From an uncultured Bacteroidota bacterium (GTDB lineage Bacteria; Bacteroidota; Bacteroidia; 2-12-FULL-35-15), in NCBI GenBank assembly GCA_903926385.1, contig CAIYIS010000010.1, positions 7,060-71,059 of the forward strand: DNA of 64,000 nt. Direction: 5' to 3'. The position numbers were made by a program, and so were the translations under genes. The stretch's first letter is position 1, and every line of letters starts with the position of its first letter. The notes under the pieces were generated by a model. The model was not told where the DNA came from and ran no database searches. It worked only from the letters and a program-made list of their open reading frames with translations. Below are positions 1 to 64,000 of the stretch, in pieces.

Positions 1-1895
1 CTTCTTATTCATTGGCATATCCTAGCATATCGGCTGACGGGCAATGGTTATATTTTGCATCGGATATGCCGGGCGGAAAAGGTGGACTAGATATATACAG
101 ATGCCATAAAGAAGAGGATGGTTGGGGACCTCCGCAAAATATGGGAGATGAGGTGAACTCTAAATATGATGAGGCGTTTCCGTATATTCGTAAAGATGGA
201 ATGCTTTATTTTTCATCCGATCGCCATTCCGGATTCGGGGGACTTGATATTTATTCGGCAACTAAGGTGAATGATAAATATACCGAAGTAACCAATCTGG
301 GAGCTCCGCTTAATTCGTCAACTGACGATTTTGGAATACTGTATTTGGATGATTTTACACGAGGATATTTTTCGTCTGATAGAGCTTCTGGAAAAGGGGC
401 AGACGATATTTATACGTTTAAAGCACTTAATAAGTTTGTGGAAATTGAAGGGAAATTATTACTCAGCCAGAACATAAACGATCCGTTGAGGAATATGAAA
501 ATAAAATTGATGACCGAAGAAGGTAAGCTGATTGAGACCGCTGTTACCGAACAAAACGGACATTTTAAATTTGCAAAACTTGATCCGGATATAAAATATA
601 TGGTTCAAATTGATGAATCAAATCCTGTATTGGTTAATATTGAAAAGGTTTATATGGCCAATAATGACAACAAGATTGTTCGTGTAATTGTAATTAACGA
701 AAAAGGAGGTTCATTTGTGTTTATGCGCTTACCTCTCGACCCGAACGAAATGGAGTTGGCTCAGGAAGCTGATAACACTACTTTTGCCGGAAATTTATTT
801 TCGGGAGAAGATGCTTCGCAACCATTAGCTGATACCAAAATAAATTTGCTCAATGATAAAGGTGAGGTAATTGCTACAGGAACAACAAATGGTAGAGGTG
901 CTTTTGTTTTTAGTCATTTGCCAGCCGATCAAACATTCTTAGTTCAGGTGGACGAGACAGATTCGAAATTGACACCTAACACCAAAATTACAATTACCAA
1001 TAAAAACGGTACTGAAATACAAACCACCAGAACAAAAGATAAAGGGAAATTTGATTTCACTTTCCTTGCATCTGATAAGCACTCCTTGGAGCAAATGACC
1101 GTGGAGGACAAGGATCTTCGTTTTGATTTTAAAGGAAAAATAGCAAATCAAAATAAAGTGCCATTAGCAAACTCAGTTGTAAATATTGTGAACGAGAAGG
1201 GCGAAATAGTTGCAACTACTCACACCAACGCCAAGGGAGGTTTTCAGTTTACTAATTTGCCTACAGATAAAAGTATTTTATTTGCAATAGACGAGAATGA
1301 TATTAAAATGGATGACGGTTTGAAATATTATTTAACCGATGCAAAGGGTAATGTTATCAAGGAATTTGGAAGAAATAAGAAAGGGAAATTTGATTTCACC
1401 ATTTTGCCGAGTGACATTAAAAAGCTTGGAGAACTTTATGTGGATGACACGAAGCTCTCATTTAGTCGTCCAAATTCAAAAGCAAAGCCTGCTGAATTGC
1501 CGACAGCTTTCAAGTATGAATTGAAGGTGAATGATACATTGAGTGGAATTGAAAATCTATACTACGATTTTAATGAACATTTGATTATGCCTCAATCCAT
1601 CAAAACTCTCTTTCAGATTTCTTATATCTTGGAAAATAATCCAAATTATAATATTGTGCTTCGTTCGTTTTCCGACTCGCGAGGAACATCGGAGTATAAT
1701 TTGAAATTGTCTCAGTTGAGAGCAAAGTCGGCAAAAGAATTCTTAATTGTGGAAGGTATAGAGGCTCAGAGAATATTTGCAAAAGGTTATGGCGAATCGC
1801 AATTGCTTAATAAATGTAGCGAAGGGGTTTACTGTGATGACGAAGAACATGCCAAAAACCGAAGAACCGAAATTAGGATTTACAGAAAAAAATAA
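1..1895 (+). CDS. OmpA-family outer-membrane/peptidoglycan-associated protein with TolB-like PD40 repeats (5' partial)
   Basis: C-terminal OmpA-like domain (NIVLRSFSDSRGTSEYNLKLSQLRAKSAKEFL...GYGESQLLNKC...NRRTEIRI). N-terminal PD40-like motifs (DGQWLYFASD, DGMLYFSSDR, GYFSSDR). Central reiterated ~90-aa modules (GxFxFxxLPxDxxF). The track start at 12 is a TTG and the frame stays open back to base 3, so the gene probably begins upstream of the window. Confidence 0.8.
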   Translation, partial: SYSLAYPSISADGQWLYFASDMPGGKGGLDIYRCHKEEDGWGPPQNMGDEVNSKYDEAFPYIRKDGMLYFSSDRHSGFGGLDIYSATKVNDKYTEVTNLGAPLNSSTDDFGILYLDDFTRGYFSSDRASGKGADDIYTFKALNKFVEIEGKLLLSQNINDPLRNMKIKLMTEEGKLIETAVTEQNGHFKFAKLDPDIKYMVQIDESNPVLVNIEKVYMANNDNKIVRVIVINEKGGSFVFMRLPLDPNEMELAQEADNTTFAGNLFSGEDASQPLADTKINLLNDKGEVIATGTTNGRGAFVFSHLPADQTFLVQVDETDSKLTPNTKITITNKNGTEIQTTRTKDKGKFDFTFLASDKHSLEQMTVEDKDLRFDFKGKIANQNKVPLANSVVNIVNEKGEIVATTHTNAKGGFQFTNLPTDKSILFAIDENDIKMDDGLKYYLTDAKGNVIKEFGRNKKGKFDFTILPSDIKKLGELYVDDTKLSFSRPNSKAKPAELPTAFKYELKVNDTLSGIENLYYDFNEHLIMPQSIKTLFQISYILENNPNYNIVLRSFSDSRGTSEYNLKLSQLRAKSAKEFLIVEGIEAQRIFAKGYGESQLLNKCSEGVYCDDEEHAKNRRTEIRIYRKK

Positions 1896-2009
1896 ATAGA
1901 AAGTATAGCTTTCCTTTATTGTCTCATCTAAATTTACCTGCAACTTTTCTTAACTCTTACGCATTGCTTTTAGAATAATGTATCAAAGTGATGTTACACA
2001 AATGAGGTG

Positions 2010-2198
2010 AAAGATTTATCTTTATTGGCCAAAGATTTATCTTTATGAACCAAAGATGCATCTATAGTGACCAAAGATTTATCTTTATGAGCAAAAGATT
2101 TATCTTTATTGACTAAAGATTTATCTTTAATGACTAAAGATTTATCTTTATGAGGCAAAGATTTATCTTTATTGACCAAAGATAAATCTTTAGCCTAT
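2010..2198. repeat. Tandem array of 9 x 21 bp, each unit carrying the imperfect palindrome AAAGAT-TT-ATCTTT
   Basis: Unit starts at 2010, 2031, 2052, 2073, 2094, 2115, 2136, 2157 and 2178, an exact 21-bp period. Seven units share AAAGATTTATCTTTA. Unit 3 has AAAGATGCATCTAT (AGATGCATCT is a perfect palindrome). Unit 9 is the exact reverse complement of the core (AAAGATAAATCTTT). Differences between units fall mainly in the 5-7 nt spacers. Confidence 0.95.
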
Positions 2199-2374
2199 TT
2201 TTACCTTAGTTGCGAGCCAAATGTGATGAAGAATAGGGATTAATTGTTGAAAATGTAGCCACTTTTGGATTATTTATGCTGCCTGGTTCAGTATCTCCAT
2301 CCAATTTAACAAACCAACTTGTCTTAATTAATTCACTAATCACTCCATTTTTTACAACCATCAAAGGGGTGAAA

Positions 2375-2420
2375 TAAAAAAAATCCTGTTTCGACTTTAC
2401 TCGGAACAGGATTTCTTTTT
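2375..2420 (-). terminator. Rho-independent terminator downstream of the DUF3276 gene
   Basis: Inverted repeat ATCCTGTTTCGA (2383-2394) / TCGGAACAGGAT (2401-2412) with a 6-nt loop. Read on the minus strand it is followed by a T-run (plus-strand AAAAAAAA at 2376-2383). It lies directly 3' of the minus-strand stop at 2435. Confidence 0.7.
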
Positions 2421-2434
2421 GCGACTCAATTTAG

Positions 2435-2845
2435 TTATTTGTCGAGGTCTTCAAAGCTTATATTTGTAAAACTATCGGTAGATAAATCGGATGAAGATAC
2501 GGGTTTCGATTCGTTCGGATAGAAATCTTTCTTCGGTTCACGAGTCTCGCGAGGCTCCTGACTTCGAGGTTCCTGATCAGGTGAGTTTTTTTTAACATAA
2601 CCAACTACCTCATTCAAGTATTCAACAAAATCTTCGAAATCTTCTCTGTATAAAAATATTTTATGTTTGTCGTAAACGAATCGTCCATCATCATCTATTC
2701 TTTTTTTGCTCTCTGTAATGGTTAAATAGAGTTCTTCATTTCTGGTGTTTTTTACATCAAAAAAGTAAGTTCTTTTTCCTGCCTTTAATACTTTCGAAAA
2801 AATTTCTTCTCTATCAGAACCTTTTCTTCCTTTTCCTTCTTCCAT
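2435..2845 (-). CDS. PUR-alpha/beta-like nucleic-acid-binding protein (DUF3276 family)
   Basis: KAGKRTYFFDVKNTRNEELYLTITESKKR...KHKIFLYREDFEDFVEYLNEVV is the pattern I recognise from the Bacteroidota DUF3276/PUR-like family. The C-terminal tail is acidic and low-complexity. Confidence 0.75.
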   Translation of the reverse strand: MEEGKGRKGSDREEIFSKVLKAGKRTYFFDVKNTRNEELYLTITESKKRIDDDGRFVYDKHKIFLYREDFEDFVEYLNEVVGYVKKNSPDQEPRSQEPRETREPKKDFYPNESKPVSSSDLSTDSFTNISFEDLDK

Positions 2846-3052
2846 CGTTTTATTTTAAAAGTTTATCGTCTTGTTTAATACGGTCGACAAATGTTTGTAT
2901 AATTATCAGTATTCGCAAGGTTTGTTAATAACTTTTTTATGTAAAATTCGTTTATTGCTAATCATACCTTCATTTTGATTAATCCGTTAACCTGAATTAT
3001 TCAGAGATAATTTGATAATTTGATAATGCGGTGCCTGTTTTGGTAAGTATCA

Positions 3053-4849
3053 TCAGTTCACTTCTTCTTCCAGGAGCTGCATTTTGTACAAATCAAAATA
3101 TACACCTTGTTTATCCATTAGTTCCTGATGTTTCCCTTCTTCCACTATTTGCCCTTGGTCGAGCACAATAATATTATCTGCATTTTTTACGGAAGAAACT
3201 CGGTGGCTAATAATAACCGAAGTTTTGTTTTTCATAACTTCTTTGAGGTTATTTAAAATTTCTTCTTCAGTTTCTGTGTCCACAGCCGACAAGCAATCGT
3301 CAAATATCAGCAGTTGGGGTTTTTTTATGAGCGCTCGAGCAATGGAGATACGTTGTTTCTGACCTCCGGAAAGGGTAATGCCTCTCTCGCCAACCATCGT
3401 TTCAAATTTTTCAGGAAATTCAATAATATTCGAATAAATGGCTGCATTTTTTGCGGCTTTTTCTATCGCTTCCTTTCGAATTCGCTTCGCCTCTTCTGAT
3501 TCTTTCGCACTTGAAATGGCAGGAGGGGGCACAGAAAAACCAATGTTGTTGGCAATGCTTTCTGAAAAAAGAAATACCTCCTGCGGAGCATAACCAATTT
3601 GATTGCGAAGCGAAAATAAATTATGCTGTTTAATGTTTTTTGAGTCAATCAAAATTTCGCCTTTATCCACATCATATAACCTGCATAGCAAATTGGCAAT
3701 GGTCGATTTTCCTGATGCTGTGCGGCCTATAATCGCTAAAGATGTATTATGTTTGATAACAAATGAAATAGTGTTGAGTGCCATAATTCCTGTATCGGGA
3801 TAAGCGAACGAAACATTTTTGAATTCAATATCTCCTTTGATTAAGGTTTCCTGATTTACAGAGTTCACTATTTGCGGTTCGGTGAGTAAGAATTCATTAA
3901 TTCTGGTTTGTGATGCAGCTGCTCTTTGAATAAGAGAGGTTACCCATCCCAGTGAGGCGATAGGCCAGGTAAGTCTGTTAACGTAAACAATAAATTCGGC
4001 AATGTTACCGTAAGATATTTTTCCGGAAATGGCTTGCATCCCTCCTATATATATAGTAAAAATGGTACTCAGCCCGATGAGTAGAATCATGGCCGGTTGA
4101 AAAAGCGATTCTGTTTTAACCAGTCCCAGTGTTCGTTTCAGGTATTCATTACTTTGTTTTTCAAACTCACCTGCCGAGTGCTTTTCTCGTCCGTAAGCCT
4201 TCAATACACGAATTCCTGAAAACGATTCTTGTGCCTGAGTAGTAATATTTGAAAGCTGTTCCTGAACTTCTGTACTTTTTTTATTAATAATGCTACTTAC
4301 AAAATAGATTGAAATTGCAAGAAAAGGTAATGGCAGCAATACATACATCGTAAGTTTTAAATCTACGTGAATCATAACAGAGATGGTAAGTGCAAAAGTG
4401 ATAATTGTGTTAACAATATACATTATTGCCGGACCAATATACATACGAACGCGACTCACATCCTCACTGATGCGGTTCATCAAATCTCCTGTATTGTTGC
4501 GTTTGTAAAAGCCAATATCCAGTTTCTGATATTGATTAAATATTTCATTTTTTAGATCTTTCTCAATAAGTCTCGACATCACAATTATAGATTGACGCAT
4601 CAGAAAGAGAAAAAAACCGCTGATTAAAGCAAGCCCAAGAATCATTCCTGCATACAACCAAAGTTGTTTGTAAGGTTCATCCCCGATTGCCGGATGGGCC
4701 TGAATCTCTTTGAGGTAATCGAATGCCGTTCGTACAAAAGTGACCGAATAAACTGCAAAAATGTTTGATACAGCTGTAAAAACAATACCCAGCAGCAATC
4801 TCCATTTGTATTTAATAAAGTACTTATTTATGTGTTTTAATGATTTCAA
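3053..4849 (-). CDS. ABC transporter, fused permease/ATP-binding protein (MsbA-type exporter)
   Basis: Six-TM N-terminal half. Walker A GRTASGKST, signature LSGGQKQR, Walker B LLIFDD, H-loop SHR. A ~30-aa K/E/A-rich insertion precedes the signature motif. Confidence 0.9.
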   Translation of the reverse strand: MKSLKHINKYFIKYKWRLLLGIVFTAVSNIFAVYSVTFVRTAFDYLKEIQAHPAIGDEPYKQLWLYAGMILGLALISGFFLFLMRQSIIVMSRLIEKDLKNEIFNQYQKLDIGFYKRNNTGDLMNRISEDVSRVRMYIGPAIMYIVNTIITFALTISVMIHVDLKLTMYVLLPLPFLAISIYFVSSIINKKSTEVQEQLSNITTQAQESFSGIRVLKAYGREKHSAGEFEKQSNEYLKRTLGLVKTESLFQPAMILLIGLSTIFTIYIGGMQAISGKISYGNIAEFIVYVNRLTWPIASLGWVTSLIQRAAASQTRINEFLLTEPQIVNSVNQETLIKGDIEFKNVSFAYPDTGIMALNTISFVIKHNTSLAIIGRTASGKSTIANLLCRLYDVDKGEILIDSKNIKQHNLFSLRNQIGYAPQEVFLFSESIANNIGFSVPPPAISSAKESEEAKRIRKEAIEKAAKNAAIYSNIIEFPEKFETMVGERGITLSGGQKQRISIARALIKKPQLLIFDDCLSAVDTETEEEILNNLKEVMKNKTSVIISHRVSSVKNADNIIVLDQGQIVEEGKHQELMDKQGVYFDLYKMQLLEEEVN

Positions 4850-5146
4850 TTTCTTTCGTTTTGGTTAGAAAATTTTTTTTGTTTGATCTTTACCTTTAAT
4901 TTACCAATCAACTTTTGGGCTTTTATAGCTTCGTTTTCACACTTCATCCATGCGGTTTTAAAAAAAGGGAAAAATCATAATTAATTTACCAAAAATAAGC
5001 GGTTTTATAAGCGATTTTGGCTTACTTTTGTCGGCCTTATAAAAAATAAATATATTTTTGCGAAAAAAAATATTCCTCTTTTTAAAAGGTTGCAAAATTA
5101 CTTATAAAATAAAGATTCAAACAATAAATTCTTAAAACTTAAAATT

Positions 5147-6256
5147 ATGATAGAAGTAGGAGACATCAAGAAATCGTCATTGGCAGAAAATCCAGTAATC
5201 GCTCAGATGAGTTTGCACAATCATGAGCAGATTTTATTCTGTAACGACAACGATACCGGTTTAAAAGCAATTATCGCTATTCACAATACCGTTCTTGGAC
5301 CAAGTTTAGGGGGCACACGTATGTGGGCATACAACAACGAAATGGAAGCGTTGACTGATGCATTGCGTCTTTCTCGTGGTATGACATACAAGTCGGCTGC
5401 TGCAGGTTTGAATTTGGGTGGCGGTAAAGCTGTGATAATTGGTGATGCTAAAACTCAGAAAAATGAAACATTGATGCGTAGATTCGGAAAGTTTGTAAAT
5501 AGCCTTTCAGGAAAATACATTACAGCCGAAGATGTGGGTGTAAACACAAAAGACATGGAGTACATTAAAATGGAAACAGATTATGTGAGCGGTTTGCCAT
5601 TGAATATGGGAGGAAGTGGCGATCCATCACCGGTTACCGCCTATGGTGTTTATCTTTCAATGAAAGCTTCTGCTAAGGAAAAATGGGGAGATGATGGTTT
5701 GTCAGGGAAAAAAGTAGTTGTGCAGGGAATAGGTAATGTAGGGGAACATTTAGTTAAACATTTGGTAAAGGAAGGAGCGAAAGTTTCTATTTACGATATA
5801 AACGAAGAAAGACTAAAAATAGTTGCTAAAGAAACCGGAGCTACAGTGATTACTGATGCGAACGGATTGTTTGATTTAGATATGGATATTTATGCTCCTT
5901 GTGCACTTGGAGCAACGCTAAATACTGATTCATTAAACAGATTGAAATGCTCTATAGTTTGCGGAGCTGCAAACAATCAGTTGGCAGATGAAACAATACA
6001 CGGAAAAATGGTGATAGAAAAAGGAATATTATATGCACCAGATTTTGTTGTTAATGCAGGTGGAATTATTAATGTGTTTTATGAATTAGAAGGCTATAAT
6101 CGCGAAAGAGCGATGGCACATGCTGAGAAAATTTATCAAACTACACTTTCCATATTTAAAATGTCGAAAGAGCAGAATATACCAACGTATATGGCAGCAA
6201 ATAGACTTGCAGAGAAACGCATTGCTGACATAGGTAAAGTGAAATTAACTTTTTAG
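5147..6256 (+). CDS. Leucine (Leu/Val/Phe-type) dehydrogenase, Glu/Leu/Phe/Val dehydrogenase family
   Basis: GPSLGGTRMW and GLNLGGGKAVI (catalytic Lys region), Rossmann motif VQGIGNVG. The 369-aa length is typical of the Leu/Val dehydrogenase subgroup. Confidence 0.85.
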   Translation: MIEVGDIKKSSLAENPVIAQMSLHNHEQILFCNDNDTGLKAIIAIHNTVLGPSLGGTRMWAYNNEMEALTDALRLSRGMTYKSAAAGLNLGGGKAVIIGDAKTQKNETLMRRFGKFVNSLSGKYITAEDVGVNTKDMEYIKMETDYVSGLPLNMGGSGDPSPVTAYGVYLSMKASAKEKWGDDGLSGKKVVVQGIGNVGEHLVKHLVKEGAKVSIYDINEERLKIVAKETGATVITDANGLFDLDMDIYAPCALGATLNTDSLNRLKCSIVCGAANNQLADETIHGKMVIEKGILYAPDFVVNAGGIINVFYELEGYNRERAMAHAEKIYQTTLSIFKMSKEQNIPTYMAANRLAEKRIADIGKVKLTF

Positions 6257-6331
6257 TAATTTCTTTGTAATAGTTTTGGTAATGAAGATTCAGTTCTTGA
6301 TATACTAGGTTAATAGTTTTATTTATTTGTA

Positions 6332-7279
6332 ATGTTAAACAGAAGGTATATTAGAATAATTGTGATGAGAGCTTTGTACGGATTTTTTCAATCCGATTCA
6401 AAAGATCTTGCAAAAGGTGAGCGTGATTTAATCAATGGAATTGATAAAATATATGACTTGTATATTTATCAGTTAGCTTTGCTTTTAGAGTTACGTCATG
6501 TTGCCTCCGTTATTATGGAAGATGCAAAGACTAAGCATTTGCCCACAAAGGAAAATTTGAATCCCAATTTAAAATTCATTGAAAATAAATTCATACAGCA
6601 ATTGAGTGAAAACATTCACCTAAAGCGCGAAATGAATAACCGAAGAATTAATTGGAATAATGAATTTGAATTGGTAAAGAAGATTTTCAAAAACATTAAA
6701 GATTCGGAATACTACAAACAGTACATGTCAGATGCGGATGATTCATATAATGTACATAAGAAATTAATTCTTGACGTTTTTACAGAAAATATAGCTGATT
6801 ACGATTTAGTGAATTTTGGTTATGAAGAAAAAGACTTGAATTGGGGAGATGATATTTATGTGGTGAATCCGATAATAGTAAAAACTATCGAGTCAATGAC
6901 AGAGGAATCTGCTCCTGATTTTAATTTGATGCCATTGTATAAAGATAAAGAAGAGGATCAGCAATTTGTTAAAGATTTGTTTATGCAAACAATTCTGCGA
7001 AATGAAGAGATTGAAAAAATGATTGGCGAAAAAACTAAAAACTGGGAAGTGGATAGAATTGCCATGATGGATGTTTTATTAATGAAGATGGCGATAGCAG
7101 AAATCCTTTGTTTCCCTAACATCCCTGTGAAAGTATCGTTGAACGAATACATTGAAATTTCGAAAACTTACAGTACTCCTAAAAGTAAATTGTTTATTAA
7201 TGGAATTTTAGATAAGTTGGTTTCTGATTTTAATAGAGAGGATAAACTAAATAAAATAGGTCGAGGGTTAATGGAGTAA
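6332..7279 (+). CDS. nusB: Transcription antitermination factor NusB (long Bacteroidota form)
   Basis: N-terminal RRYIRIIVMRALY and C-terminal WEVDRIAMMDVLLMKMAIAEIL...VSLNEYIEISKTYSTPKSKLFINGILDKL match the NusB fold signature. It precedes yajC, as is often seen in this phylum. Confidence 0.75.
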   Translation: MLNRRYIRIIVMRALYGFFQSDSKDLAKGERDLINGIDKIYDLYIYQLALLLELRHVASVIMEDAKTKHLPTKENLNPNLKFIENKFIQQLSENIHLKREMNNRRINWNNEFELVKKIFKNIKDSEYYKQYMSDADDSYNVHKKLILDVFTENIADYDLVNFGYEEKDLNWGDDIYVVNPIIVKTIESMTEESAPDFNLMPLYKDKEEDQQFVKDLFMQTILRNEEIEKMIGEKTKNWEVDRIAMMDVLLMKMAIAEILCFPNIPVKVSLNEYIEISKTYSTPKSKLFINGILDKLVSDFNREDKLNKIGRGLME

Positions 7280-7328
7280 GTTCATCAATAATTATCAGTA
7301 AAAAGCAAAGTAAACATATAAAACAAAA

Positions 7329-7802
7329 ATGAAATTAAGTATCAAGTTCGGGATAATAGTAATGATGGCAATTCCCGTTGCATGTAAACAGGAGGTTAAG
7401 ACAGAGGACGCAAATAGTATCTCTACAGATGTGATTAATGTGCCTGCAACCGCTTCAGGTAAGCCAGCCGTTCCGGGTTCGGCACCTGTAATGGCCTTCA
7501 CTGAAGAAAAGCACAATTTCGGAAAAATTACGCAGGGAGAAAAAGTATCATACTCTTTTGTATTTAAAAATACAGGAGGATCTGATTTAATTATTTCTTC
7601 TGCTCAGGGTAGTTGTGGTTGTACTGTTCCTACTTTCCCAAAAGGGCCTGTTAAACCAGGACAAGAATCGAAAATAGATGTTGTTTTCAATAGCGAAGGG
7701 AAATCAGGAGTAGTGGAGAAAACAGTAACTTTGGTTACTAATTGCAATCCAAGTACCAAAATTTTGACCATCACATCTACAATTAATGTACCTGAAGAAT
7801 AG
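7329..7802 (+). CDS. DUF1573 domain-containing lipoprotein
   Basis: Signal/lipobox-like N-terminus (AIPVAC). HNFGKITQGEKVSYSFVFKNTGGSDLIISSAQGSCGCTVP is the canonical DUF1573 motif. Confidence 0.8.
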   Translation: MKLSIKFGIIVMMAIPVACKQEVKTEDANSISTDVINVPATASGKPAVPGSAPVMAFTEEKHNFGKITQGEKVSYSFVFKNTGGSDLIISSAQGSCGCTVPTFPKGPVKPGQESKIDVVFNSEGKSGVVEKTVTLVTNCNPSTKILTITSTINVPEE

Positions 7803-7845
7803 TAAATTTAAATCAACAATAAATAATAATTAAACAAAAACAAAA

Positions 7846-8166
7846 ATGACAAACACACTATTAATGGCTGGTGGAACTACAGGAGGAAACCCTATCGGAC
7901 AATTTATTCCTTTGATTTTAATCATCGTGGTATTTTATTTTTTTATGATTCGTCCTCAATTGAAAAAAACAAAGGAGCAAAAGAAATTTCGTGAGAATAT
8001 TGCAAAAGGTGATAAAATCGTTACCATTGGAGGCATTCATGCTAAGATAATCGAAGTCCAGGAAAAAACTTTTATTATCGAGGTTGAAGGTGGTCACAAA
8101 TTAAAAATCGAAAAAAGTGCTGTGTCTATGGACTCTTCAACTTTAATTGGTGCTGATCCTAAATAA
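7846..8166 (+). CDS. yajC: Preprotein translocase subunit YajC
   Basis: Single TM followed by [39 protein letters not shown], the YajC signature. 106 aa. Confidence 0.9.
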
Positions 8167-8185
8167 TAAATTAGCTTTTTTATAA

Positions 8186-8226
8186 ATAGCGTTGGGTGAA
8201 TTAAATTGCTCAACGCTATTTTTTTG
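8186..8226 (+). terminator. Probable intrinsic terminator after yajC
   Basis: ATAGCGTTG (8186-8194) pairs with CAACGCTAT (8211-8219) and is followed by TTTTTTT. The 16-nt loop is long, which lowers confidence. Confidence 0.55.
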
Positions 8227-8270
8227 TTAATCTCTTTCTTAATTTTGTATCCTGTAAATATGCATGAACT

Positions 8271-9251
8271 GTGGTAGGCAAGAAGAATAAAATTTCGATT
8301 GATAATAGTATTCGTTTAAACAGAAGAGTAATAACTTTTTTGTTTTGTGTTGCTATTTCTGTCTTTTTCTGGTTGCTGATGACGCTTTCCCGGCAGTACA
8401 CCATTACAGTTAACTTTCCGGTAAATTATATTAACCTGCCTTTTGATAAAGTTGTCTCCAATCGTTTGCCCGAGAGTATCGATATTCAAATAGAGTCTTC
8501 AGGCTTCAATTTATTATGGTATAAAATAAAACACCAAAGGGAGGTAATCTCAATAGATTTGAAAGATGTGGCACCACTTGCTGTCAAGAACCATTATTAT
8601 TTATTAAGCAATTCACGAATAGATAAAATTACAGCACAGTTTAGTAATGAAATTAAAATTGTTCGCGTTATTCCGGATACAGTGTTTCTGAATTTCAATA
8701 AAAAAACATCCAAACGAGTACCTGTTAAACCTAGTGTAACAATAAATTTTCAAAATCAGTTCCAGCAAAAAGACAGCATAATTCTAACACCTGCATTTGT
8801 CGACATTTCGGGTGCCGCAGACATCGTGGATAAAATCAACTTCGTAGAAACAATACCGGTGACCCTAAAGAATGTTACCAATTCTGTTTCTGTTAAGTTA
8901 TCTTTGAAAAAAACTCCATTGATGAAATATGTTGATTTGTCTCAGCCTACCGTAATGGCCACTCTCAATGTTACCAGGTATACTGAAGCCAATATCGAAT
9001 TGCCAATAGAGGTAGAAAATCTTCCATTAGGATTAGGATTAAAAACGTTTCCAGATAAGGTTTCGGTAAAATATAACGTGGCTTTTACTAATTATGAAAA
9101 GATTAATTCTTCACAATTTCGAGCGGTGGTTGATTACAAAAAAATAGAAACCGGAAACAATAAATTAAAAGTGCTTCTTGTTACATCACCATCAGAAATC
9201 AAGGCTGTAAAACTAAATCCTGAAAAGGTCGAGTTTATTATTAAAAAATAG
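8271..9251 (+). CDS. YbbR-like domain-containing membrane-anchored protein
   Basis: GTG start. N-terminal TM (ITFLFCVAISVFFWLLMTL) followed by repeated beta-rich modules of the YbbR type. The assignment rests on overall pattern, not a sharp motif. Confidence 0.55.
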   Translation: MVGKKNKISIDNSIRLNRRVITFLFCVAISVFFWLLMTLSRQYTITVNFPVNYINLPFDKVVSNRLPESIDIQIESSGFNLLWYKIKHQREVISIDLKDVAPLAVKNHYYLLSNSRIDKITAQFSNEIKIVRVIPDTVFLNFNKKTSKRVPVKPSVTINFQNQFQQKDSIILTPAFVDISGAADIVDKINFVETIPVTLKNVTNSVSVKLSLKKTPLMKYVDLSQPTVMATLNVTRYTEANIELPIEVENLPLGLGLKTFPDKVSVKYNVAFTNYEKINSSQFRAVVDYKKIETGNNKLKVLLVTSPSEIKAVKLNPEKVEFIIKK

Positions 9252-9253
9252 AT

Positions 9254-9838
9254 ATGAAAAAAGTAGGAATAACAGGAGGAATAGGAAGTGGGAAGACTAC
9301 CGTTTGTAAGGTTTTCGAATTGCTTGGCGCACCTGTTTTTTACGCAGATGATGAGTCGAAGAAATTGCTTTTCAATGATGCCGATATTAAAAGAAAAATC
9401 CTCGAAGCGTTTGGTGATGCCGTTTTATCTGCTTCAGGTTTTGTTGATAGAATGCTACTCTCTTCCGTTGTTTTTAATAATAAAGAAAAGCTGGAACAAT
9501 TAAATGCCATTCTACACCCTGCAGTTGGGCATCGTTTTGAGCAATGGGTTGAAGAAAAAAAACAGCATCCTTACATTTTAAAAGAAGCAGCTATTCTGTT
9601 TGAGAGTGGGGCATATAAACAAGTGGATATGGTTATTACAGTTACAGCGCCTGTTTCTTTAAAAATTCAACGAGCCATGAAAAGAGATAATATAACAATG
9701 GAGCAAGTAGAACAACGTATCCTTAATCAGATGAGTGATGAAGATAAGATGGCAAGGTCGCAATTTGTTGTTCATAATGATGAACAACATTTACTCATTC
9801 CTCAAATTTTGAAAATTCATTCTGAACTTATTTCTTAA
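9254..9838 (+). CDS. coaE: Dephospho-CoA kinase
   Basis: VGITGGIGSGKTTV P-loop at the N-terminus, 194 aa, LHPAV motif. Confidence 0.9.
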   Translation: MKKVGITGGIGSGKTTVCKVFELLGAPVFYADDESKKLLFNDADIKRKILEAFGDAVLSASGFVDRMLLSSVVFNNKEKLEQLNAILHPAVGHRFEQWVEEKKQHPYILKEAAILFESGAYKQVDMVITVTAPVSLKIQRAMKRDNITMEQVEQRILNQMSDEDKMARSQFVVHNDEQHLLIPQILKIHSELIS

Positions 9839-9897
9839 CATTATTTTGCCTGTAAATTTATTCTTTCTATTTTCGAAAAAAATTTAAATCAATAACG

Positions 9898-10287
9898 ATG
9901 GAGAATCAAACCAATTTTAATCAGCAAAACATTAACCAACAATTCCAACAACAGTTGTCTCAACCCTTCGGTCAGCAGCAATTACCAAATGCTACAGCTG
10001 TTTTGGTGTTGGGTATTATTTCTATTGTAGGTTGCTTTTGTTACGGAATTATCGGAATTGTTTTGGGAATTATAGCCTTAGTGTTATCAAGTAAGGCACA
10101 CAAAATTTACAACGAAAATCCCGGATTGTATAATGAGGTTTCGTATAAAAATATGAAAGCTGGTCGTGTTTGTGCAATTATCGGCACTTGTTTATCATCG
10201 TTATATTTAGTGATTATCATTATTTATGTTGCAATGATAGGCGCCTTTATTTCAGGAATGCCGTGGGAAATGTTGGGAAGACATTAA
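9898..10287 (+). CDS. Small membrane protein (DUF4190-like) with Q/N-rich N-terminus
   Basis: Q/N-rich first 30 aa, then two hydrophobic hairpins (VLVLGIISIVGCFCYGIIGIVLGIIALVL ... CAIIGTCLSSLYLVIIIIYVAMIGAF). Confidence 0.5.
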   Translation: MENQTNFNQQNINQQFQQQLSQPFGQQQLPNATAVLVLGIISIVGCFCYGIIGIVLGIIALVLSSKAHKIYNENPGLYNEVSYKNMKAGRVCAIIGTCLSSLYLVIIIIYVAMIGAFISGMPWEMLGRH

Positions 10288-10307
10288 GTAATTTGAAATG
10301 ACTTTTC

Positions 10308-10335
10308 AAGAGGACGCTTGCGTCCTCTTTTTATT
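10308..10335 (+). terminator. Intrinsic terminator after the small membrane protein gene
   Basis: AAGAGGACGC (10308-10317) TT GCGTCCTCTT (10320-10329) followed by TTTATTT. It overlaps the TTG start the ORF track gives for the next gene, which argues for the later ATG. Confidence 0.75.
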
Positions 10336-10344
10336 TATATCCGC

Positions 10345-10641
10345 ATGATTCTATTTGTTCATTGGCTCGAAAACCATCTTCTCACTTGTCCTTACAAAGC
10401 AATGACCGGAATAGACTGTCCAGGTTGCGGAATGCAGCGAGCCGTAATTGAATTGTTAAAGGGAAATCTTTCAGAAAGCTTGTATTTGTATCCTGCACTT
10501 ATTCCCATTATTTTTACTTTAAGTTTTACTTGCTTACATTTGTATTTTAAATTTAAATACGGGGCAATGGTTGTGAAGTATGCTTTTATTATCTCTTCTC
10601 TAATCATCTTTGTTGCTTACATACTAAAATTACTGCGATGA
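10345..10641 (+). CDS. DUF2752 domain-containing membrane protein
   Basis: CPYKAMTGIDCPGCGMQRA is the DUF2752 signature. I moved the start from the track's TTG at 10318 to the ATG at 10345, because 10318 lies inside the upstream terminator hairpin. The stop overlaps the nnr start (ATGA). Confidence 0.75.
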   Translation: MILFVHWLENHLLTCPYKAMTGIDCPGCGMQRAVIELLKGNLSESLYLYPALIPIIFTLSFTCLHLYFKFKYGAMVVKYAFIISSLIIFVAYILKLLR

Positions 10642-12152
10642 AAATATTTTCGGTTGACCAGATTCGTGAAGCGGATAAATTCACAATAAAGAATGAACCC
10701 ATAACTTCCATTGCTTTGATGGAGAGAGCTGCTTTGGCATGTTACGAATGGATACAAAAAAGCACAAACTTAAGTTCTGAAGTTATTGTTTTCTGTGGAA
10801 ATGGAAACAATGGGGCTGATGGCTTGGCCATTGCTCGAATACTTAAGGAAGAAGGTCAAGTAGTGAAGGTGGTAGTACTAAATCATTCGGACAGGAGAAG
10901 TGATAATTTCAATATCAATTATGCACGAATAAAAGACCGAATCGAGATAGCAGAAATAAATACAATTGACGATCTCAAGCTTGTAAAATTTGATAATGAA
11001 AATACGAATGTTATTGTTGATGCAATTCTTGGTTCAGGCATTAATAAACCTACAGCAGGCTTGCTTGCAGATTGCATTAAATATATAAATAATTTACCTT
11101 GCGAAAAAATATCTATTGATCTCCCTTCAGGGTTGTTTTGTGATGGTCTTAATTCGAAAAATGATCCTATCTTAAATGCTGATTATACATTAAGTTTTCA
11201 GTTCCCGAAATTGTCTTTTATGTTTTCAGAGAATGAGAAGTTTGTTGGGAAGTTCACTATTCTAGATATTGAACTGAGCCAGGAATTTATTTCGAATACA
11301 AAAGCAAATTATTACTTATTAACTAAGGAAGATGTCCGAGCTATACTTAAAAAGCGAAACAGTCTTGCTCACAAAGGCAATTTCGGCCACGCTTTAATTG
11401 TATCCGGTAGTAAAGGTAAAATGGGAGCTGCTGTGCTTTCGTCCAAGGCTTGTATCCGAAGTGGAACAGGTTTGGTTACCGTCAGAGTTCCGGCTTGTGG
11501 TTACCAAATAATTCAAATAACCAACCCAGAAGCTATGGCGGATGTAGATTCATCTGCCGATTTTATTACGGACAATATCCAACTTGAAAATTATAACGCT
11601 ATTGGTGTTGGCCCCGGAATAGGTATGGATAAACAAACTCAAAATGTTTTGAAATTACTAATACAAAATTCTGTTGTGCCGATTGTCTTTGATGCGGATG
11701 CTATTAATATATTAGCTGAAAATAAAACATGGCTTTCATTCATACCTCCTGATTGTATTTTTACACCGCATATTAAAGAATTCGAACGTCTGGTAGGAAA
11801 GGTTTCCGGTTCTGATGAGAGACTCTTACAACAAATAGAGTTTTCAAGAAAATATAGGGCATACGTTGTTTTGAAAGGGGCTCATACTTCCATCTCATCT
11901 CCTTCTGGCGAGGTGTTTTTTAATTCAACGGGTAACCCAGGAATGGCAACTGGAGGAAGTGGTGATGTATTAACAGGAGTTATTACATCTCTGATAGCTC
12001 AAAAGTATTCTTCCCTTCAGGCTTGTTTGCAGGGAGTTTACTTGCATGGCCTTGCAGGAGATTTTGCATCCACAAAAAAAACACAGGAAACAATGGTTGC
12101 GTCAGATATTATAAGGGGCCTGAGCGATGCAATTAAATTTATTCGGGCCTGA
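10638..12152 (+). CDS. nnr: Bifunctional NAD(P)H-hydrate repair enzyme (epimerase/ADP-dependent dehydratase)
   Basis: YjeF_N part with FCGNGNNGADG. C-terminal carbohydrate-kinase part with HKGNFGHALIVSGSKGKMGAAVL and GGSGDVLTG. Confidence 0.9.
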   Translation: MKIFSVDQIREADKFTIKNEPITSIALMERAALACYEWIQKSTNLSSEVIVFCGNGNNGADGLAIARILKEEGQVVKVVVLNHSDRRSDNFNINYARIKDRIEIAEINTIDDLKLVKFDNENTNVIVDAILGSGINKPTAGLLADCIKYINNLPCEKISIDLPSGLFCDGLNSKNDPILNADYTLSFQFPKLSFMFSENEKFVGKFTILDIELSQEFISNTKANYYLLTKEDVRAILKKRNSLAHKGNFGHALIVSGSKGKMGAAVLSSKACIRSGTGLVTVRVPACGYQIIQITNPEAMADVDSSADFITDNIQLENYNAIGVGPGIGMDKQTQNVLKLLIQNSVVPIVFDADAINILAENKTWLSFIPPDCIFTPHIKEFERLVGKVSGSDERLLQQIEFSRKYRAYVVLKGAHTSISSPSGEVFFNSTGNPGMATGGSGDVLTGVITSLIAQKYSSLQACLQGVYLHGLAGDFASTKKTQETMVASDIIRGLSDAIKFIRA

Positions 12153-12163
12153 TTTTAATAAGA

Positions 12164-13219
12164 ATGCGCTTCCGTAATTTTTTGTTTTTTGTTTGTTTTC
12201 TTTTTTCATCAACTCTTTTTTCACAGGTAACTTCTAGTTATCCTGTTTATCTGATAGGCGATTCAGGTGAAGATACTGTTTCCGGAAAAGCCTTATTGAT
12301 GTTGCAAGATGAATTGATAGCCCATCCAAATAGTGCTGTTGTTTTTTTAGGCGATAATGTGTACCCTTCGGGATTGAGTGCGGATGCAGTTTCTGCTTCA
12401 CATTTGAAATCACAATTAAATATATTAAACAACTACAAAGGTCAGGTTTATTTTATTCCCGGTAATCATGATTGGGATGCACAGGCTGCCGGAGGCTTAA
12501 AGAAAATTAATTATCAGGAAAAATACATTAACCAATATTTGCACAACCATTCTGAGTTGGCAAATAGGGACGCAGCGGTGTTTCTTCCTTCTGGAGGATT
12601 ACCTGGCCCTGCTTCGGTGATGCTTAATGATAAGTTACGTCTTATCATTATCGACACACAATGGTTCTTGCATCGTTACAAAAAGAATAAAATGGGGACA
12701 GTAAAAAACACTAAGAAAATATTTTTCGCTCGGTTAGATAGTTTGCTTAAAGTTGCACAAACTAACAACGAACAGGTTGTTATTGCTGGCCATCACCCAG
12801 TGTTTACCAATGGGCAACATTCTAAAAGTCGGCAGCCTGTTCGGTTTTTGATCAACAATACACCATTTTGTGTGTTTGGTTTTGCTGGTCTGTTTAGGTT
12901 GTATTCTCAAGATTTGGCTCAGCCGAATTATAAAAAGATGCGAAACAAAATGATCACAATATTTAATCATTACAACAACATCGTATATGCATCCGGTCAC
13001 GACCACAATATACAATGCTTGATACGCGGCAGGAACAGGTATGTGGTGAGTGGAAGTGGAAGTAAGTTGTCGAAACTACGAAGCAATAAAAAATTTGATT
13101 CCCTCTTTCAGGACGATAAATCTACAGGTTTTGTTAAAGTTGTTTTTGACTCGGAAGGAACACACCTCACCATTGTTTACAGGGTAGGGCAGGAACCAAA
13201 AACTATTGAAGGTTTTTAA
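12164..13219 (+). CDS. Secreted metallophosphoesterase (calcineurin-like)
   Basis: Signal peptide plus the ordered metallophosphoesterase motifs GDSGE, GDNVY, GNHDW, GHHP and GHDH. Confidence 0.85.
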   Translation: MRFRNFLFFVCFLFSSTLFSQVTSSYPVYLIGDSGEDTVSGKALLMLQDELIAHPNSAVVFLGDNVYPSGLSADAVSASHLKSQLNILNNYKGQVYFIPGNHDWDAQAAGGLKKINYQEKYINQYLHNHSELANRDAAVFLPSGGLPGPASVMLNDKLRLIIIDTQWFLHRYKKNKMGTVKNTKKIFFARLDSLLKVAQTNNEQVVIAGHHPVFTNGQHSKSRQPVRFLINNTPFCVFGFAGLFRLYSQDLAQPNYKKMRNKMITIFNHYNNIVYASGHDHNIQCLIRGRNRYVVSGSGSKLSKLRSNKKFDSLFQDDKSTGFVKVVFDSEGTHLTIVYRVGQEPKTIEGF

Positions 13220-13232
13220 ATTATATTAGAAA

Positions 13233-14345
13233 TTATTTCACTTCCGATTTGCAATATTTCTGCAATAACTCGTATGCCTTTGGATGGTTTAGTACATCGG
13301 CTTTTCGCAAATCTGCGCATCCGCCTTTTCTATCTTTATTCATGTATTTCACCATAGCTCTATTGATGTATGCGGGGGAGTAGTCTCCTTTTATTTTAAT
13401 CGACAAATCCAAATCTTCCAACGCTCCATTATAATTTTTTAATTGCCCTTTAGCTAGACCTCGATTGGCAAGTGCAATAAAATTTTTAGGTTCTAACTTT
13501 ATGATGTCATCAAAATCCCGGATTGCATTCGAGTAATCATCATAATTTAACCGTGCCGCACCACGCATTATCAGAGCTTCCACACTATTCGAATCTATTT
13601 GCAAAAATCTACTCAGTTCGGCATTGGCCGATTTGTAATCAGTTCCCAAATAATATGCTTTTCCTTTCCAGAAATAAGCAATATAATAGGAAGAATCCAG
13701 CTCCGTTACTTTATTAAAGTCTCCAACAGCCAAAATATAATCTTGTTTCACGTTAGCATATAACATCCCTCTTCTGAAAAGCACATCCGGATAATTGGGT
13801 TTTAAATCCAATGCGGCTTCATAATCTTCGAAGCAAGGTTGTTTGTCTTTTCCTCTCTCAGCAAGCTTCCCTCGGTTGTAAAGAGTTACTGGGTCGTTAG
13901 GGTTTAAACTTAAGGCGATATTAAAATCTTTTTTTGCTTCATCAAATTTTGATAACTCAACCTCTGCAATTCCTCGGTCTCTGAATGCATCATCATGGGT
14001 TGAGTCTATGATTATAGCTTTCGTATAATTGGTTATGGCTTCCTGATAATCCTTTGTTTTGAATTGTACTTTGGCTATATAATAATAAGGAGCAAACATC
14101 TCCTTATCTTTTTTGATAAGCTTTTTGTATTCTTTTATCGCGTCTGCATATAGTCGATTAGCCCCTTTACTATCCTTTCTTTTTTCATGAGCCATGGCGC
14201 TATCCACTTTCACATTGCCGGCTTTAATAACAATGGTATTTGCATCTAGGGTGTCCACTTTTGCTTTGTCTTCATCTTGAGCAATGGCGGACATGCACCA
14301 TAAACCTAGCACTAACAATATAATTATGCGTAAGTGATATTTCAT
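13233..14345 (-). CDS. Secreted tetratricopeptide (TPR) repeat protein
   Basis: Signal peptide followed by about 8 repeats of the 34-aa TPR pattern (e.g. AITNYTKAIIIDSTHDDAFRDRGIA, ALSLNPNDPVTLYNRG). Confidence 0.8.
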   Translation of the reverse strand: MKYHLRIIILLVLGLWCMSAIAQDEDKAKVDTLDANTIVIKAGNVKVDSAMAHEKRKDSKGANRLYADAIKEYKKLIKKDKEMFAPYYYIAKVQFKTKDYQEAITNYTKAIIIDSTHDDAFRDRGIAEVELSKFDEAKKDFNIALSLNPNDPVTLYNRGKLAERGKDKQPCFEDYEAALDLKPNYPDVLFRRGMLYANVKQDYILAVGDFNKVTELDSSYYIAYFWKGKAYYLGTDYKSANAELSRFLQIDSNSVEALIMRGAARLNYDDYSNAIRDFDDIIKLEPKNFIALANRGLAKGQLKNYNGALEDLDLSIKIKGDYSPAYINRAMVKYMNKDRKGGCADLRKADVLNHPKAYELLQKYCKSEVK

Positions 14346-14346
14346 A

Positions 14347-15642
14347 TTACGGTTTTAGTTTGATAACCCAAAAATCGTAATTGCCTTTATTTTCGGCACA
14401 GTCACCATCTGAGGATTCGCTGAAAGCAGAAATAATGTAACCTCCGTCATTAGTTTGATGCACTGTTTTCGATTGTTCGTTTTTTGTTCCTCCTAAACTT
14501 TTTTGCCATTGCAGATTGCCTTTATTATCCAATTTCACAATCCATACATCGGTTCCTCCATGATTACCTGTAACATCTCCATCCACAGAATTACTGCTGC
14601 CTGAAAAAATATAACCACCGTCTTTAGTTTGTTCGACAAAATAAGCTACATCATTATTTTTCCCTCCGTAACATTTTTGCCAATCTATCTTTCCAGCACT
14701 ATCCGTTTTAATAATCCACGCATCAGAACCACCATGATTACCCTGCACATCCCCGTTAGTCGATTCGGTGGCACCTGCAATAATAAAACCTTTGTCTTTG
14801 GTCAGTCTAATACTGTAGGCATAATCTAAACCACTGCCTCCAATACTTTTTCGCCATTCTTTAATGCCACCGGTATCCACTTTCACCAACCAGCAATCGG
14901 TGGAACCGTGATTATTTGTTACATTAAAATTATTTGAACTCGAATATCCGGCAGCTATATAACCTCTGTCAGCAGCTTCAACGACACCTGACGCATTATC
15001 CATTCCGCTTCCTCCCAAACTGTTTTGCCATACTATTCCTCCTTGTTTATTCAACTTCATTAACCAGAAATCGGTTCCTCCTAAACTTCGTCTAATAATA
15101 TTATTTCCGTTCAGGCCTCCCCAGCCTGCTACTATATATCCTCCATCGGTGGTTTGTTGAATTGATTTTGCTACATCATCAGATTTTCCTCCATACACGC
15201 GCGACCATTGCATATTGTCGTACACATTCAACTTGGTTATCCAGTAATCGTCATTGCCATGTTCGCCTGTATAATTGCCGCCTTTCAGCATTGTGCTTCC
15301 TGCAAGCACTATGCAGCGGTCTTTTGTTTCCACCATATCATTGGCCTGATGAGCCGTTTCGCCTCCCACACATTTTTTCCAATCTAGGGTGCCGGTGTTT
15401 TTCAGTTTGATCAACCAGCAATTAAGTTTTACTTTGTTATCTGTTACGTCTCCATCCACCGACTCTGTGCTGCCAGTAACCAAATATCCTCCATCCAGCG
15501 TTTGTATGGCAGCCATCGCCTTGTCGGCAGCCGAACCTCCAAAACTTTTTTGCCACTCTATTTCCGGCCCTTGAGCCATAGCCGACCAAACACCATCCAA
15601 GCCGAAGAATAGTATCAGATATTTAATTAAAGTTATTTTCAT
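14347..15642 (-). CDS. Secreted beta-propeller-like repeat protein (SBBP-like ~58-aa repeats)
   Basis: Signal peptide, then about 7 repeats of GGxxxDxAxSxxQTxDGGYIxxGxxxSxDGDVTGNHGGxDxWxxKLDxxGxxxWQKSxGG. I see no recognisable T9SS C-terminal domain. Confidence 0.55.
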   Translation of the reverse strand: MKITLIKYLILFFGLDGVWSAMAQGPEIEWQKSFGGSAADKAMAAIQTLDGGYLVTGSTESVDGDVTDNKVKLNCWLIKLKNTGTLDWKKCVGGETAHQANDMVETKDRCIVLAGSTMLKGGNYTGEHGNDDYWITKLNVYDNMQWSRVYGGKSDDVAKSIQQTTDGGYIVAGWGGLNGNNIIRRSLGGTDFWLMKLNKQGGIVWQNSLGGSGMDNASGVVEAADRGYIAAGYSSSNNFNVTNNHGSTDCWLVKVDTGGIKEWRKSIGGSGLDYAYSIRLTKDKGFIIAGATESTNGDVQGNHGGSDAWIIKTDSAGKIDWQKCYGGKNNDVAYFVEQTKDGGYIFSGSSNSVDGDVTGNHGGTDVWIVKLDNKGNLQWQKSLGGTKNEQSKTVHQTNDGGYIISAFSESSDGDCAENKGNYDFWVIKLKP

Positions 15643-16288
15643 TTTCTTCTTGCTTCAAAAATTAAACCAAAGGTAGTCATTAACTATTTAAATCTATCAA
15701 GGCCTTTTAATTTTCAGTATTTAAATTAATAATTACATTTTTGTTTTCGGTTTATGATTTATTATTCTAGGAAGAAATTAAACTTGCAATTGTATACTCG
15801 GGGCCTACTTAATTTCGCCTCTTTTCGTACTGTGGCTTTTCCCGCTTTTGAGTCCATTTTTACTTTCAAAGGCAATTCTGTAAATTGTCACAAAAGTGAT
15901 ATGTGTTGTAAACGAATTAAATACCGTTTAGGGTATATTATTTTTTCTAACTTACTCACCTTTTCTCCATTTCAAGTTTTCTGCTTTTCTTTTAAAGAAA
16001 TCTCGAAATGCCGATTTCGGGTCTTTTCGGCTTCAAAAAACATCCTTCTTTTGCAGAAAAAATTAAAGATTGGAAACAATGAATAAAAAACTACCCATAG
16101 ATATGAATTTATCATTTTCCTGACAAAATTACCGTTGCAAAAATTTAAGTCCGTAAATAACTACTTTCACTTTAGTTGCAGCCTATTAGGAGGAGGAAAA
16201 AGTGACAAACATAACTTGTTATTAAAAAAAAATAAAAGGGGAAATAGAACGGACAATTAAATTATCTTTGCGTTTCTAAAAAAAGTAA

Positions 16289-17932
<1,644 letters not shown>

Positions 17933-18010
17933 CTAAAAACTTAGCGCATTCTTTTTTCGAAAAGATTTAAAGCAAACAAAAAGTAAGCATGGCAAATAAA
18001 AAACCGGCTG

Positions 18011-19624
18011 ATGAACAGTAATAATTTAAGAGCATTAACAATAGTGGCCAGTGTTGCGCTGGCCGGACTGGTGGCGATACAAGCCTACTGGGTGAACAAT
18101 GCTATAAACATAGGCAAAGAGCGGTTTGACGAAAATGTGGTAACCTCATTGAATAATGTGGTGGCGCTGATGGAAAAAAAATTGACCGCTGCCAACATGA
18201 GCAAGAAAATAAATTTCCGAAAACAGGGTATACGCTGGTACACTCCTCAGGATTCGGTGAAACAAAATTCGAAACTGGTAAGGAGAAACATGTCGGACAA
18301 GCGCGGATTTTCTTTACAAAAAGACCGTGTGAATGTTAAAATTTATGAGGAGTACTCGGCCGACAGCAGTGGTTTTATGGTTACCAAAACGAGACTAAAA
18401 AGTTATTCCAGCGATTCCATTTCACGAAATCTGGATTCAAGAATAGATAATGATGGCCCTCTTTATATACCAAAACTAGATTCCGGGGAGTTTCGCAATA
18501 AATGGTTTGCTCATAAAAAAGAAATGGTAAACGATATTTTTGATGAGCTGGTGAGTGTTAATATATACAACGATAATAACCGTAAGGTGGATACATTACT
18601 CTTGGATTCGCTGTTGGATATTCAGCTCAAGGAAAAAGGAATTTCTGCAAAGTTTATATACGGAATAACAGCATCTAAAACCATTCCTATTGATTCGGCC
18701 AAGTTAACAGAGACGGACAGATTGTTATACGGTTCCAAGTATAAAATAAACCTTTCTCCGGAAAATGTTTTTATAAAACCACAATACCTTTCGGTTTATT
18801 TTCCAAATCAAAATAAGTATATCATCAGTTCGATGTGGTTCATTCTGCTGGTGTCGGTAGGGTTTATGGTGATACTCATTTTTTCCTTTTATTACACCAT
18901 TGCAACTATTTTAAGGCAGAAAAAACTATCGGAAATAAAGAACGACTTTATCAGCAACATGACCCATGAATTCAAAACACCAATCTCCACCATCTCTCTG
19001 GCATGCGAAGTGTTGGCGGATGCTTCTGTAGAAAAGTCGCAGGAAAGAACGAACAAATACATGAAGATGATAAAGGACGAAAACAAGCGATTGAGTTTGC
19101 TTGTAGAAAACATCCTTCAAACAGCCATACTGGACAAAGGAGAATTTAAGCTAAAAGTGCAAAGCACCGATATTCACAACTTAATTGACCAAACTATTTC
19201 GAACATAAAACTTCAAGTGGAAAACAAACAAGGCGAAATAACCACCGATTTAAAAGCAGAGAATCATATTATCAATGCCGACAAAGTACATATCACTAAT
19301 ATCGTTTTTAATTTGATTGATAATGCACTTAAATATTCTAAAGAAAAGCCGTTGATAAGCATCACCACACGGTCGCATAAAGAGGGAATTATCATTTCCG
19401 TTAAAGATAACGGAATTGGGATAAGTAAAGAAAATCAACATCGCATATTCGACACCATGTACCGGGTACATACCGGAAATGTTCATAACGTTAAAGGTTT
19501 CGGGCTGGGATTGAGCTATGTAAAAGCAGTAGTAGAAAAACACGGTGGTTCAATAAAAGTGGAAAGTGAACTGAATAAAGGAAGTACTTTCATCGTATAT
19601 TTGCCAACAAATCCGACAGAGTAA
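18011..19624 (+). CDS. Sensor histidine kinase
   Basis: Two TM segments bracket a ~240-aa periplasmic region. H-box SNMTHEFKTPIS. HATPase motifs NLIDNALKY, DNGIGI and GFGLGLSYV. Confidence 0.85.
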   Translation: MNSNNLRALTIVASVALAGLVAIQAYWVNNAINIGKERFDENVVTSLNNVVALMEKKLTAANMSKKINFRKQGIRWYTPQDSVKQNSKLVRRNMSDKRGFSLQKDRVNVKIYEEYSADSSGFMVTKTRLKSYSSDSISRNLDSRIDNDGPLYIPKLDSGEFRNKWFAHKKEMVNDIFDELVSVNIYNDNNRKVDTLLLDSLLDIQLKEKGISAKFIYGITASKTIPIDSAKLTETDRLLYGSKYKINLSPENVFIKPQYLSVYFPNQNKYIISSMWFILLVSVGFMVILIFSFYYTIATILRQKKLSEIKNDFISNMTHEFKTPISTISLACEVLADASVEKSQERTNKYMKMIKDENKRLSLLVENILQTAILDKGEFKLKVQSTDIHNLIDQTISNIKLQVENKQGEITTDLKAENHIINADKVHITNIVFNLIDNALKYSKEKPLISITTRSHKEGIIISVKDNGIGISKENQHRIFDTMYRVHTGNVHNVKGFGLGLSYVKAVVEKHGGSIKVESELNKGSTFIVYLPTNPTE

Positions 19625-19651
19625 TTAAATTTAAAATAATAAAGTAAACCT

Positions 19652-20347
19652 ATGGAAAAAGTAAGAATTTTGTTAGCAGAAGACGACACTAATCTTGGAA
19701 GTCTGTTAAAAGAATATCTGGATGCAAAAGGCTATTCAACCACCTGGGCAAAGGATGGGATGGAAGCGTATGATGTTTTTGCAAAAGGGAAATTTGCTAT
19801 TTGTCTTCTCGATGTGATGATGCCTTTGAAAGACGGATATACGTTGGCAAAAGATATCAGAGTGATTGAAAACGATATTCCTATTGTTTTTCTCACCGCC
19901 AAGTCGATGAAAGAAGATGCTATTGATGGATTCAATGCTGGAGCTGACGACTACATCACAAAACCTTTCAGCATGGAGGAATTATTGCTTAGAATAAAAG
20001 CAATACTTCGCAGAACTGATAATAAAATGGTGAAGAATACCGAGCAGAAAGAATTTGAAATAGGCAAGTTTAAATTCGACTACCCTCGTCAAACTTTGGA
20101 GATAAAAGGCGTTCAGCAAAAACTAACCACTAAAGAAGCCGAATTATTGAAATTACTTTGCCTGAACAGAGAAACTTTTCTGGACAGAAATTTTGCTTTA
20201 AAAACAATTTGGAGTGACGACAATTATTTCAACGGACGTAGTATGGACGTATACATTGCCAAGCTGCGCAAATACCTTAAAGCTGACGATTCGATTGAGC
20301 TAATCAATATTCATGGAAAAGGATTCAAGATATTGAATAAAAAATAA
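19652..20347 (+). CDS. OmpR/PhoB-type response regulator
   Basis: Receiver (LLAEDD...LLDVMMPLKDG...TAKS) plus a winged-helix Trans_reg_C output (LTTKEAELLKLL...VYIAKLRKYL). Adjacent to the kinase. Confidence 0.9.
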   Translation: MEKVRILLAEDDTNLGSLLKEYLDAKGYSTTWAKDGMEAYDVFAKGKFAICLLDVMMPLKDGYTLAKDIRVIENDIPIVFLTAKSMKEDAIDGFNAGADDYITKPFSMEELLLRIKAILRRTDNKMVKNTEQKEFEIGKFKFDYPRQTLEIKGVQQKLTTKEAELLKLLCLNRETFLDRNFALKTIWSDDNYFNGRSMDVYIAKLRKYLKADDSIELINIHGKGFKILNKK

Positions 20348-20358
20348 AAAGTTACACA

Positions 20359-20430
20359 GGCATCGTAGTTCAATGGATAGAATAGAAGTTTCCTAAACTT
20401 TAGATACAGGTTCGATTCCTGTCGAAGCCA
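20359..20430 (+). tRNA. tRNA-Arg (anticodon CCT)
   Basis: Hand-folded cloverleaf: acceptor GGCATCG/CGAAGCC (one A-A mismatch at 4:69), D-arm GTTC-AATGGATA-GAAT, anticodon arm GAAGT-TTCCTAA-ACTTT, 4-nt variable loop, T-arm ACAGG-TTCGATT-CCTGT, discriminator A. CCA is not encoded. Confidence 0.8.
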
Positions 20431-20483
20431 CTAAAAAATAATATTTAAAGACTGATAGTGATTAATTCAGCAAAACATTAAGA

Positions 20484-21188
20484 ATGGAAACACATCTTCA
20501 TCACCATAAAGAGCAACATCTCACCAGTTCGGAAACCCTAATGGATATCGTTATCGGTATGTCGGATGGATTAACTGTACCATTCGCATTGGCAGCAGGA
20601 CTAAGCGGTGCGGTAAAAGATGTTCACCTTATCGTGATAGCCGGAATAGCCGAAATAGCTGCCGGCTCTATCGCTATGGGATTGGGAGGTTACTTGGCCG
20701 GAAAAACGGAGCAAGACCACTATAACAGCGAACTTAAAAGAGAATATCAGGAAATAAAAGATTTGCCTCATGTAGAAAAACAAGAAGTAAAAGATTTTTT
20801 TGCAGAACTTGGTCTGAGTGAAGAAGTGCAAGAAAAAGCTACACGCGAGATAATAAAAGATGACGACCGCTGGGTTACTTTTATGATGAAGCACGAACTG
20901 GGATTGGACAAACCCGATCCGAAACGCGCAGGTAAGTCGGCATTCAACATTGGAGCCTCTTATATAGTTGGAGGCTTTGTACCTTTGCTTCCATACTTTT
21001 TTGTTGATGATGGAATAACAGGGTTGAAGTATTCGGCATTATTTGCCATCATCAGTTTACTTATTTTCGGATATTTTAAATCCAAAATGACCGGAATGAA
21101 TCCGATAACAGGAGCCTTAAAAGTTGCTGTAATAGGGGCATTGGCTGCAGGATGTGCATTCGCCATTGCAAGACTAATTCAGGCATAA
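20484..21188 (+). CDS. VIT1/CCC1-family iron/manganese transporter
   Basis: MDIVIGMSDGLTVPFALAAGLSGA, a central acidic cytoplasmic helix region and three C-terminal TM segments, which is the typical VIT-family layout. Confidence 0.8.
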   Translation: METHLHHHKEQHLTSSETLMDIVIGMSDGLTVPFALAAGLSGAVKDVHLIVIAGIAEIAAGSIAMGLGGYLAGKTEQDHYNSELKREYQEIKDLPHVEKQEVKDFFAELGLSEEVQEKATREIIKDDDRWVTFMMKHELGLDKPDPKRAGKSAFNIGASYIVGGFVPLLPYFFVDDGITGLKYSALFAIISLLIFGYFKSKMTGMNPITGALKVAVIGALAAGCAFAIARLIQA

Positions 21189-21206
21189 AATAAATTACAA
21201 TCAAAC

Positions 21207-21548
21207 ATGAGCGATACGGTAAAACAATTTGATGAGTATAGGGCCAGAATGAATGAAAAAATTCTGGGACAAGATAACCTTGTGCTGAAACGATTGTTTA
21301 GCCTTGACACCGCTACTTATGCCGAAGGGGCACTTTCCTCTTCTACAAAAGAAATGCTGGGACTGGTAGCTTCTATGGTACTTCGCTGCGATGATTGTGT
21401 AAAATATCATCTAAAGAAATGTTTTGAACTTGGTGTTACCACACCGGAGATGTTCGAGATTTTTGCTGTTGCTAATATTGTTGGCGGAACTATTGTTATT
21501 CCTCATACACGAAGGGCCGTAGAATTTTGGGAGGAACTACATCACTAA
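21207..21548 (+). CDS. Carboxymuconolactone decarboxylase (AhpD-like) family protein
   Basis: 113 aa, with LSSSTKEMLGLVASMVLRCDDCVKYHLKK (CxxC-containing AhpD/CMD core). Confidence 0.7.
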   Translation: MSDTVKQFDEYRARMNEKILGQDNLVLKRLFSLDTATYAEGALSSSTKEMLGLVASMVLRCDDCVKYHLKKCFELGVTTPEMFEIFAVANIVGGTIVIPHTRRAVEFWEELHH

Positions 21549-21602
21549 TTTATTAATAACAAAATTCATCTCCTTCATTCTCGGAATAAGAATTGAAGTT
21601 AG

Positions 21603-24143
21603 GTGACAAACGGAATGAGTAAACTAAATTATAAACGAAATTATATCGCTGCTTACTTTTCCGAAAAGGGAAGATACAGTTCTATTCTGTTTCTTCTGTT
21701 TGCTTCATTTTCACTTCTCAATTCCCGCTCACAGGCACAAACTACCAAAATTACTGGTAAAGTGGTGGATGCTGTTACACGCGAACCATTACCTTTTGTA
21801 AATATTATTTTTAAAGGAACCACTGTGGGTGTTACCACAGATGTAGAAGGCTTGTATTCTATCTCTACTCCACTTAAAGTTGATTCGCTGATGGTATCAT
21901 ATATTGGTTATAATGCTGTGACCCGAGCCGTGAAACGCGGAGTAACTCAGGAAATGAACATTCCACTTACACAAGGTGTGGAATTGCAAACGGTGGTGGT
22001 TAAAGCCGGAGAGAATCCTGCATGGAGAATTTTGAGAAAAATAATTGCCAACAAAGAAAAGAACGACCGAAAAAAACTGGAAGCATACGAATATGAAGTG
22101 TACAATAAAGTGGAGTTCGATTTGAACAACATTAATAAAGCAACCAAACAAATTCTGAAACCATTCTCGTTTATATTTAATGAAATTGATAGCAGCAATA
22201 CTAAGGAAAAACCTTACCTGCCTGTATTCATGACAGAAGCTTTGTCTGATTTTTATTATCGCAAAAGTCCACAGGTAAAAAACGAAACTGTTAAAGCCAG
22301 TAAGGTGGCAGGCGTTCAGAATGCTTCTGTGTCGCAGTTTATGGGCGACATGTATCAAAACGTAAATGTATACGACAACTTTATTCTTGTTTTTGGTAAA
22401 AACTTTGTGTCGCCAATTGCCGACAATGCATTATTGTTTTATAAATTTTATTTGATAGACAGCATGTCCATTGACGGGCATAAATGTTATCAGTTGCAGT
22501 TTAAACCCAAACGAAAAGGAGATCTTACTTTCTCCGGAAATTTGTTTACAGCTGATACCACTTTTGGCATAAAACGAATTGAGATGAGTTTGGCTGAGGA
22601 TGCTAATATCAATTTTATCAATACCACTAATGTTATTCAGGAGTACACCTATGTGTACAGTACATGGATGATGAAAAAAGAACGCTTGGTAATCGACTTT
22701 AATCCCTTTCCGGTGAATGATAAAAAGAAGTCGATGATGGGTGTGTACGGGCGAAAGACGGCCTCGTATAATAATTTTGTGATTAATAAACCTCGAGAAA
22801 ATAAGTTCTATTCGCTAACGGAAGATTTGAAAGTAGCCGATGATGCATTCAATAAATCACCCGAATACTGGAAACAACATCGATTAGATTCGCTATCGAA
22901 AGACGAGAAACAGATTTACCACATGGTGGATACTTTGCAAACACTACCGGTTTATAAAACATGGATTGACATTATTCAAATGTTTGCTACCGGTTATAAA
23001 GTGAGTGGTAACTTTGAGTACGGACCGTATTACAATATGTTTAGCTATAATGCCATCGAAGGAAACCGTTTCAGATTTGGAGGAAGAACCAGTAATAAGT
23101 TTAGCAAATGGTACGAACTAAGCGGATATACTGCCTTCGGGACCAAAGACGAGAAATTTAAATATGGATTAGGTGTTCGTGCTTTTATTACCAAAAAACC
23201 TCGTTTGATGGTGGGTATGTATTACAAAAACGATAACGAAATATTGGGCCAAAGTCAGAACGGATATACAACGGATAATATTCTTTCATCGGTATTAGCT
23301 ATTACACCACTTAATAATCTAACCAATGTTAAGCAAACGTATGCTTACATCGACAGAGAGTGGTTTACGGGCTTCAATACAAGTATCAGTATTTACAACC
23401 GAAAGATGACACCGCTTGCTGATTTTCATTATGAATATCAGAAAAACTCCAATACTACAGCTTATCTCGAAAACATTACCACTACCGAACTTCGCGTGTT
23501 CACTCGCTTTGCCTATCACGAAAAGTTTATTGAAGGGGTGTTTACCAGAGCAAGCCTTGGTACCAAATGGCCTATTATCTCTGCGCAATACACCTTGGGG
23601 ATGAAGAATGTTTTCGGAGGTAATTATAATTATAATAAAATGGTAATTAACTGGGATCACTTTATTCGTACCCGAGCGCTTGGATACTTTAATTATGTTA
23701 TAGAATATGGTAAAACATTTAATCCATTGCCGTATCCATTGCTTACACTGCACGGAGGAAATGAAACCTACACATACGATCCGTATGCATTTAACGCAAT
23801 GAACTATTATGAATTTGTGAGCGATGAATACGCATTCTTTAAAGGAGAACATCACTTCGATGGTTTCTTCTTCAATAAAATTCCCTTACTCAGAAAACTG
23901 AAATGGAGAGAAGTAATAGGAGGCAATGCCCTTATCGGGCGAGTTAACGATGAAAACAGAAGTTTACTTAATTTTCCTGATCACTTGTACGACTTAAGTC
24001 GAGGGCCTTATCTGGAGGCAAATGCAGGGGTAGAAAACATATTTAAGATATTCCGTTTTGACGGGGTGTGGAGACTTTCGTATCTCGACAATCCTCGTGT
24101 AACACCGTTCAGTATTCGCTTTTCGTTGAACCTGGCGTTCTAA
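21603..24143 (+). CDS. CarboxypepD_reg-like plus DUF5686 domain outer-membrane protein
   Basis: ITGKVVDAVTREPLPFVNIIFKGTTVGVTTDVEGLYSI (carboxypeptidase regulatory-like fold), followed by a long beta-rich C-terminus ending in F. The track start is GTG. An ATG at 21615 (MSKLNYK) is an alternative start. Confidence 0.7.
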   Translation: MTNGMSKLNYKRNYIAAYFSEKGRYSSILFLLFASFSLLNSRSQAQTTKITGKVVDAVTREPLPFVNIIFKGTTVGVTTDVEGLYSISTPLKVDSLMVSYIGYNAVTRAVKRGVTQEMNIPLTQGVELQTVVVKAGENPAWRILRKIIANKEKNDRKKLEAYEYEVYNKVEFDLNNINKATKQILKPFSFIFNEIDSSNTKEKPYLPVFMTEALSDFYYRKSPQVKNETVKASKVAGVQNASVSQFMGDMYQNVNVYDNFILVFGKNFVSPIADNALLFYKFYLIDSMSIDGHKCYQLQFKPKRKGDLTFSGNLFTADTTFGIKRIEMSLAEDANINFINTTNVIQEYTYVYSTWMMKKERLVIDFNPFPVNDKKKSMMGVYGRKTASYNNFVINKPRENKFYSLTEDLKVADDAFNKSPEYWKQHRLDSLSKDEKQIYHMVDTLQTLPVYKTWIDIIQMFATGYKVSGNFEYGPYYNMFSYNAIEGNRFRFGGRTSNKFSKWYELSGYTAFGTKDEKFKYGLGVRAFITKKPRLMVGMYYKNDNEILGQSQNGYTTDNILSSVLAITPLNNLTNVKQTYAYIDREWFTGFNTSISIYNRKMTPLADFHYEYQKNSNTTAYLENITTTELRVFTRFAYHEKFIEGVFTRASLGTKWPIISAQYTLGMKNVFGGNYNYNKMVINWDHFIRTRALGYFNYVIEYGKTFNPLPYPLLTLHGGNETYTYDPYAFNAMNYYEFVSDEYAFFKGEHHFDGFFFNKIPLLRKLKWREVIGGNALIGRVNDENRSLLNFPDHLYDLSRGPYLEANAGVENIFKIFRFDGVWRLSYLDNPRVTPFSIRFSLNLAF

Positions 24144-24146
24144 TAT

Positions 24147-25445
24147 TTATACTACCTCGGCTACTGTAAACGTACTGCCGCCAATAAAAATCAAATCATC
24201 TTTACCGGCTTTTTCCTGAGCAGAAGTCAAAGCATCTTTAACCGAACCATAAATGTTTCCGTTCAGATTATGCTCTTTGGCCTGAGTCGAGAGCTGGTCG
24301 GCATCTAATGCCCGAGGAATATTTGCTTTGCAAAAATAGTATGTAGCTTCTTTAGGAAGTAAAGCCAGTATGGCCGAAATATCTTTGTCGTTAACCATAC
24401 CCAATACAAAATGCAATTGTTTGTGGGGTGTTTGGCCGAGCTGAGCCACCACTTCTTTAATGCCGGCTTCGTTATGACCTGTGTCGGCAATGGTGAGGGG
24501 ATCAGAACAAAGTATCTGCCATCGGCCCGAAAGTCCGGTGTTGGTCATCACTTTTTTTATCCCGGTGCGCACATTGGTATCGGTAATAAAATAGTCCAGC
24601 TTCTTTAAAATATCAATGGCACAAAGAACGGCAGGAATGTTTTTTTGCTGATAGAATCCGGGCAACTCGCATTCCAAATCTCTCATCACCACATTACCTT
24701 TTCGAATAATATCGGTGTGCAATGTAAGTTTTCCGTTCTGAACATGTCTTGTGTTGCCGGCCTTGTAAACATCGTCAGCAAAGAGAAGTGGAGCATTTTT
24801 ATCGATTGCCTGTTTTATAAATACATGTTTGGTTTCTTCCTGTTTTTCTCCGATGATAACAGGAATATTTTCTTTAATAATGCCGGCCTTTTCGCCTGCA
24901 ATGGCCTCCAGGGTGTCGCCCAATAAAGCTTTGTGGTCGAAACTAATATTGGTAATGATGCTCAGTTCGGGGCGGATAACATTAGTAGAATCGAGGCGGC
25001 CACCCAAACCAACTTCGATAATGGCAATGTCTACATTTTCGCTGGCGAAATAATTAAACGCCATGCCAACGGTCATTTCGAAGAAAGAGAGTTCGGGTTT
25101 TTCGACATCCGACTGAATATAATTTTCAATAAAAGAAGTAACAAACTCTTCCGGAATTTTGATGCCGTTAATTTTTATTCGCTCTCTGAAATCGGTAAGG
25201 TGAGGCGAGGTGTAAAGCCCTGTTTTGTAACCTGCACATTGCAGAATAGAAGCTAGCATGTGTGAGGTAGAACCTTTGCCATTGGTACCGGCCACATGTA
25301 TGGTTTTAAAATTTCGTTCGGGATTGTTGAGCAAGCTGCACAGAGCAATGGTATTGTTCAGGTCGGCTTTATAAGCAGCGCTGCCAATGCGTTGAAACAT
25401 CGGCAAACGCGAAAACATATAATCAAGTGTTTGCTGGTAATTCAT
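24147..25445 (-). CDS. folC: Bifunctional folylpolyglutamate synthase/dihydrofolate synthase
   Basis: Mur-ligase P-loop HVAGTNGKGST, with IIEVGLGGRLDSTN and ITNISFDH motifs. 432 aa. Confidence 0.9.
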   Translation of the reverse strand: MNYQQTLDYMFSRLPMFQRIGSAAYKADLNNTIALCSLLNNPERNFKTIHVAGTNGKGSTSHMLASILQCAGYKTGLYTSPHLTDFRERIKINGIKIPEEFVTSFIENYIQSDVEKPELSFFEMTVGMAFNYFASENVDIAIIEVGLGGRLDSTNVIRPELSIITNISFDHKALLGDTLEAIAGEKAGIIKENIPVIIGEKQEETKHVFIKQAIDKNAPLLFADDVYKAGNTRHVQNGKLTLHTDIIRKGNVVMRDLECELPGFYQQKNIPAVLCAIDILKKLDYFITDTNVRTGIKKVMTNTGLSGRWQILCSDPLTIADTGHNEAGIKEVVAQLGQTPHKQLHFVLGMVNDKDISAILALLPKEATYYFCKANIPRALDADQLSTQAKEHNLNGNIYGSVKDALTSAQEKAGKDDLIFIGGSTFTVAEVV

Positions 25446-25495
25446 AAAAAAACTCTTCAGTAAAGTTTTTTATTTTATGCTGTGAAATTACAAAT

Positions 25496-26305
25496 TTATT
25501 CGAGAGTAAACACAAAAGTCCATGTTCCTCTTTGTTCTTTGGCTCCGTCCGGACTCGGGTTGAATTTAGCTTGTCGTACCGCCTGACGTGCTTTTGCAAA
25601 CAGTTTGGCAGATGTGGTAGTAGAACCCCGCTGACCCGGAGTAGCTTTAATTACTTTTCCATTCTCGTCCACTATAATTTCTACCACCACTATTCCTTCT
25701 TCTTCCGAGTCGGTAAGTTTATCAGGTCTCACCATCAGTTGTCGGCCTTTTAAATCATAGCCACCTTTACCGTTAAATCCGGGAGTACCATTTCCATGCC
25801 CTGTTCCATCACCATCGCCAACTCCCTGCTGAGAGCCGTTTCCGGAGCCTCCTGTGCCTTTATTACCTTCGCCTTTACCTTTGTGTTGCTTTTTAAGTTT
25901 AAGTGCAGCCAAAGCTTTAGCCAGTTCCGAACTTGGCTTTTCTTCTGGCACTACTGATGCTTCGGCTTTGTTTTCCTTTTTGCTTTTCGGATTCTTTTTT
26001 ACAGCCACAGCTGTTTCTGTTTCGTCAGTAACCACATTGGCAGCACTGTTTTCAACCTTCGGACTTTTTACTTTTTCGGGCGAAGTGGCAATATCTTTGT
26101 CCTTTTGTCCGCTACCACCTGCATCTGTATTACCAAGCCCTTCGGGCCCCAACCCTATTTCTATTTCGGGCACAGGTTTAATTTCGAAAGGAGGAATGGG
26201 GGTGATAAATACAATCAGAATAAACAGCAAAATGAGCAACGCATGAATAACCAGCGTTAGCAGTAATGCTATGTACTTGTTTTTATTTTCGGCTAACGCT
26301 TCCAT
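25496..26305 (-). CDS. tonB: Energy transducer TonB
   Basis: N-terminal TM, a P/K/E/G-rich linker and a C-terminal TonB fold (GIVVVEIIVDENGKVIKA...). Last gene of an exbB-exbD-tonB string. Confidence 0.8.
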   Translation of the reverse strand: MEALAENKNKYIALLLTLVIHALLILLFILIVFITPIPPFEIKPVPEIEIGLGPEGLGNTDAGGSGQKDKDIATSPEKVKSPKVENSAANVVTDETETAVAVKKNPKSKKENKAEASVVPEEKPSSELAKALAALKLKKQHKGKGEGNKGTGGSGNGSQQGVGDGDGTGHGNGTPGFNGKGGYDLKGRQLMVRPDKLTDSEEEGIVVVEIIVDENGKVIKATPGQRGSTTTSAKLFAKARQAVRQAKFNPSPDGAKEQRGTWTFVFTLE

Positions 26306-26310
26306 TTTAT

Positions 26311-26712
26311 TTATTTTGTAGTGGCCTTGGTGGCTAATACCATTTTTACTCCCAGACTATATCCTATCTGCATCACATCAGCCAAGTCTTGTATGGATAA
26401 AGTATTGTCGAGTTTCAGAATAATAGTAGGCGATTTGGTTCGGGCCAGTTCTATTTTTAATCCGTTTTCTAAGTCACCAAAAGCAATTGGTGTTTTGTTG
26501 AGTATGTATTGATGATTAGCATCCACTTCCACAGTTACCTGCTGTTTGGCTATCTGCTCAGCAGTTTTCGAACTCGGGAGCGTTAGTTTGAGCACCGAAG
26601 GATTGGCCAATGTGGAAATAATTAAAAAGAATAAGAGGAGGAAGAACATGATATCGTTCAACGATTCTGTGCTCACTTCGGCTCCTTCCCGGTGTCTTCG
26701 CTTTAGTTTCAT
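26311..26712 (-). CDS. exbD: Biopolymer transport protein ExbD/TolR
   Basis: 133 aa with a single TM (IMFFLLLFFLIISTL) and an ExbD-like periplasmic domain. Confidence 0.85.
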   Translation of the reverse strand: MKLKRRHREGAEVSTESLNDIMFFLLLFFLIISTLANPSVLKLTLPSSKTAEQIAKQQVTVEVDANHQYILNKTPIAFGDLENGLKIELARTKSPTIILKLDNTLSIQDLADVMQIGYSLGVKMVLATKATTK

Positions 26713-26757
26713 TTTAAATTAGTGATTTCGTTAATTACGTATTGTTCAATAACTGGT

Positions 26758-27480
26758 TTATTTCCCCGGTTCGTAAAGGATATCAATAAACTCTATGGAT
26801 GCTGTTTCCATTTTATTAATGGTTTTGTCGAGCATGGCATTGAGTATGTAATATCCTATAAACGCTGCCAACCCCACCAAGAGGCCTGATGCAGAAGTAA
26901 TCATTTTTTGATACAGTCCTGTAGAGATAACTCCTATACTGATATTGTCGGTTAACGATATGTCGTAAAATATTTTGATAACCCCCGCAATGGTTCCGAT
27001 AAAGCCGAAAATAGGCCCTATTCTACCTATCAAACTCAGCACCGATAGATTTTTTTCCATACGATTTATCTCCAGCTTGCCTGCACCCTCCATGGCTTCT
27101 TCTATTTCTTTAATAGGTTTGCCTATGCGGGAAATGCCTTTCTCTATCATACGTGCAGCGGGTGCCGAAGAATTTCTGCACAATGATTTGGCTGCTTCCA
27201 TATTGCCATTGTGGATATAATCTTTAATATTATTCATAAAGTTTTTATCCATTTTGCCTGCCTTTTTGATGGTCAGAAAACGCTCAATAAAAAAGTAAAT
27301 GGTCAATACAGAAAGGATTCCCATGGGTATCATGATGGGCCCGCCTTTCAGAATTAAATCCATCAGCGAAAGCGAATCGTGTTTGGGAGCTGCTGCCGGA
27401 ACCGCTGCCAACGCACTCTTTGCGGTATCTGTGGCCTGGGCGGCATTGGTTATAACTTGCAATAAAACCGTTTGAAACAT
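26758..27480 (-). CDS. exbB: MotA/TolQ/ExbB proton-channel protein
   Basis: Three TM segments and the conserved LSLIGRIGPIFGFIGTIAGVI motif. Confidence 0.85.
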   Translation of the reverse strand: MFQTVLLQVITNAAQATDTAKSALAAVPAAAPKHDSLSLMDLILKGGPIMIPMGILSVLTIYFFIERFLTIKKAGKMDKNFMNNIKDYIHNGNMEAAKSLCRNSSAPAARMIEKGISRIGKPIKEIEEAMEGAGKLEINRMEKNLSVLSLIGRIGPIFGFIGTIAGVIKIFYDISLTDNISIGVISTGLYQKMITSASGLLVGLAAFIGYYILNAMLDKTINKMETASIEFIDILYEPGK

Positions 27481-27628
27481 ATTGTTTGTTTTTTAGTTTG
27501 ATTAATAAAATAATTAATGAACGCTAAATTAATTGTAAGCAGAAGGCAAATGGTTTTGATGTTGTATAACTTATAAACACTCCATTGTTTATTAGCCTCG
27601 TGCTTTCGTTTCTATTCTTATTTCCTTC

Positions 27629-28065
27629 CTCTGTGGTTCTTTGTGTCTCCTCCTTTTTGGCTCTGTGTAATTAAAAAATATTTTTCTTACACAGAGTTTC
27701 ACCGAGAATACACAGAGCACCACAGCGTTTTTCAATTGTGTTTATTAGAGAAAACTATTCTACTTAACGCTCTCCAAGAACCATTTGTTAAGGCTGCTTA
27801 TTTGTTCTTTATTGCCTCACCCCTGTATGCTCCTTTAGGCAAAGCAAGAGGAGATACAGGGGCGGGCCTACACTATTAACGAGAAATATTTCATTTTATT
27901 GCGCAGATTGAAATATTTTTTTTCAATCGCCATCGGTTCGTCACTCTCCTCTGAGCACCTCACCCCTTTATCCCCTCTCCAAAGGAGAGGGGGCTAAGTG
28001 TAGTGAATTGTAAATTTTGCTTGTATCTATTCACCCCTCTCCTTCGGAGAGGGGCCGGGGGTGAG
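27629..28065. repeat. Cluster of GC-rich palindromic (REP/MITE-like) elements in the exbB-upstream intergenic region
   Basis: (a) ~97-bp nested palindrome: outer arms 27629-27652 / 27704-27725, inner CTCTGTGTAA 27661-27670 / TTACACAGAG 27687-27696. (b) CCCCTGTATGCTCCT 27820-27834 / AGGAGATACAGGGG 27849-27862. (c) GATTGAAA 27907-27914 / TTTCAATC 27921-27928. (d) CCCCTCTCC-AAA-GGAGAGGGG 27972-27992. (e) CCCCTCTCC-TTCG-GGAGAGGGG 28034-28055, flanked by TCACCCC / GGGGTGA. Confidence 0.85.
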
Positions 28066-28145
28066 GTATTTTGCTTTCTGAAAATCATCTTAGGTATTAG
28101 TAACTTATTTCTACCCCTCCCTTTCGAAGCAAATGCCTATGCTTT

Positions 28146-28931
28146 TTAGTTTCGTAATCTGAACTTGATGGGCAGATTAAACTGCACCCTAACAGGCTCT
28201 CCATGGTTTTTGCCGGGTTTCCATTTAGGCATACCCTTTACCACTCGTATGGCTTCTTCGGTGCATCCATCGGCCAAAGGGCGCAATGTTTTTACATCTC
28301 CTATCGAACCATCTTTTTCGACCACAAAGGTGAGAAACACTTGCCCCTGTGTATAATTTTCGACTGCCATACGGGGATATTTAATATTATCGGCCAGGTA
28401 TTGAAACAAGTTGCCTTTAAACTCGGGCATTTCACCGGGTACCAACACAGGGGGTAATTCCACATCCGGTTTTTTAGTAACCACATCGGGAATAATATCT
28501 GTAGGCGGAACAGAATCTTTACCATCCAGAGTGCCATGTTTGGTTATGGTTACCAAATCATTTGGTTTTATGTCAGTATCCGTTTTTTTATCTGTAGCCG
28601 TAAAATTGCGGTCGTCCGAATGAGGTTTGGGCTCTTCTATCTTTTTTTTCGCCTCGGTGGGTTTAGGCATCTCGTGGGGCAACTCAATAAGAATAGAAAC
28701 CATAGAATCTTTGTTTACCACAAAATCTTTTTTGGTAAGCGGGGGTACATTGTTTCGGGTAAAAGCAAGGGCAGCAAGGGCTATAAAGCCAAAAAACAAC
28801 ACAGCCAGCAGAAGCGAAAAACTCATACTGTTCTGATAACCCCTGCGGATAAGGTAGGCTCCGTAAGCCTTGTTTCTGTTTTCGAAAACCATTTCATTAA
28901 AGTTTTCTACCATTTCATTTTGCGTGTTCAT
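28146..28931 (-). CDS. TonB-family energy transducer (second copy)
   Basis: N-terminal TM (FSLLLAVLFFGFIALAALAF), P/K/T/D-rich linker and a C-terminal TonB domain (FKGNLFQYLADNIKYPRMAVENYTQGQVFLTFVVEKDGSI...PVRVQFNLPIKF). Confidence 0.8.
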   Translation of the reverse strand: MNTQNEMVENFNEMVFENRNKAYGAYLIRRGYQNSMSFSLLLAVLFFGFIALAALAFTRNNVPPLTKKDFVVNKDSMVSILIELPHEMPKPTEAKKKIEEPKPHSDDRNFTATDKKTDTDIKPNDLVTITKHGTLDGKDSVPPTDIIPDVVTKKPDVELPPVLVPGEMPEFKGNLFQYLADNIKYPRMAVENYTQGQVFLTFVVEKDGSIGDVKTLRPLADGCTEEAIRVVKGMPKWKPGKNHGEPVRVQFNLPIKFRLRN

Positions 28932-29230
28932 TGTATTTTGTTTTAATGATTACCCCGTTTTTTTTGTCTTCACATTTGCAACCCTCACGAGGTTTTAGTA
29001 GGTTTGTAAATGTGGCTCTTTTACTATAAGATGCAGAAACCGAAAAATTCCATAAAATAAATTGTTAAATTTTTTTTTGGGAAACATGACCCAGGCCCGT
29101 GAAGTATTCTGTAGCCTCCGGCAGTCGGTGTTAAGTAAGCCCGTTTTTTTTCTGCCCCTGCATCATTTCTGTTTATCTCTTTTTCATTTCTCCTTCATCA
29201 GTATTAACCCTTATTGTATTTATTAATATT

Positions 29231-29290
29231 GTATATTTGTGAGAGGAAAAATAATGTGTTGTGGAGAGATGATATTGAATTGGAAATATT
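29231..29290 (+). promoter_or_regulatory. Conserved promoter/5' leader, copy A (-7 box TATATTTG at 29232-29239)
   Basis: GTATATTTGTGAGAGGAAAAATAATGTGTTGTGGAGAGATGATATTGAATTGGAAATATT, about 25 nt upstream of the ATG at 29316. Shared with copies B and C. TATATTTG fits the Bacteroidota TAnnTTTG -7 consensus. Confidence 0.55.
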
Positions 29291-29315
29291 AGCAGACAAC
29301 TAAAACATAAACGAA

Positions 29316-30953
29316 ATGAAAAAACTTTACACTACAATGGTAATTGCTTTAATAAGCATTAATTCTTTTGCACAAACACCAAATTGGGCTTGGGCAAAAA
29401 GTATGGGAGCAAGTGGTTATGAATATGGAAATTCGGTTGCTACTGATGCAACAGGTAATATATATGTAACAGGAGGTTTTACAAGTCCAACTATTGTTTT
29501 TGGCACTACTACTTTAACTAATTCAGGGGGCGTAGGGAGCAACGATATGTATCTTGTAAAATACGATGCAACAGGAGCTGTGCTTTGGGCAATAAGTGCA
29601 GGTGGAAGTTATAATGATTGGGGATATTCTGTTACTACCGATGCTACGGGTGACATATATGTGTCAGGATATTTTAGTAGCCCAACTCTTGTTTTTGGCA
29701 CTACTACTCTAATTCATACAGCACTCGCTGATATGTTTCTTGTAAAATACGATGCGACAGGTACAGTGCTTTGGGCAAAAAGCGCAGGTGGTAGTAATGA
29801 TGATAATGGAATTTCGGTTGCTACCAATGCAACGGGTGATGTGTATGTAACAGGTTTTTTTACAAGTCCAACTCTTGTTTTTGGAACTACTACTTTGACC
29901 AATGCAGGGAATAGGGATATGTTTCTTGTAAAATACGATGCGACAGGTACAGTGCTTTGGGCAAAAAGCACAGGAGGAAGTGGTGATGACTTTGTTTGGT
30001 CAGTTGCTACCGATGCAGGAGGTGATGTATATGTAGTAGGGGAATTTGCTAGTCCAACTATTGTTTTTGGCACTACTACGTTAACTAATACAGCGACTTC
30101 TGATATGTTTCTAGTAAAATACGATGCTACAGGTCTAGTGCTTTGGGCAAAAAGTGCAGGAGGAAGTAATTATGATGAGGGTATTTCAGTTGCTACCGAT
30201 GCAGCGGGTGATATATATGTTACAGGGGATTTTGCCAGTCCAACCCTTGTTTTTGACACTACTACTTTGACTAATACAGGAGGGTTTGATATGTTTCTTG
30301 TAAAATACGATGCAACAGGAACGGTTCTTTGGGCAAAAAATACAGGTGGAAGTGGTAATGATTATGGAGTGTCTGTCGCTACCGAGGCAGCGGGTGATGT
30401 ATATGTTACAGGATCTTTTGCCAGTCCAACCCTTGTTTTTGGCACTACTACTTTGACTAATGCAGGGAGCGATGATATATTTCTTGTAAAATACGATGCA
30501 ACAGGTCAAGTGCTTTGGGCAAAAAGTGCAGGAGGAAGTGGTTCTGATCAGGGTATTTCTGTTGCTACTGATGCAGCGGGTGATTTATATGTGACAGGGG
30601 CATTTTATAGTCCAACTATTGTTTTTGGCGGTACTACTTTGACTAATTCAGGAAGCGATGACATGTATCTTGCCAAAATAAATGCAACAACAGGAATTCA
30701 GGAACAACAATTGGTTTCAGGTTTTTCCATTTCCCCCAACCCCTTCACCTCCCATACAACAATTACCTTTAGCGAAGCCCAAAAGAACACAACAATAAGA
30801 ATAACTGATATGCTCGGACAAGAAATAAAAACAATAAACTTTACAGGCAAACAACTGACAATAGACAAAGGCGAAATGAAAGCAGGTATTTATTTTGTGC
30901 AGACAACAGACGAAAAGAAAAACGTAACGAACAAGAAAATAATAATACAGTAA
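29316..30953 (+). CDS. SBBP beta-propeller repeat protein with T9SS C-terminal sorting domain
   Basis: Signal peptide, then about 7-8 tandem 62-aa repeats (GGSxxDxGxSVATDAxGDxYVTGxFxSPTLVFGTTTLTNxGxxDMFLVKYDATGxVLWAKS). C-terminal ISPNPFTSHTTITF...GIYFVQTTDEKKNVTNKKIIIQ is a Por secretion tail. Confidence 0.85.
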   Translation: MKKLYTTMVIALISINSFAQTPNWAWAKSMGASGYEYGNSVATDATGNIYVTGGFTSPTIVFGTTTLTNSGGVGSNDMYLVKYDATGAVLWAISAGGSYNDWGYSVTTDATGDIYVSGYFSSPTLVFGTTTLIHTALADMFLVKYDATGTVLWAKSAGGSNDDNGISVATNATGDVYVTGFFTSPTLVFGTTTLTNAGNRDMFLVKYDATGTVLWAKSTGGSGDDFVWSVATDAGGDVYVVGEFASPTIVFGTTTLTNTATSDMFLVKYDATGLVLWAKSAGGSNYDEGISVATDAAGDIYVTGDFASPTLVFDTTTLTNTGGFDMFLVKYDATGTVLWAKNTGGSGNDYGVSVATEAAGDVYVTGSFASPTLVFGTTTLTNAGSDDIFLVKYDATGQVLWAKSAGGSGSDQGISVATDAAGDLYVTGAFYSPTIVFGGTTLTNSGSDDMYLAKINATTGIQEQQLVSGFSISPNPFTSHTTITFSEAQKNTTIRITDMLGQEIKTINFTGKQLTIDKGEMKAGIYFVQTTDEKKNVTNKKIIIQ

Positions 30954-30960
30954 ACTCGCA

Positions 30961-31004
30961 GCTCACCTCTCCCCTTTATCCCCTCTCCACAAGAGAGGGG
31001 GGAT
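30961..31004. repeat. Third copy of the CCCCTCTCC hairpin element
   Basis: CTCACCTCTCCCCTTTATCCCCTCTCCACAAGAGAGGGGGG. The ~30-nt core is nearly identical to 27958-27993 (CCTCACCCCTTTATCCCCTCTCCAAAGGAGAGGGGG). Confidence 0.8.
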
Positions 31005-31049
31005 GCGTGACGGTTGGGGTAGGATTTTATTTAATACATATATATATAT

Positions 31050-31190
31050 GTATATTTGTGAGGGGAATTTAAGCGGGTACGGTTTGCAGGTGGAAAAACA
31101 CCTGCAAAGGCATCGTGTCTGCAAAATTAAAAGAGTAAGTATGCAACACCAACAGGGGCGAAAAATGATGTGTTGTGGAGGGAAGATGTA
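31050..31190 (+). promoter_or_regulatory. Conserved promoter/5' leader, copy B, split by a ~90-bp insertion
   Basis: GTATATTTGTGAGGGGAATTT (31050-31070; -7 box 31051-31058) and AAAAATGATGTGTTGTGGAGGGAAGATGTA (31161-31190) match the two halves of copy A. The intervening 31071-31160 contains the hairpin TTTGCAGGTG (31083-31092) / CACCTGCAAA (31099-31108). Confidence 0.5.
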
Positions 31191-31216
31191 GGTTATAACT
31201 AACGAATACTTAACAA

Positions 31217-32233
31217 ATGGATTATACAGAAGCTTACAGAATTGTGGACAAAAGACGAGATAAATTTGCGGAAATCATTGAAAAACATTTCCCAAACTTA
31301 TTTGAAGCAAAAGAGAGAGAGAGTTATAGCGGTGGAATGTTAACTGCTGAACTTTCAGAAAGTAATGAACCGTTTAAAAATACTCCATATTTTTTTAATG
31401 AAGAAATGTCTTTCGTACATTGGACTTCAATAGAAAACCTTTTATCAATAATCAATTATAGAGAAATTAGACTTTATAATCTTAATAGTTCTAAAGACCC
31501 TTTAGAATTGGAATATTCAGCCAAAATATTTAAGGTAGAAGAACAAGATATTGCCAATTTAAAATATCATAACTTTACTTTTTCTTTTTGTAAGTCATCT
31601 GACTTAAAGAATCCTTATTTATGGAAACATTATGGCAACGATTTTAAAGGTGTTGCAATTAAATTCTCGATTGTAAACGACCCATTGAAATGGCAAAAGT
31701 ATATACTTTCGAAAATTTATTATGACATTCCAGAGGCTTTCGACAAATTTCTTAAGGAAGTTGAAGAATTTGAAAAGCAAGAAGGAACAGGTGTTATAGC
31801 CAGGCTTAAGTTAGATAAGCTTTATGGGTTTCATAAACAAAAATCTTATGAAGGAGAAAATGAAATAAGATTATCAATTCTACATCCTTTTGATTTTACT
31901 CAAGAATATCAGAAACATTCAAAAATGGATTGGAGAATTGATGGGCAAAGAAATAGAATAACAAAATATATATCCCTTCCTCTATGGGTTGACAATGATA
32001 AAGTGGCAAAGGATAGAGAAAAACCTGAACTTGACTTAATATCACCTTTTGACGACAGCCATTTTATTGACAAACCAAAGCTCAAAATTGAAAACATTTA
32101 TTTTGGAAAAAATTGTGGGCTTGGCATAGAAGAGTTTGGTGTCTTCACAAATGAACTTAAGGAATTAATAGATTTATCATTTGGTTATAGACTTGACGAC
32201 TTGGGACCGAATTTATATGACACAGCAGAATAA
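31217..32233 (+). CDS. DUF2971 family protein
   Basis: FVHWTSIENLLSIINYREIRLYNLNSSKDPLELEY matches the DUF2971 N-terminal signature (aromatic-H-x-T/S-S...L..IL....L......NDP.E). The gene is AT-rich and has no signal peptide. Confidence 0.6.
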   Translation: MDYTEAYRIVDKRRDKFAEIIEKHFPNLFEAKERESYSGGMLTAELSESNEPFKNTPYFFNEEMSFVHWTSIENLLSIINYREIRLYNLNSSKDPLELEYSAKIFKVEEQDIANLKYHNFTFSFCKSSDLKNPYLWKHYGNDFKGVAIKFSIVNDPLKWQKYILSKIYYDIPEAFDKFLKEVEEFEKQEGTGVIARLKLDKLYGFHKQKSYEGENEIRLSILHPFDFTQEYQKHSKMDWRIDGQRNRITKYISLPLWVDNDKVAKDREKPELDLISPFDDSHFIDKPKLKIENIYFGKNCGLGIEEFGVFTNELKELIDLSFGYRLDDLGPNLYDTAE

Positions 32234-32260
32234 ACAACGAACGGCTAACAACAATACGCT

Positions 32261-32605
32261 ATGAACTGGAAAGCATTACTATATTATTTCATTACAGTTA
32301 TAATTCTACAAATAATTATTAGCAGATTTACTACATTCACAAATGCGCAAGTAATTATTGGCACATCAATATTTTTAGCGATGACTTTTTATGGATATTT
32401 TTCTTTAAAAAAGAATATATCAATTATTCGAACAGTGAGTGTTTACGAGGACATTCCTCAAAATTTAGTAATTAGTGGAATAACAATCCCGTTATCTGTT
32501 AGGACAATTGCTTGGTTAAAAATTACTTTTTGGGCTATTTTTTATATTTGCATATTTGCTGGCGTTAACGAACTATGGGAAAATTATAGAAACCATCATC
32601 AATGA
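32261..32605 (+). CDS. Small integral membrane protein (3 predicted TM)
   Basis: Hydrophobic stretches LLYYFITVIILQIIISRF, VIIGTSIFLAMTFYGYFSL and IAWLKITFWAIFYICIFAGV. It starts 27 bp after the DUF2971 stop on the same strand. Confidence 0.55.
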   Translation: MNWKALLYYFITVIILQIIISRFTTFTNAQVIIGTSIFLAMTFYGYFSLKKNISIIRTVSVYEDIPQNLVISGITIPLSVRTIAWLKITFWAIFYICIFAGVNELWENYRNHHQ

Positions 32606-32776
32606 AAATCCCACCCCCAACCATTTCATCCCCCCCATTCCCGGGCATACCTCTCCCGTTATCGCTTGCCAAAACATATTAAATGATGTGCTGAATAGGT
32701 TTAAAAAAGCAATGTATAGCATGCAGCAGGGTAGCGCATGGCTAATAATAAGGCGAGGCTAATGCCCTTGTAGGCC

Positions 32777-33121
32777 TTATTTTTTGCTTTGTTTGCTGTA
32801 TTGCCAGTTCAAAAGCATATAAACCACATTAAGCCCGGCTTGGCCTTCTGCGGTTAGTTTATACTCCCATTTGGTCTGCTTTTCGTTAAGCGCCTTTTTG
32901 GTGATGAGATTATGCATCTCCATTATTTCAAACGATTTTTTGAGTTCCGATTGATGGAGATGAAGAAATTGGTTGATTTCTGCATTTAACAGCGCGCCCT
33001 TTTCTAAGATTAATAGAATTTTTAATTCGCGCGATTTGCAGAACGATTGATGGGCTGCTTCTAGTGCATCCAACATTTCCTGAAGGGGTCGTTCCCCGAT
33101 AAGTTTTTTAAAATCTGTCAT
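32777..33121 (-). CDS. Winged-helix DNA-binding protein (putative transcriptional regulator)
   Basis: 114 aa. SRELKILLILEKGALLNAEINQFLHLHQSELKKSFEIMEMHNLITKK...WEYKLTAEG looks like an HTH plus wing (MarR/ArsR/HxlR-like). I cannot resolve the family by eye. Confidence 0.45.
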   Translation of the reverse strand: MTDFKKLIGERPLQEMLDALEAAHQSFCKSRELKILLILEKGALLNAEINQFLHLHQSELKKSFEIMEMHNLITKKALNEKQTKWEYKLTAEGQAGLNVVYMLLNWQYSKQSKK

Positions 33122-33335
33122 AGTTTTTAGGTTTTAAGATTTCGACATCAAAATTAGTAATATTTTAAATAATCCACAAAAAAATTGGTAGGAAAAAACC
33201 TACCATTTAACAGAGGGTACTTTTTTTTTCATCATCATTGTATCAGCAAATCAAAATCATCGTTCTCTGACATTGTTTTTTTTCTTCCTTAACAGCCATT
33301 TTTTGCTTGGGAAATAGAGCCAAAACCTCCATTTT

Positions 33336-33530
33336 CGAAAAACATTTAATGTTTTGCGCTTTACATTATTTAAATTTCGTTTTTCTAATAATAAAAAATG
33401 AAAAACATTATTAAAAAAACATTTTTCTAATAATAAAAAACGGAAAACATTATTAAAAAAATGTTTTACAAATAATAAAAAATGGAAAACATTATTAAAA
33501 AAACGTTTTTCTAATAATAAAAAGTAGAAA
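33336..33530. repeat. 42-bp tandem array (3.5 good units plus 1 degenerate) with 7-mers of alternating orientation every 21 bp
   Basis: Units start at 33378, 33420, 33462 and 33504, with a degenerate unit at 33336-33377. GTTTTTC 33379 / GAAAAAC 33400 / ATTTTTC 33421 / GGAAAAC 33442 / GTTTTAC 33463 / GGAAAAC 33484 / GTTTTTC 33505, spaced exactly 21 bp. Palindrome AAAACATT-T-AATGTTTT at 33339-33355. Confidence 0.9.
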
Positions 33531-33766
33531 TGGAAGAATAGTAAGGAAGTAAGAAAAAAAGCAAATCTGAAATCAGTAAATGATTGATTGAGTGCAAATA
33601 AAGTTTTTGACAAAACAAAACAAACGGCTTGAAAGAGTAAAAAACCGCTTGGGAGCGGAAAAAATAAAGCCAGAAAAGCAAGATAAAAAAGACACTATAT
33701 AGAGAGTAAAAGAGTAAAAATAAGTTAAACAATAAACAATTAATAATAAACCAAAACCTTAAAAAA

Positions 33767-34441
33767 ATGAATACACTTAGTTTCAAAATCATGAGGTATA
33801 ACTTTTTTGTGAATGCCTTTATTCCGTTTGTAACCACTGCTGCCAGCATAGCCCGCTACGGGCTTTCGGCTTCGCAAGTAGCATCGCTTACTGCATTTCT
33901 AACCGACTGGAACACCAAATTTGCTGCCTATGTAGACCCGTTAACCAACGGACATGTAACAGTAAATGCTGTTAACGGTGCTTATCAAGACGGGTACACA
34001 CTTACTCAAAGCGTAAGGATGACCATTAAAAGTGATATTACCATTACCTTGTCGAGTGCAGAAATGGCCATCTGTAACCTGAAAAGACCCGACACCACGT
34101 ATACGGCAGCCGGAATTCCGAAAAGCAAACCTGCCATTACCTGTGTGTTGCAGGTGCCCATGCACATGACATTTGCTGCTCCTGCTTCCGAAAATCCGTT
34201 TAAAAGAGCCAAACCTCCGGGAGTACATGCCATTGGTATTAAAATAGCCATAGTAGGCACAGGCGCTGCGCCTCCTGCTGCTACCGATTATGTGCGTCAG
34301 GAAGACGAAACCACATCAGAGTTTGAAATGCTGTTTACAGCAGGACAAGCCGGAAAAGTGCTTTATCTTATTGCTTTTTACATCAACTCTCGTGGCGAAG
34401 CAGGGCCCGATAGCATTCCTTACATTATTACTATTATTTAA
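33767..34441 (+). CDS. Hypothetical protein (no family recognised), visibly more GC-rich than its surroundings
   Basis: 224-aa ORF with coding-like, non-repetitive composition. It is preceded by a ~230-nt purine-rich leader and followed by a strong terminator. Its C-terminus (VLYLIAFYINSRGEAGPDS) resembles the end of a beta-sandwich domain. Long antisense ORFs (33941-34228, 34006-34260) reflect the higher GC. Confidence 0.6.
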   Translation: MNTLSFKIMRYNFFVNAFIPFVTTAASIARYGLSASQVASLTAFLTDWNTKFAAYVDPLTNGHVTVNAVNGAYQDGYTLTQSVRMTIKSDITITLSSAEMAICNLKRPDTTYTAAGIPKSKPAITCVLQVPMHMTFAAPASENPFKRAKPPGVHAIGIKIAIVGTGAAPPAATDYVRQEDETTSEFEMLFTAGQAGKVLYLIAFYINSRGEAGPDSIPYIITII

Positions 34442-34460
34442 AAAGCTGTTTGCTTTCATA

Positions 34461-34496
34461 AAAAATCCCGCTCAGTTAAGAGCGGGATTTTTTTTG
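34461..34496 (+). terminator. Rho-independent terminator
   Basis: CCCGCTC (34467-34473) AGTTAA GAGCGGG (34480-34486), extended by AAAAAT/ATTTTT and followed by a T-run to 34495. Confidence 0.85.
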
Positions 34497-34516
34497 GATG
34501 AATACTTATATATGTA

Positions 34517-34575
34517 GTATATTTGTGGGAGGAAAAATTTAGGGGGGGGGGATGATAAGGAATAGGAAATATTTA
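34517..34575 (+). promoter_or_regulatory. Conserved promoter/5' leader, copy C, containing a G10 homopolymer
   Basis: GTATATTTGTGGGAGGAAAAATTT (-7 box TATATTTG at 34518-34525), then G x10 (34542-34551), then ATGATAAGGAATAGGAAATATT. This aligns with copy A except that the G-tract replaces ATGTGTTGTGGAGAG. Confidence 0.55.
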
Positions 34576-34596
34576 CAGAAACTAAAACTGAAACAA

Positions 34597-35529
34597 ATGA
34601 AAAAAACAATTCTAATTTCAATCCTTTTTTTGAATTTTATTTATGCGAAAGGACAAAGTTATCTTGCGTTACCCGATTCTAATGCAAGTTGGATTACTTG
34701 TTACTATGATGGTTTTGGTTGGTTTATGGAACATTTACAAGAATTACCTCACAATAAATTAGACACAATTATTAACCTGAAAACATATACAATATTTCCT
34801 ACAATAGGTTATTATCGAAATGATTCTCTTGGCAGAACTTATTTAATTCCTCAGGATTCTACAAACGAATATATTCTTCAGGATTTGAGCAAAAATGCAG
34901 GAGATTCAGTTTATAATGTAATCTGCCATCTCTCGTGGCCAACTTATATTGGAAGCTATAATTTTTATGTTGATTCGGTTAATTATGTTAATGTTGGGCC
35001 GTATCATTTAAAAAGAATGTATTTAACAAATGGAAGTAGTCAATTGTATTGTTCCTCTTGGGCTCAAATCATTTGGGTTGAAAAAATTGGTTGCCTATCA
35101 GGAGGTTTTTTAAATATAGAACCTTGTTACCTTGGTGGACCTGATGGAGAGTGGCTGGGATGCATGAGTTTTAACGACACAACCTACTATGAGAATTTTC
35201 CTAACTATTCTATTAATTATCCCTACCATTACGGAAGTTGCAGTTGGATAGTTGGCACAAAAGAATTTAATCAGTTGGAAAGTGGAATAACATTATCTCC
35301 AAACCCAATAGAAGACGAAGGTATGATTACGCTTAACGATAGAGATGATTTAATAATTGAAATGGAAATTTATAATTCGCAAGGACAAAAAGTAAAAGAC
35401 AAATTGAATTTAAAGAATACAAAACAAGTACTAAAACGAAACGAATTTAATTCAGGAATTTATTTTGCGAAAATAAGAACACAAAAAGCGAAACAATATT
35501 CTCTGAAATTTATTGTAGTACAGAAATGA
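34597..35529 (+). CDS. T9SS C-terminal-domain secreted protein, function unknown
   Basis: MKKTILISILFLNFIYAKGQ is a canonical signal peptide, so I prefer the ATG at 34597 to the track start at 34552. C-terminal ITLSPNPIEDEGMITL...GIYFAKIRTQKAKQYSLKFIVVQK is a Por secretion tail. Confidence 0.75.
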   Translation: MKKTILISILFLNFIYAKGQSYLALPDSNASWITCYYDGFGWFMEHLQELPHNKLDTIINLKTYTIFPTIGYYRNDSLGRTYLIPQDSTNEYILQDLSKNAGDSVYNVICHLSWPTYIGSYNFYVDSVNYVNVGPYHLKRMYLTNGSSQLYCSSWAQIIWVEKIGCLSGGFLNIEPCYLGGPDGEWLGCMSFNDTTYYENFPNYSINYPYHYGSCSWIVGTKEFNQLESGITLSPNPIEDEGMITLNDRDDLIIEMEIYNSQGQKVKDKLNLKNTKQVLKRNEFNSGIYFAKIRTQKAKQYSLKFIVVQK

Positions 35530-35553
35530 CCGCCCCCTTCAATTCTTACCCAA

Positions 35554-36366
35554 CTAAAACCCTTCGAACACACCTAATCCAAATAAAGCAAAGTCGTATT
35601 TTACGGGGTCGGTAGCCGAAAATTGTTTTAACGAAAGGGTAAGTTCGCTTACTGCCTTCCAGTCGTTTTGAGAGCGAGTTAACAGCCCCAGCTTACGGGC
35701 CACATTGCCCGAATGCACATCCAGAGGGCACATCAGGTGAGAGGCATTTAGTTTTTCGGATTGCCAAATACCAAAGTCAACCCCGCGCTTGTCGTTTCTT
35801 ACCATCCAGCGCAAATACATACACAACCGTTTAGCTGCCGAATTATTGCCCGGGTCGGAAACATGCTTACCCGTTCGGTTGGGGTAAGGGATAGAAAAAA
35901 ATACTTTTCTGAAACCGGATATAGCTTGTAAACAGGCTTCGTCAGCAGCACTACCCGTACTTTTTGAGGCAAACACATTTTCCAAACCTCCCTGCTTACG
36001 GTATATATTCTGCAACGAAAGCATAAAAAACTGTGCATCTTCGGCATTAAATGTTCGGTGTACAAAGCCCTCGAACCTTGCCATATCTCGCTTTGTGGCA
36101 TTCATCACAAAATCAAAAGGAGAGTTATTCATCAATTGCATCAATCGGTTGGCATTATTAATTATGGTGGTGCGCTGTCCCCAGGCTATGGTGGCTGCCA
36201 TAAAGCCTGCTATTTCGATGTCCTCCTTAAGTGTAAACCGATGAGGAATGCTTATCGGATCCGAATCAATAAAATCGGGCCTGTTGTATTGATTGTATTT
36301 TTCTTCTAAAAACTCTTTTAGTTCTTGCTTATTCAATTTCACTTTTCTGATTTTATTTTGAAACAA
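35554..36366 (-). CDS. TIGR02757 (DUF2400) family protein
   Basis: LKEFLEEKYNQYNRPDFIDSDPISIPHRFTLKEDIEIAGFMAATIAWGQR is the characteristic N-terminus of this family. Confidence 0.75.
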   Translation of the reverse strand: MFQNKIRKVKLNKQELKEFLEEKYNQYNRPDFIDSDPISIPHRFTLKEDIEIAGFMAATIAWGQRTTIINNANRLMQLMNNSPFDFVMNATKRDMARFEGFVHRTFNAEDAQFFMLSLQNIYRKQGGLENVFASKSTGSAADEACLQAISGFRKVFFSIPYPNRTGKHVSDPGNNSAAKRLCMYLRWMVRNDKRGVDFGIWQSEKLNASHLMCPLDVHSGNVARKLGLLTRSQNDWKAVSELTLSLKQFSATDPVKYDFALFGLGVFEGF

Positions 36367-36450
36367 TAAAGGTAGAAATATTTAACCCAATGCTTGAGTA
36401 TTGTAAAATTTTAATTACTAATTTTACAATTCAATTTAAGTTTTCAGGGA

Positions 36451-38568
36451 ATGTACACTTGGTCATCCATACCGCTTGTTCGATTGCTGTTGCCCTTTAT
36501 TGCTGGCATACTCACCTCTGTTTATTTGCCCTATAGCAACCCGTTTGCAGTGCTTGTTCTGGTATTACTCTTTTTACTTATAGCAGTGCAGATACTAATT
36601 CCTAAATTCAATTTATCGTACAGAAACGAGTGGGTAATAGGAGTTGTGTTTACTCTGTCCTTTTTTCTTTTCGGATATCAGTTTACTGCTCTTAAAACCG
36701 AAAAGAATTATCCTAACCATTTTTCGTATTACTGCAAAGATACCGCACAATTGGTTTATGCACGTGTTATAGACCCTCCGGTAGAAAAACAGAAATCAGT
36801 AAAAATGGTAATGGAAATACTGAGTGTAAAACAAAATAAAGAATGGAAACCTACCGAAGGAAGAGCAATGGTGGCGCTTGCAAAAGATAAGTACACTCCA
36901 AATTTAAAGTATGGAGACGAGCTTATTATGAATACCGGTTTTCGTGAAATTCCGAAACCGCAAAATCCGGGTGAGTTTAATTACAAGGGGTTTCTGGCGT
37001 TTCATAATATAAGTCAGCAAGCCTTTGTTAAATCGGGCAATTGGAAATGCACCGGGAAAAACAGTGGAAATATATTTTATGTGTATGCCAATTCTCTTCA
37101 GCATTACTTGATGAATATTCTTGTTCAAAATAAGATGGAAGGAAATGAACTTGCAGTAGGAGAGGCCCTGTTGCTGGGTTATGTAAATAATCTGGATGCA
37201 GATATTATTCAAGCTTATGCCAGCACAGGTGCTCTGCATGTGCTTTCGGTATCGGGTCTTCACCTTACCATTATTTATGTAGCGCTGATAGGAGTTCTTT
37301 TTTTTATAGATAAAATAAAATATGGCAGTATTCTTAAAGCAATTATACTTCTTCTTTTTATCTGGTTTTATGCCATGCTCACGGGCTTATCGCCTGCGGT
37401 ATTGCGCTCTGCTGCCATGTTAAGTTTTATAATAATAGCCAAGGCAACGGGTAGAAACACCAATGTATATAATACAATAGCGGCTTCTGTTTTTCTGCTG
37501 TTGCTTTTCAATCCTTACTTAATAATGGATGTTGGGTTTCAACTTTCGTACATTGCTGTTATCGGAATAGTTTTTCTCCAACCCAAAATTCATGAATGGA
37601 ATAATTTTGAAAAATACAATTGGTTGGTCAGGAAATGGTGGGAACTAACTGCTGTTTCGATAGCGGCTCAGATAGCTACTTTCCCTCTTGGGCTGCATTA
37701 CTTCCATCAATTTCCCGTTTACTTTATGTTGTCTAATTATGTGGTTATCCCTATTTCATTTTGTATAATGTTTATGGGAATTGCCGTTTTTGTTTGTTCC
37801 AAAATTCCATTTTTTGCTAAGGTGCTGGTTATATTATTTAATTACTCTATACTACTCTTAAACTCCTCTATCAAGCTAATCGAGCATTTCCCGCATTCTA
37901 TCATTCAAGGTATTTCTATTTCTGTATTCGAAACATGGTTAATCTATGGCTTAATTTTTCTGTTTGTTTATTATTTTATGATTCGAAAATATAAATACCT
38001 CTTGCTTGCACTTAGTGTGGCTCTCTTGTTGTGCGCTTCATTTACCATTGAACAATTTCATGAATATGGACAACGGAAATTAATAGTGTATAATATTCCG
38101 AAGACTACTGCCATTGATTTTATATGTGCTCAATCTAATGTGTTGCTTACCGATTCTGCTCTTGCTCATAACGAGAGTAAATTATTATTTCACATAAAAC
38201 ACAACTGGTGGGAATTGGGAATTAGTCACACTAATATTATTACCGACACAATTAAAACGAATACATTGCTTATTAAAAACAACATTGCTCTTTATTACAA
38301 CAAACGTATTGCTTTAATAAGTAAAAAAGATAATTTTAAAAACGTGAATAAACTTTCGGTGAGTCCGCTTAAGACGGATTACATAATTATATCCGGTAAT
38401 CCTTCGATAAAGATGAAAGATGTTATTAAACTCTATCGAGCAGAAAATGTAATTTTCGACTCATCTAATAGTTTGTATCATTTAAATAAATGGAAAACGG
38501 AATGCGCTGAATTGCATCAAAAGTATTATTCAGTGGCCGATTCGGGTGCTTTTAGTATTAACCTATAA
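36451..38568 (+). CDS. comEC: ComEC/Rec2-family DNA internalisation channel protein
   Basis: Polytopic membrane protein with a DUF4131-like OB region and the competence-domain motif YASTGALHVLSVSGLHLTIIY. I see no HxHxDH metallo-beta-lactamase motif in the C-terminal ~200 aa. Confidence 0.8.
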   Translation: MYTWSSIPLVRLLLPFIAGILTSVYLPYSNPFAVLVLVLLFLLIAVQILIPKFNLSYRNEWVIGVVFTLSFFLFGYQFTALKTEKNYPNHFSYYCKDTAQLVYARVIDPPVEKQKSVKMVMEILSVKQNKEWKPTEGRAMVALAKDKYTPNLKYGDELIMNTGFREIPKPQNPGEFNYKGFLAFHNISQQAFVKSGNWKCTGKNSGNIFYVYANSLQHYLMNILVQNKMEGNELAVGEALLLGYVNNLDADIIQAYASTGALHVLSVSGLHLTIIYVALIGVLFFIDKIKYGSILKAIILLLFIWFYAMLTGLSPAVLRSAAMLSFIIIAKATGRNTNVYNTIAASVFLLLLFNPYLIMDVGFQLSYIAVIGIVFLQPKIHEWNNFEKYNWLVRKWWELTAVSIAAQIATFPLGLHYFHQFPVYFMLSNYVVIPISFCIMFMGIAVFVCSKIPFFAKVLVILFNYSILLLNSSIKLIEHFPHSIIQGISISVFETWLIYGLIFLFVYYFMIRKYKYLLLALSVALLLCASFTIEQFHEYGQRKLIVYNIPKTTAIDFICAQSNVLLTDSALAHNESKLLFHIKHNWWELGISHTNIITDTIKTNTLLIKNNIALYYNKRIALISKKDNFKNVNKLSVSPLKTDYIIISGNPSIKMKDVIKLYRAENVIFDSSNSLYHLNKWKTECAELHQKYYSVADSGAFSINL

Positions 38569-38569
38569 T

Positions 38570-39517
38570 TTATTTAAAGATATCATCCATCACTTTTCCT
38601 TTAGAATAGGGCAAATCTATTTTCATCAATTCGCCTATGGTGTTGGTGATGTCTATTTGCTGATAAGGTTTAGTACAAATATAATTTTGTTTAAAATCAG
38701 GCCCCAACGCAAAAAACTCAACATGTCGGCAGCCGTCACACCCGTCACAATGGGAAACAAAGCCATCTAAATGGCCGGCAGTGTGCCTTCCATGATCGTT
38801 AGTAACTATTAATGTAGTCCGGTTTTTATAAAAATCATCACTTTGAATTAAGTTCCACAGTTGGGAAATATAATAGTCCGTATCGCTAATTCCCTTTAGG
38901 TAAGCCAAAGAATCACCGGAGTGACCGGCTGCGTCTGGTTGTTTAAAGTTAACTAACATTAATCTGGGATGATGAGTAACTAAAACACTTTTTACTTTTT
39001 TAAATGTTGTACTGTCTTCGCGATAACCTGTTCCCAAGCCATTTATTCCGCAATCTGTCTGTGGTCTGTAAGTTCCCTTCCATTCGGTATTGGAACAGTC
39101 AGACAACACTTCTAGTTTATCCTTTGTGGTAATTATCCATGCTTCATTTTTATCACGTTGGTATGTTTTCAACCACTGCTGAAACAAAGAGGGATACAAA
39201 GGATACTCCGCTCCCGCATTGTTTATATCCTGATAATATCCCGTACAAATTGCCGTGTGACCGGGATTTGTAAAAGTAATGCCATTATTGTGAAAGTTAT
39301 TGCAAAGAACACCTTGTTGCAAAAACGCAGAGCGAAATGGAATGAACCTATGAGAAGGTTCTCCCCAGGTTTCGGAATAACGTGCTCCATCCACAACAAC
39401 TAGAATAACATTTTTTGTTAGTCGGTTATTTACCGGATAGTCCTTTACACATCCCCAGTATATCAACAAAGTTGACGCAGAAAGTAAATAGAGGTATATT
39501 TTATTTGTTATTTTCAT
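38570..39517 (-). CDS. Alkaline-phosphatase-superfamily enzyme (phosphodiesterase/pyrophosphatase-like)
   Basis: Signal peptide. VILVVVDGARYSETWG, FTNPGHTAICTGYY, PDAAGHSGD and VTNDHGRH match the metal-ligand blocks of the alkaline phosphatase/NPP core. Confidence 0.65.
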   Translation of the reverse strand: MKITNKIYLYLLSASTLLIYWGCVKDYPVNNRLTKNVILVVVDGARYSETWGEPSHRFIPFRSAFLQQGVLCNNFHNNGITFTNPGHTAICTGYYQDINNAGAEYPLYPSLFQQWLKTYQRDKNEAWIITTKDKLEVLSDCSNTEWKGTYRPQTDCGINGLGTGYREDSTTFKKVKSVLVTHHPRLMLVNFKQPDAAGHSGDSLAYLKGISDTDYYISQLWNLIQSDDFYKNRTTLIVTNDHGRHTAGHLDGFVSHCDGCDGCRHVEFFALGPDFKQNYICTKPYQQIDITNTIGELMKIDLPYSKGKVMDDIFK

Positions 39518-39563
39518 GAAAGCAAAAATAAGAACATATAATTAAATGCTTTACTTTTGAGAC

Positions 39564-40595
39564 ATGAATTTTAAAAAAGGGGATAAGGTTAGATTTCTGA
39601 ATGAAAAAGGGGAGGGCGTAGTATGCGGAATAGTGAACAACACAACTATTAAAGTATCGGTAGATGGGTTTGAGATACCTTTTCAGAATACGGAACTTAT
39701 TTTAATTACAGACGAAAAGGTAAGTCCGGTAAGCACGAAAGAGGAAAAGGTTGAACAGAAACATCACATATCGAGACAACCGGAGGTATTGAAAACTGAA
39801 CCAAAGGAAGGAATTTATATTGCTATTTCGCCCGAGCGGGAAGATGATATTCAAAATACGGGTATGAATGTTTGGTTAATAAACAATACGGAGTATGAAA
39901 CTTTATTTAGTTTTTCCCTGCTTAGAAGTGAAAAGGCTATAACTATTCACACAGGAAAAACAGAGGCATGGGAATCGGTATTGATTGAAACTATTGCAAA
40001 AGGAGATATCGATAAACTATCGAACTTTAAAGTAGATATTTTGTTTTTCGATTTGAAGGAACATGTTCATCGATTTCCGATGAGTGAAATAAAGAAACTT
40101 AAAATCGTAAAATTGTACAAGAAAGATGCCTTTGAGTACAATGATTTGATTGATGCGATTGCTTATGTTATTCCTGTTTCAGACACCACGGATTATGGCG
40201 AGCAGTTGGAAGCTACCTTGGCCTCTACTAATTTTTCGGCCGTGCTTACTCAGAAACGAGGAGTTGAGGCTTCACAAAAGATGTCGAAACCTCATGCAAA
40301 CAATAATCCGGAGAATGAAATGGAAATAGATATTCACATAGAGGAATTGTTAGAAAATTACAGTAATTTATCGAATGGGGAAATATTAAAAATTCAACTC
40401 AATCATTTTCAAAGTGCCTTGGATAATGCTATATACGAACGATACAGAAAATTGATTGTAATACATGGAGTGGGAAAACTCTTGTTGAAACAAGAAGTTA
40501 GAAAGATATTATCTACCTACAATAATGTGAAGGTATATGATGCATCGTATGCCAAATATGGTTTTGGTGCAACGGAAATTATTATTAATCATTAA
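39564..40595 (+). CDS. DUF2027 plus Smr (MutS2-type small nuclease-related) domain protein
   Basis: The C-terminal ~80 aa (EIDIHIEELLENYS...KLIVIHGVGKLLLKQEVRKIL...YGFGATEI) is an Smr domain. N-terminal KGDKVRFLNEKGEGVV is typical of DUF2027. Confidence 0.75.
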   Translation: MNFKKGDKVRFLNEKGEGVVCGIVNNTTIKVSVDGFEIPFQNTELILITDEKVSPVSTKEEKVEQKHHISRQPEVLKTEPKEGIYIAISPEREDDIQNTGMNVWLINNTEYETLFSFSLLRSEKAITIHTGKTEAWESVLIETIAKGDIDKLSNFKVDILFFDLKEHVHRFPMSEIKKLKIVKLYKKDAFEYNDLIDAIAYVIPVSDTTDYGEQLEATLASTNFSAVLTQKRGVEASQKMSKPHANNNPENEMEIDIHIEELLENYSNLSNGEILKIQLNHFQSALDNAIYERYRKLIVIHGVGKLLLKQEVRKILSTYNNVKVYDASYAKYGFGATEIIINH

Positions 40596-40661
40596 ATATT
40601 TCACAGGCCTTTCTTATTTTTTAAAGTATTAATAATTGAACTAATTAATTACCTTTACACC

Positions 40662-41030
40662 GCAAGCCGTTCTATCGCTGCCTTTCTGATTACTGAAAGG
40701 GAGAGGAAAGTCCGGGCAACACAGAGCATCCCACTTCCTAACAGGAAGGATTCGTAGCAATATGAAGACAGCAAGTGCCACAGAAAATTACAGCTTTGCA
40801 GTAATGCGGAGTGATGGTGAAAATGTGAGGTAAGAGCTCACGGAAATGATTGGTGACAATTGTTTCGGGTAAACCTTGGGAGTTGAAAGACCAAATAAAC
40901 CGAAGCTTAAGAGCTGCTCGCTCAATTTCGGAGGGTAGGTTGCTTGAGTTGATTGGTGACAGTTAACCTAGATAAATGATGGAAACCTTTATGCTTGCAT
41001 AAAGGCACAGAACCCGGCTTACAGGCTTGC
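40662..41030 (+). ncRNA. rnpB: RNase P RNA, bacterial type A
   Basis: Universal blocks GAGGAAAGTCCGGGC (about 40700) and ACAGAACCCGGCTTA (about 41007). P1 pairing GCAAGCC (40662-40668) with GGCTTGC (41024-41030). T-run after the 3' end. Confidence 0.9.
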
Positions 41031-41034
41031 TTTT

Positions 41035-41976
41035 TTAGTTTTTCTTTCCGAGAAAATTAATCAGTATTTTGTTAAACAACTTAGGGTTTTCGAGTGCAGG
41101 CATGTGTGCGCAGTTGGGCATAACTTCCAGTCTGGCTGTTGTTCCGATATGCTGTTGCAATTCTTTTCCGATGTGCAATGGAATTAATTTATCGGCTTCT
41201 CCCCAAACCAATAATACCGGAATGTGGAAGAAATAATTTTGATTGGCATAAAGGTCTCTTGTGCTGTTTAGGGATTTTAGTAGTTCTTTCTTATCCTCAA
41301 CTTGCAAATTATACATGCTGTAAAACATTTCCTTTAAAATAAAGTTGGGTACAAATGGAGGTTTATGATAAGCTACCGCTAACAGTTTTTTTAATCCTTT
41401 ATATTGATTTGGTATTAACAGTTCCTCTAGTGAACTAACGTTGAATTCGCTTTTAGCTATTGTCTCATCTTTGTCAGAAAAATATTTTACGGGACTATCA
41501 ACAAGAACCAGTTTTTCTAATCTTCCTGAGTTTTGTAAGCCTAACTCGGCTGCAACAAGTCCTCCGTAAGAAACACCGCAAGCATTGAATTTATCAACAT
41601 GAAGCGTATCGAGTAATAATTGTAACGCTTCTACCTGATTCTTTATGGCATATACTTTAGGATTTGAATTGCTTTTGCCAAAGTAAAGAAGGTTAGGAAG
41701 AATCAAACGATAATTTACTGACAATTCCTGCACTTGTTGATACCATTGAAATTCTGTACTTGCCCCAAAGCCATGAATCAGTATTAGTACAGGTTTATTT
41801 TCCTCCGAATCCCAATAGTTAATTTTATAACCCGCTAGTTCAATTTCCTTTTGCTTTAATCCACTTTTAGAGAATTGACGAAAAATATATTTATTTAAGC
41901 TTTTTGGCACACTGCATGAATTAAACAAAATAAGAATTAAAAAAAGAATGAAAGTTGCTTTAATGTAGTTATACAC
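41035..41976 (-). CDS. Alpha/beta hydrolase
   Basis: Signal/anchor N-terminus, HGFGAS oxyanion region, nucleophile elbow GVSYGG, C-terminal CAHMP (catalytic His). Confidence 0.8.
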   Translation of the reverse strand: MYNYIKATFILFLILILFNSCSVPKSLNKYIFRQFSKSGLKQKEIELAGYKINYWDSEENKPVLILIHGFGASTEFQWYQQVQELSVNYRLILPNLLYFGKSNSNPKVYAIKNQVEALQLLLDTLHVDKFNACGVSYGGLVAAELGLQNSGRLEKLVLVDSPVKYFSDKDETIAKSEFNVSSLEELLIPNQYKGLKKLLAVAYHKPPFVPNFILKEMFYSMYNLQVEDKKELLKSLNSTRDLYANQNYFFHIPVLLVWGEADKLIPLHIGKELQQHIGTTARLEVMPNCAHMPALENPKLFNKILINFLGKKN

Positions 41977-42174
41977 AGTTGTGTGACAATTCGTTTTTGT
42001 AAAATTAGTGTATTTTTTATTAAGTATTCGAATTGGACAATTTGAAAAGCTAAATGTGATATTTAAGTATAAAAAGAACTATCTTCTTTTAAAATATTCC
42101 CTCTCCGTTACACCGTGCTCCTTGTCATTTGTAAAGACAGATTATTTGTGTTACCGTTTTTTTAAGTAAGTGGT

Positions 42175-42864
42175 TTATTTAATTAGGTTGGCTACCTGCT
42201 TTTCGTAGCTTCTTCCTATAGGTATTTCCTTATCTTGTAGGTGAATTATTTTATTACGCACATTCTCTATACGCGCAATAGGCACAATAAACGACCGGTG
42301 AACACGAATGAAGTTTTTTTGTGATAATTTATCTTCCATTGCTTTCATCGTAATCCGTGTTGTAACTCGTTTCTGACTCACCAAATAAATATGAATGTAA
42401 TCAGCCAGTGATTCGATATACAAAATGTCAGCTAAGGCGATTTTGACAAGGCTGTAATCTACGCGAACATAAATATATTGTTGGTCCTTCAAATCTTTAT
42501 TGCTCTGATAATAATAGTAATCTCTTGCTTTGTTTACCGCTACTTCGAATCTTTCGTATGTAAACGGTTTAACAATAAAATCAACAGCACTCAAATCAAA
42601 ACCATCAAGTGCATACTTGCTATGAGCTGTAATAAAAATAACCATCGAATTTTGCTCAATGGCTTTGTAAAGTTCAATCCCTGTTATTCCAGGCATGTCT
42701 ATATCTAAAAAGAGCAGGTCTACCGGAAACTTAAGAAGATGTTTTGCTGCATCGTCTGGTTTTGTAAATGTTTTTTCCAGTTGAATAAATTCAACTCGTT
42801 TGCAAAAGTGTTCAATCACTTTCAACGCCATTGGGTCGTCATCTATTGCAATTGCTTTAATCAT
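42175..42864 (-). CDS. LytTR-family response regulator (second copy, operon-terminal)
   Basis: Receiver (IAIDDD...LFLDIDMPGITG) plus a LytTR output domain (ILYIESLADYIHIYL...FIRVHRSFIV). Its start overlaps the upstream stop by 4 nt. Confidence 0.9.
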   Translation of the reverse strand: MIKAIAIDDDPMALKVIEHFCKRVEFIQLEKTFTKPDDAAKHLLKFPVDLLFLDIDMPGITGIELYKAIEQNSMVIFITAHSKYALDGFDLSAVDFIVKPFTYERFEVAVNKARDYYYYQSNKDLKDQQYIYVRVDYSLVKIALADILYIESLADYIHIYLVSQKRVTTRITMKAMEDKLSQKNFIRVHRSFIVPIARIENVRNKIIHLQDKEIPIGRSYEKQVANLIK

Positions 42865-44267
42865 GGTGTTATGGCTATGCCAATTAAAAATAAGTTATTT
42901 GTAAAAGTAAAATCACTGTATCGGGAACCTCTGTTTTCTAAACCATAGTTAATATAAACCCCCAGTTTATTATTAAAGTGATAATTTGCCCCAAGAGAAA
43001 ATTTGTCCTTTATAAAGAAGGGAGTATTGTTTACATAATATCCAGCATACTCCACCACATTTCCTTTAGTATTGTGCAGATAGTCGGCAGTAATACTTAA
43101 TTTTTTTAAAGGAACAAATGAAAGGTAAGGAGAATAAGATATAGAATTTGTTGCACCGAATGACTGAGCCCAATGTAAATATCCAATACAACCAATATTA
43201 AAAAAGTTATTTGCGAATGGATGATATTCTAATGAAGCACTAAATTGATATTCATTATGCCCTTTATTCAAATTAGCCAGTGCTCCTGCAGAACAGTCTA
43301 TGTAAATAAATGATTTTTTTAATGAGGAGGAAACAATGAAACTCGATACAGCAGGAATTGAATTCGAATTGCCCGGAACATTTTTAGTTACTTGATGAGC
43401 ATAAATTGTGTCAGGAGGAGGCACTACAGGAGGAGGCCCAAGTGTAGTTGGTTGAATATAATTAATTGTATAATCATCTGTTTTTAAATAATCCTTTTCA
43501 TAAATCCACTGTCCGCTCATTGAAAAGAGGAAATTGTTCTTTAAAGGAATGTTGGCTTTTAAATAATAATGATATTGCTTTATTGTGATGGAGCTTTTTA
43601 CAGTATCAGTTAACTTGATAATGCTGTCAGGCAAAGGTGCTCCAGGATATGCGGGAAGCAAATGAACCGTTTCATCGTTATGAACTTCGGTATTTCCGAA
43701 TTCATTTTGACTATTATAACTAAACGAATGAAATAAGGAGACACGATTTTTTGCATAATGCATTAGTCCAACCTCAAAGTAATTAGCAGTACTTATACTA
43801 TCATGATTGCTGCTAAGTTTTACAGCCCCTTCAATATTTGCATAGGTTAATTTCGGTGAGTTACTTGTACCTATCTTTTTCGCCAAGGTTTCTCTAAACG
43901 ATTTGCTTAACCACCTAGCTTCTTCATATTTTTCATCAAAGATCAAACAGTAATACAAGTAACTTGTAGCATCTTCATCACCTTCGTTATAGAGAAGAGC
44001 TTTCTTAAAATGTAATTCCGCTTTGCGGTATTTTTCCATTTCATAATTAGCTATACCCGCCCTCATACGAATAAAATAATAGTCAAAGCCCTTATCTATG
44101 ACTATATCGGTGTAACGAACAAGTTCTTTCCAGTTCTTGTTATTGTACAATTTCAACGATACAGATTCCACCTGAGCGGTTGTCAGGGTATCGTTAGGTT
44201 TTGCCTTAATTTCGGCTGCTATTAAAAACAAAACAAATACTATCCAATATTTACCGCCTCTATGCAT
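42861..44267 (-). CDS. Secreted TPR-like / beta-strand-rich protein (possible outer-membrane barrel), function unknown
   Basis: Signal peptide (YWIVFVLFLIAAEIKA), ~130-aa TPR-like helical region, internal PPPVVPPPD, then alternating-hydrophobicity strands to the C-terminus. Confidence 0.5.
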   Translation of the reverse strand: MHRGGKYWIVFVLFLIAAEIKAKPNDTLTTAQVESVSLKLYNNKNWKELVRYTDIVIDKGFDYYFIRMRAGIANYEMEKYRKAELHFKKALLYNEGDEDATSYLYYCLIFDEKYEEARWLSKSFRETLAKKIGTSNSPKLTYANIEGAVKLSSNHDSISTANYFEVGLMHYAKNRVSLFHSFSYNSQNEFGNTEVHNDETVHLLPAYPGAPLPDSIIKLTDTVKSSITIKQYHYYLKANIPLKNNFLFSMSGQWIYEKDYLKTDDYTINYIQPTTLGPPPVVPPPDTIYAHQVTKNVPGNSNSIPAVSSFIVSSSLKKSFIYIDCSAGALANLNKGHNEYQFSASLEYHPFANNFFNIGCIGYLHWAQSFGATNSISYSPYLSFVPLKKLSITADYLHNTKGNVVEYAGYYVNNTPFFIKDKFSLGANYHFNNKLGVYINYGLENRGSRYSDFTFTNNLFLIGIAITP

Positions 44268-46423
44268 TTATCTTTTTCTTTAATTGTAAATTTAATTATT
44301 TTGTTATTGGCTAATTCTATCTCAAAAAGGATTTCTTTTTTGCGCCCACCCATCAATTGGGTATTCACTTCCGAGTTTATTATAATTTCATTTGGTGCCT
44401 GTGTTTCGTCAGCGTGTTTGTAAATTGCTTTATAATTTGCTTTCAGAAATATATAAAACGGGGCTACAAAATCCTGTATAATTTTTAATGCGTTGTTGCC
44501 ATAGGTTTCTACAGGAAGATTTTCTTCGAGTTTCAATTCGGGGAAATAACTTAACAATATTTTATTCGCTCCAAGATAGAAGTAGTAAAGCAGGGAGTCC
44601 TTTGTGCCGACATAACTTGTAAAGTAAAACAGAGTATCATTATTGGTAAAATAAGCAATCGCCTTAGTTTTGTTACAGTATAAATAAGAGTTGTTATATG
44701 AGTCTGTACAAACCAGCCAGCTTTCTGTACTTTTATTATTTCCGTTTTTTACTTCAAATTTTAATTCCATTCCGGGAATAAAATGGAATGCTTGTTTTAT
44801 CAATGGAGAAACAGAAGGACGGAAAATAGTTTCCTTTTCGTTTGGTAATTCAAACGAATGTAACAAATACCCCTCTTTTTCTTTTGTTACATAATAACTC
44901 AACGGGTATTTTAAAGTTTTAGAGCCAATCTCTTTTGTTTCCTGTAATTGAAAATGAATGTGAGGTTCGGGAGAACGACCGGAACTGCCGCACATGGCTA
45001 TCACATCACCTTTGTTCACATAATCTCCAATTTGCACCTTAAAACTATCTTTTTTGATATGACTTATTTTACTGAATAAATATTCTGAGTGTTTTATGAC
45101 AATGGTATTCCCCCAATTTTCATTTAAGTTTACATCACCTATGGTATTATCTTCGACACCATCAACCAACGCAACAACAGTTCCATGTGCCGGTGCTAAA
45201 ACAGGTAATCCGTAACAATAAAAATCGGTTAGATCATCACCCGGCAAGCGGAATGTTCTTTTGTGTTCATCTGTCACAACAAAATCCCAGGCAAATCTGA
45301 AATCATTTTTGTGAGTAATCTTTCCGTCATGAGCTTGCGAAACGTGCCATTCTCCATAAAAAGGAAGGTGAATGTTTACCAACGTGTGCTTTTTGAAACG
45401 CTCTAAATGAAAATCGAAACCGTACAGATTTTTCTCCGGTGAAAACAATTGGTATTTTACAACATAAAAATATTTGATGATATACCTGTTATTAAGTGTA
45501 ATCAATACGATGAGCACAAAAAAACTGAATGGAAGCGAGTACAAAGGCAAATGATAAGGTTCAATTATTTTTGCAAATGCAGTAATAATGAATGCCTGAA
45601 TGGGAGTTGAAAAAATTACAAGTAGGTAAGTTGCAGCAGAAGGAATAAGAAAAAAACCTCCAATAGCAATTGCTGTAAGTATATAATTAATTGCAATAGC
45701 GTTGTAGCCAGATTCAATTGAGTTGTGTTGAAAAATGAAATAGAAAACATATCCGGAAAGAAATCCAATGAAGGACAAAGTAAATGCTATGCGAGAATAA
45801 ATCAGCAAGCCAACTGTTATCAATATGCCGGAAAAAATATTGTGTTGAAAAAAGATTGCTCCCATTGATTTGAAATAAGAAACAAACAATGGAGTTAAAG
45901 CAAAAGAATCTAACAACTTGCGGAGGCTCACAAATGAGATAGAGAAAAGTCCGAATAAATCACCCGAGCAACAACCGGCAGGTGTATTCAAGTCTAAATT
46001 TGTAAATGATTTTATTCCAAACAGAATAATCCATATCGAAAAAATATATGGCAAGCTTAGCATCGGCAGGCTGTATCGACTGAAATAGGAAAATAACCAA
46101 ACACTCATTAACAATGTAATGACCGTAGCCACAAAAAGCAAAAGCAAAAAGGGCAATGAGATTTGGCAAAAGGCGCCCAGCGTTAATCCTGTGAGTAAAA
46201 CATTAAAAGAATAGGAACCAGCTTTTGTAAACGCAGGATTAAATCCAAGCAGAGAAGAAAGCATTAGTGAAAATACAACGCACACTAATCCGGATATTCC
46301 CGCATTCAGATTCACAAAGGAGGAAACTATCAACAGTATACCAAACCATCGGTAATCTGAAAAGAACACCTGACTGTAACTGTTGATAATTCCTTCTTTT
46401 ATATTTTTGAAATATTGACTCAC
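44240..46423 (-). CDS. Urea-transporter-like membrane domain fused to an M23 (LytM) metallopeptidase domain plus a ~230-aa unknown C-terminal domain
   Basis: N-terminal ~330 aa polytopic, beginning GIINSYSQVFFS (urea-transporter family opening motif). Central GDVIAMCGSSGRSPEPHIHFQLQ matches the M23 signature GSTGRSTGPHLHFE. I recognise nothing in the C-terminal region. Confidence 0.7.
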   Translation of the reverse strand: MSQYFKNIKEGIINSYSQVFFSDYRWFGILLIVSSFVNLNAGISGLVCVVFSLMLSSLLGFNPAFTKAGSYSFNVLLTGLTLGAFCQISLPFLLLLFVATVITLLMSVWLFSYFSRYSLPMLSLPYIFSIWIILFGIKSFTNLDLNTPAGCCSGDLFGLFSISFVSLRKLLDSFALTPLFVSYFKSMGAIFFQHNIFSGILITVGLLIYSRIAFTLSFIGFLSGYVFYFIFQHNSIESGYNAIAINYILTAIAIGGFFLIPSAATYLLVIFSTPIQAFIITAFAKIIEPYHLPLYSLPFSFFVLIVLITLNNRYIIKYFYVVKYQLFSPEKNLYGFDFHLERFKKHTLVNIHLPFYGEWHVSQAHDGKITHKNDFRFAWDFVVTDEHKRTFRLPGDDLTDFYCYGLPVLAPAHGTVVALVDGVEDNTIGDVNLNENWGNTIVIKHSEYLFSKISHIKKDSFKVQIGDYVNKGDVIAMCGSSGRSPEPHIHFQLQETKEIGSKTLKYPLSYYVTKEKEGYLLHSFELPNEKETIFRPSVSPLIKQAFHFIPGMELKFEVKNGNNKSTESWLVCTDSYNNSYLYCNKTKAIAYFTNNDTLFYFTSYVGTKDSLLYYFYLGANKILLSYFPELKLEENLPVETYGNNALKIIQDFVAPFYIFLKANYKAIYKHADETQAPNEIIINSEVNTQLMGGRKKEILFEIELANNKIIKFTIKEKDKCIEAVNIG

Positions 46424-46433
46424 AAAAACGTTA

Positions 46434-47798
46434 TTACAATTTAAATGTTTTTAAATATTTTGGCATTACCTCATCGCTCTGAATACTATTAAGTGTTTCG
46501 CGATTTCTGATCAGATGCGCTGTTTCGTTTGTGTCTATTAAAACAATAGCAGGCCGCAGCGCTATAAATTGCATCCATTGAGTCATATTGTAGGCGCCAA
46601 CTGAATGTACCACGACATTATCATTTCGCATTAACGGAGGCAAGGTAATATTTTCCCGTATAACATCTATGTTCATGCACAGAGGGCCATATAAAACCGA
46701 GTCTTCGGTATGCTGTCCGAATTCCTGAGCCGGGGAAATTTTGTGGTCGTACCAAAATGAGGTGAATAGTATGTTTACACCAAAATCCATAATTGTTGCC
46801 CGTCTTCCATCAGCCAACCTCTTGTTCGAAATCACACTTCCCAGCAAATATCCTGCATCATCGATTAAAGCTCTTCCTGTTTCGAGTATTAATAAAGGCA
46901 ATTCAGTTTCCGTAAAACCGGCATTTAATATCGAAGTTGTAATTGCTTCGGCAAATTGATCAAAGGTTGGAGAAGTATCTACACCTTGCAGGTACGAACC
47001 TTTGAGCGTATTTTTAGAAGCAAATCCTCCTCCCATATCAATGTACTGAATATTTTTTTTGAACTTCTTTTTTACGGCCATAGCCAAATCAGAGAGTTTG
47101 GCTGCGGCAATTCCATAAGCACTTGGAGCCAGCATAAATGTACCGATGTGAGAATGCAACCCAACTAAATCCATTTTATCATTGAGCATAATTTTATTAA
47201 TCGCATCCCAAGCTTGTCCATTCTCATAGTTAAACCCAAATCTGTCCCACATAGGATAAATACCTGTATCCATGTTTACACGAATAGCTACACGTGGACG
47301 TTTTTTTGAATTGTTTGCAATTTCCATTATCATATACAACTCATCCAGATGGTCGATGTGCAAAAGCGAATCATTTTTAATGGCTAATGTTAAATCCTCT
47401 TCTGATTTGTCGGGGCCGTTGAAAATTATTTTGCTTCCCGGCACTCCATTCTGCAAAGCTTTGTGGTATTCAAATCCGGAAACCACTTCGGCCCAGGAAC
47501 CCAATTGATGAAATACATTACACACTGCATTCATATAATTGGTTTTGTATGACCACGCGAACTGCACCTTTGGATAACGATTCTTAAATGCTCTGTTAGC
47601 ACTTTGGTATGTATCACGAATGGTTTGTTCTGAAATCACGAACAGCGGAGAACCATATTTAGCTAACAATTCCTTTACTGAATTACCATCAATATGTGTT
47701 ACAGGTTTGTATTCTGTTTTGGTTCCGAATTTATTCATTACCCCTGTATTCAATCTTTGAATAATAGGTCTTTCGTATTGCAATTTTTTTGTTGACAT
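46434..47798 (-). CDS. PLP-dependent decarboxylase, Orn/DAP/Arg decarboxylase family 2 (alanine-racemase fold)
   Basis: FAWSYKTNY (PLP-Lys position), DMGGGFAS (GGGF phosphate loop), ETGRAL (EPGR-equivalent), YGPLCMNID (active-site Cys). 454 aa. Confidence 0.8.
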   Translation of the reverse strand: MSTKKLQYERPIIQRLNTGVMNKFGTKTEYKPVTHIDGNSVKELLAKYGSPLFVISEQTIRDTYQSANRAFKNRYPKVQFAWSYKTNYMNAVCNVFHQLGSWAEVVSGFEYHKALQNGVPGSKIIFNGPDKSEEDLTLAIKNDSLLHIDHLDELYMIMEIANNSKKRPRVAIRVNMDTGIYPMWDRFGFNYENGQAWDAINKIMLNDKMDLVGLHSHIGTFMLAPSAYGIAAAKLSDLAMAVKKKFKKNIQYIDMGGGFASKNTLKGSYLQGVDTSPTFDQFAEAITTSILNAGFTETELPLLILETGRALIDDAGYLLGSVISNKRLADGRRATIMDFGVNILFTSFWYDHKISPAQEFGQHTEDSVLYGPLCMNIDVIRENITLPPLMRNDNVVVHSVGAYNMTQWMQFIALRPAIVLIDTNETAHLIRNRETLNSIQSDEVMPKYLKTFKL

Positions 47799-47814
47799 TG
47801 TTTTTAGTTTTTAA

Positions 47815-48864
47815 TTATAATTCCCCTAGGGTTGATATTGTTTCAAATTCTTTTAAAGATACTATCATATCGTACGAATAGCGAATAAACATCTTTCCGA
47901 TATCGTATTTTTTAAATGGTTTTACAGGTTTGCCCAAAGCCAGCTGAACCAAAGCATCCGGATGGTTTTGCCCGCAACCAACTGCCAAATATACCCAAGC
48001 AGGAAAGCGGGGATTTATTTCCAAAAGATAGTAGTCGCCTTTAACTGTTTTTATAATTTCCAGCTCCATACCACCCTTCCATTTAGTAGATTTAATAAGC
48101 TGTTTGGTCATAGCCATCAAGTTTTCATCTTCAATCGAAATTCCTGACCATGCTTTTCCTTTATCCGTTATATATTGTTTACGCATCGGTACAGCACCTA
48201 TCGTGTTTCCTTTTCCATCACCCAATGCAGTAACATTTACTTCCTGTCCCGTAACAAATTCCTGAATGATGATGGGTAATCCCCATTTCGCACTGATCTT
48301 ATTGAAATAAGTATGTGCCTGTTCCTGGTTATATGCAATGTATGCGTCATAAAATTTACCTTTCACCACCATTGGATAAGTGAACTCACTAACAAGAGAA
48401 GGAATAGATGCTGCGCTGAATATAACCTTCCCGTATGGAACTTTTATCTTATGCTTCTTACCATAAGCAGAAAGATTGGCTTTATGCCTGTCTTCAAACT
48501 GAGCAAGAGTAGGTACAAAAACGTTAATGTTCAATTCCTTTTTTAATTTGTCCGAAAGCGTAATAAAATTAAATAATTCAGCATCGAAGTTCGGAATGAT
48601 AACATCAATTTTTTCCACGGAATGAATATACTGCAAACGTTCCATGAGACTTGCTTTACCGGCAGAAGGCAATGGAATCTGATAGGTTTTATCCACCAGT
48701 TCGTGCATGTAAATTCCGGGCTCCAATGCTTCGTATGATAATCCGACAATGCGGACATCAAACACTTTGCTTTCTTTCAACGCCCTGATAACAGGTATTC
48801 CCGGCCCTGGGCTGTCTATATTGTTAAGCCCGGTAACAGCCACATTAATTTTTTTCTTTCTCAT
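47815..48864 (-). CDS. ATP-grasp ligase (carboxylate-amine/peptide ligase type)
   Basis: MVVKGKF...IIQEFVTGQEVNV...YLLEINPRFPAWV follows the ATP-grasp K...E...E-x-N-P-R layout. Its start overlaps the PqqD-like gene by 20 nt. Confidence 0.75.
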   Translation of the reverse strand: MRKKKINVAVTGLNNIDSPGPGIPVIRALKESKVFDVRIVGLSYEALEPGIYMHELVDKTYQIPLPSAGKASLMERLQYIHSVEKIDVIIPNFDAELFNFITLSDKLKKELNINVFVPTLAQFEDRHKANLSAYGKKHKIKVPYGKVIFSAASIPSLVSEFTYPMVVKGKFYDAYIAYNQEQAHTYFNKISAKWGLPIIIQEFVTGQEVNVTALGDGKGNTIGAVPMRKQYITDKGKAWSGISIEDENLMAMTKQLIKSTKWKGGMELEIIKTVKGDYYLLEINPRFPAWVYLAVGCGQNHPDALVQLALGKPVKPFKKYDIGKMFIRYSYDMIVSLKEFETISTLGEL

Positions 48865-49105
48865 AGCTTTCTGTCAAATTATGTTTATCTAACATGTTAA
48901 TGAAATCATAACTGTCTTTTTCAAATGTGGCTCCATCTACGTTATACTTTTTAGTTATCGCAGATTTTATCTCCCCTCTGCTCTTACCTTCTTTGAGCAT
49001 AGTAATAATTTCCAATCCTATCGGATTAGTAGTAAATGAATCTCCTGTAGAAGGATCGAAGACAAATCCTGATTCGCTAAGAGCGATGTTCTTTTTAATT
49101 TTCAT
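48845..49105 (-). CDS. PqqD-family small protein (RiPP-recognition-element-like)
   Basis: 86 aa. FTTNPIGLEIITMLKEGKSRGEIKSAITKKYNVDGATFEKDSYDFINMLDKHNL follows the PqqD winged-helix pattern (ligand-strand, helix, 'eI...l...y.v......D...Fi..L...'). Confidence 0.6.
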   Translation of the reverse strand: MKIKKNIALSESGFVFDPSTGDSFTTNPIGLEIITMLKEGKSRGEIKSAITKKYNVDGATFEKDSYDFINMLDKHNLTESYEKEKN

Positions 49106-49113
49106 AATTTTAG

Positions 49114-51348
49114 TTATTTACTGTTTTTACTATTCACATGTTTGGCCAACACAATTTCAAGTTCTTTTATTGCTTTTTCGCAAACACTTTTTATTTGCAC
49201 AAAATCTTTATCTATAAGGTTCATGGCGGCTTTTGTTTCCGAAAGCGTTTCCATATTCGCTAATGGTTTTAGTAAGGGTCTTAGTCCCATAAACCCTACT
49301 GATGTTTTCATACGATGAGCAATAGATTTTACAAGTTCATGGTCGTTATTCTTTATTGCTGTTTCGATAGCACTAATATCAACAGGAGTTTGTTCCAGAA
49401 AAAGCTCTATCATTTCGATAATAAATTCATTGCTGCCCTTGGCCATCTCATATAATTCGCCCATGTTTACAATTACATCATTTTCTCCAAACAATTTCTG
49501 AGGCTTGGTTTCCTTATCCTTTGAACCTTCAGTAATCGAAATGTTCATTACATACTTACTTATCAGATTATATAATTCAAGTTCCGTGAAAGGTTTTGAA
49601 ATGTAATCGTTCATTCCGTATTGCAAACATTTTTCTTTTTCACCGGGCATAATATGGGCTGTCATGGCTATGATGGGTATAGTTAATCCGAGTTCATTGC
49701 GGATAATTTTCGAAGCGGAATATCCATCCATTTTTGGCATCTGCATATCCATTAAAATTAAATGGTAACTATTTTGCTTTAGTTTTTCTATCGCCACAGC
49801 TCCGTTTTCTGCTATATCTATCTTTAACCCGAATCCTTTTAAAATTTCTGAAGCCAGTTTCTGATTCATCAAATTATCCTCTACCAGCAATATTGATATT
49901 TTGTTGTTTTGTGTCCCAAAGGTTTCTATAACATTATTTTCCTTTTTTTCTGTTACAATTTCATTGCTCACAGGATAGTTCATGATCACGGTAAATTCAG
50001 AACCTTGGCCTTCTTTACTTTTTAAAGTTATTTCTCCATGCTGAATTTCAATTAAATTTTTTACGATGGACAATCCCAATCCTGTACCGCCAAATTTTCT
50101 TGTTGTTTCGGAATTGCCCTGATTAAATCGTTCAAATACTTCAGCGATTTTTTCGGACGGAATTCCAATCCCTGTGTCTGTAATTCTGAAAATTATTTTC
50201 GCCTCATTACGTTCTATACTTTTCAATTCGCATTTAACAGTCACCTTGCCATTATTTGTAAATTTAATTGCATTGTTTGTTAAGTTTACCAAAATTTGTG
50301 TTAATCGGGTAGGGTCACCGTATACGCTTTTCGGTATCCTATCATCAATCACTATTTCAAAATCGATATTCGCTTCTTTAGCTTTTTCTGTAAACATAAG
50401 TTTTAGAGAACTTACTGAATCAGCAATACTAAATGGAATTTTTTCAAGCCTCACCATTCCTGCTTCTATCTTGGAGAAATCAAGAATGTCATTTATTAGG
50501 GAAAGCAAATTAGTGCCACTGCTTTTAATGGCTGCCAAGTATTCTGTTTGTGCTTCATCCAACTTTGTTTTTTGCATTAATCCAGAGAAACCAAGAATGG
50601 AATTCATAGGTGTGCGTATCTCGTGACTCATGTTTGCCATAAACTGTTCTTTAAGCATTGCGTTTTCGTCTGCTTTATGTTTAGCCGTGCGTAATTCTAT
50701 TTCCAGTCTGTTTCGAACATTAATATCTCTGAACAAAATAATAATCATAGCCAGGAAGGCGAGAATACCTACCACTATTTCACCGTAACTCCATCGCTGC
50801 GAAACTTGCAAAAGCTTGTTGCTTTTCTTAATAAGAGATACAGAAGCAAGACTCAAATTATTATTTATCTCCACCAGCACTTTATTTATATCACTAACTA
50901 TTTCGGAGCCTTCTTTGGAACCAGTAGCACTTTCATTTAGCCCGGGAATATTTACCTTATGCGACAAATCTTTCCCTTCCATTAATTTTTTATAAGTCAA
51001 ATCTTTTAGTTTGGTAAACAAACTTGACTCTTTATTTCCGTTTAAATATTGGCCGAGCGTATCTAACTCAGAAGTTATCTGAGTTTGCTTCTGAATGTAC
51101 TCTCCAAGGATTTTTGCATCACCTGTTATACTGTAGCCACGCTGATAAATTCCGAGTGTGTCAATATTGTTACGAAACAATTTCATCGACTCGGATATTT
51201 TATAGGAAGCATAGAGCTTTTTATTGTTTTCAGACAATTGGTTGATGTATCCGTTGGCATTATACGCTATAAACAATATCAAACAAAAGCTGATGATAAA
51301 GCTGGTGATGATTATTAGTTTGGTATAACTTTTTAGTCCGAATTTCAT
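49114..51348 (-). CDS. Hybrid sensor histidine kinase (CHASE3-like sensor, HisKA, HATPase, receiver, HPt)
   Basis: TM plus a CHASE3-like N-terminal region and a second TM. H-box SHEIRTPMNSILG. DTGIGI and GGTGLGLSIV. Receiver ILLVEDN...LILMDMQMPKMDG. C-terminal HPt HRMKTSVGFMG. Confidence 0.85.
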   Translation of the reverse strand: MKFGLKSYTKLIIITSFIISFCLILFIAYNANGYINQLSENNKKLYASYKISESMKLFRNNIDTLGIYQRGYSITGDAKILGEYIQKQTQITSELDTLGQYLNGNKESSLFTKLKDLTYKKLMEGKDLSHKVNIPGLNESATGSKEGSEIVSDINKVLVEINNNLSLASVSLIKKSNKLLQVSQRWSYGEIVVGILAFLAMIIILFRDINVRNRLEIELRTAKHKADENAMLKEQFMANMSHEIRTPMNSILGFSGLMQKTKLDEAQTEYLAAIKSSGTNLLSLINDILDFSKIEAGMVRLEKIPFSIADSVSSLKLMFTEKAKEANIDFEIVIDDRIPKSVYGDPTRLTQILVNLTNNAIKFTNNGKVTVKCELKSIERNEAKIIFRITDTGIGIPSEKIAEVFERFNQGNSETTRKFGGTGLGLSIVKNLIEIQHGEITLKSKEGQGSEFTVIMNYPVSNEIVTEKKENNVIETFGTQNNKISILLVEDNLMNQKLASEILKGFGLKIDIAENGAVAIEKLKQNSYHLILMDMQMPKMDGYSASKIIRNELGLTIPIIAMTAHIMPGEKEKCLQYGMNDYISKPFTELELYNLISKYVMNISITEGSKDKETKPQKLFGENDVIVNMGELYEMAKGSNEFIIEMIELFLEQTPVDISAIETAIKNNDHELVKSIAHRMKTSVGFMGLRPLLKPLANMETLSETKAAMNLIDKDFVQIKSVCEKAIKELEIVLAKHVNSKNSK

Positions 51349-51384
51349 TGTTGTTTACTTTGCTTATTTATTTCAACTCACCAA

Positions 51385-51771
51385 TCAGTTCTGTCTATTT
51401 GGTTTTTTAGAGTTCATAATATGTTCTAAGACTCCCGTCAAATATGACATTTCAAATGGTTTATGAATAAAGTAATTAAATTTTATTCCGCTTCTTTTCA
51501 TTAACTCATTCCCTTCATCCAACGAAGAGATAACAATAACTGATGGCATCCATTTAGAATAATAGTTTTTAAGGTGATCTATAAATTCCGAACCTGAAAT
51601 ACCCGGCATCATCATGTCGCAGATAATTACATCCACATCTCTTTCCAATTGAAGAAACTTTTGAGCCTGCTCTCCGCTCATTGCTGAGTAAACAGTATGT
51701 CCTTCTTCTGTTAAGTTATGATTTATTACTTTGTGAATAATCATATCATCGTCTATCAATAGTATTTTCAT
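51385..51771 (-). CDS. Stand-alone receiver (CheY-like) response regulator
   Basis: 128 aa. ILLIDDD...VIICDMMMPGISG...HKPF. No output domain. Confidence 0.85.
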   Translation of the reverse strand: MKILLIDDDMIIHKVINHNLTEEGHTVYSAMSGEQAQKFLQLERDVDVIICDMMMPGISGSEFIDHLKNYYSKWMPSVIVISSLDEGNELMKRSGIKFNYFIHKPFEMSYLTGVLEHIMNSKKPNRQN

Positions 51772-51850
51772 ATTCTCCGGTTGTTAATATTGGTTTTGTT
51801 TGGTGATGTAAAAGTAGAGTAAATACAAACTGCCTTGACAAGATTTTCGG

Positions 51851-51880
51851 TAAACAGGAAAATATAATGGCTAAACAGGA
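51851..51880 (-). promoter_or_regulatory. Putative LytTR-regulator binding site: perfect 9-bp direct repeat with a 12-bp spacer
   Basis: TAACAGGA-type repeat TAAACAGGA at 51851-51859 and again at 51872-51880 (start-to-start 21 bp). It lies in the 143-bp gap between the LytTR gene stop (51915) and the receiver gene start (51771), 80-109 bp upstream of that start on the minus strand (where it reads TCCTGTTTA). Confidence 0.5.
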
Positions 51881-51914
51881 GAAAGAAAAAGGTAGTGAAT
51901 GATTACCTTATTGA

Positions 51915-52604
51915 TTACAATAAATTCAAACGTTTCAGCAGGGTTGGTTTTTGTGTATCGCCAATAGGAATGGGCTGTTTGGAGACGTACACAGTATTTT
52001 CTTCAACGGTATCCACTTTATCGAGGGGTAAGATGTAAGAGCGGTGGACACGAAAAAACTTGGAAGCCGGCAGCTCTCTTTCCAGTGCGCTTAGGGTATA
52101 GTGTATGGTATGTTTTTTGTCGGGAGTAAAAATAGTAACATAATCGCCCAAGGCCTGAATATAGAGTATATCCGCGATAAGCAACTTGGTCATGATTCCT
52201 TTTTCGCGAATAAAGAAATATTCTTTATCGAGCTGTAAGGGTTTGTTACTACTTTCAAATATTTCTTTTGCTCTTAAAACCGACTTCAGGAATCGCTCTT
52301 CCTTAACCGGTTTTACAAGAAAATCGACCACATTGACCTCGAATGCTTCCACAGCATAATTGGCGTTGGCAGTAATGAGAATAACCAATGGCTGATGAAC
52401 AATCGTTTTAAGAAACTCGATACCATTCATGTGGGGCATTTCCACATCGAGGAGGAGCAGGTCTATTTTTTCTTTATTTAAAATATCGGTGGCCTCTATT
52501 ACATTTTCGCAATCGCCTGCAAGGTGAAGAAATTCGATGTCGCGCACAAAATGCTTGAGCACTGTGCGCGCCATTTTATTATCATCAACTATTAAACATC
52601 TCAT
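51915..52604 (-). CDS. LytTR-family response regulator (first copy)
   Basis: Receiver (LIVDDN...LLLDVEMPHMNG) plus a LytTR domain (ILYIQALGDYVTIF...FFRVHRSYILP). Confidence 0.9.
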   Translation of the reverse strand: MRCLIVDDNKMARTVLKHFVRDIEFLHLAGDCENVIEATDILNKEKIDLLLLDVEMPHMNGIEFLKTIVHQPLVILITANANYAVEAFEVNVVDFLVKPVKEERFLKSVLRAKEIFESSNKPLQLDKEYFFIREKGIMTKLLIADILYIQALGDYVTIFTPDKKHTIHYTLSALERELPASKFFRVHRSYILPLDKVDTVEENTVYVSKQPIPIGDTQKPTLLKRLNLL

Positions 52605-52610
52605 AAATAC

Positions 52611-53216
52611 TTACTGCACTTTTTTGATGGCAGATTTGGCATCTTCGGATTGAGGATTATATTCCAAGGCCTTTGTGAAATATTTTTTGGCTTCGGGTTT
52701 CTTTCCTTGGTCGAGTTGAATTTTTCCGGCTAGCATGTTACTATCGAAATCGAAGGGATACGTTTTAATTACTTTGGAAACAAATGCCATTGCATTCACG
52801 TAATCTTTTTTGGAATAATATATATACCCTACACGGTAATTGGCGATAGAATTATTTGGGTCGAGTTTTAGAATGTCCATGTATATGTTTAAAACATTGG
52901 TCATATTGCCTAATGCAACAAGAGGAAGTATTTGGCCAAAACGAGCTTCGATGGATGAAGGCTCGGCTTCTAGTGCTTTTTTATAATACATATCAGATTT
53001 TACATAATCCTTGCTTAAATATTGCAACCAGCCCAAACGAAGATTTATTTCGTAGGAATCTTGTTTTAATGCCACCAAAGCTTCGATGGCTTTTGCATAC
53101 TGTGTATCGTATTCGAAGGAATAACTTTTGGAAAATGCTGTTTCGGCATTATCTTGTGCTCTGACTCCGCCACAAATTAGTGCAATGACGAAGATTAACG
53201 TGATCTTTACTTTCAT
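52611..53216 (-). CDS. Secreted TPR repeat protein
   Basis: Signal peptide followed by 4-5 TPR units (YYKKALEAEPSSIEARFG, YMDILKLDPNNSIANYRVG, FTKALEYNPQSEDA). It ends 6 nt before the LytTR gene start. A minus-strand TAATTTTG -7 box lies at 53252-53259. Confidence 0.8.
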   Translation of the reverse strand: MKVKITLIFVIALICGGVRAQDNAETAFSKSYSFEYDTQYAKAIEALVALKQDSYEINLRLGWLQYLSKDYVKSDMYYKKALEAEPSSIEARFGQILPLVALGNMTNVLNIYMDILKLDPNNSIANYRVGYIYYSKKDYVNAMAFVSKVIKTYPFDFDSNMLAGKIQLDQGKKPEAKKYFTKALEYNPQSEDAKSAIKKVQ

Positions 53217-53385
53217 ATTTATTTTTTGAAATTAATATTGATTACAGGCTGCAAAATTAGTTATTTTTATCTACTACCTTTTGTTTACTACTCAACTTCG
53301 ACCAATGCCGTGTTTCCTGCGAAATGCGGAATCAGATTAAACGGATACGCACGACTGAGGTTATTAAAGCTGTAATTGAACTACC

Positions 53386-53943
53386 TTAATAAACAAATGG
53401 GATTAACCGGTAAGTATTTTGGCAATATGTTTGGTATTCCTTGCCAAACTGCTCGTTCAGCACTTTTTCTTCAATGCGAATGCGATAAAGAAGTGCAGCC
53501 AAAACAAGAAAAACGACTACCATAGCACTCAGATAATTGTTTAGAGAAATACCGAAACCAGCAAATGAGAGAAGCATTCCAGTGTACGAAGGATGACGAA
53601 GGAGGCTGTATAAACCATCTTTTTTTATGCGATGATTGTGCCGAATGGTTACATCAACTGTAAACATTTTACCTAGCTGCCAAACTGCTGTAAAACGAAT
53701 GATCATTCCGAGTAAAATGATGGTCATGCCGGTGTAATACATGAGGAAGGAGGGTAATATATCTAACGATGTGTATAGTGCACAACTTATGCCTGCAGCA
53801 ATAGCTGCTGTGCTTGTTATCCATCCGGTTAGCATAGAGCCATTGTCTTTTTTTTGAAGGTCTTTTGCGCCCGAACGTGTGAAACTGTTGAGCATAATTT
53901 CGGACAAAAGCCATATCAGATATATCAGATTTAAATTTATCAT
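53386..53943 (-). CDS. Isoprenylcysteine carboxyl methyltransferase (ICMT/PEMT) family membrane methyltransferase
   Basis: Multi-TM protein. GLYSLLRHPSYTGMLL and RIRIEEKVL are the ICMT-family motifs. Confidence 0.75.
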   Translation of the reverse strand: MINLNLIYLIWLLSEIMLNSFTRSGAKDLQKKDNGSMLTGWITSTAAIAAGISCALYTSLDILPSFLMYYTGMTIILLGMIIRFTAVWQLGKMFTVDVTIRHNHRIKKDGLYSLLRHPSYTGMLLSFAGFGISLNNYLSAMVVVFLVLAALLYRIRIEEKVLNEQFGKEYQTYCQNTYRLIPFVY

Positions 53944-54088
53944 ATTATCTCTTTTCTATAAATTCAGCTTATTTTAAATTTGGTTCTTCTTATCCTACAA
54001 TAACCCTATTCTGTCTGGGCAAAAAGGTGAATTTCTTTAATTTCATAAAAAATTGGATACTCTTCTTTTCTTAATTCCTCTCCCTCCC

Positions 54089-56185
54089 CTAATGTATCAC
54101 CACCAGTTTCTCAGTTCTTACAACTGCATTTTTATCGGCTATTTTACAGAAGTATATTCCATTTTTTAGTGCTGAAATGTTGATGATATTTCCTCCATTG
54201 TTTGCTTTTTCCTGCATCAGTATCTTTCCGGTGATGTCGGTAATGGTAATAATATCAGGCATTTTGTATCCATGCGCAAATTGAATTTTTACAGTTTCAT
54301 TAGCAGGATTTGGGTACATAGAGATAAAATAATTCTCTTCTGTTTTTACGTTTACGGTAACCACAGGGGGGGACGGACAATTTGGATTACCGGGAATATT
54401 AGCATCCAACCAAGCAAGTCTTCTCGAAATCCAGTCTTTGAATGCCTGCACTTCTCCCAGATAAGTACCCGGATCTGGCTCAATTTCGGGAGTTCCATTA
54501 TTATAACCTAGTGTAGCCCATTTCTGGAAATGCCTTGCCTGAGAGGCATTAAGGTAAACTGTCATAGAATCGATATAGCCGTACAAAGCCGAATCGCTGA
54601 GAATTGTGGTTCGGAAATTATCCCAGCGGCATCTGAAATTATTTTGAAAAGTCGTGTCGTCCATCATGCGCACCATCCAACCGGTCGAGTTGTTGTCGGG
54701 GCCACAATCGTTCACTTTATAACTCCATCCCGAACCATCGGTGGCAGCAAAAATAGAACATTCGTTAATGTCTTTCCATGCCCAGTCGAAATCCCATACA
54801 GGGCCTGCCTTTAAAGGTGAGATGTATCCTGTGCTGTCTTTTCCTTTATGATAAAACTGACTCTTTTTAAATCCGTCACCGTTACGCGAAAGTTCGTTTA
54901 CAATAAGGTAGTCAATAAAGGAATTCATGCCTATATATTTTCTGTAGCCTGTTGCCGAGTCCTGAAAATTGGGGCCATACAAGGCTGTTTCAAAATCGTT
55001 GATGAAGGCTTGAATGTATGTTTTTTGAGTGTCGGTTATGTTTAGCACTTTCGGATATTCATATAGCAGGTGAGTATTAAAAGTGGGATGATCTATGGGA
55101 TGATACTGCAGCTGCCAGCCATCTGTACCTCCTCCCCACAAGTTGTTTTGAAGTATATAGCCTCCGGTAACATTTAAACCTGTGTTTTCTGTACTGTCCA
55201 AATTAGCAATGGACACACGGTTACTATCGCGTTTTATTTTTTCGCTCAACACGTATATACCTTCATAAGTCCCGTTTAGCAATACTTCTACAAGGCGAGT
55301 ACGTGGTGCATAATGGCCCATTTTGCGCGACAAATGGTAAGCGAGTGTGTTTCGAATAAATACTTTGTCGTTCCAGTTCGAAATCAAACACCAGTCGTGT
55401 TCTGCAGGCATCGAAAGTATCGATGCGTCAGCCTGTACATTACTAGTATCGCGAGTTTCGAAACCATATGGAACCTGAGGATACCAAGATGATGATGCTC
55501 CACGAATTTCAATTCCTATTTTTCCGTTGTAATCATTTATTGAATCTGTTGGGTGGTTCATCATTCCCGGACCATTATAAATAATGCCCATGGTTCCGTC
55601 TATTTTTGGATTGTTAGGAATCGCCACTCCGTTCGTATTTATGATAACGATAGGTAAATTCGTTGCCGAGAAATTAATGTAACCAGCCGGAGTGTTACTG
55701 AACGTAAGACTCCAGGAAACAACATTTCCGATCAATCCGGTGGTTTGGTCGCGAACCATCAGATTCCAAACATTGTTAGGATTCTGATTATTATTAAAAC
55801 TGGCAATTGTATTTTCGGGTTTGTAAATTCCTGTAAAAGGAGCCACTCCTGATGTAACGGGAACTGTGGATGTGTCGTGAAATATGGTGTTGGTATAATT
55901 GGCTCCTGTGCCCCCGTTAAAGGTAGAGAGAAAATATATAGAACCATCTGGCGCTTGTAATTTAATACGAAGCTGATTGTCGGATGGGTGATTAATATTT
56001 ATAGTAACATACTCCAGTCCGAACGATACGGCATCAATGCTGCTCGGCAACCCCGAAACGGTGATGGGATAATAACAATATTGGTTGTTGTCTGTAATGG
56101 CACCTCCGGCAGTGTTGGTAAAGGTTTGAGCACTTATTGCAAAAGCAAAAAGAATGAAACTAATCAGTAGTAAATGTTTTTTCAT
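54089..56185 (-). CDS. CotH-family protein with N-terminal P-domain-like module and T9SS C-terminal domain
   Basis: Signal peptide. ITININHPSDNQLRIKLQAPDGS (proprotein-convertase P-domain-like). Central CotH-like region (LLNGTYEGIYVLSEKIKRDSNRV...). C-terminal MYPNPANETVKIQF...GIYFCKIADKNAVVRTEKLVVIH. Confidence 0.7.
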   Translation of the reverse strand: MKKHLLLISFILFAFAISAQTFTNTAGGAITDNNQYCYYPITVSGLPSSIDAVSFGLEYVTININHPSDNQLRIKLQAPDGSIYFLSTFNGGTGANYTNTIFHDTSTVPVTSGVAPFTGIYKPENTIASFNNNQNPNNVWNLMVRDQTTGLIGNVVSWSLTFSNTPAGYINFSATNLPIVIINTNGVAIPNNPKIDGTMGIIYNGPGMMNHPTDSINDYNGKIGIEIRGASSSWYPQVPYGFETRDTSNVQADASILSMPAEHDWCLISNWNDKVFIRNTLAYHLSRKMGHYAPRTRLVEVLLNGTYEGIYVLSEKIKRDSNRVSIANLDSTENTGLNVTGGYILQNNLWGGGTDGWQLQYHPIDHPTFNTHLLYEYPKVLNITDTQKTYIQAFINDFETALYGPNFQDSATGYRKYIGMNSFIDYLIVNELSRNGDGFKKSQFYHKGKDSTGYISPLKAGPVWDFDWAWKDINECSIFAATDGSGWSYKVNDCGPDNNSTGWMVRMMDDTTFQNNFRCRWDNFRTTILSDSALYGYIDSMTVYLNASQARHFQKWATLGYNNGTPEIEPDPGTYLGEVQAFKDWISRRLAWLDANIPGNPNCPSPPVVTVNVKTEENYFISMYPNPANETVKIQFAHGYKMPDIITITDITGKILMQEKANNGGNIINISALKNGIYFCKIADKNAVVRTEKLVVIH

Positions 56186-56292
56186 TGGTCAATATTTTTT
56201 TCAAATGTACAATTATTCTCCGAAAATAAAATATTCAGAGTCGCAATAAAAATGATTTTATTTCGTTTATAGTAAATGAGTAATTTTAGCCG

Positions 56293-58206
56293 ATGCGTTT
56301 TAAGTTAAAAATCCTAATCAGAAAGCTGTTTCTGTTTCTTTTGTTTCTCCCTTTCGGTGGTGCCGTTATTCAGGCGCAATCGGTTGCGGATACAGTAAAT
56401 AAACAGAATACCTATATTACCGACAGTGTAAAAGTCAAAACATTTCCTATGATTGACAGTGTGAAAAGTGCACTGAAATCGGTAAGCGATACTGTTAAAA
56501 TGATTGCGAATAATAATGAAAAACAGAATTGCACGCTTACGGTTCTTTCCTTAAAAGACCAGATGCTGCTGAATAAAATAACCTACAAAAAGCAATTTCA
56601 TTCGTTTGCCGAACGCGAAAAAGAATTACAAAACATATTGCTTACTTGTTATGATAATGCATACCTCACTGCGGTGTACGACTCGATGGCGAAGGATACA
56701 ACTTCATTAACAGCTTATCTTAATTTTGGTGCCGAATATAAATGGGCTCAGCTTTCAAAAGGAAATGTAGACGAAGGGGTGCTGAGTGAAATCGGTTTTC
56801 GCGAAAAACTTTACAGTAACAAACCGATTTATTATAAAAAGGTAAAAAAGCTCGAAGAGAAATTAATTGTGTATTTCGAAAACAACGGGTATCCGTTTGC
56901 CTCTGTAAAGCTCGATAGTGTAGTGATTACGGATGGGAAAATTACAGCCCAACTAAACTTGACCAAAAATGCCAGCGAGAAAATAGACAGTGTGATTATT
57001 AAAGGCAATGCTAAAATAACTCCTGTGTATATGTATAATTACCTTGGCATAAAACCGGGAAGCCGATACAACGAGGCTCAGTTGAAAAAGGTAAATACCC
57101 GCATTGCCGAGCTGTCTTTTGTGCGGGCCACCAAGCCTGCCTCGGTAACCTTTACCGATAAATTTAATAAACTTGTTTTGTATCTCGACAAAAAACGGTC
57201 GAGCCAGTTTGATGGAATCCTTGGTATTTTGCCTGATGAAAAGACTGGGAAAATATTATTTACGGGTGATGTCAATCTGAAACTACAAAACGGATTGGGT
57301 AGGGGAGAGCTCATCGATTTAACTTGGCGAAGACTGCAAACTCAAACTCAGGATTTGAAATTTCATTTGGTATATCCTTTTGTTCTTCGTTCTCCTTTTG
57401 GTATTGATTATACCTTTAAATTATATAAAAAAGATACCACATATCTGGAGGTGAATCACAACATAGGAGTGCAGTATATACTGATAGGAGGCAATTATGT
57501 CAAAGTTTTTTACACCAACAAAACTTCATCATTACTTTCCACAAAAGCTCTCGAACACACCACCACTCTTCCTGTTTATGCCGATGTGCATACAAATATG
57601 TATGGCTTAGGTTGGAAGTACGAAAAGTTGGATTATCGTTTAAATCCTCGAAAAGGATACACCATACAAATAAACGGAAGTGTGGGAATAAAAGTCATCA
57701 AGCAAAATGCGCGTATAGATACTGCCGCCTATCACAATGTCAAAATGAATACTACCGTTGGCAATGGCGATTTCGAAGGTAGTTTGTTTATCCCTATGTT
57801 TAGTCGAAACACAGTGAAGGTAGGTGTTCAGTCGGCTTATTTGTACAGTGAAAATACTTTTCAAAATGAGTTGTATCGCATTGGCGGACTCAAAACATTA
57901 AGAGGGTTTGACGAAGAATCTATTTATGCTTCTTTTTATTCCATCTTTACATTGGAGTATCGTTTTCTGCTCGAGCAAAATTCTTATCTCTATCTTTTCG
58001 GTGACCAGGCGTATTACGAAGCCAATACCAATACCGTCACTCAGCCTCTCCTCATTCACGATAGTCCTTACGGATTTGGTGCCGGTATCAGTTTCGAAAC
58101 CAAAGCGGGAATCTTTTCCATTAGTTATGCATTGGGCCATCAGTTCGATAATCCCTTTCAGTTAAAGAGTGGTAAAGTGCATTTTGGTATCGTCAATTAT
58201 TTTTAA
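56293..58206 (+). CDS. Omp85/BamA-family outer-membrane protein (POTRA plus surface-antigen barrel)
   Basis: Signal peptide, POTRA-like modules, and a C-terminal barrel with RIGGLKTLRGFDE and terminal ...HFGIVNYF (aromatic end). Confidence 0.65.
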   Translation: MRFKLKILIRKLFLFLLFLPFGGAVIQAQSVADTVNKQNTYITDSVKVKTFPMIDSVKSALKSVSDTVKMIANNNEKQNCTLTVLSLKDQMLLNKITYKKQFHSFAEREKELQNILLTCYDNAYLTAVYDSMAKDTTSLTAYLNFGAEYKWAQLSKGNVDEGVLSEIGFREKLYSNKPIYYKKVKKLEEKLIVYFENNGYPFASVKLDSVVITDGKITAQLNLTKNASEKIDSVIIKGNAKITPVYMYNYLGIKPGSRYNEAQLKKVNTRIAELSFVRATKPASVTFTDKFNKLVLYLDKKRSSQFDGILGILPDEKTGKILFTGDVNLKLQNGLGRGELIDLTWRRLQTQTQDLKFHLVYPFVLRSPFGIDYTFKLYKKDTTYLEVNHNIGVQYILIGGNYVKVFYTNKTSSLLSTKALEHTTTLPVYADVHTNMYGLGWKYEKLDYRLNPRKGYTIQINGSVGIKVIKQNARIDTAAYHNVKMNTTVGNGDFEGSLFIPMFSRNTVKVGVQSAYLYSENTFQNELYRIGGLKTLRGFDEESIYASFYSIFTLEYRFLLEQNSYLYLFGDQAYYEANTNTVTQPLLIHDSPYGFGAGISFETKAGIFSISYALGHQFDNPFQLKSGKVHFGIVNYF

Positions 58207-58321
58207 TCGTTACTTCAATTAAAAATACAAGCCCCGCAAGCAAATAAATTCTTAATTTAGCAATCGTTTTTTCGACCTGACTTCGCTCATTGGTTTAATT
58301 TAAGTCGTAAAACAAATTAAA

Positions 58322-59587
58322 ATGAAAAGAATACTTTTATATACATTGCTTTTGTTAATCGTTGTTTCGTGCGGCACCTCTCGCAAGGCGTCTAACAAAT
58401 CGGAGGCAAGCAGCTTTAAACACGATGCCAATACTATTCATCCCCAGTTCACTCTTTTCAATACTACCGACACCATTACCGAACTTCATTTTAAAATTGC
58501 CAGCAAAGAATTGCTTTACACTCGTCCCGATGGAATAAAATTTTCCTCTAATGTTTTAGTTTCGTATCGCTTGTTTCCCAATTTCGATTCGCGCGAAATG
58601 ATAGACAGCGCATCGGTTCGTGTGGTGGACGAGGGAGCTGCCATCGAAGATAAATTTCTGATTGGCATGCTCAGGATAAAAGCCAAAACCCGCCACAGCT
58701 ATTGCCTGCGAGTGTCTGTTACCGATATGAACAAAAATATTTCGGCATCTGCCATACTTTATATTGATAAAGAAAACGACCTGAACCGCGAGAATTTTAT
58801 TATTAAAAACAAGAAAACAGACATGCCCCTTTTCTGCAATTACTCTAAAACAGGGCAAGAATTAGTAATTCAATACAAAGCAAAGATGGCGGTTAATTTA
58901 TACGTGCGTTATTACAAAAGAGATTTCCCTATTGCTGCTCCTCCTTTTTCTATGGCCGACCCCGATCCTTTTAAATACAAACCCGACAGCACATTTACTT
59001 TGCAACTTTCGGCAGATGGTAAGGTAGATTTCGCAACGCGTAAAACAGGGTTTTATCATTTCCAGCTCGACACTTCCAAACACGATGGGATTACTATCTT
59101 TAATTTCTCTGATGTTTTTCCAGAAGTAAAGAAAGCAGAAGACATGGTGCCTCCTCTTCGTTTTATTACCACCAAACAGGAGTTTGATGAGCTTACCAAA
59201 AGCACAAACAAAAAACTATCCATCGAAAAGTTTTGGACTACATGCGCAGGCAGTCAGGAGAGGGCAAAGGATGTAATAAAGAAATATTACAATCGTATGC
59301 AGGATGCCAACTTTAATTTTACTTCTTATCTCGAAGGATGGAAAACAGACAGAGGGATGATTTACCTTATTTACGGGGCACCTAATACTATTTATCGTTC
59401 GGCCACTTCCGAAACATGGACTTATGGCGAAGAAAATAATATTAACTCCTTACAATATTCTTTTTCTAAAGTCGACAATCCTTTTACAGATAACGATTAT
59501 ACATTAGATCGTTCGGGGGTTTACAAGCAATCGTGGTATGTGGCTGTAGATATATGGCGTCAGGGAAAAACATATTTACAGGAATAA
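58322..59587 (+). CDS. GWxTD domain-containing lipoprotein
   Basis: Lipobox (LIVVSCG) and the diagnostic EGWKTDRGMIYLIYGAPNTIY motif. Confidence 0.85.
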   Translation: MKRILLYTLLLLIVVSCGTSRKASNKSEASSFKHDANTIHPQFTLFNTTDTITELHFKIASKELLYTRPDGIKFSSNVLVSYRLFPNFDSREMIDSASVRVVDEGAAIEDKFLIGMLRIKAKTRHSYCLRVSVTDMNKNISASAILYIDKENDLNRENFIIKNKKTDMPLFCNYSKTGQELVIQYKAKMAVNLYVRYYKRDFPIAAPPFSMADPDPFKYKPDSTFTLQLSADGKVDFATRKTGFYHFQLDTSKHDGITIFNFSDVFPEVKKAEDMVPPLRFITTKQEFDELTKSTNKKLSIEKFWTTCAGSQERAKDVIKKYYNRMQDANFNFTSYLEGWKTDRGMIYLIYGAPNTIYRSATSETWTYGEENNINSLQYSFSKVDNPFTDNDYTLDRSGVYKQSWYVAVDIWRQGKTYLQE

Positions 59588-59653
59588 TAAAGCTTGAAAC
59601 ACACACATCACTCGATAGTTTTCGATTAACATCATCACACAATAAACTTATTT

Positions 59654-60421
59654 ATGCAAACCAAAGAACAACAAAAAGAAGGCGAAAAAGATAATATGAT
59701 ATTCGGTATGCGTCCGGTGATGGAAGCATTACGTGCCGGAAAAGAAATTGACAAACTTCTTATTCAAAGCGGGCTTAAAGGCGAACTCGTGAGCCAGTTG
59801 ATGGGGTTGTTGAAACAACATAATGTAGCATTTCAATACGTACCTGTTGAGAAGCTAAACCGACTTACACTAAAAAATCATCAAGGGGTAATCGGATATA
59901 TTTCTACCATCTCTTACCAGAAAATTCAAGATGTACTGCCCGGTATCTTCGAAGCAGGCAAAACGCCATTGATATTAATTTTAGATAGAATAACCGATGT
60001 CCGTAATTTCGGAGCCATTGTTCGTACAGCCGAATGCTCGGGTGTAGATGCCATTATTATACCAATAAAAGGAGGCGCACAGATAAATGCAGATGCTGTA
60101 AAAACTTCGGCAGGGGCGTTGCATAAAGTGCCTGTTTGTCGCGAGAATAATTTAAAAGAGGTAATCGAGTTTTTGCGCGAAAGCGGATTACAGGTTATTG
60201 CCTGTACCGAAAAAACAGAAGACATGTATTATCAAAATGATTATACCCTGCCGGTGGCAATCATTCTCGGCTCTGAAGAAGATGGTGTTTCGTTCGACTT
60301 GTTAAATCAATCGGATGCACATGCCAAAATTCCGTTGATGGGCGAAATAGGTTCATTAAATGTGTCGGTGGCGGCAGGTGTTATTTTATACGAAGCCGTT
60401 CGCCAGCGTTTGGTTGAGTAA
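59654..60421 (+). CDS. rlmB: 23S rRNA (guanosine-2'-O)-methyltransferase RlmB (SpoU/TrmH class)
   Basis: N-terminal SpoU_sub_bind (IFGMRPVMEAL), then LILDRITDVRNFGAIVRTAE, ILGSEEDGVS and SLNVSVAAGVILYE. Confidence 0.85.
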   Translation: MQTKEQQKEGEKDNMIFGMRPVMEALRAGKEIDKLLIQSGLKGELVSQLMGLLKQHNVAFQYVPVEKLNRLTLKNHQGVIGYISTISYQKIQDVLPGIFEAGKTPLILILDRITDVRNFGAIVRTAECSGVDAIIIPIKGGAQINADAVKTSAGALHKVPVCRENNLKEVIEFLRESGLQVIACTEKTEDMYYQNDYTLPVAIILGSEEDGVSFDLLNQSDAHAKIPLMGEIGSLNVSVAAGVILYEAVRQRLVE

Positions 60422-60449
60422 TAACATTCCTTCTAACAGAAGAGCATTA

Positions 60450-61853
60450 ATGAACAAAAAATACATCCCTTTTGTTTCACTATTTTTTATTGTATTCATC
60501 TCTCGCATTCCTTTTTTGTATGCGGGTTACGGTATCGAAGAAGATTCCTGGGGCATTGCATTGGCAGCTTTTCATACTCATCTCAACGGAGTTTACGAAC
60601 CTTCTCGTTTTCCAGGTCACCCGGTGCAGGAGCTTATATATTCTGCTTTGTGGGGAAGCGGCCCTCTTGTTTTTAATGGCCTTTGTGCATTGTTGAGTGC
60701 AGTAGCTGTAGTTTTCTTTTCCCTCATCTTAAAACATTTTCAGTTCAGGCATTACATGCTTGCTGCATTGGCATTCGCTTTTATTCCGGTTTATTTTATC
60801 AGTAGTACTTACACCATCGATTTTGTATGGACAGAAGCATTTGTTATGATTGCGCTGTATCTTTTACTGAAAGAGAAATTAATACTAAGCGGCATCTTCC
60901 TTGGACTTGCTGTGGGGTGTCGTATTACAAGCGGAGCCATGCTTTTGCCTTTTATCATCATCATTTGGCAGCAAAATAATCTGAAACTAAATGTTATCAA
61001 TTTCCTCAAGTTGGCATGTCCATTGGCAGTTGTAGCTGTGCTTTTCTTTATGCCTCTTATCATTCAGTTTGGCACTTCCTTCTTTATGTATTACGACCAG
61101 TTTCAATATCCACCTATCACCAAGGTGCTTTATAAAATGATTGTTGGTGTGTTCGGATTAGTAGGTGTAGTGGCTGTTTTGGCTGGAGTAGTTTTAATGT
61201 TTACCAAACAAGCTAAACAAGAAAGAGGAAGTTTGTTCGAACATACACTCAGCAAAAAAGTAATTTATGCAAGCGTATTAATTCTCATTCTTTATTCCAT
61301 TTCTTATTTCCGTCTTCCTCAAAAATCGGGTTATATGATTGCCGTTCTTCCCTTTGTTTTGGTGCTGTTTGGTTACTATCTCCGCAGTATTCAGTTTAAG
61401 TGGTTATGTTATGCACTTATTCTTTCTCCCTTTGTGTGCAGCATCAATCTTACGGATAAATTAAGAGGAGCCGAGTATTCCAAGTATGCTGTGGTGGTAA
61501 CTGTTTCGGGGCAGGAGTTGTTTTTCGACCCGTTTACTGGCCCTGTGTTTTCCGACTTATCCAAACGCATACAGAAAATAAATTACACTAACGAAGTGAT
61601 TCAAAAAACACAAAGTCTCACATCGAAAACAGTTATCATTTCGGGTTGGTGGTACAACGAAATTATGGTAACCATGATTCCGATGAGCAAAAATAATTTA
61701 GTGGTTTTCGAACCTTATATCGATAGTAAAAAAATAAATGAATACCTTGCACACGATTACACCATCTTGTATTTGCCCGAGCAAAATATTTACAATGATG
61801 AGATGTTTAAAATGTCATTAACTAATGAGGCTGCAAAGCCATTTAACTTATAA
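60450..61853 (+). CDS. Polytopic membrane protein, GT-C/ArnT-PMT-like glycosyltransferase candidate
   Basis: About 10 TM segments with an early acidic loop (YGIEEDSWG). I chose the ATG at 60450 (MNKKYIPFVSLFF) over the track start at 60360, which overlaps rlmB by 62 nt. Confidence 0.5.
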   Translation: MNKKYIPFVSLFFIVFISRIPFLYAGYGIEEDSWGIALAAFHTHLNGVYEPSRFPGHPVQELIYSALWGSGPLVFNGLCALLSAVAVVFFSLILKHFQFRHYMLAALAFAFIPVYFISSTYTIDFVWTEAFVMIALYLLLKEKLILSGIFLGLAVGCRITSGAMLLPFIIIIWQQNNLKLNVINFLKLACPLAVVAVLFFMPLIIQFGTSFFMYYDQFQYPPITKVLYKMIVGVFGLVGVVAVLAGVVLMFTKQAKQERGSLFEHTLSKKVIYASVLILILYSISYFRLPQKSGYMIAVLPFVLVLFGYYLRSIQFKWLCYALILSPFVCSINLTDKLRGAEYSKYAVVVTVSGQELFFDPFTGPVFSDLSKRIQKINYTNEVIQKTQSLTSKTVIISGWWYNEIMVTMIPMSKNNLVVFEPYIDSKKINEYLAHDYTILYLPEQNIYNDEMFKMSLTNEAAKPFNL

Positions 61854-61857
61854 AAGT

Positions 61858-62247
61858 ATGTCAACAATAAAACAAACGTATGAGATGAATGCCACACCCG
61901 AAGAAGTTTTCGAAGCTTTGGTAAACCCTGATATTATTCAGGACTGGAGTGGTGACGAAGCCAAAATGAACGACCAGGTAGGAGGTAAGTTTTCGCTTTG
62001 GGGAGGACAAATGTTTGGAATAAACACAGAAGTAGTTAAAAACAAAAGACTGGTGCAGGACTGGGGATACGACCAATGGGACACACTCACCAAAGTTACC
62101 TTTACCATCAAAGCCAAAGGCAAAAAAGCAGTGGTTGAATTACTGCACGAAGATGTTCCCGAAAAATCTTTACAAAGCATCACCGAAGGTTGGAATACCT
62201 ATTACCTCGGTGCCATGCAGGATATGTTTGAAGAGAAAAATAGTTAA
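61858..62247 (+). CDS. SRPBCC / AHSA1 (activator of Hsp90 ATPase homolog)-like protein
   Basis: About 130 aa. EVFEALVNPDIIQDWSG...GGKFSLWGG...W...VTF...GWNTYYLGAMQ is the AHSA1/START-like pattern. The ATG at 61858 is preferred to the track start at 61825. Confidence 0.7.
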   Translation: MSTIKQTYEMNATPEEVFEALVNPDIIQDWSGDEAKMNDQVGGKFSLWGGQMFGINTEVVKNKRLVQDWGYDQWDTLTKVTFTIKAKGKKAVVELLHEDVPEKSLQSITEGWNTYYLGAMQDMFEEKNS

Positions 62248-62276
62248 CCTCGGATTGATAAAATCTGTTTCGCTTT

Positions 62277-64000
62277 ATGGGTTATAAAAACACACAGGAA
62301 TGTATCGATGATCTGGAGAAACACGGAAAGTTAATTCGTGTAACAGAGCAAGTGGATGCAGAGCTGGAGATGGCCGCAATTCATTTACGTGTGTTCGAAA
62401 ACAACGGCCCTGCCATACTTTTCGAAAATATTAAAGGCTGTAAATTTAAAGCAGTGTCTAATCTTTACGGAGATATAGAGCGAAGCAAATTTATTTTTCG
62501 CGACACACTGGATAGAATAAAAACCATAATTGATTTAAAAGGAAATCCGGCCGAAGCCCTCAAACACCCTTTTAAATATGCCGGAATACTACCCGTTGCT
62601 TTGGCTGCTCGTCCACGAAAAGCAGGAAGCAATGCAGCCATACTTCAAAATCAAACTTCGCTTTCGGCCTTGCCACAAATAAAATGCTGGCCCGATGACG
62701 GAGGAGCGTTTGTTACCTTACCTCTTGTATACAGCGAGGATATTGACCATCCGGGAGTGATGCATTCTAATTTAGGAATGTATCGCATTCAGATAAGCGG
62801 TAATGATTATGTGCAGGATAAAGAAGTCGGGTTGCATTATCAGTTGCACAGAGGCATTGGTGTACATCAAACCAAATCGAATGCAAAACAGCAACCACTC
62901 AAAGTAAGTGTGTTTGTAGGCGGCCCGCCTGCTCTCACATTTGGTGCCGTTATGCCCCTTCCCGAAGGAATGAGCGAACTTAGTTTTGCTGGTGCTTTAG
63001 GAAACAGAAGCATTCGGTATGTATATCAGGATGGATATTGTCTGGCTGCCGATGCCGATTTTGTTATCACTGGCGAAGTGTTTCCGAACGAAACAAAACC
63101 CGAAGGCCCCTTTGGCGACCATCTGGGATACTACAGTCTCAAACATAATTTTCCGCTTATGCGGGTTCATAAAGTGTATCACCGCAACAATGCCATCTGG
63201 CCTTTTACAGTGGTTGGCAGGCCTCCTCAGGAAGATACGAGTTTTGGTGCATTAATTCACGAACTCACCGGAAAAGCCATTCCTACTGAGATTAACGGAC
63301 TCAAAGATGTACATGCAGTGGATGCTTGCGGAGTGCATCCCCTCTTGCTGGCTATTGGCAGCGAGCGTTACACACCTTATAACAACGAGCGCAAACCTCA
63401 GGAAATACTAACCATTGCCAATCATATTCTGGGCAAAGGACAATTGAGTTTGGCTAAATATTTATTCATAGTAGCAGGCGAAGATAACCCTCAACTCACT
63501 ACTCATCATGTGGAGGATTATTTTAAGCATCTTCTCGAACGAGTTGATTTTACAAGAGATTTACACTTTTACACACGCACCACTATCGACACACTCGATT
63601 ATAGCGGAACAGGTATAAACTCCGGAAGTAAAGTGGTTATAGCAGCAGCCGGCAACAAACTTCGGGAGTTGAGTACAACACTTCCCGAATTAAATCTTCC
63701 TGATGGTTTCCGTAACCCTAAGGTTGTAATGCCCGGCATCCTTGCCATTCAAGCTCGTGCTTACACCGATGACTCTGCCACTGAAACACAAATTGAGCAA
63801 CTCAACCAACAGCTATCAACCAACCAACACCTAAATTCTTTTCCTCTTCTCATCATCTGTGACGACTCCGACTTCGTTTCTCAAAATCTAAATAACTTTT
63901 TGTGGGCAACGTTTACTCGCAGCAATCCATCTCACGACATACATGGCATAGATAGTTTTACTGCTCACAAACACTGGGGCTGCCGAGGCTCACTTATTAT
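62277..64000 (+). CDS. UbiD-family (prenyl-FMN-dependent) decarboxylase, 3' partial
   Basis: Not in the supplied ORF track because it has no stop inside the window. My own translation from the ATG at 62277 gives MGYKNTQECIDDLEKHGKLIRVTEQVDAELEMAAIHLRVFENNGPAILFENIKGCKF...ALPQIKCWPDDGGAFVTLPLVYSEDIDHPGVMHSNLGMYRIQ, the UbiD signature. The portions I translated (62277 to ~62880) contain no in-frame stop, and the track's lack of a terminated ORF here suggests the frame stays open to base 64000. Confidence 0.85.
   Translation, partial: MGYKNTQECIDDLEKHGKLIRVTEQVDAELEMAAIHLRVFENNGPAILFENIKGCKFKAVSNLYGDIERSKFIFRDTLDRIKTIIDLKGNPAEALKHPFKYAGILPVALAARPRKAGSNAAILQNQTSLSALPQIKCWPDDGGAFVTLPLVYSEDIDHPGVMHSNLGMYRIQISGNDYVQDKEVGLHYQLHRGIGVHQTKSNAKQQPLKVSVFVGGPPALTFGAVMPLPEGMSELSFAGALGNRSIRYVYQDGYCLAADADFVITGEVFPNETKPEGPFGDHLGYYSLKHNFPLMRVHKVYHRNNAIWPFTVVGRPPQEDTSFGALIHELTGKAIPTEINGLKDVHAVDACGVHPLLLAIGSERYTPYNNERKPQEILTIANHILGKGQLSLAKYLFIVAGEDNPQLTTHHVEDYFKHLLERVDFTRDLHFYTRTTIDTLDYSGTGINSGSKVVIAAAGNKLRELSTTLPELNLPDGFRNPKVVMPGILAIQARAYTDDSATETQIEQLNQQLSTNQHLNSFPLLIICDDSDFVSQNLNNFLWATFTRSNPSHDIHGIDSFTAHKHWGCRGSLI

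Follow-up and report, generated by a model that had tools for sequence, protein, structure and literature searches.

A ligate-then-decarboxylate logic is common to several described biosynthetic systems, including BtrI/J/K, FigA/C, SbnH, AcsE and MccE. In butirosin biosynthesis an amino acid is decarboxylated once the ligase has tethered it, and the substrates of clade-2 decarboxylases are side-chain-conjugated amino acids supplied by a preceding ligase (PMC7857480). The gene cassette described here, found in a 64,000-nucleotide stretch of DNA from an uncultured Bacteroidota bacterium (contig CAIYIS010000010.1; hereafter the window), resembles BtrI-BtrJ-BtrK in combining a protein of ~86-87 aa, a ligase of the ATP-grasp type and a clade-2 decarboxylase with the alanine-racemase fold; the match between the window decarboxylase and BtrK structures is at about 4e-22. 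However, BtrI (87 aa) is a phosphopantetheinyl acyl carrier protein, whereas the small protein of the window has a PqqD/RRE fold; the ligase likeness is one of ATP-grasp type only, and the cassette lacks aminoglycoside genes and has the UT-M23 channel, barrel and TPR genes in addition. The NIS-siderophore pairs (FigA/FigC, equivalent to FslA/FslC, SbnE-F/SbnH and AcsD/AcsE) also conjugate the side chain first and decarboxylate afterwards, and FigC shares a Cys-Met loop and a Thr/aromatic specificity helix with the window decarboxylase. These pairs use an NIS synthetase rather than an ATP-grasp ligase, though, the citrate-binding FigC pocket residues R387/N389 are replaced by Q/M in the cassette enzyme (PMC7857480), and the cassette has no TonB receptor or siderophore genes. 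RRE-dependent RiPP pathways (lasso peptide B1/PqqD; graspetides/microviridins) offer a third comparison, with a stand-alone PqqD-fold protein adjoining, and sometimes fused to, a modifying enzyme, and with an ATP-grasp enzyme and a peptidase in one operon, but no precursor gene was found in the cassette loci and the ATP-grasp enzyme is CPS-like. Neither a PLP decarboxylase nor a urea-type channel is a known RiPP component.

The remaining genes recall known transport proteins. Like dvUT and Yut, the UT-M23 protein has the UT fold (target-normalised TM-score, TMt, of 0.85 to dvUT 3me1) and the pore-lining Q...Q and LPxx(T/S)LPF motifs, but it carries a predicted cytoplasmic extension of ~400 residues, has serines for both pore threonines, falls below the NCBIfam urea-transporter cutoff and lies in a neighbourhood without urease genes. 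PCAT-type ABC transporters with their cytoplasmic C39 domain are alike, by inference only, in joining a cytoplasmic-side hydrolase to a presumed exit protein; they are ABC pumps with C39, whereas the cassette has a passive 10-TM UT channel with M23 (SIR2 or GNAT in relatives). Synthase-dependent exopolymer exporters (BcsC, PgaA, PelB and AlgK/AlgE) pair periplasmic TPRs with an outer-membrane barrel, and the 468-aa protein of the cassette is likewise modelled as a ~16-strand barrel with BcsC as its best fold match and a separate TPR partner, but it is much smaller, with few TPR-like helices and a sequence identity of about 10%, and the cassette has no glycosyltransferase or polymer synthase. 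None of the curated families, solved structures or literature accounts for the six-gene set, and the HMM and structure searches assigned it to no characterised pathway, in keeping with the original prediction, which could name no matching system.

That prediction, made from the DNA letters, described ten tightly packed minus-strand genes, and the ORF list of the window has all ten in place; they are given here with a candidate operator:

52611..53216 (-): periplasmic TPR protein, 201 aa, signal peptide; Pfam TPR_2, TPR_8 and TPR_1 above cutoff
51915..52604 (-): LytTR1 response regulator, lineage-specific; Pfam Response_reg (REC) 79 bits, LytTR 65 bits
51851..51880 (-): candidate LytTR-type operator; two exact 9-bp direct repeats TCCTGTTTA, 12 bp apart
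51385..51771 (-): stand-alone receiver, 128 aa, lineage-specific; Pfam Response_reg (REC) 68 bits
49114..51348 (-): hybrid sensor histidine kinase, lineage-specific; Pfam HisKA, HATPase, REC and Hpt
48845..49105 (-): PqqD-family (RiPP-recognition-element fold) protein, 86 aa; Pfam PqqD 37.2 bits against a cutoff of 23.4
47815..48864 (-): ATP-grasp ligase, 349 aa, CPS-like / ATPgrasp_Ter group; Pfam PF15632 and PF02655
46434..47798 (-): PLP decarboxylase, 454 aa, alanine-racemase fold, DAPDC/FigC/BtrK clade; Pfam Orn/DAP decarboxylase N and C
44240..46423 (-): UT-M23 fusion, inner-membrane urea-transporter-fold channel; Pfam UT 167.8 bits, M23 55 bits
42861..44267 (-): outer-membrane TPR and barrel protein, 468 aa; AlphaFold pLDDT 81
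42175..42864 (-): LytTR2 response regulator, last gene, lineage-specific; Pfam LytTR 71 bits, Response_reg (REC) 70 bits

Recomputing the spacing from the ORF coordinates reproduced every predicted value: gaps of 6 nt (TPR/LytTR), 36 nt (receiver/kinase), 8 nt (kinase/PqqD), 16 nt (ATP-grasp/decarboxylase), 10 nt (decarboxylase/UT-M23) and 143 nt (51772-51914), and overlaps of 20 nt (PqqD/ATP-grasp), 28 nt (UT-M23/468-aa gene) and 4 nt (468-aa gene/LytTR2). The domain assignments held as well, all scoring above gathering score in the Pfam profile search, with no Pfam match for the 468-aa protein. An identical UT-M23 protein was found on public contigs, and on two of these (L082 and L083), which carry the full gene set, independent gene calls gave the same genes and overlaps as in the window from the kinase through LytTR2; the comparison starts at the kinase, the receiver, LytTR1 and TPR genes lying beyond the fetched flanks.

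Comparison across genomes showed that the cassette is a real and uncharacterised six-gene operon that is widespread in Bacteroidota. Among loci with enough flanking DNA, 49/53 have the order PqqD, ATP-grasp, decarboxylase, UT-M23, 468-aa protein and TPR protein, with constant orientation and median intergenic distances of 36, 19 and -16 nt, and this adjacency is far beyond chance. Homologues of the ATP-grasp ligase share 64-90% identity over the 80 fetched loci, 78 of which have a PqqD gene (mostly at offset -241), and two pairs of neighbours also occur as single proteins (PqqD+ATP-grasp in P0347, ATP-grasp+decarboxylase in P0307). The ligase is encoded in at least 576 of the 185,579 species scanned, a patchy distribution. 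Together, order, orientation, spacing, fusions and species breadth point to a functional linkage of the core genes. The gene-neighbourhood check thus answered the suspicion that the adjacency might be peculiar to the window genome, as the PqqD/ATP-grasp/decarboxylase/UT-M23 set co-occurs in relatives, and the predicted module was right in its functional grouping of genes but too large, the conserved unit being six genes rather than ten. The TPR gene is a core member, with homologues in 57 loci at a median offset of +5940 from the ATP-grasp start; it lies upstream in the window and downstream of the barrel gene in most relatives, and L081 has a copy in both places. In high-GC relatives (65-70% GC), PqqD and the decarboxylase are retained along with one or two ATP-grasp modules, and two of these relatives also retain the UT fusion with M23 replaced (by SIR2+GNAT in L085, by SIR2 alone in L089), while L086-L088 have a 637-aa protein without UT similarity in its place. 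Three loci have the PqqD/ligase/decarboxylase trio without the UT, barrel and TPR genes, and in two of the three an MFS gene lies nearby; this would be expected were the UT/barrel/TPR part a swappable transport module. No locus examined has urease or amidase genes.

The two-component/LytTR genes that were proposed to bracket the unit proved to be confined to one sub-clade, surrounding the core only in the window and in L001, L002, L014, L027, L033, L049 and L081. A regulator gene lies upstream of the core in many loci, and in other lineages the same core stands behind AraC, ECF-sigma or LytS/LytTR regulators, some of these being an ECF sigma factor with a CpxP/LTXXQ-type periplasmic protein or LytS/LytTR pairs. 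Full-length tblastn matches to LytTR1 at the equivalent upstream position (60-75% identity) occur only in L001, L002 and L014, and receiver homologues in L001, L002, L033 and L049; L081 has a 171-aa Response_reg gene in the receiver position. LytTR2 has counterparts at the equivalent downstream position in L001, L002, L014, L016, L027, L033, L049 and L081. The kinase has two TM segments around a CHASE3-like sensor, followed by HisKA, HATPase, REC and Hpt; CHASE3 scores 23.9 bits in the window, below the cutoff of 28, and is significant in relatives. The direct repeat in the 143-nt gap, TCCTGTTTA-N12-TCCTGTTTA, is exact on the minus strand (51851-51880; 21-bp period), ~80 nt upstream of the receiver gene, and the pair is unique within the window, where the 9-mer itself has five copies against 0.65 expected. 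L001 and L002, the closest relatives, have a repeat with a 21-bp period at the equivalent position, and the exact pattern is absent from the 80 related loci. Self-regulation of the cassette is plausible, given that the repeat is kept in the nearest relatives. The analogy with LytTR-controlled peptide-signal or bacteriocin loci carries little weight because other lineages use AraC, ECF-sigma or LytS/LytTR regulators around a core to which the LytTR genes do not belong.

The ligase, decarboxylase and M23 domain look active, judging from their invariant catalytic residues. The N-terminal strand region of the PqqD protein is nearly invariant, and the NCBIfam models nearest to this protein, none of which reaches its cutoff, describe peptide chaperones, those of lasso peptides among them. 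A search for short ORFs yielded no precursor peptide gene in the window or the 80 related loci: no part of the loci contains a conserved short ORF of at least 15 aa, the 500-nt stretch upstream of PqqD contains none of at least 12 aa and the window's intergenic gaps none of at least 7 aa, which leaves a classical RiPP reading without its defining element. In the ATP-grasp ligase the Mg/ATP motif E282-x-N284-x-R286 is invariant. Its best match among solved structures is no closer than 2pn1 (1e-9), profile and structure searches found no characterised close relative, and its substrates are therefore guesses; it matches no NCBIfam graspetide/microviridin family, being CPS-like rather than MvdC/MvdD-like. 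The closest solved structure to the decarboxylase is FigC/FslC (7kh2, 1e-55), followed by archaeal DAPDC, and its PLP-binding Lys85, H217, Cys374 and the motif GPLCMNID are invariant. Its specificity helix projects T346/W349/Y350 as in FigC, whereas DAPDC projects R343; Met375 beside the Cys stands where DAPDC has an acidic Glu (1twi alignment), and Q407/M409 occupy the positions of FigC R387/N389. Identity with LysA (216 bits against an NCBIfam cutoff of 297.9, with the DAPDC distal-group binders missing) or FslC (225 against 500) was rejected.

The UT-M23 fusion has an architecture that is constant in 120/120 top homologues, with UT at residues 12-312, M23 at about 358-534 and a novel beta-rich C-terminal domain at about 540-727 that has no Pfam or PDB relative. 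In the pore, the Q18-V19-F motif and Q193 are kept and both LPxxTLPF threonines are conservatively replaced (Ser123, Ser296); as an NCBIfam urea-transporter equivalog the protein fails (110 against 274.6 bits). H455 and H488-x-H490 of M23 are invariant, and the canonical N-terminal HxxxD zinc motif is not recognisable in M23, where only invariant H371...D380 or C403 are candidates. The termini of UT proteins are intracellular, and UT pores exclude charged solutes and are too narrow for peptides. The AlphaFold model (pLDDT 84) has no TM helix beyond residue 312, after the tenth UT helix, the following linker is rich in Lys and Arg, and SIR2 and GNAT domains, which depend on NAD and acyl-CoA, take the M23 position in relatives, suggesting that the fused domain is cytoplasmic. 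From this monomer model, homology, linker and swaps, we predict that M23 sits on the cytoplasmic side, attached to the 10-TM urea-transporter fold; the membrane-bound M23 of the original prediction is confirmed as a UT+M23 fusion, with M23 itself predicted to be cytoplasmic, and a periplasmic wall hydrolase was rejected. The supposed secreted TPR/beta protein does have both parts but is an outer-membrane barrel: the model has a signal helix, TPR-like helices at 30-132 (a TPR unit at 66-100 in the profile search) and ~16 strands, its best PDB fold matches are BcsC (9b8a, 9b8h, 6tzk), then OmpG, FadL, TodX and porins, and an aromatic W-x-F closes the family consensus.

We tentatively favor a reading, which we consider quite possible, in which the cassette spans the envelope and makes and exports a small amide product. 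The PqqD-fold protein, translationally coupled to the ligase, would present a peptide or protein-borne group, which the ligase would join by an amide bond to the side chain of an amino acid, and the decarboxylase would then remove the alpha-carboxylate of the conjugated amino acid. M23 on the cytoplasmic face may cut the product, or trim its carrier, at the channel mouth, whereupon a small neutral amide-type product would cross the inner membrane through the UT pore and be carried over the outer membrane by the periplasmic TPR and TPR/barrel proteins. In the lineage of the window, the cassette would have been put under a phosphorelay of the CHASE3-type hybrid kinase, the receiver and the two LytTR regulators. 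The analysis shows the gene set with its conservation and fusions, the folds and the conserved catalytic residues, whereas the reaction order, transport direction, M23 role and nature of the product are what we infer here. The narrow UT pore restricts the range of exportable products, and small neutral molecules do not usually have an outer-membrane barrel of their own. Also counting against this mechanism are the lack of a substrate peptide gene for PqqD in the window or 80 loci, the high sequence conservation of the enzymes, which is atypical of antibiotic-type clusters, the unrecognisable HxxxD motif, the guessed ligase substrates and a topology drawn from a monomer model and homology.

A classical RiPP pathway with its precursor encoded elsewhere, in which PqqD would bind the peptide, the ATP-grasp enzyme and decarboxylase would modify it, M23 would remove the leader, UT would be mainly a trimeric anchor and the barrel and TPR proteins would serve export, seems to us somewhat unlikely. 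It would fit the PqqD/RRE fold, which is canonical and has a strand region of high conservation, and the peptide chaperones as nearest models, as well as a peptidase joined to a membrane protein, which resembles peptidase-containing exporters, and a barrel, which fits a peptide better than a small molecule; in other RRE systems, precursors of 21-22 aa escaped standard ORF calling (PMC13622209). However, the short-ORF searches described above came back empty, the ligase is unmatched to graspetide/microviridin families, the conserved pore-lining motif speaks for UT being functional as a channel and more than an anchor, and the SIR2 or GNAT domains that replace M23 are not leader peptidases. A LytTR-controlled peptide locus of the quorum-sensing or bacteriocin type, by analogy with Agr, Com, Blp and Pln, would account for the two LytTR regulators and the classical 9+12+9 direct repeat, but we regard it as very improbable, with the LytTR and kinase genes found in the sub-clade only and AraC or ECF regulators elsewhere, a CHASE3-type hybrid kinase in place of an HPK10 peptide receptor, and both a peptide gene and an ABC/C39 exporter absent.

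The peptidoglycan paradigms for all three enzymes, namely D-Ala-D-Ala ligase, LysA (which acts on meso-DAP at its free D-centre) and M23 endopeptidases, raise the prospect of envelope or peptidoglycan-precursor remodelling, in which the Ddl-like ATP-grasp chemistry, the DAP-decarboxylase-like enzyme and M23 would act on meso-DAP stem peptides or cytoplasmic precursors, and the TPR/barrel proteins and envelope-stress-type regulators (such as the ECF sigma factor with CpxP/LTXXQ-type protein and the LytS/LytTR pairs) would tie the cassette to outer-membrane status. We judge this quite unlikely, as the DAPDC distal-group binders are missing from the decarboxylase, whose score stays under the LysA cutoff, M23 is predicted to lie away from the sacculus, the PqqD protein and urea-type channel are left without a role, and the distribution is patchy. 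Uptake of urea or a urea-like amide through barrel, TPR protein and UT, with conversion or incorporation by the cytoplasmic enzymes, is improbable. UT-family proteins are passive channels usually used for uptake, the pore motif is conserved, the barrel matches in fold, among others, FadL, TodX and OmpG, which are uptake channels, and the ligase is nearest to carbamoyl-phosphate-synthetase-type domains, but an ATP-consuming ligase with a PLP decarboxylase and PqqD follows a biosynthetic rather than catabolic logic, urease and amidase genes are in no locus, three loci have the trio but no UT, and the urea-transporter equivalog score is not reached.

The envelope-spanning ligate-then-decarboxylate reading would make this family of loci a Bacteroidota system for the synthesis and export of a small amide product, and the cassette is a good experimental target.

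Ten minus-strand ORFs were called between positions 42175 and 53216 of the window, at exactly the positions of the original prediction, and its domain assignments each scored above the Pfam gathering score. In the direction of transcription, these are:

52611-53216, minus strand, 201-aa TPR protein
51915-52604, minus strand, LytTR regulator (LytTR1)
51385-51771, minus strand, receiver protein
49114-51348, minus strand, hybrid kinase (CHASE3-like)
48845-49105, minus strand, PqqD protein
47815-48864, minus strand, ATP-grasp protein
46434-47798, minus strand, decarboxylase
44240-46423, minus strand, UT-M23, a fusion of a urea transporter (UT) and an M23 domain
42861-44267, minus strand, 468-aa TPR and barrel protein
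42175-42864, minus strand, LytTR regulator (LytTR2)

The tight packing predicted for these genes was reproduced when their spacing was recomputed from the ORF coordinates. Gaps of 6 nt (TPR/LytTR1), 36 nt (receiver/kinase), 8 nt (kinase/PqqD), 16 nt (ATP-grasp/decarboxylase), and 10 nt (decarboxylase/UT-M23) occur alongside overlaps of 20 nt (PqqD/ATP-grasp), 28 nt (UT-M23/468-aa gene), and 4 nt (468-aa gene/LytTR2), and the one sizeable gap is 143 nt (51772-51914). The genes from the kinase through LytTR2, together with their overlaps, were identical in independent gene calls on two public metagenome contigs that carry the same UT-M23 protein (L082 and L083). The likely transcription units are TPR-LytTR1 and the receiver through LytTR2.

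Our analysis showed that six of these genes form a conserved core. Close homologues of the ATP-grasp protein number in the thousands, the best 120 being 71-99% identical, and when single genomes representing each species were scanned, relatives turned up in at least 576 species. We compared the best 80 loci, nearly all from Bacteroidota MAGs (a few have implausible bin labels), which cover Flavobacteriales, Chitinophagales, Cytophagales, Sphingobacteriales, and Bacteroidales, plus Ignavibacteria. Two approaches, tblastn with the window proteins and all-against-all clustering of the locus ORFs, agreed on a recurring order in the same orientation: PqqD, ATP-grasp, decarboxylase, UT-M23, 468-aa protein, and 201-aa TPR protein. 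The suspected co-occurrence of the first four is thus borne out, with median intergenic gaps in the core of 36, 19, and -16 nt across loci, and all six genes are present in 49 of the 53 loci with enough flanking DNA. The TPR gene lies 3' of the 468-aa gene in most genomes, 5' in the window, and at both ends in one locus (L081). The two-component/LytTR bracket had been proposed as part of the module, and this holds within a sub-clade comprising the window and seven related loci (L001, L002, L014, L027, L033, L049, and L081). Elsewhere the core is preceded by other regulators, among them an AraC-type protein (one ORF cluster, 21 loci), LytTR either alone or paired with a LytS-type kinase, and an ECF sigma factor with a CpxP/LTXXQ-type periplasmic protein. 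The unit is therefore a core of six genes to which each lineage adds its own regulators. When 135 upstream neighbours were scanned with Pfam, regulators alone recurred and no extra enzyme family did, and the flanking genes of the window (ICMT-like, CotH/T9SS, alpha/beta hydrolase, Smr, and Omp85) are not kept near the cassette in related loci. The AraC-type protein, the commonest upstream regulator (L003:9000-9644 and 20 other loci), has about 200 aa; by reading, its N-terminal ~90 residues look HMA-like, with a single Cys in the motif NMVGxSC, while Pfam detects the HTH part only.

The 143-nt gap carries the predicted direct repeat, found as an exact TCCTGTTTA-N12-TCCTGTTTA at 51851-51880 on the minus strand. 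Direct repeats of 9+12+9 bp are the classical LytTR geometry, as for AgrA, ComE, and PlnC, and this pair, located in the putative promoter region of an operon with a LytTR response regulator, is a candidate site for LytTR regulation. The 9-mer has five copies in the window against 0.65 expected; the three further exact copies lie outside the cassette (7385-7393, minus; 12241-12249, plus; 57570-57578, plus), and none is paired at 21-bp spacing. The exact pattern is missing from all 80 loci. L001 and L002 have a degenerate form, (T/G)CCT(G/T)TT(T/C)A, in the equivalent place ahead of the receiver gene, where it occurs twice with a 21-bp period and is followed by a conserved TCTACTTTTACATCA; this amounts to a phylogenetic footprint of the candidate site.

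Several other features were identified in the window:

20359-20431, plus strand, tRNA-Arg (CCT), the sole tRNA in the window
40659-41037, plus strand, bacterial class A RNase P RNA (253.9 bits, full length)
53386-53943, minus strand, membrane methyltransferase of the ICMT/PEMT family, immediately upstream of the TPR gene
54089-56185, minus strand, secreted CotH-like kinase of 698 aa, which combines its CotH kinase domain with a proprotein-convertase P-domain and a C-terminal sorting domain for type IX secretion

At its 3' end the RNase P RNA runs 3 nt into a convergent alpha/beta-hydrolase ORF (41035-41976, minus strand) at the GTG annotated as the start of that ORF. The true start may be further in, as public gene calls give 291 or 313 aa. 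The CotH-like protein is not conserved with the cassette, and neither is the methyltransferase gene kept beside it in other loci, where we found only weak matches on the opposite strand (L023 and L030). Between 24001 and 28000, the G+C content is 0.40-0.43 against about 0.35 elsewhere in the window, and the AT skew is negative.

The biosynthetic part of the core begins with the 86-aa PqqD protein, which matches Pfam PqqD at 37.2 bits (cutoff 23.4) and has the canonical fold of a RiPP recognition element (RRE). It contains a near-invariant strand region, NIA(L/I)S(D/E)SGFVF(D/N)PSTGDSF(S/T)TNPIG, and an acidic, variable C-terminal tail. In Pfam and NCBIfam it matches PqqD and not ACP, as a BtrI-type phosphopantetheinyl carrier would. 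A covalent carrier role like that of LysW or BtrI was rejected as unsupported, the tail being acidic but its last residues unconserved. The ATP-grasp protein (349 aa) retains an invariant Mg/ATP motif, E282-x-N284-x-R286. The best of its Pfam models is ATPgrasp_Ter, NCBIfam "carbamoyl phosphate synthase-like" models match far below cutoff, and its best solved structure by sequence is the uncharacterised 2pn1 (1e-9), followed by CPS. Matches to ATP-grasp models in NCBIfam and Pfam were confined to the CPS-like, ATPgrasp_Ter, and ATP-grasp_3 models, with none of the MvdC/MvdD type (graspetide/microviridin). Homology does not point to its substrates. A PylC-like N-epsilon-lysine ligase was also considered, solely because tandem relatives give weak Pfam PylC-like_N matches, and was dropped, PylC being absent among the solved-structure matches even at E=10.

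The decarboxylase (454 aa) is nearest to the N-citrylornithine decarboxylase FigC/FslC (7kh2, 1e-55), with archaeal DAP decarboxylases and BtrK following. Its PLP and catalytic set is invariant in 73 or 74 of 74 sequences: K85 (PLP lysine), H217 (stacking), R309, C374 (catalytic), and the G256-G258 loop, with the motif D-M-G-G-G-F. In DAPDC and ODC, an acidic residue next to the Cys binds the distal amine (PMC7857480). In our alignment, the Cys motif GPLCMNID instead has Met at this position, as in FigC. The specificity helix carries T346/W349/Y350, against T327/T330/Y331 in FigC and R343 in DAPDC, and the FigC citrate binders R387/N389 are replaced by Q407/M409, both family-conserved. The LysA model TIGR01048 scored 216 bits against a cutoff of 297.9, and the distal-group binders (the acidic residue by the Cys and the helix Arg) are missing; the FslC/FigC model NF041039 scored 225 against 500 bits, and R387/N389 are missing. 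Because the pocket residues differ and both scores fall below cutoff, the enzyme is neither LysA nor FslC, and its pocket is neutral and aromatic. The characterised members of this clade other than DAPDC (FigC, SbnH, AcsE, MccE, and BtrK) all act on a side-chain-conjugated amino acid, and in each case the preceding enzyme makes the side-chain joint to a larger group (PMC7857480).

What is unusual about the cassette is that RRE, ATP-grasp, and decarboxylase chemistry is coupled to a urea-type channel with an enzyme fused to it. The original prediction of a membrane-embedded M23 peptidase holds as far as the fusion is concerned; the M23 domain itself is predicted to lie on the cytoplasmic side. 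In an AlphaFold model of UT-M23 (727 aa; 36 homologues, pLDDT 84), residues 12-312 adopt the 10-helix urea-transporter fold (target-normalised TM-score of 0.85 to dvUT; Pfam UT score 167.8 bits), followed by a linker helix rich in Lys/Arg, the M23 domain (~358-534), and a beta-rich C-terminal domain (~540-727) that has no Pfam or PDB sequence relative. All 120 of the 120 best homologues share the UT+M23 architecture, and their database label is simply "urea transporter". The catalytic residues H455 and H488-x-H490 are invariant and align with those of solved M23 enzymes. Sequence alignments place no canonical N-terminal HxxxD zinc motif, and the invariant H371...D380 or C403 are candidates that may stand in for it. 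No transmembrane segment follows the tenth UT helix, and relatives carry SIR2 or GNAT domains in the equivalent place. As SIR2 requires NAD and GNAT requires acyl-CoA, a cytoplasmic position is predicted for the C-terminal extension, in agreement with the AlphaFold model and with the intracellular termini of UT proteins. To our knowledge, cytoplasmic M23 domains and enzyme-fused UT channels are unusual.

The predicted secreted TPR/beta partner is upheld in its signal helix, TPR, and beta content, with the last now modelled as a barrel. The 468-aa protein has no Pfam match and a single TPR unit by profile, and its AlphaFold model (pLDDT 81) has TPR-like helices at 30-132 between a signal helix and a ~16-strand barrel. 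Its best fold match is BcsC, then OmpG, FadL, TodX, and porins. The model has the TPR+barrel architecture of an N-terminal periplasmic TPR region and a C-terminal 16-18-strand barrel, at ~10% identity to BcsC, a level at which homology is not demonstrable. An aromatic W-x-F closes the family consensus. The 201-aa protein contains a signal peptide and TPRs.

A wider search with the ATP-grasp query (HMMER, 1.84 billion cluster representatives) found 219 proteins below 1e-30, and Pfam scans of those with unusual lengths identified gene fusions. These include P0347 (477 aa), in which PqqD is fused to ATP-grasp, P0307 (871 aa), which joins ATP-grasp to the decarboxylase, and tandem double ATP-grasp proteins of ~715 aa (P0270, P0287, P0293, and about 20 others). 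At least one tandem protein occurs in a PqqD/decarboxylase/UT-SIR2 context (L089), and another locus has two separate ATP-grasp genes, which suggests two ligation steps in those variants. As the fusion-bearing loci are mostly high-GC DNA (65-70% in L085-L089, 57% in L090), they are not close relatives of the window. Two of them encode enzyme-tailed channels beside PqqD/ATP-grasp/decarboxylase genes, in ~70% GC DNA:

L085:7233-9344, UT-SIR2-GNAT protein
L089:11544-13217, UT-SIR2 protein

The order in L085 is a large TPR protein, a PqqD-ATP-grasp fusion, a 290-aa protein, the decarboxylase, and UT+SIR2+GNAT; the 290-aa protein has no Pfam match, and on inspection of its translation the N-terminus resembles that of ATP-grasp. 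In L089, the order is a signal+TPR protein, whose N-terminus aligns with the 468-aa family, PqqD, the tandem ATP-grasp, the decarboxylase, and UT+SIR2. Both loci adjoin an ArsR-type HTH gene and a glyoxalase-fold gene, and the one in L089 also lies beside a methyltransferase and an SBF-family transporter. The two organisms may be related, and the loci are possibly one observation. L086-L088 carry PqqD and an ATP-grasp-decarboxylase fusion; the 637-aa protein that follows the fusion in L086 was checked and is not UT-like. Taken together, the fusions and contexts indicate that PqqD, ligase, and decarboxylase function together as a single unit, and L085 and L089 indicate that an enzyme-tailed UT channel is its recurrent partner. 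Three Bacteroidota loci have the trio only, with an MFS gene near two of them, as would be expected were the UT, barrel, and TPR genes a transport module that can be swapped. Divergent beside one trio-only locus is a fusion of MFS with a spermine/spermidine-synthase-like domain (L045:7268-9568, minus strand), which may hint at an amine or polyamine-type product.

From the observed linkage, fusions, folds, and catalytic residues, we infer a reaction order, a direction of transport, a role for the M23 domain, and a kind of product. Our best-supported reading, held tentatively and at somewhat less than even confidence, is ligate-then-decarboxylate synthesis with release at the channel and export across the envelope. 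The PqqD protein would present a peptide or protein-borne group to the ATP-grasp enzyme in the cytoplasm, which would ligate an amino acid via its side chain, and the clade-2 decarboxylase would take off the alpha-carboxylate. Next, the hydrolase attached to the UT channel on its cytoplasmic side would release or trim the product, which would cross the inner membrane via the UT pore and the outer membrane via the TPR and barrel proteins. The weak points of this reading are that no substrate was found, that the UT pore is narrow, that a small neutral molecule would not normally call for an outer-membrane barrel of its own, and that the M23 zinc site appears atypical.

The alternatives draw on the same components. 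A true RiPP pathway, in which the precursor is unlinked and the UT domain serves as an anchor, would account for the RRE, and we consider it unlikely. The RiPP-type precursor suggested by the original prediction did not materialise in a search of cassette loci with +/-10 kb: no conserved short ORF of at least 12 aa lies within 500 nt upstream of PqqD, and clustering of 15-100 aa ORFs on both strands of the unmasked regions of 81 loci returned only PqqD and upstream-regulator fragments as recurrent. The enlarged internal gaps of the loci contained no conserved short ORF, and reading the three intergenic regions of the window in all frames gave nothing plausible. As PqqD starts 8 nt past the kinase stop, there is no room for a precursor beside it in the window. 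A preprint reports that scaffold peptides of 21-22 aa can be missed by routine ORF calls (PMC13622209), so a precursor gene that is very short or distant could have been missed. Remodelling of peptidoglycan precursors would give the M23 domain a natural role, and we find it more doubtful again, with that domain predicted in the cytoplasm rather than acting extracytoplasmically on peptidoglycan.

Uptake or assimilation of a urea-like compound would suit the channel, which retains the pore-lining motif described for UT proteins (PMC11589576) as a conserved Q18-V19-F and Q193. Ser123 (invariant) and Ser296 (conserved) take the place of the two LPxxTLPF threonines. The urea-transporter equivalog TIGR03441 scored 110 against 274.6 bits, and no urease genes occur in any cassette locus examined; we regard this explanation as improbable. 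A LytTR quorum-sensing or bacteriocin locus, for which the candidate repeat site would speak, seems very improbable indeed, the LytTR genes of the window accompanying the core in one sub-clade.

Placement in an already characterised pathway did not emerge from HMM or structure searches. None of the ten proteins reached an NCBIfam cutoff, PADLOC matched none of the six core proteins to known anti-phage defence, the ATP-grasp protein has no close solved relative, and a literature search linking UT, PqqD, ATP-grasp, M23, and DAP decarboxylase found nothing relevant. The cassette most resembles BtrI/J/K and the NIS ligase/decarboxylase pairs, in which ligation comes first and decarboxylation second, but its small protein is not an ACP as in the former, and its ligase is not an NIS synthetase as in the latter. 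It shares the PqqD-fold RRE with RRE-dependent RiPP pathways, although no precursor was found in or beside it. Its envelope part is similar to TPR-barrel exporters of the BcsC/PgaA type, and its logic to peptidase-containing exporters. The cassette does not belong to any of these systems. We conclude that it is real, widespread, and uncharacterised, and take it to be an RRE-assisted ligase/decarboxylase biosynthetic cluster whose parts are familiar and whose combination is undescribed.

More speculatively, and with considerable doubt on our part, the cassette could represent a new type of export-coupled, envelope-spanning biosynthetic machine found across phyla, in which an RRE-guided ATP-grasp/decarboxylase pair makes an amide product and a channel-fused hydrolase, either M23 or SIR2 (alone or with GNAT), sets it free at the mouth of the channel. 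If true, this would be the first instance of a UT-family channel turned into a conduit that serves a natural product alone. In the boldest version, the product may be a thin, side-chain-free polyamide, for example of iteratively ligated and decarboxylated Glu or Asp units; a chain of this kind could thread the slot-like UT pore and the BcsC-like barrel, with a glycyl-bond-type M23 domain as the chain cutter. If confirmed, the cassette would combine two well-understood chemistries, RRE-guided peptide modification and ligate-then-decarboxylate assembly. It would also establish a urea-type channel with a cytoplasmic hydrolase as the transport solution of a biosynthetic pathway, of which we know of no earlier description. 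If the cassette were solved, thousands of proteins whose present label is "urea transporter", "carbamoyl-phosphate synthase large subunit", or "diaminopimelate decarboxylase" would gain a function, and a new class of secreted metabolite or envelope component could come to light in environmental Bacteroidota.

What the first reader, a model, noticed from the sequence alone, without database searches (positions are those of the whole stretch)
46434..49105. Core trio (86-aa PqqD-like protein, ATP-grasp, Orn/DAP-type decarboxylase) with no visible precursor peptide: RiPP or carrier-protein chemistry?
I searched the non-coding gaps of the locus (51772-51914, 53217-53385, 41977-42174) on the minus strand by hand and found no plausible short ORF. 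The other junctions are too short to hide one. A PqqD-like recognition protein without an adjacent substrate is unusual. Two precedents offer an alternative reading. In butirosin biosynthesis, BtrI (small carrier protein), BtrJ (ATP-grasp ligase) and BtrK (DAP-decarboxylase-like PLP enzyme) perform ligation and decarboxylation on a tethered glutamate. In LysW/LysX, an ATP-grasp loads an amino acid onto the C-terminus of a small carrier protein. The 86-aa protein ends in an acidic, polar tail (…TESYEKEKN) and is translationally coupled to the ligase. It could therefore be the scaffold itself rather than a chaperone. This is inference only.
Basis: inference. Interest (0 to 1): 0.75.

Follow-up and report, generated by a model that had tools for sequence, protein, structure and literature searches.

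The report
Peptide-docking protein that grips a neighbouring enzyme
The gene trio is real and belongs to a widespread, unstudied bacterial operon in which the "missing" peptide partner of the small docking protein appears to be a short conserved tail on the neighbouring decarboxylase enzyme itself.

Summary
Window 46434-49105 (minus strand) encodes an 86-aa PqqD-like protein, an ATP-grasp ligase and an Orn/DAP-fold PLP decarboxylase (DC). No precursor gene is present here or in about 165 related loci.

The trio is the start of a conserved operon: RRE, ATP-grasp, DC, a urea-transporter-like (UT) membrane domain fused to a cytoplasmic M23 peptidase, a TPR/beta-barrel outer-membrane protein and a TPR protein. 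In other phyla the UT partner is a sirtuin, with or without a GNAT domain. The operon occurs in Bacteroidota, Myxococcota, Nitrospinota and Rokubacteria-like lineages.

The small protein is a lasso-B1-type recognition element (RRE), closest to TbiB1 (TM 0.80). Its residues for binding a YxxPx[L/I] leader are conserved. That motif (Y8-E-R-P-I-I13, then N-K23-F-G) sits in a DC-specific N-terminal extension in 147 of 147 complete orthologues. Tyr becomes Phe only where the RRE has lost its Tyr-binding Asp.

The DC active site resembles N-citrylornithine decarboxylase, not LysA. Natural RRE-ATP-grasp and ATP-grasp-DC fusions exist.

Best reading: the RRE docks the DC arm to the ligase for ligate-then-decarboxylate chemistry. 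The 86-aa protein as a covalent scaffold is not supported. The product is unknown.

The parts
48845..49105 (-). 86-aa discrete RRE (PqqD family, lasso-B1 type). Predicted leader-binding residues are N27, D64 and F68.
   Evidence: Pfam PF05402. phmmer to TbiB1 gives 1e-7 at about 38% identity. The AF2 model has pLDDT 84 with three strands and three helices. Foldseek top hits are TbiB1 (TM 0.80, rmsd 1.9) and TfuB1. The position aligned to N27 is Asn in all 77 sequences of the second RRE alignment (the window's RRE plus 76 loci) and is conserved at 90% or more among the 78 sequences of the genome-loci alignment; F68 is conserved in 75 of the 77.
47815..48864 (-). ATP-grasp ligase, 349 aa, whose start overlaps the RRE stop by 20 nt.
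   Evidence: Pfam PF15632 and PF02655. It is below the cutoff of every NCBIfam model. Orthologues from Bacteroidota MAGs, many unclassified below phylum or class, are 64-90% identical. The AF2 model (pLDDT 82) best matches biotin carboxylase, 2pn1, PylC, an L-amino-acid ligase and PurD. Fusions exist with PqqD (P0322) and with the DC (P0282).
46434..47798 (-). Orn/DAP-fold PLP decarboxylase, 454 aa, with a FigC-like active site.
   Evidence: Pfam PF02784 plus PF00278. The best NCBIfam match is FslC (1e-66), and LysA scores 216 bits against a cutoff of 297.9. The best PDB match is 7kh2, N-citrylornithine decarboxylase (1e-55). It has Cys-Met as in FigC C354-M355, and T346 where DAPDC has R343 (read against PMC7857480).
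47709..47798 (-). N-terminal extension (arm) of the DC, residues 1-30. It is absent from the FigC and LysA family models.
   Evidence: The FslC and LysA models and the PDB alignments start at query residues 33-35. The arm is among the most conserved segments of the protein across phyla.
47760..47777 (-). Y8-E-R-P-I-I13, a leader-like [Y/W]xxPx[L/V/I/F/A] motif and the proposed ligand of the RRE.
   Evidence: Translation was checked. The motif is present in 81 of 81 DCs and in 66 of 66 metagenome DCs with complete N-termini. It is the only conserved instance of the motif that lies in a terminal extension of any core protein. The motif definition and binding mode come from PMC13381572 and PMC10368454.
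47724..47735 (-). N22-K23-F24-G25, with a near-invariant Lys 14-16 residues after the Tyr. It is a candidate contact or acceptor residue.
   Evidence: Translation was checked. Lys is found at +14 to +16 in 80 of 81 and in 66 of 66 sequences. The ATP-grasp-DC fusion P0282 has Arg instead.
44240..46423 (-). Inner-membrane urea-transporter-like domain (residues ~10-310) fused to a cytoplasmic M23 metallopeptidase (~350-500) and an unassigned C-terminal domain (~520-727).
   Evidence: Pfam UT 4e-49 and M23 9e-15. The UT domain aligns over its full length to dvUT 3K3F (2e-18), and both LPxx[S/T]xP[F/Y] signatures are present. H371, D380, H445, H455, H487 and H489 are conserved in at least 95% of the 61 orthologues. 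In other phyla the same position after the UT domain carries a sirtuin, with or without GNAT, so the fused domain must face the cytoplasm.
42861..44267 (-). Secreted 468-aa protein with an N-terminal TPR region and a C-terminal putative beta-barrel (outer membrane).
   Evidence: A signal-peptide-like N-terminus is visible. The gene is conserved downstream of UT-M23 in 58 loci. TPR hits occur in 39 of 45 members, with scattered weak hits to beta-barrel porin families.
52611..53216 (-). Secreted 201-aa TPR protein. It is the sixth conserved member, displaced upstream in this window next to the regulators.
   Evidence: Pfam TPR hits. The family is present in 57 loci, usually directly after the OMP gene.
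49114..52604 (-). Lineage-specific regulators: a LytTR response regulator (51915-52604), a stand-alone receiver (51385-51771) and a CHASE3 hybrid histidine kinase (49114-51348).
   Evidence: Pfam. These occur only in the window-type loci (WIN, L001, L002, L014, L027, L033, L049). Other loci use AraC-like, LytS/LytTR or ECF-sigma regulators.
42175..42864 (-). Second LytTR response regulator, at the 3' end of the operon.
   Evidence: Pfam. It is conserved at this position in window-type loci.

Best explanation
This is not a RiPP cluster that has lost its precursor. It is a conserved trans-envelope operon with no described counterpart.

Proposed mechanism:
1. The 86-aa protein is a lasso-B1-type RiPP recognition element. 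It is translationally coupled to the ATP-grasp ligase and, in some lineages, fused to it.
2. Its ligand is the leader-like motif Y-E-R-P-x-I at the extreme N-terminus of the neighbouring decarboxylase. The RRE therefore clamps the DC's flexible arm to the ligase and makes a ligase-decarboxylase complex.
3. The ATP-grasp forms an amide through the side chain of an amino acid.
4. The FigC-like DC then removes the alpha-carboxylate of that tethered amino acid. FigA/FigC, SbnH and BtrJ/BtrK work this way.
5. The product is handed to the cytoplasmic amide hydrolase fused to a urea-transporter-like channel. That hydrolase is M23 here and a sirtuin, with or without GNAT, elsewhere.
6. The product leaves through the TPR/beta-barrel outer-membrane pair, under LytTR or AraC-type control.

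Shown: gene content, synteny, the fusions, the RRE fold, the conserved motif, and the DC active-site type. Inferred: RRE-arm binding, the chemistry, the direction of transport, and the product.
For: Synteny:
- The six-gene order is conserved in 58-81 of 81 loci.
- The four-gene core is also present in Myxococcota, Nitrospinota, Rokubacteria-like and other lineages.

Fusions:
- PqqD-ATP-grasp, ATP-grasp-DC, tandem ATP-grasp, UT-M23 and UT-SIR2(-GNAT).

No precursor:
-.

RRE identity and intact YxxP-binding residues:
-, read against PMC13381572.

The DC arm:
- The motif is present in 147 of 147 complete orthologues, with Lys at +15 in 146 of 147.
- It is the only such motif located in a terminal extension.

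Covariation:
- Counts of (motif residue, RRE residue) are (Y,D/E) 121, (F,S/Y) 9, (Y,N/H) 2 and (F,D) 0.

DC active site:
- It has Cys-Met and Thr where DAPDC has Cys-Glu/Asp and Arg.
Against: - No binding was tested, and no multimer model could be run.
- All Phe/non-Asp pairs fall in one clade, so the covariation may reflect only one or two events.
- The N-terminal arm could instead be a structural element of this DC subfamily.
- A docking role does not explain why a separate RRE is needed.
- The ATP-grasp fold search gives only generic neighbours, so its substrates are unknown.
- The first M23 zinc motif is atypical: H371 lies nine residues before D380 rather than in an HxxxD arrangement.
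- P0282 has Arg at the conserved Lys position.
- Export rather than import through the UT domain is assumed, not shown.
Confidence: 0.45

Rival explanations
1. This is a conventional scaffold-peptide or RiPP pathway whose precursor is encoded elsewhere in the genome and carries a YxxPx[L/I] leader. The RRE presents that peptide to the ATP-grasp. The DC then modifies an appended residue and M23 or the sirtuin releases it, in the manner of pearlins or fosfazinomycin.
For: - The RRE is of a type that binds free leader peptides.
- Scaffold-peptide small-molecule pathways that use RiPP machinery exist.
- A peptidase and a transporter-like domain are present.
- Very short or hypervariable ORFs, or unlinked genes, cannot be excluded with 20-kb loci.
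Against: - No conserved small ORF other than PqqD itself appears in the 80 genome loci, and none was apparent in the gene tables of seven distant loci.
- The operon starts at the RRE gene.
- The ATP-grasp and DC are 64-90% identical among Bacteroidota MAGs, most of them unclassified below phylum or class, which is unlike typical RiPP enzymes.
- A perfectly conserved cognate motif already exists in cis on the DC.
Confidence: 0.2
2. One reading: the 86-aa PqqD-like protein is itself a covalent carrier, like LysW or BtrI. The ATP-grasp would load an amino acid onto its acidic C-terminal tail.
For: - The protein is small and translationally coupled to the ligase, and its tail is acidic.
- Precedents pair an ATP-grasp with a DAPDC-like enzyme (BtrJ/BtrK; 2j66 and 7ru7 are among the DC's PDB hits).
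Against: - The tail varies in length, sequence and terminal residue.
- The tail is shared with TbiB1.
- In the window the tail is the out-of-frame image of the ligase's Lys-rich N-terminus.
- The fold is an RRE, not a zinc ribbon or an ACP.
- No phosphopantetheine-binding or LysW-like motif is present.
- Natural PqqD-ATP-grasp fusions lack a free C-terminus.
Confidence: 0.03
3. This is a peptidoglycan or muropeptide-editing module. An M23 endopeptidase, a DAP-decarboxylase-like enzyme and a Ddl-like ATP-grasp would remodel stem peptides, and the RRE would bind the stem peptide.
For: - M23 enzymes cleave cross-links to DAP or Lys side chains.
- The DC belongs to the DAPDC clade.
- An ATP-grasp D-Asp ligase that acts on peptidoglycan precursors is known (my own knowledge).
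- Envelope-stress-type regulators (ECF sigma, CpxP-like, LytSR) occur nearby.
Against: - The M23 domain is cytoplasmic, and in other phyla it is replaced by a sirtuin and GNAT.
- The DC lacks the Arg and the acidic residue that bind DAP's distal carboxylate and amine.
- The RRE's pockets match YxxP leaders, not D-amino-acid stem peptides.
Confidence: 0.05
4. The decarboxylase is an ordinary housekeeping LysA or ODC, and the neighbours are unrelated.
For: The DC gives significant hits to LysA models and structures.
Against: - It is below the LysA equivalog cutoff (216 against 297.9).
- Its active-site residues are of the FigC type.
- The gene order is strictly conserved and natural fusions exist.
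- It has a family-specific N-terminal arm.
Confidence: 0.01

Closest known systems
Discrete lasso-peptide RREs (B1 proteins TbiB1, TfuB1/FusB1) and the LppB RRE of linear polyphosphorylated peptides
   Same: The fold is the same, and sequence identity to TbiB1 is 34-38%. The Asn (end of beta3), Asp and Phe (alpha3) that hold a [Y/W]xxPx[L/V/I/F/A] leader are conserved. A matching motif is present in the operon.
   Different: There is no precursor gene, no B2 protease and no asparagine-synthetase-like cyclase. The motif sits on a 454-aa enzyme, and the partner enzyme is an ATP-grasp.
Rhizoferrin pathway of Francisella (FigA/FslA NIS synthetase, FigC/FslC N-citrylornithine decarboxylase, FigB exporter)
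   Same: FigC is the DC's closest characterised relative. They share the Cys-Met dyad and a Thr on the specificity helix. The logic is the same: ligate through the side chain, decarboxylate, then export.
   Different: The ligase is an ATP-grasp, not a NIS synthetase. The DC has Ile and Trp where FigC has His357 and Thr330 (FigC residue numbers). An RRE is present, and the exporter candidate is a UT-hydrolase fusion plus TPR and OMP.
Butirosin side-chain pathway (BtrI carrier, BtrJ ATP-grasp, BtrK decarboxylase)
   Same: An ATP-grasp is paired with a DAPDC-fold decarboxylase that acts on a tethered amino acid. BtrK is among the DC's PDB hits.
   Different: No ACP or phosphopantetheine site is present. 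BtrK is a much weaker match (1e-22) than FigC (1e-55).
LysW/LysX amino-group carrier system
   Same: A small protein is encoded next to an ATP-grasp ligase, and a hydrolase could release the product.
   Different: The small protein has an RRE fold, no conserved C-terminal Glu and no zinc ribbon. LysX does not appear among the top 50 structural neighbours.
Scaffold-peptide small-molecule pathways (pearlins such as 3-thiaglutamate and ammosamide; fosfazinomycin FzmZ)
   Same: RiPP recognition machinery is reused to build a small molecule on a polypeptide handle, which a hydrolase then regenerates (my own knowledge for pearlins).
   Different: Those pathways use a dedicated short scaffold peptide and tRNA-dependent or asparagine-synthetase-like ligases. 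Here the only candidate handle is an enzyme's own N-terminus.
Borosins (OphMA-type self-modifying enzyme-precursor fusions)
   Same: A recognition or core segment is part of the enzyme polypeptide (my own knowledge).
   Different: In borosins the core lies at the C-terminus, is variable and is excised as the product. Here the arm is N-terminal and strongly conserved across phyla, which argues for a functional arm rather than a product.

Membership tests
RiPP recognition element (PqqD family, lasso-B1 type) | Pfam PF05402 match above the gathering score | tested here: met
   37.2 bits against a cutoff of 23.4.
RiPP recognition element (PqqD family, lasso-B1 type) | Winged-helix fold with a three-stranded sheet followed by three helices, structurally closest to solved RREs | tested here: met
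   The AF2 model has pLDDT 84 with strands and helices in the expected order. Foldseek gives TbiB1 at TM 0.80 and rmsd 1.9 A, and TfuB1 at TM 0.70.
RiPP recognition element (PqqD family, lasso-B1 type) | Leader-contact residues: Asn at the end of beta3, and an Asp plus a Phe four residues later in alpha3 | tested here: met
   The position aligned to N27 is Asn in all 77 sequences of the second RRE alignment and is conserved at 90% or more among the 78 sequences of the genome-loci alignment. D64 is retained in 63 of the 70 RRE-DC pairs from the first set and in 57 of 62 from the second, with one Glu. The position aligned to F68 is Phe in 75 of the 77 sequences. The roles of these residues are taken from PMC13381572.
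RiPP recognition element (PqqD family, lasso-B1 type) | A cognate precursor-peptide gene in the cluster | tested here: not met
   No conserved small ORF was found in the 80 genome loci, in the core-gene junctions or upstream of the RRE gene. None was apparent in the seven distant loci, whose gene tables were only inspected. The 80 metagenome loci were not scanned for small ORFs.
RiPP recognition element (PqqD family, lasso-B1 type) | Physical binding of a leader peptide | not testable with these tools
   This needs ITC or a pull-down, or at least a multimer structure prediction.
Lasso peptide biosynthetic cluster | B2 transglutaminase-like leader protease and C asparagine-synthetase-like lactam synthetase | tested here: not met
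   Neither domain is present among the 14 genes scanned, nor in the related loci.
Graspetide (ATP-grasp RiPP) cluster | An adjacent precursor with a Thr/Ser/Lys and Asp/Glu core, and an MdnB/C-type ligase | tested here: not met
   There is no precursor. No graspetide ligase appears among the top 50 structural neighbours.
LysW-type amino-group carrier protein | A conserved C-terminal Glu acceptor and a zinc-ribbon fold | tested here: not met
   The tail varies in length and end residue. The fold is an RRE. Natural fusions bury the C-terminus.
BtrI/BtrJ/BtrK-type carrier pathway | An acyl carrier protein with a phosphopantetheine attachment site | tested here: not met
   No PP-binding domain is found in the window operon or in related loci.
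Diaminopimelate decarboxylase (LysA) | Score above the TIGR01048 equivalog cutoff | tested here: not met
   216 bits against a cutoff of 297.9.
Diaminopimelate decarboxylase (LysA) | An Arg on the specificity helix and an acidic residue next to the catalytic Cys, which bind the distal carboxylate and amine of DAP | tested here: not met
   T346 aligns with M. jannaschii R343, and the Cys is followed by Met (residue roles from PMC7857480).
N-citrylornithine decarboxylase (FslC/FigC) | Score above the NF041039 cutoff and a NIS-synthetase partner | tested here: not met
   225 bits against a cutoff of 500. No NIS synthetase is in the locus. The shared Cys-Met dyad and Thr mean it probably works like FigC, but it is not a member.
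Urea transporter (UT) family | A full-length PF03253 match and the two LPxxTxPF signature motifs | tested here: met
   167.8 bits. It aligns to dvUT residues 16-301, with LPMLSLPY and LPLYSLPF, where Ser replaces Thr. It is below the TIGR03441 equivalog cutoff (110 against 274.6), so urea as the substrate is not implied.
Peptidase M23 | Zinc and catalytic motifs HxxxD and HxH | tested here: inconclusive
   The HxH motif (H487, H489) and H445 and H455 are conserved in at least 95% of the 61 orthologues. The first motif is atypical, with H371 and D380, both conserved in at least 95% of the orthologues, separated by eight residues.

The most novel reading that the evidence does not exclude
The DC's N-terminal arm is not only a docking tag. 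It is a protein-borne swinging arm.

1. The RRE positions the near-invariant Lys23, which lies 15 residues after the leader Tyr. In a lasso precursor that is about where the cleavage site and core would sit.
2. In the ATP-grasp active site, an amino acid such as Glu or Asp is ligated through its side-chain carboxylate onto the Lys epsilon-amine.
3. The DC decarboxylates the tethered residue in cis. Repeated cycles could build an oligo- or poly-omega-amino-acid chain, and the tandem ATP-grasp variants would fit this.
4. The cytoplasmic sirtuin (an N-epsilon-acyl-lysine deacylase) or the M23 domain (a side-chain amide endopeptidase) cleaves the product off at the mouth of the amide-selective UT channel.
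5. The product is exported through a TPR/beta-barrel pair of the kind that polymer secretion systems use.

This would be a new mode of carrier-mediated biosynthesis and a new use of an RRE.
Probability: 0.25. Interest if true: 0.92.

Novelty: new variant of a known kind. Interest (0 to 1): 0.8.

Why it matters
RREs are used as class-independent beacons for RiPP genome mining. Here is a large family in which the beacon points to no peptide gene. It spans thousands of homologues, at least 576 species-level genomes and several phyla.

If the RRE's ligand is a leader-like tail on an enzyme, three things follow:
- Leader-RRE recognition would be shown to have been co-opted for enzyme-enzyme assembly, or for a protein-borne carrier arm.
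- "Orphan" RREs seen in mining studies would have an explanation.
- A concrete set of mutations and peptides would be available to test the idea.

The operon also couples cytoplasmic amide chemistry to a urea-transporter-like channel. That channel is fused to a peptidase or a sirtuin and is paired with a dedicated outer-membrane protein. No described system uses this export architecture. Its product, made by many environmental Bacteroidota, is unknown.

Tried and rejected
- Small-ORF search. I clustered every ORF of 18-130 aa on both strands of the 80 genome loci and the window operon region (17,566 ORFs in total). Every conserved cluster other than PqqD was a shadow frame of a core gene.
- Gaps between core genes. 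They hold only locus-specific repeat-derived ORFs.
- Intergenic ORFs across the whole 64-kb window. None is a plausible precursor.
- Literature. Searches on PqqD, ATP-grasp, decarboxylase, urea transporter and M23 found no description of this system.
- PADLOC. No defence-system match.
- Sequence and profile searches of the ATP-grasp against the PDB. Only generic hits.
- Fold search of the ATP-grasp model. No informative nearest neighbour.
- The DC arm against the PDB. No hit.
- Sigma-70 promoter and terminator scan. Not above the shuffled expectation.
- The OMP profile against the PDB. Only its TPR part matched.
- Multimer prediction of RRE with the arm and the ligase. The tools do not accept chimeric or multi-chain input.
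- Structure prediction of UT-M23 and the DC. I held no admissible homologue set for either protein, so I did not attempt it.
- Graspetide-like cross-linking within the arm (K/T/E in NKFGTKTEY). Rejected, because the Glu and Thr are not conserved outside Bacteroidota.
- The N-terminal alpha-amine as acceptor. Rejected, because the ATP-grasp-DC fusion keeps the motif internally.

Full report
**1. Observation**

- 48845-49105 encodes 86 aa matching PF05402 PqqD (37.2 bits, cutoff 23.4).
- 47815-48864 encodes a 349-aa ATP-grasp (PF15632 and PF02655).
- 46434-47798 encodes a 454-aa Orn/DAP/Arg-fold PLP decarboxylase.

The ligase ATG lies inside the last codons of the small gene, giving a 20-nt overlap. 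As a result the tail ...SYEKEKN is the other-frame image of the ligase's MRKKKIN. One further gap, 40596-41034, is RNase P RNA.

**2. The unit is larger than the trio and is widespread**

The ATP-grasp has more than 6,700 database homologues. The top 120 are 71-99% identical. A scan of one genome per species found at least 576 relatives, and I analysed the best 80 loci, which are Bacteroidota MAGs.

tblastn and all-against-all clustering show a fixed order: PqqD, ATP-grasp, DC, UT-M23 fusion, a roughly 440-aa secreted TPR/beta-rich protein, and a roughly 205-aa TPR protein. The last four families are present in 74, 62, 58 and 57 of 81 loci, and many contigs are truncated.

Regulators differ between loci: hybrid kinase with LytTR as in this window, LytS/LytTR, an AraC-like protein, or an ECF sigma with a CpxP-like protein. 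A few genomes have the trio alone.

Distant homologues (35-55% identity) keep the core PqqD, ATP-grasp, DC and UT fusion together with TPR proteins. This holds in loci from MAGs labelled Myxococcales, Nitrospinota, Candidatus Rokubacteria and Prolixibacteraceae, and in several unlabelled contigs, and in 80 further metagenome loci.

**3. No precursor**

- Junctions between core genes are short or overlapping. The rare long gaps hold only locus-specific ORFs.
- Clustering all ORFs of 18-130 aa from these loci gave only PqqD itself and shadow frames of core genes.
- Where no regulator is fused upstream, the region before PqqD carries direct-repeat operators and a Bacteroidetes-type -7 box 20-30 nt before the ATG. 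The transcript therefore starts at the RRE gene.
- Nothing plausible is encoded elsewhere in the window.

**4. What the 86-aa protein is**

Its best solved relative is the lasso-peptide B1 protein TbiB1 (1e-7, about 38% identity over 68 residues). The similarity includes the tail, LLEGYADE against LTESYEKE. An AF2 model built on 44 homologues (pLDDT 84) has the strand-strand-strand-helix-helix-helix RRE fold. It superposes on TbiB1 at TM 0.80 and 1.9 A, then on TfuB1.

Published structures show how discrete lasso-type RREs bind a [Y/W]xxPx[L/V/I/F/A] leader motif. An Asn at the end of beta3 fixes the Pro kink. An Asp in alpha3 hydrogen-bonds the Tyr hydroxyl. A Phe four residues later separates the two pockets (PMC13381572; PMC10368454). 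The corresponding residues here are N27, D64 and F68, and they are conserved.

Several findings speak against a LysW-like covalent carrier.
- The C-terminal tail varies in length and final residue.
- The model is least confident in the tail (pLDDT 49).
- No other acidic or Lys residue is invariant.
- Three independent PqqD-ATP-grasp fusion proteins exist, in which the PqqD C-terminus is not free.

**5. The decarboxylase**

It scores below the LysA equivalog cutoff (216 against 297.9). Its best matches are FslC/FigC, the N-citrylornithine decarboxylase: NCBIfam 1e-66 and PDB 7kh2 1e-55. BtrK is a weaker match (1e-22).

The alignments show Cys-Met at the catalytic Cys, as in FigC C354-M355. DAPDC and ODC have an acidic residue there that binds the substrate's distal amine. 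T346 sits where DAPDC has the Arg (R343) that binds the distal carboxylate (residue roles from PMC7857480). The substrate is therefore most likely an amino acid whose side chain ends in a neutral amide. That is exactly what an ATP-dependent ligase would make. An 871-aa natural ATP-grasp-DC fusion (P0282) supports the coupling.

**6. The new lead**

The DC has an N-terminal extension of about 30 residues that the FigC and LysA models lack. It reads M-x-K-x-x-Y-E-R-P-x-I-x-[KR]-L-x-x-G-x-x-N-K-F-G.
- The [YF]-E-x-P-x-[IL] core is present in 81 of 81 DCs from the first sets and in 66 of 66 complete DCs from metagenomes.
- A Lys 14-16 residues after the aromatic residue is present in 146 of 147.
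- The motif persists in the linker of the ATP-grasp-DC fusion.
- Among all core proteins, it is the only conserved [YW]xxPx[LVIFA] that lies in a terminal extension rather than inside a folded domain.

The motif's first residue is Phe only in loci where the RRE has lost D64.
- Set 1: (Y,D) 63, (F,S) 3, (F,Y) 3, (Y,N) 1, (F,D) 0. Fisher's exact test gives 5e-8.
- Set 2: (Y,D) 57, (F,Y) 3, (Y,E) 1, (Y,H) 1.

In set 1 the seven non-Asp cases form one clade, so this is one or a few evolutionary events and not many. The set-2 exceptions were not placed on a tree. The direction is nevertheless what a Tyr-OH to Asp hydrogen bond predicts. I infer that the RRE's missing ligand is the DC's own N-terminus.

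**7. The ligase**

The AF2 model (pLDDT 82) is a standard three-domain ATP-grasp. Its nearest structures are biotin carboxylases, 2pn1, PylC, an L-amino-acid ligase and PurD. Graspetide ligases, LysX and RimK are not among the top 50. Tandem double ATP-grasp versions, and a degenerate second copy, occur in other phyla.

**8. The downstream genes**

The 727-aa protein aligns over its first roughly 305 residues with the Desulfovibrio urea channel (2e-18). It keeps both signature motifs, with Ser in place of Thr. It continues into an M23 domain in which H371, D380, H445, H455, H487 and H489 are conserved in at least 95% of 61 orthologues. An unassigned domain of about 200 aa follows.

In Rokubacteria-like and Nitrospinota loci, the same position after the UT domain carries a full-length sirtuin (4e-41), with or without a GNAT. 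These domains need NAD+ and acetyl-CoA, so the fused domain is cytoplasmic. The M23 domain here is then a cytoplasmic peptidase, which is unusual.

The next gene encodes a signal-peptide protein with an N-terminal TPR region and a C-terminal region that gives scattered weak beta-barrel-porin hits. The TPR201 family completes the set. This architecture spans the envelope.

**9. Model, and what is shown against what is inferred**

Shown:
- gene content, order and fusions;
- the RRE fold and its binding residues;
- the conserved arm motif;
- the FigC-type active site;
- the cytoplasmic location of the UT-fused domain.

Inferred (confidence about 0.45): the RRE, coupled or fused to the ligase, binds the DC arm and assembles a ligase-DC complex. 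The ligase makes a side-chain amide and the DC removes the alpha-carboxylate. The UT-fused hydrolase and channel, with the TPR and OMP proteins, process and move the product.

More speculative (about 0.25): Lys23 is the acceptor of the ligation, making the arm a swinging carrier. Sirtuins (N-epsilon-acyl-lysine deacylases) and M23 enzymes (which cut amides on DAP or Lys side chains) would then be alternative release enzymes. This would explain why these two unrelated domains substitute for each other.

**10. Rivals**

- An unlinked scaffold peptide with the same leader cannot be excluded with 20-kb loci (0.2).
- A peptidoglycan-editing role is disfavoured by the sirtuin/GNAT variants and by the DC active site (0.05).
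- The PqqD protein as scaffold (0.03) and a housekeeping decarboxylase (0.01) are contradicted as described above.

**11. Comparison with known systems, and novelty**

Its parts resemble lasso B1-leader recognition and the FigA/FigC or BtrJ/BtrK chemistry. It fails the defining tests of each system: there is no precursor, no B2 or C enzyme, no ACP, no LysW-type carrier and no NIS synthetase. No paper in the searchable library describes it. No NCBIfam model reaches its cutoff for any core protein.

I rate it a new variant of RRE-dependent and tether-and-decarboxylate pathways. If the arm-carrier reading holds, it would be categorically new.

Noticed in passing
window 51837-51878: Two 21-nt direct repeats are in tandem with 21-nt spacing (minus strand: ...CTGTTTAGCC... 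/ ...CTGTTTACCG...). They lie upstream of the stand-alone receiver gene that precedes the hybrid kinase and the RRE gene. The phasing is typical of LytTR operator pairs, and two LytTR regulators flank the operon.
   Followed up: partly
L003-L070, 60-130 nt upstream of the RRE gene (for example L004, L013, L015; L041, L053): Loci with an AraC-like regulator carry a direct repeat of the type TTTATAACA-N~12-TATAACA. Loci with a LytTR regulator carry CCGATACAT-N~12-CCGATA. In several of the loci (for example L004) a Bacteroidetes-type TAnnTTTG -7 box follows. The repeats look like regulator-specific operators placed in front of the same operon.
   Followed up: partly
window 40659-41037 (+): A bacterial class A RNase P RNA (Rfam RF00010, 254 bits) fills the 'gap' just beyond the operon's alpha/beta-hydrolase gene. 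Its 3' end overlaps the end of that convergent ORF by 3 nt.
   Followed up: yes
window 54089-56185 (-): A 698-aa protein combines a proprotein-convertase P-domain, a CotH kinase domain and a T9SS C-terminal sorting domain. It is therefore a secreted CotH-family kinase. It is not conserved next to the operon in other loci.
   Followed up: partly
window 53386-53943 (-): An ICMT/PEMT-family membrane methyltransferase lies between the CotH gene and the TPR gene. It is absent from this position in most related loci.
   Followed up: no
window 44240-44860 (-), residues ~520-727 of the UT-M23 protein: The C-terminal domain of about 200 aa has no Pfam or NCBIfam match and is poorly conserved. Its fold and role are unknown.
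   Followed up: no
L081 4980-5852, L082 4229-5110, L087 10079-11188: In the sirtuin-type loci, a 290-370-aa protein lies between the ATP-grasp and the DC and has no Pfam hit. It is a truncated or degenerate paralogue of the ATP-grasp, retaining pre-ATP-grasp and C-terminal motifs. It corresponds to one half of the tandem ATP-grasp proteins of about 710 aa found elsewhere.
   Followed up: partly
L015 5187-5285, L052 3166-3312, L073 12563-12661: Some long intergenic gaps inside the operon contain short tandem peptide-like repeats (for example MDDRRWLIDDRRWMIDDRRW...). They are locus-specific and are probably repeat DNA rather than genes.
   Followed up: no
window 20359-20431 (+): tRNA-Arg (CCT) is the only tRNA in the window.
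   Followed up: yes
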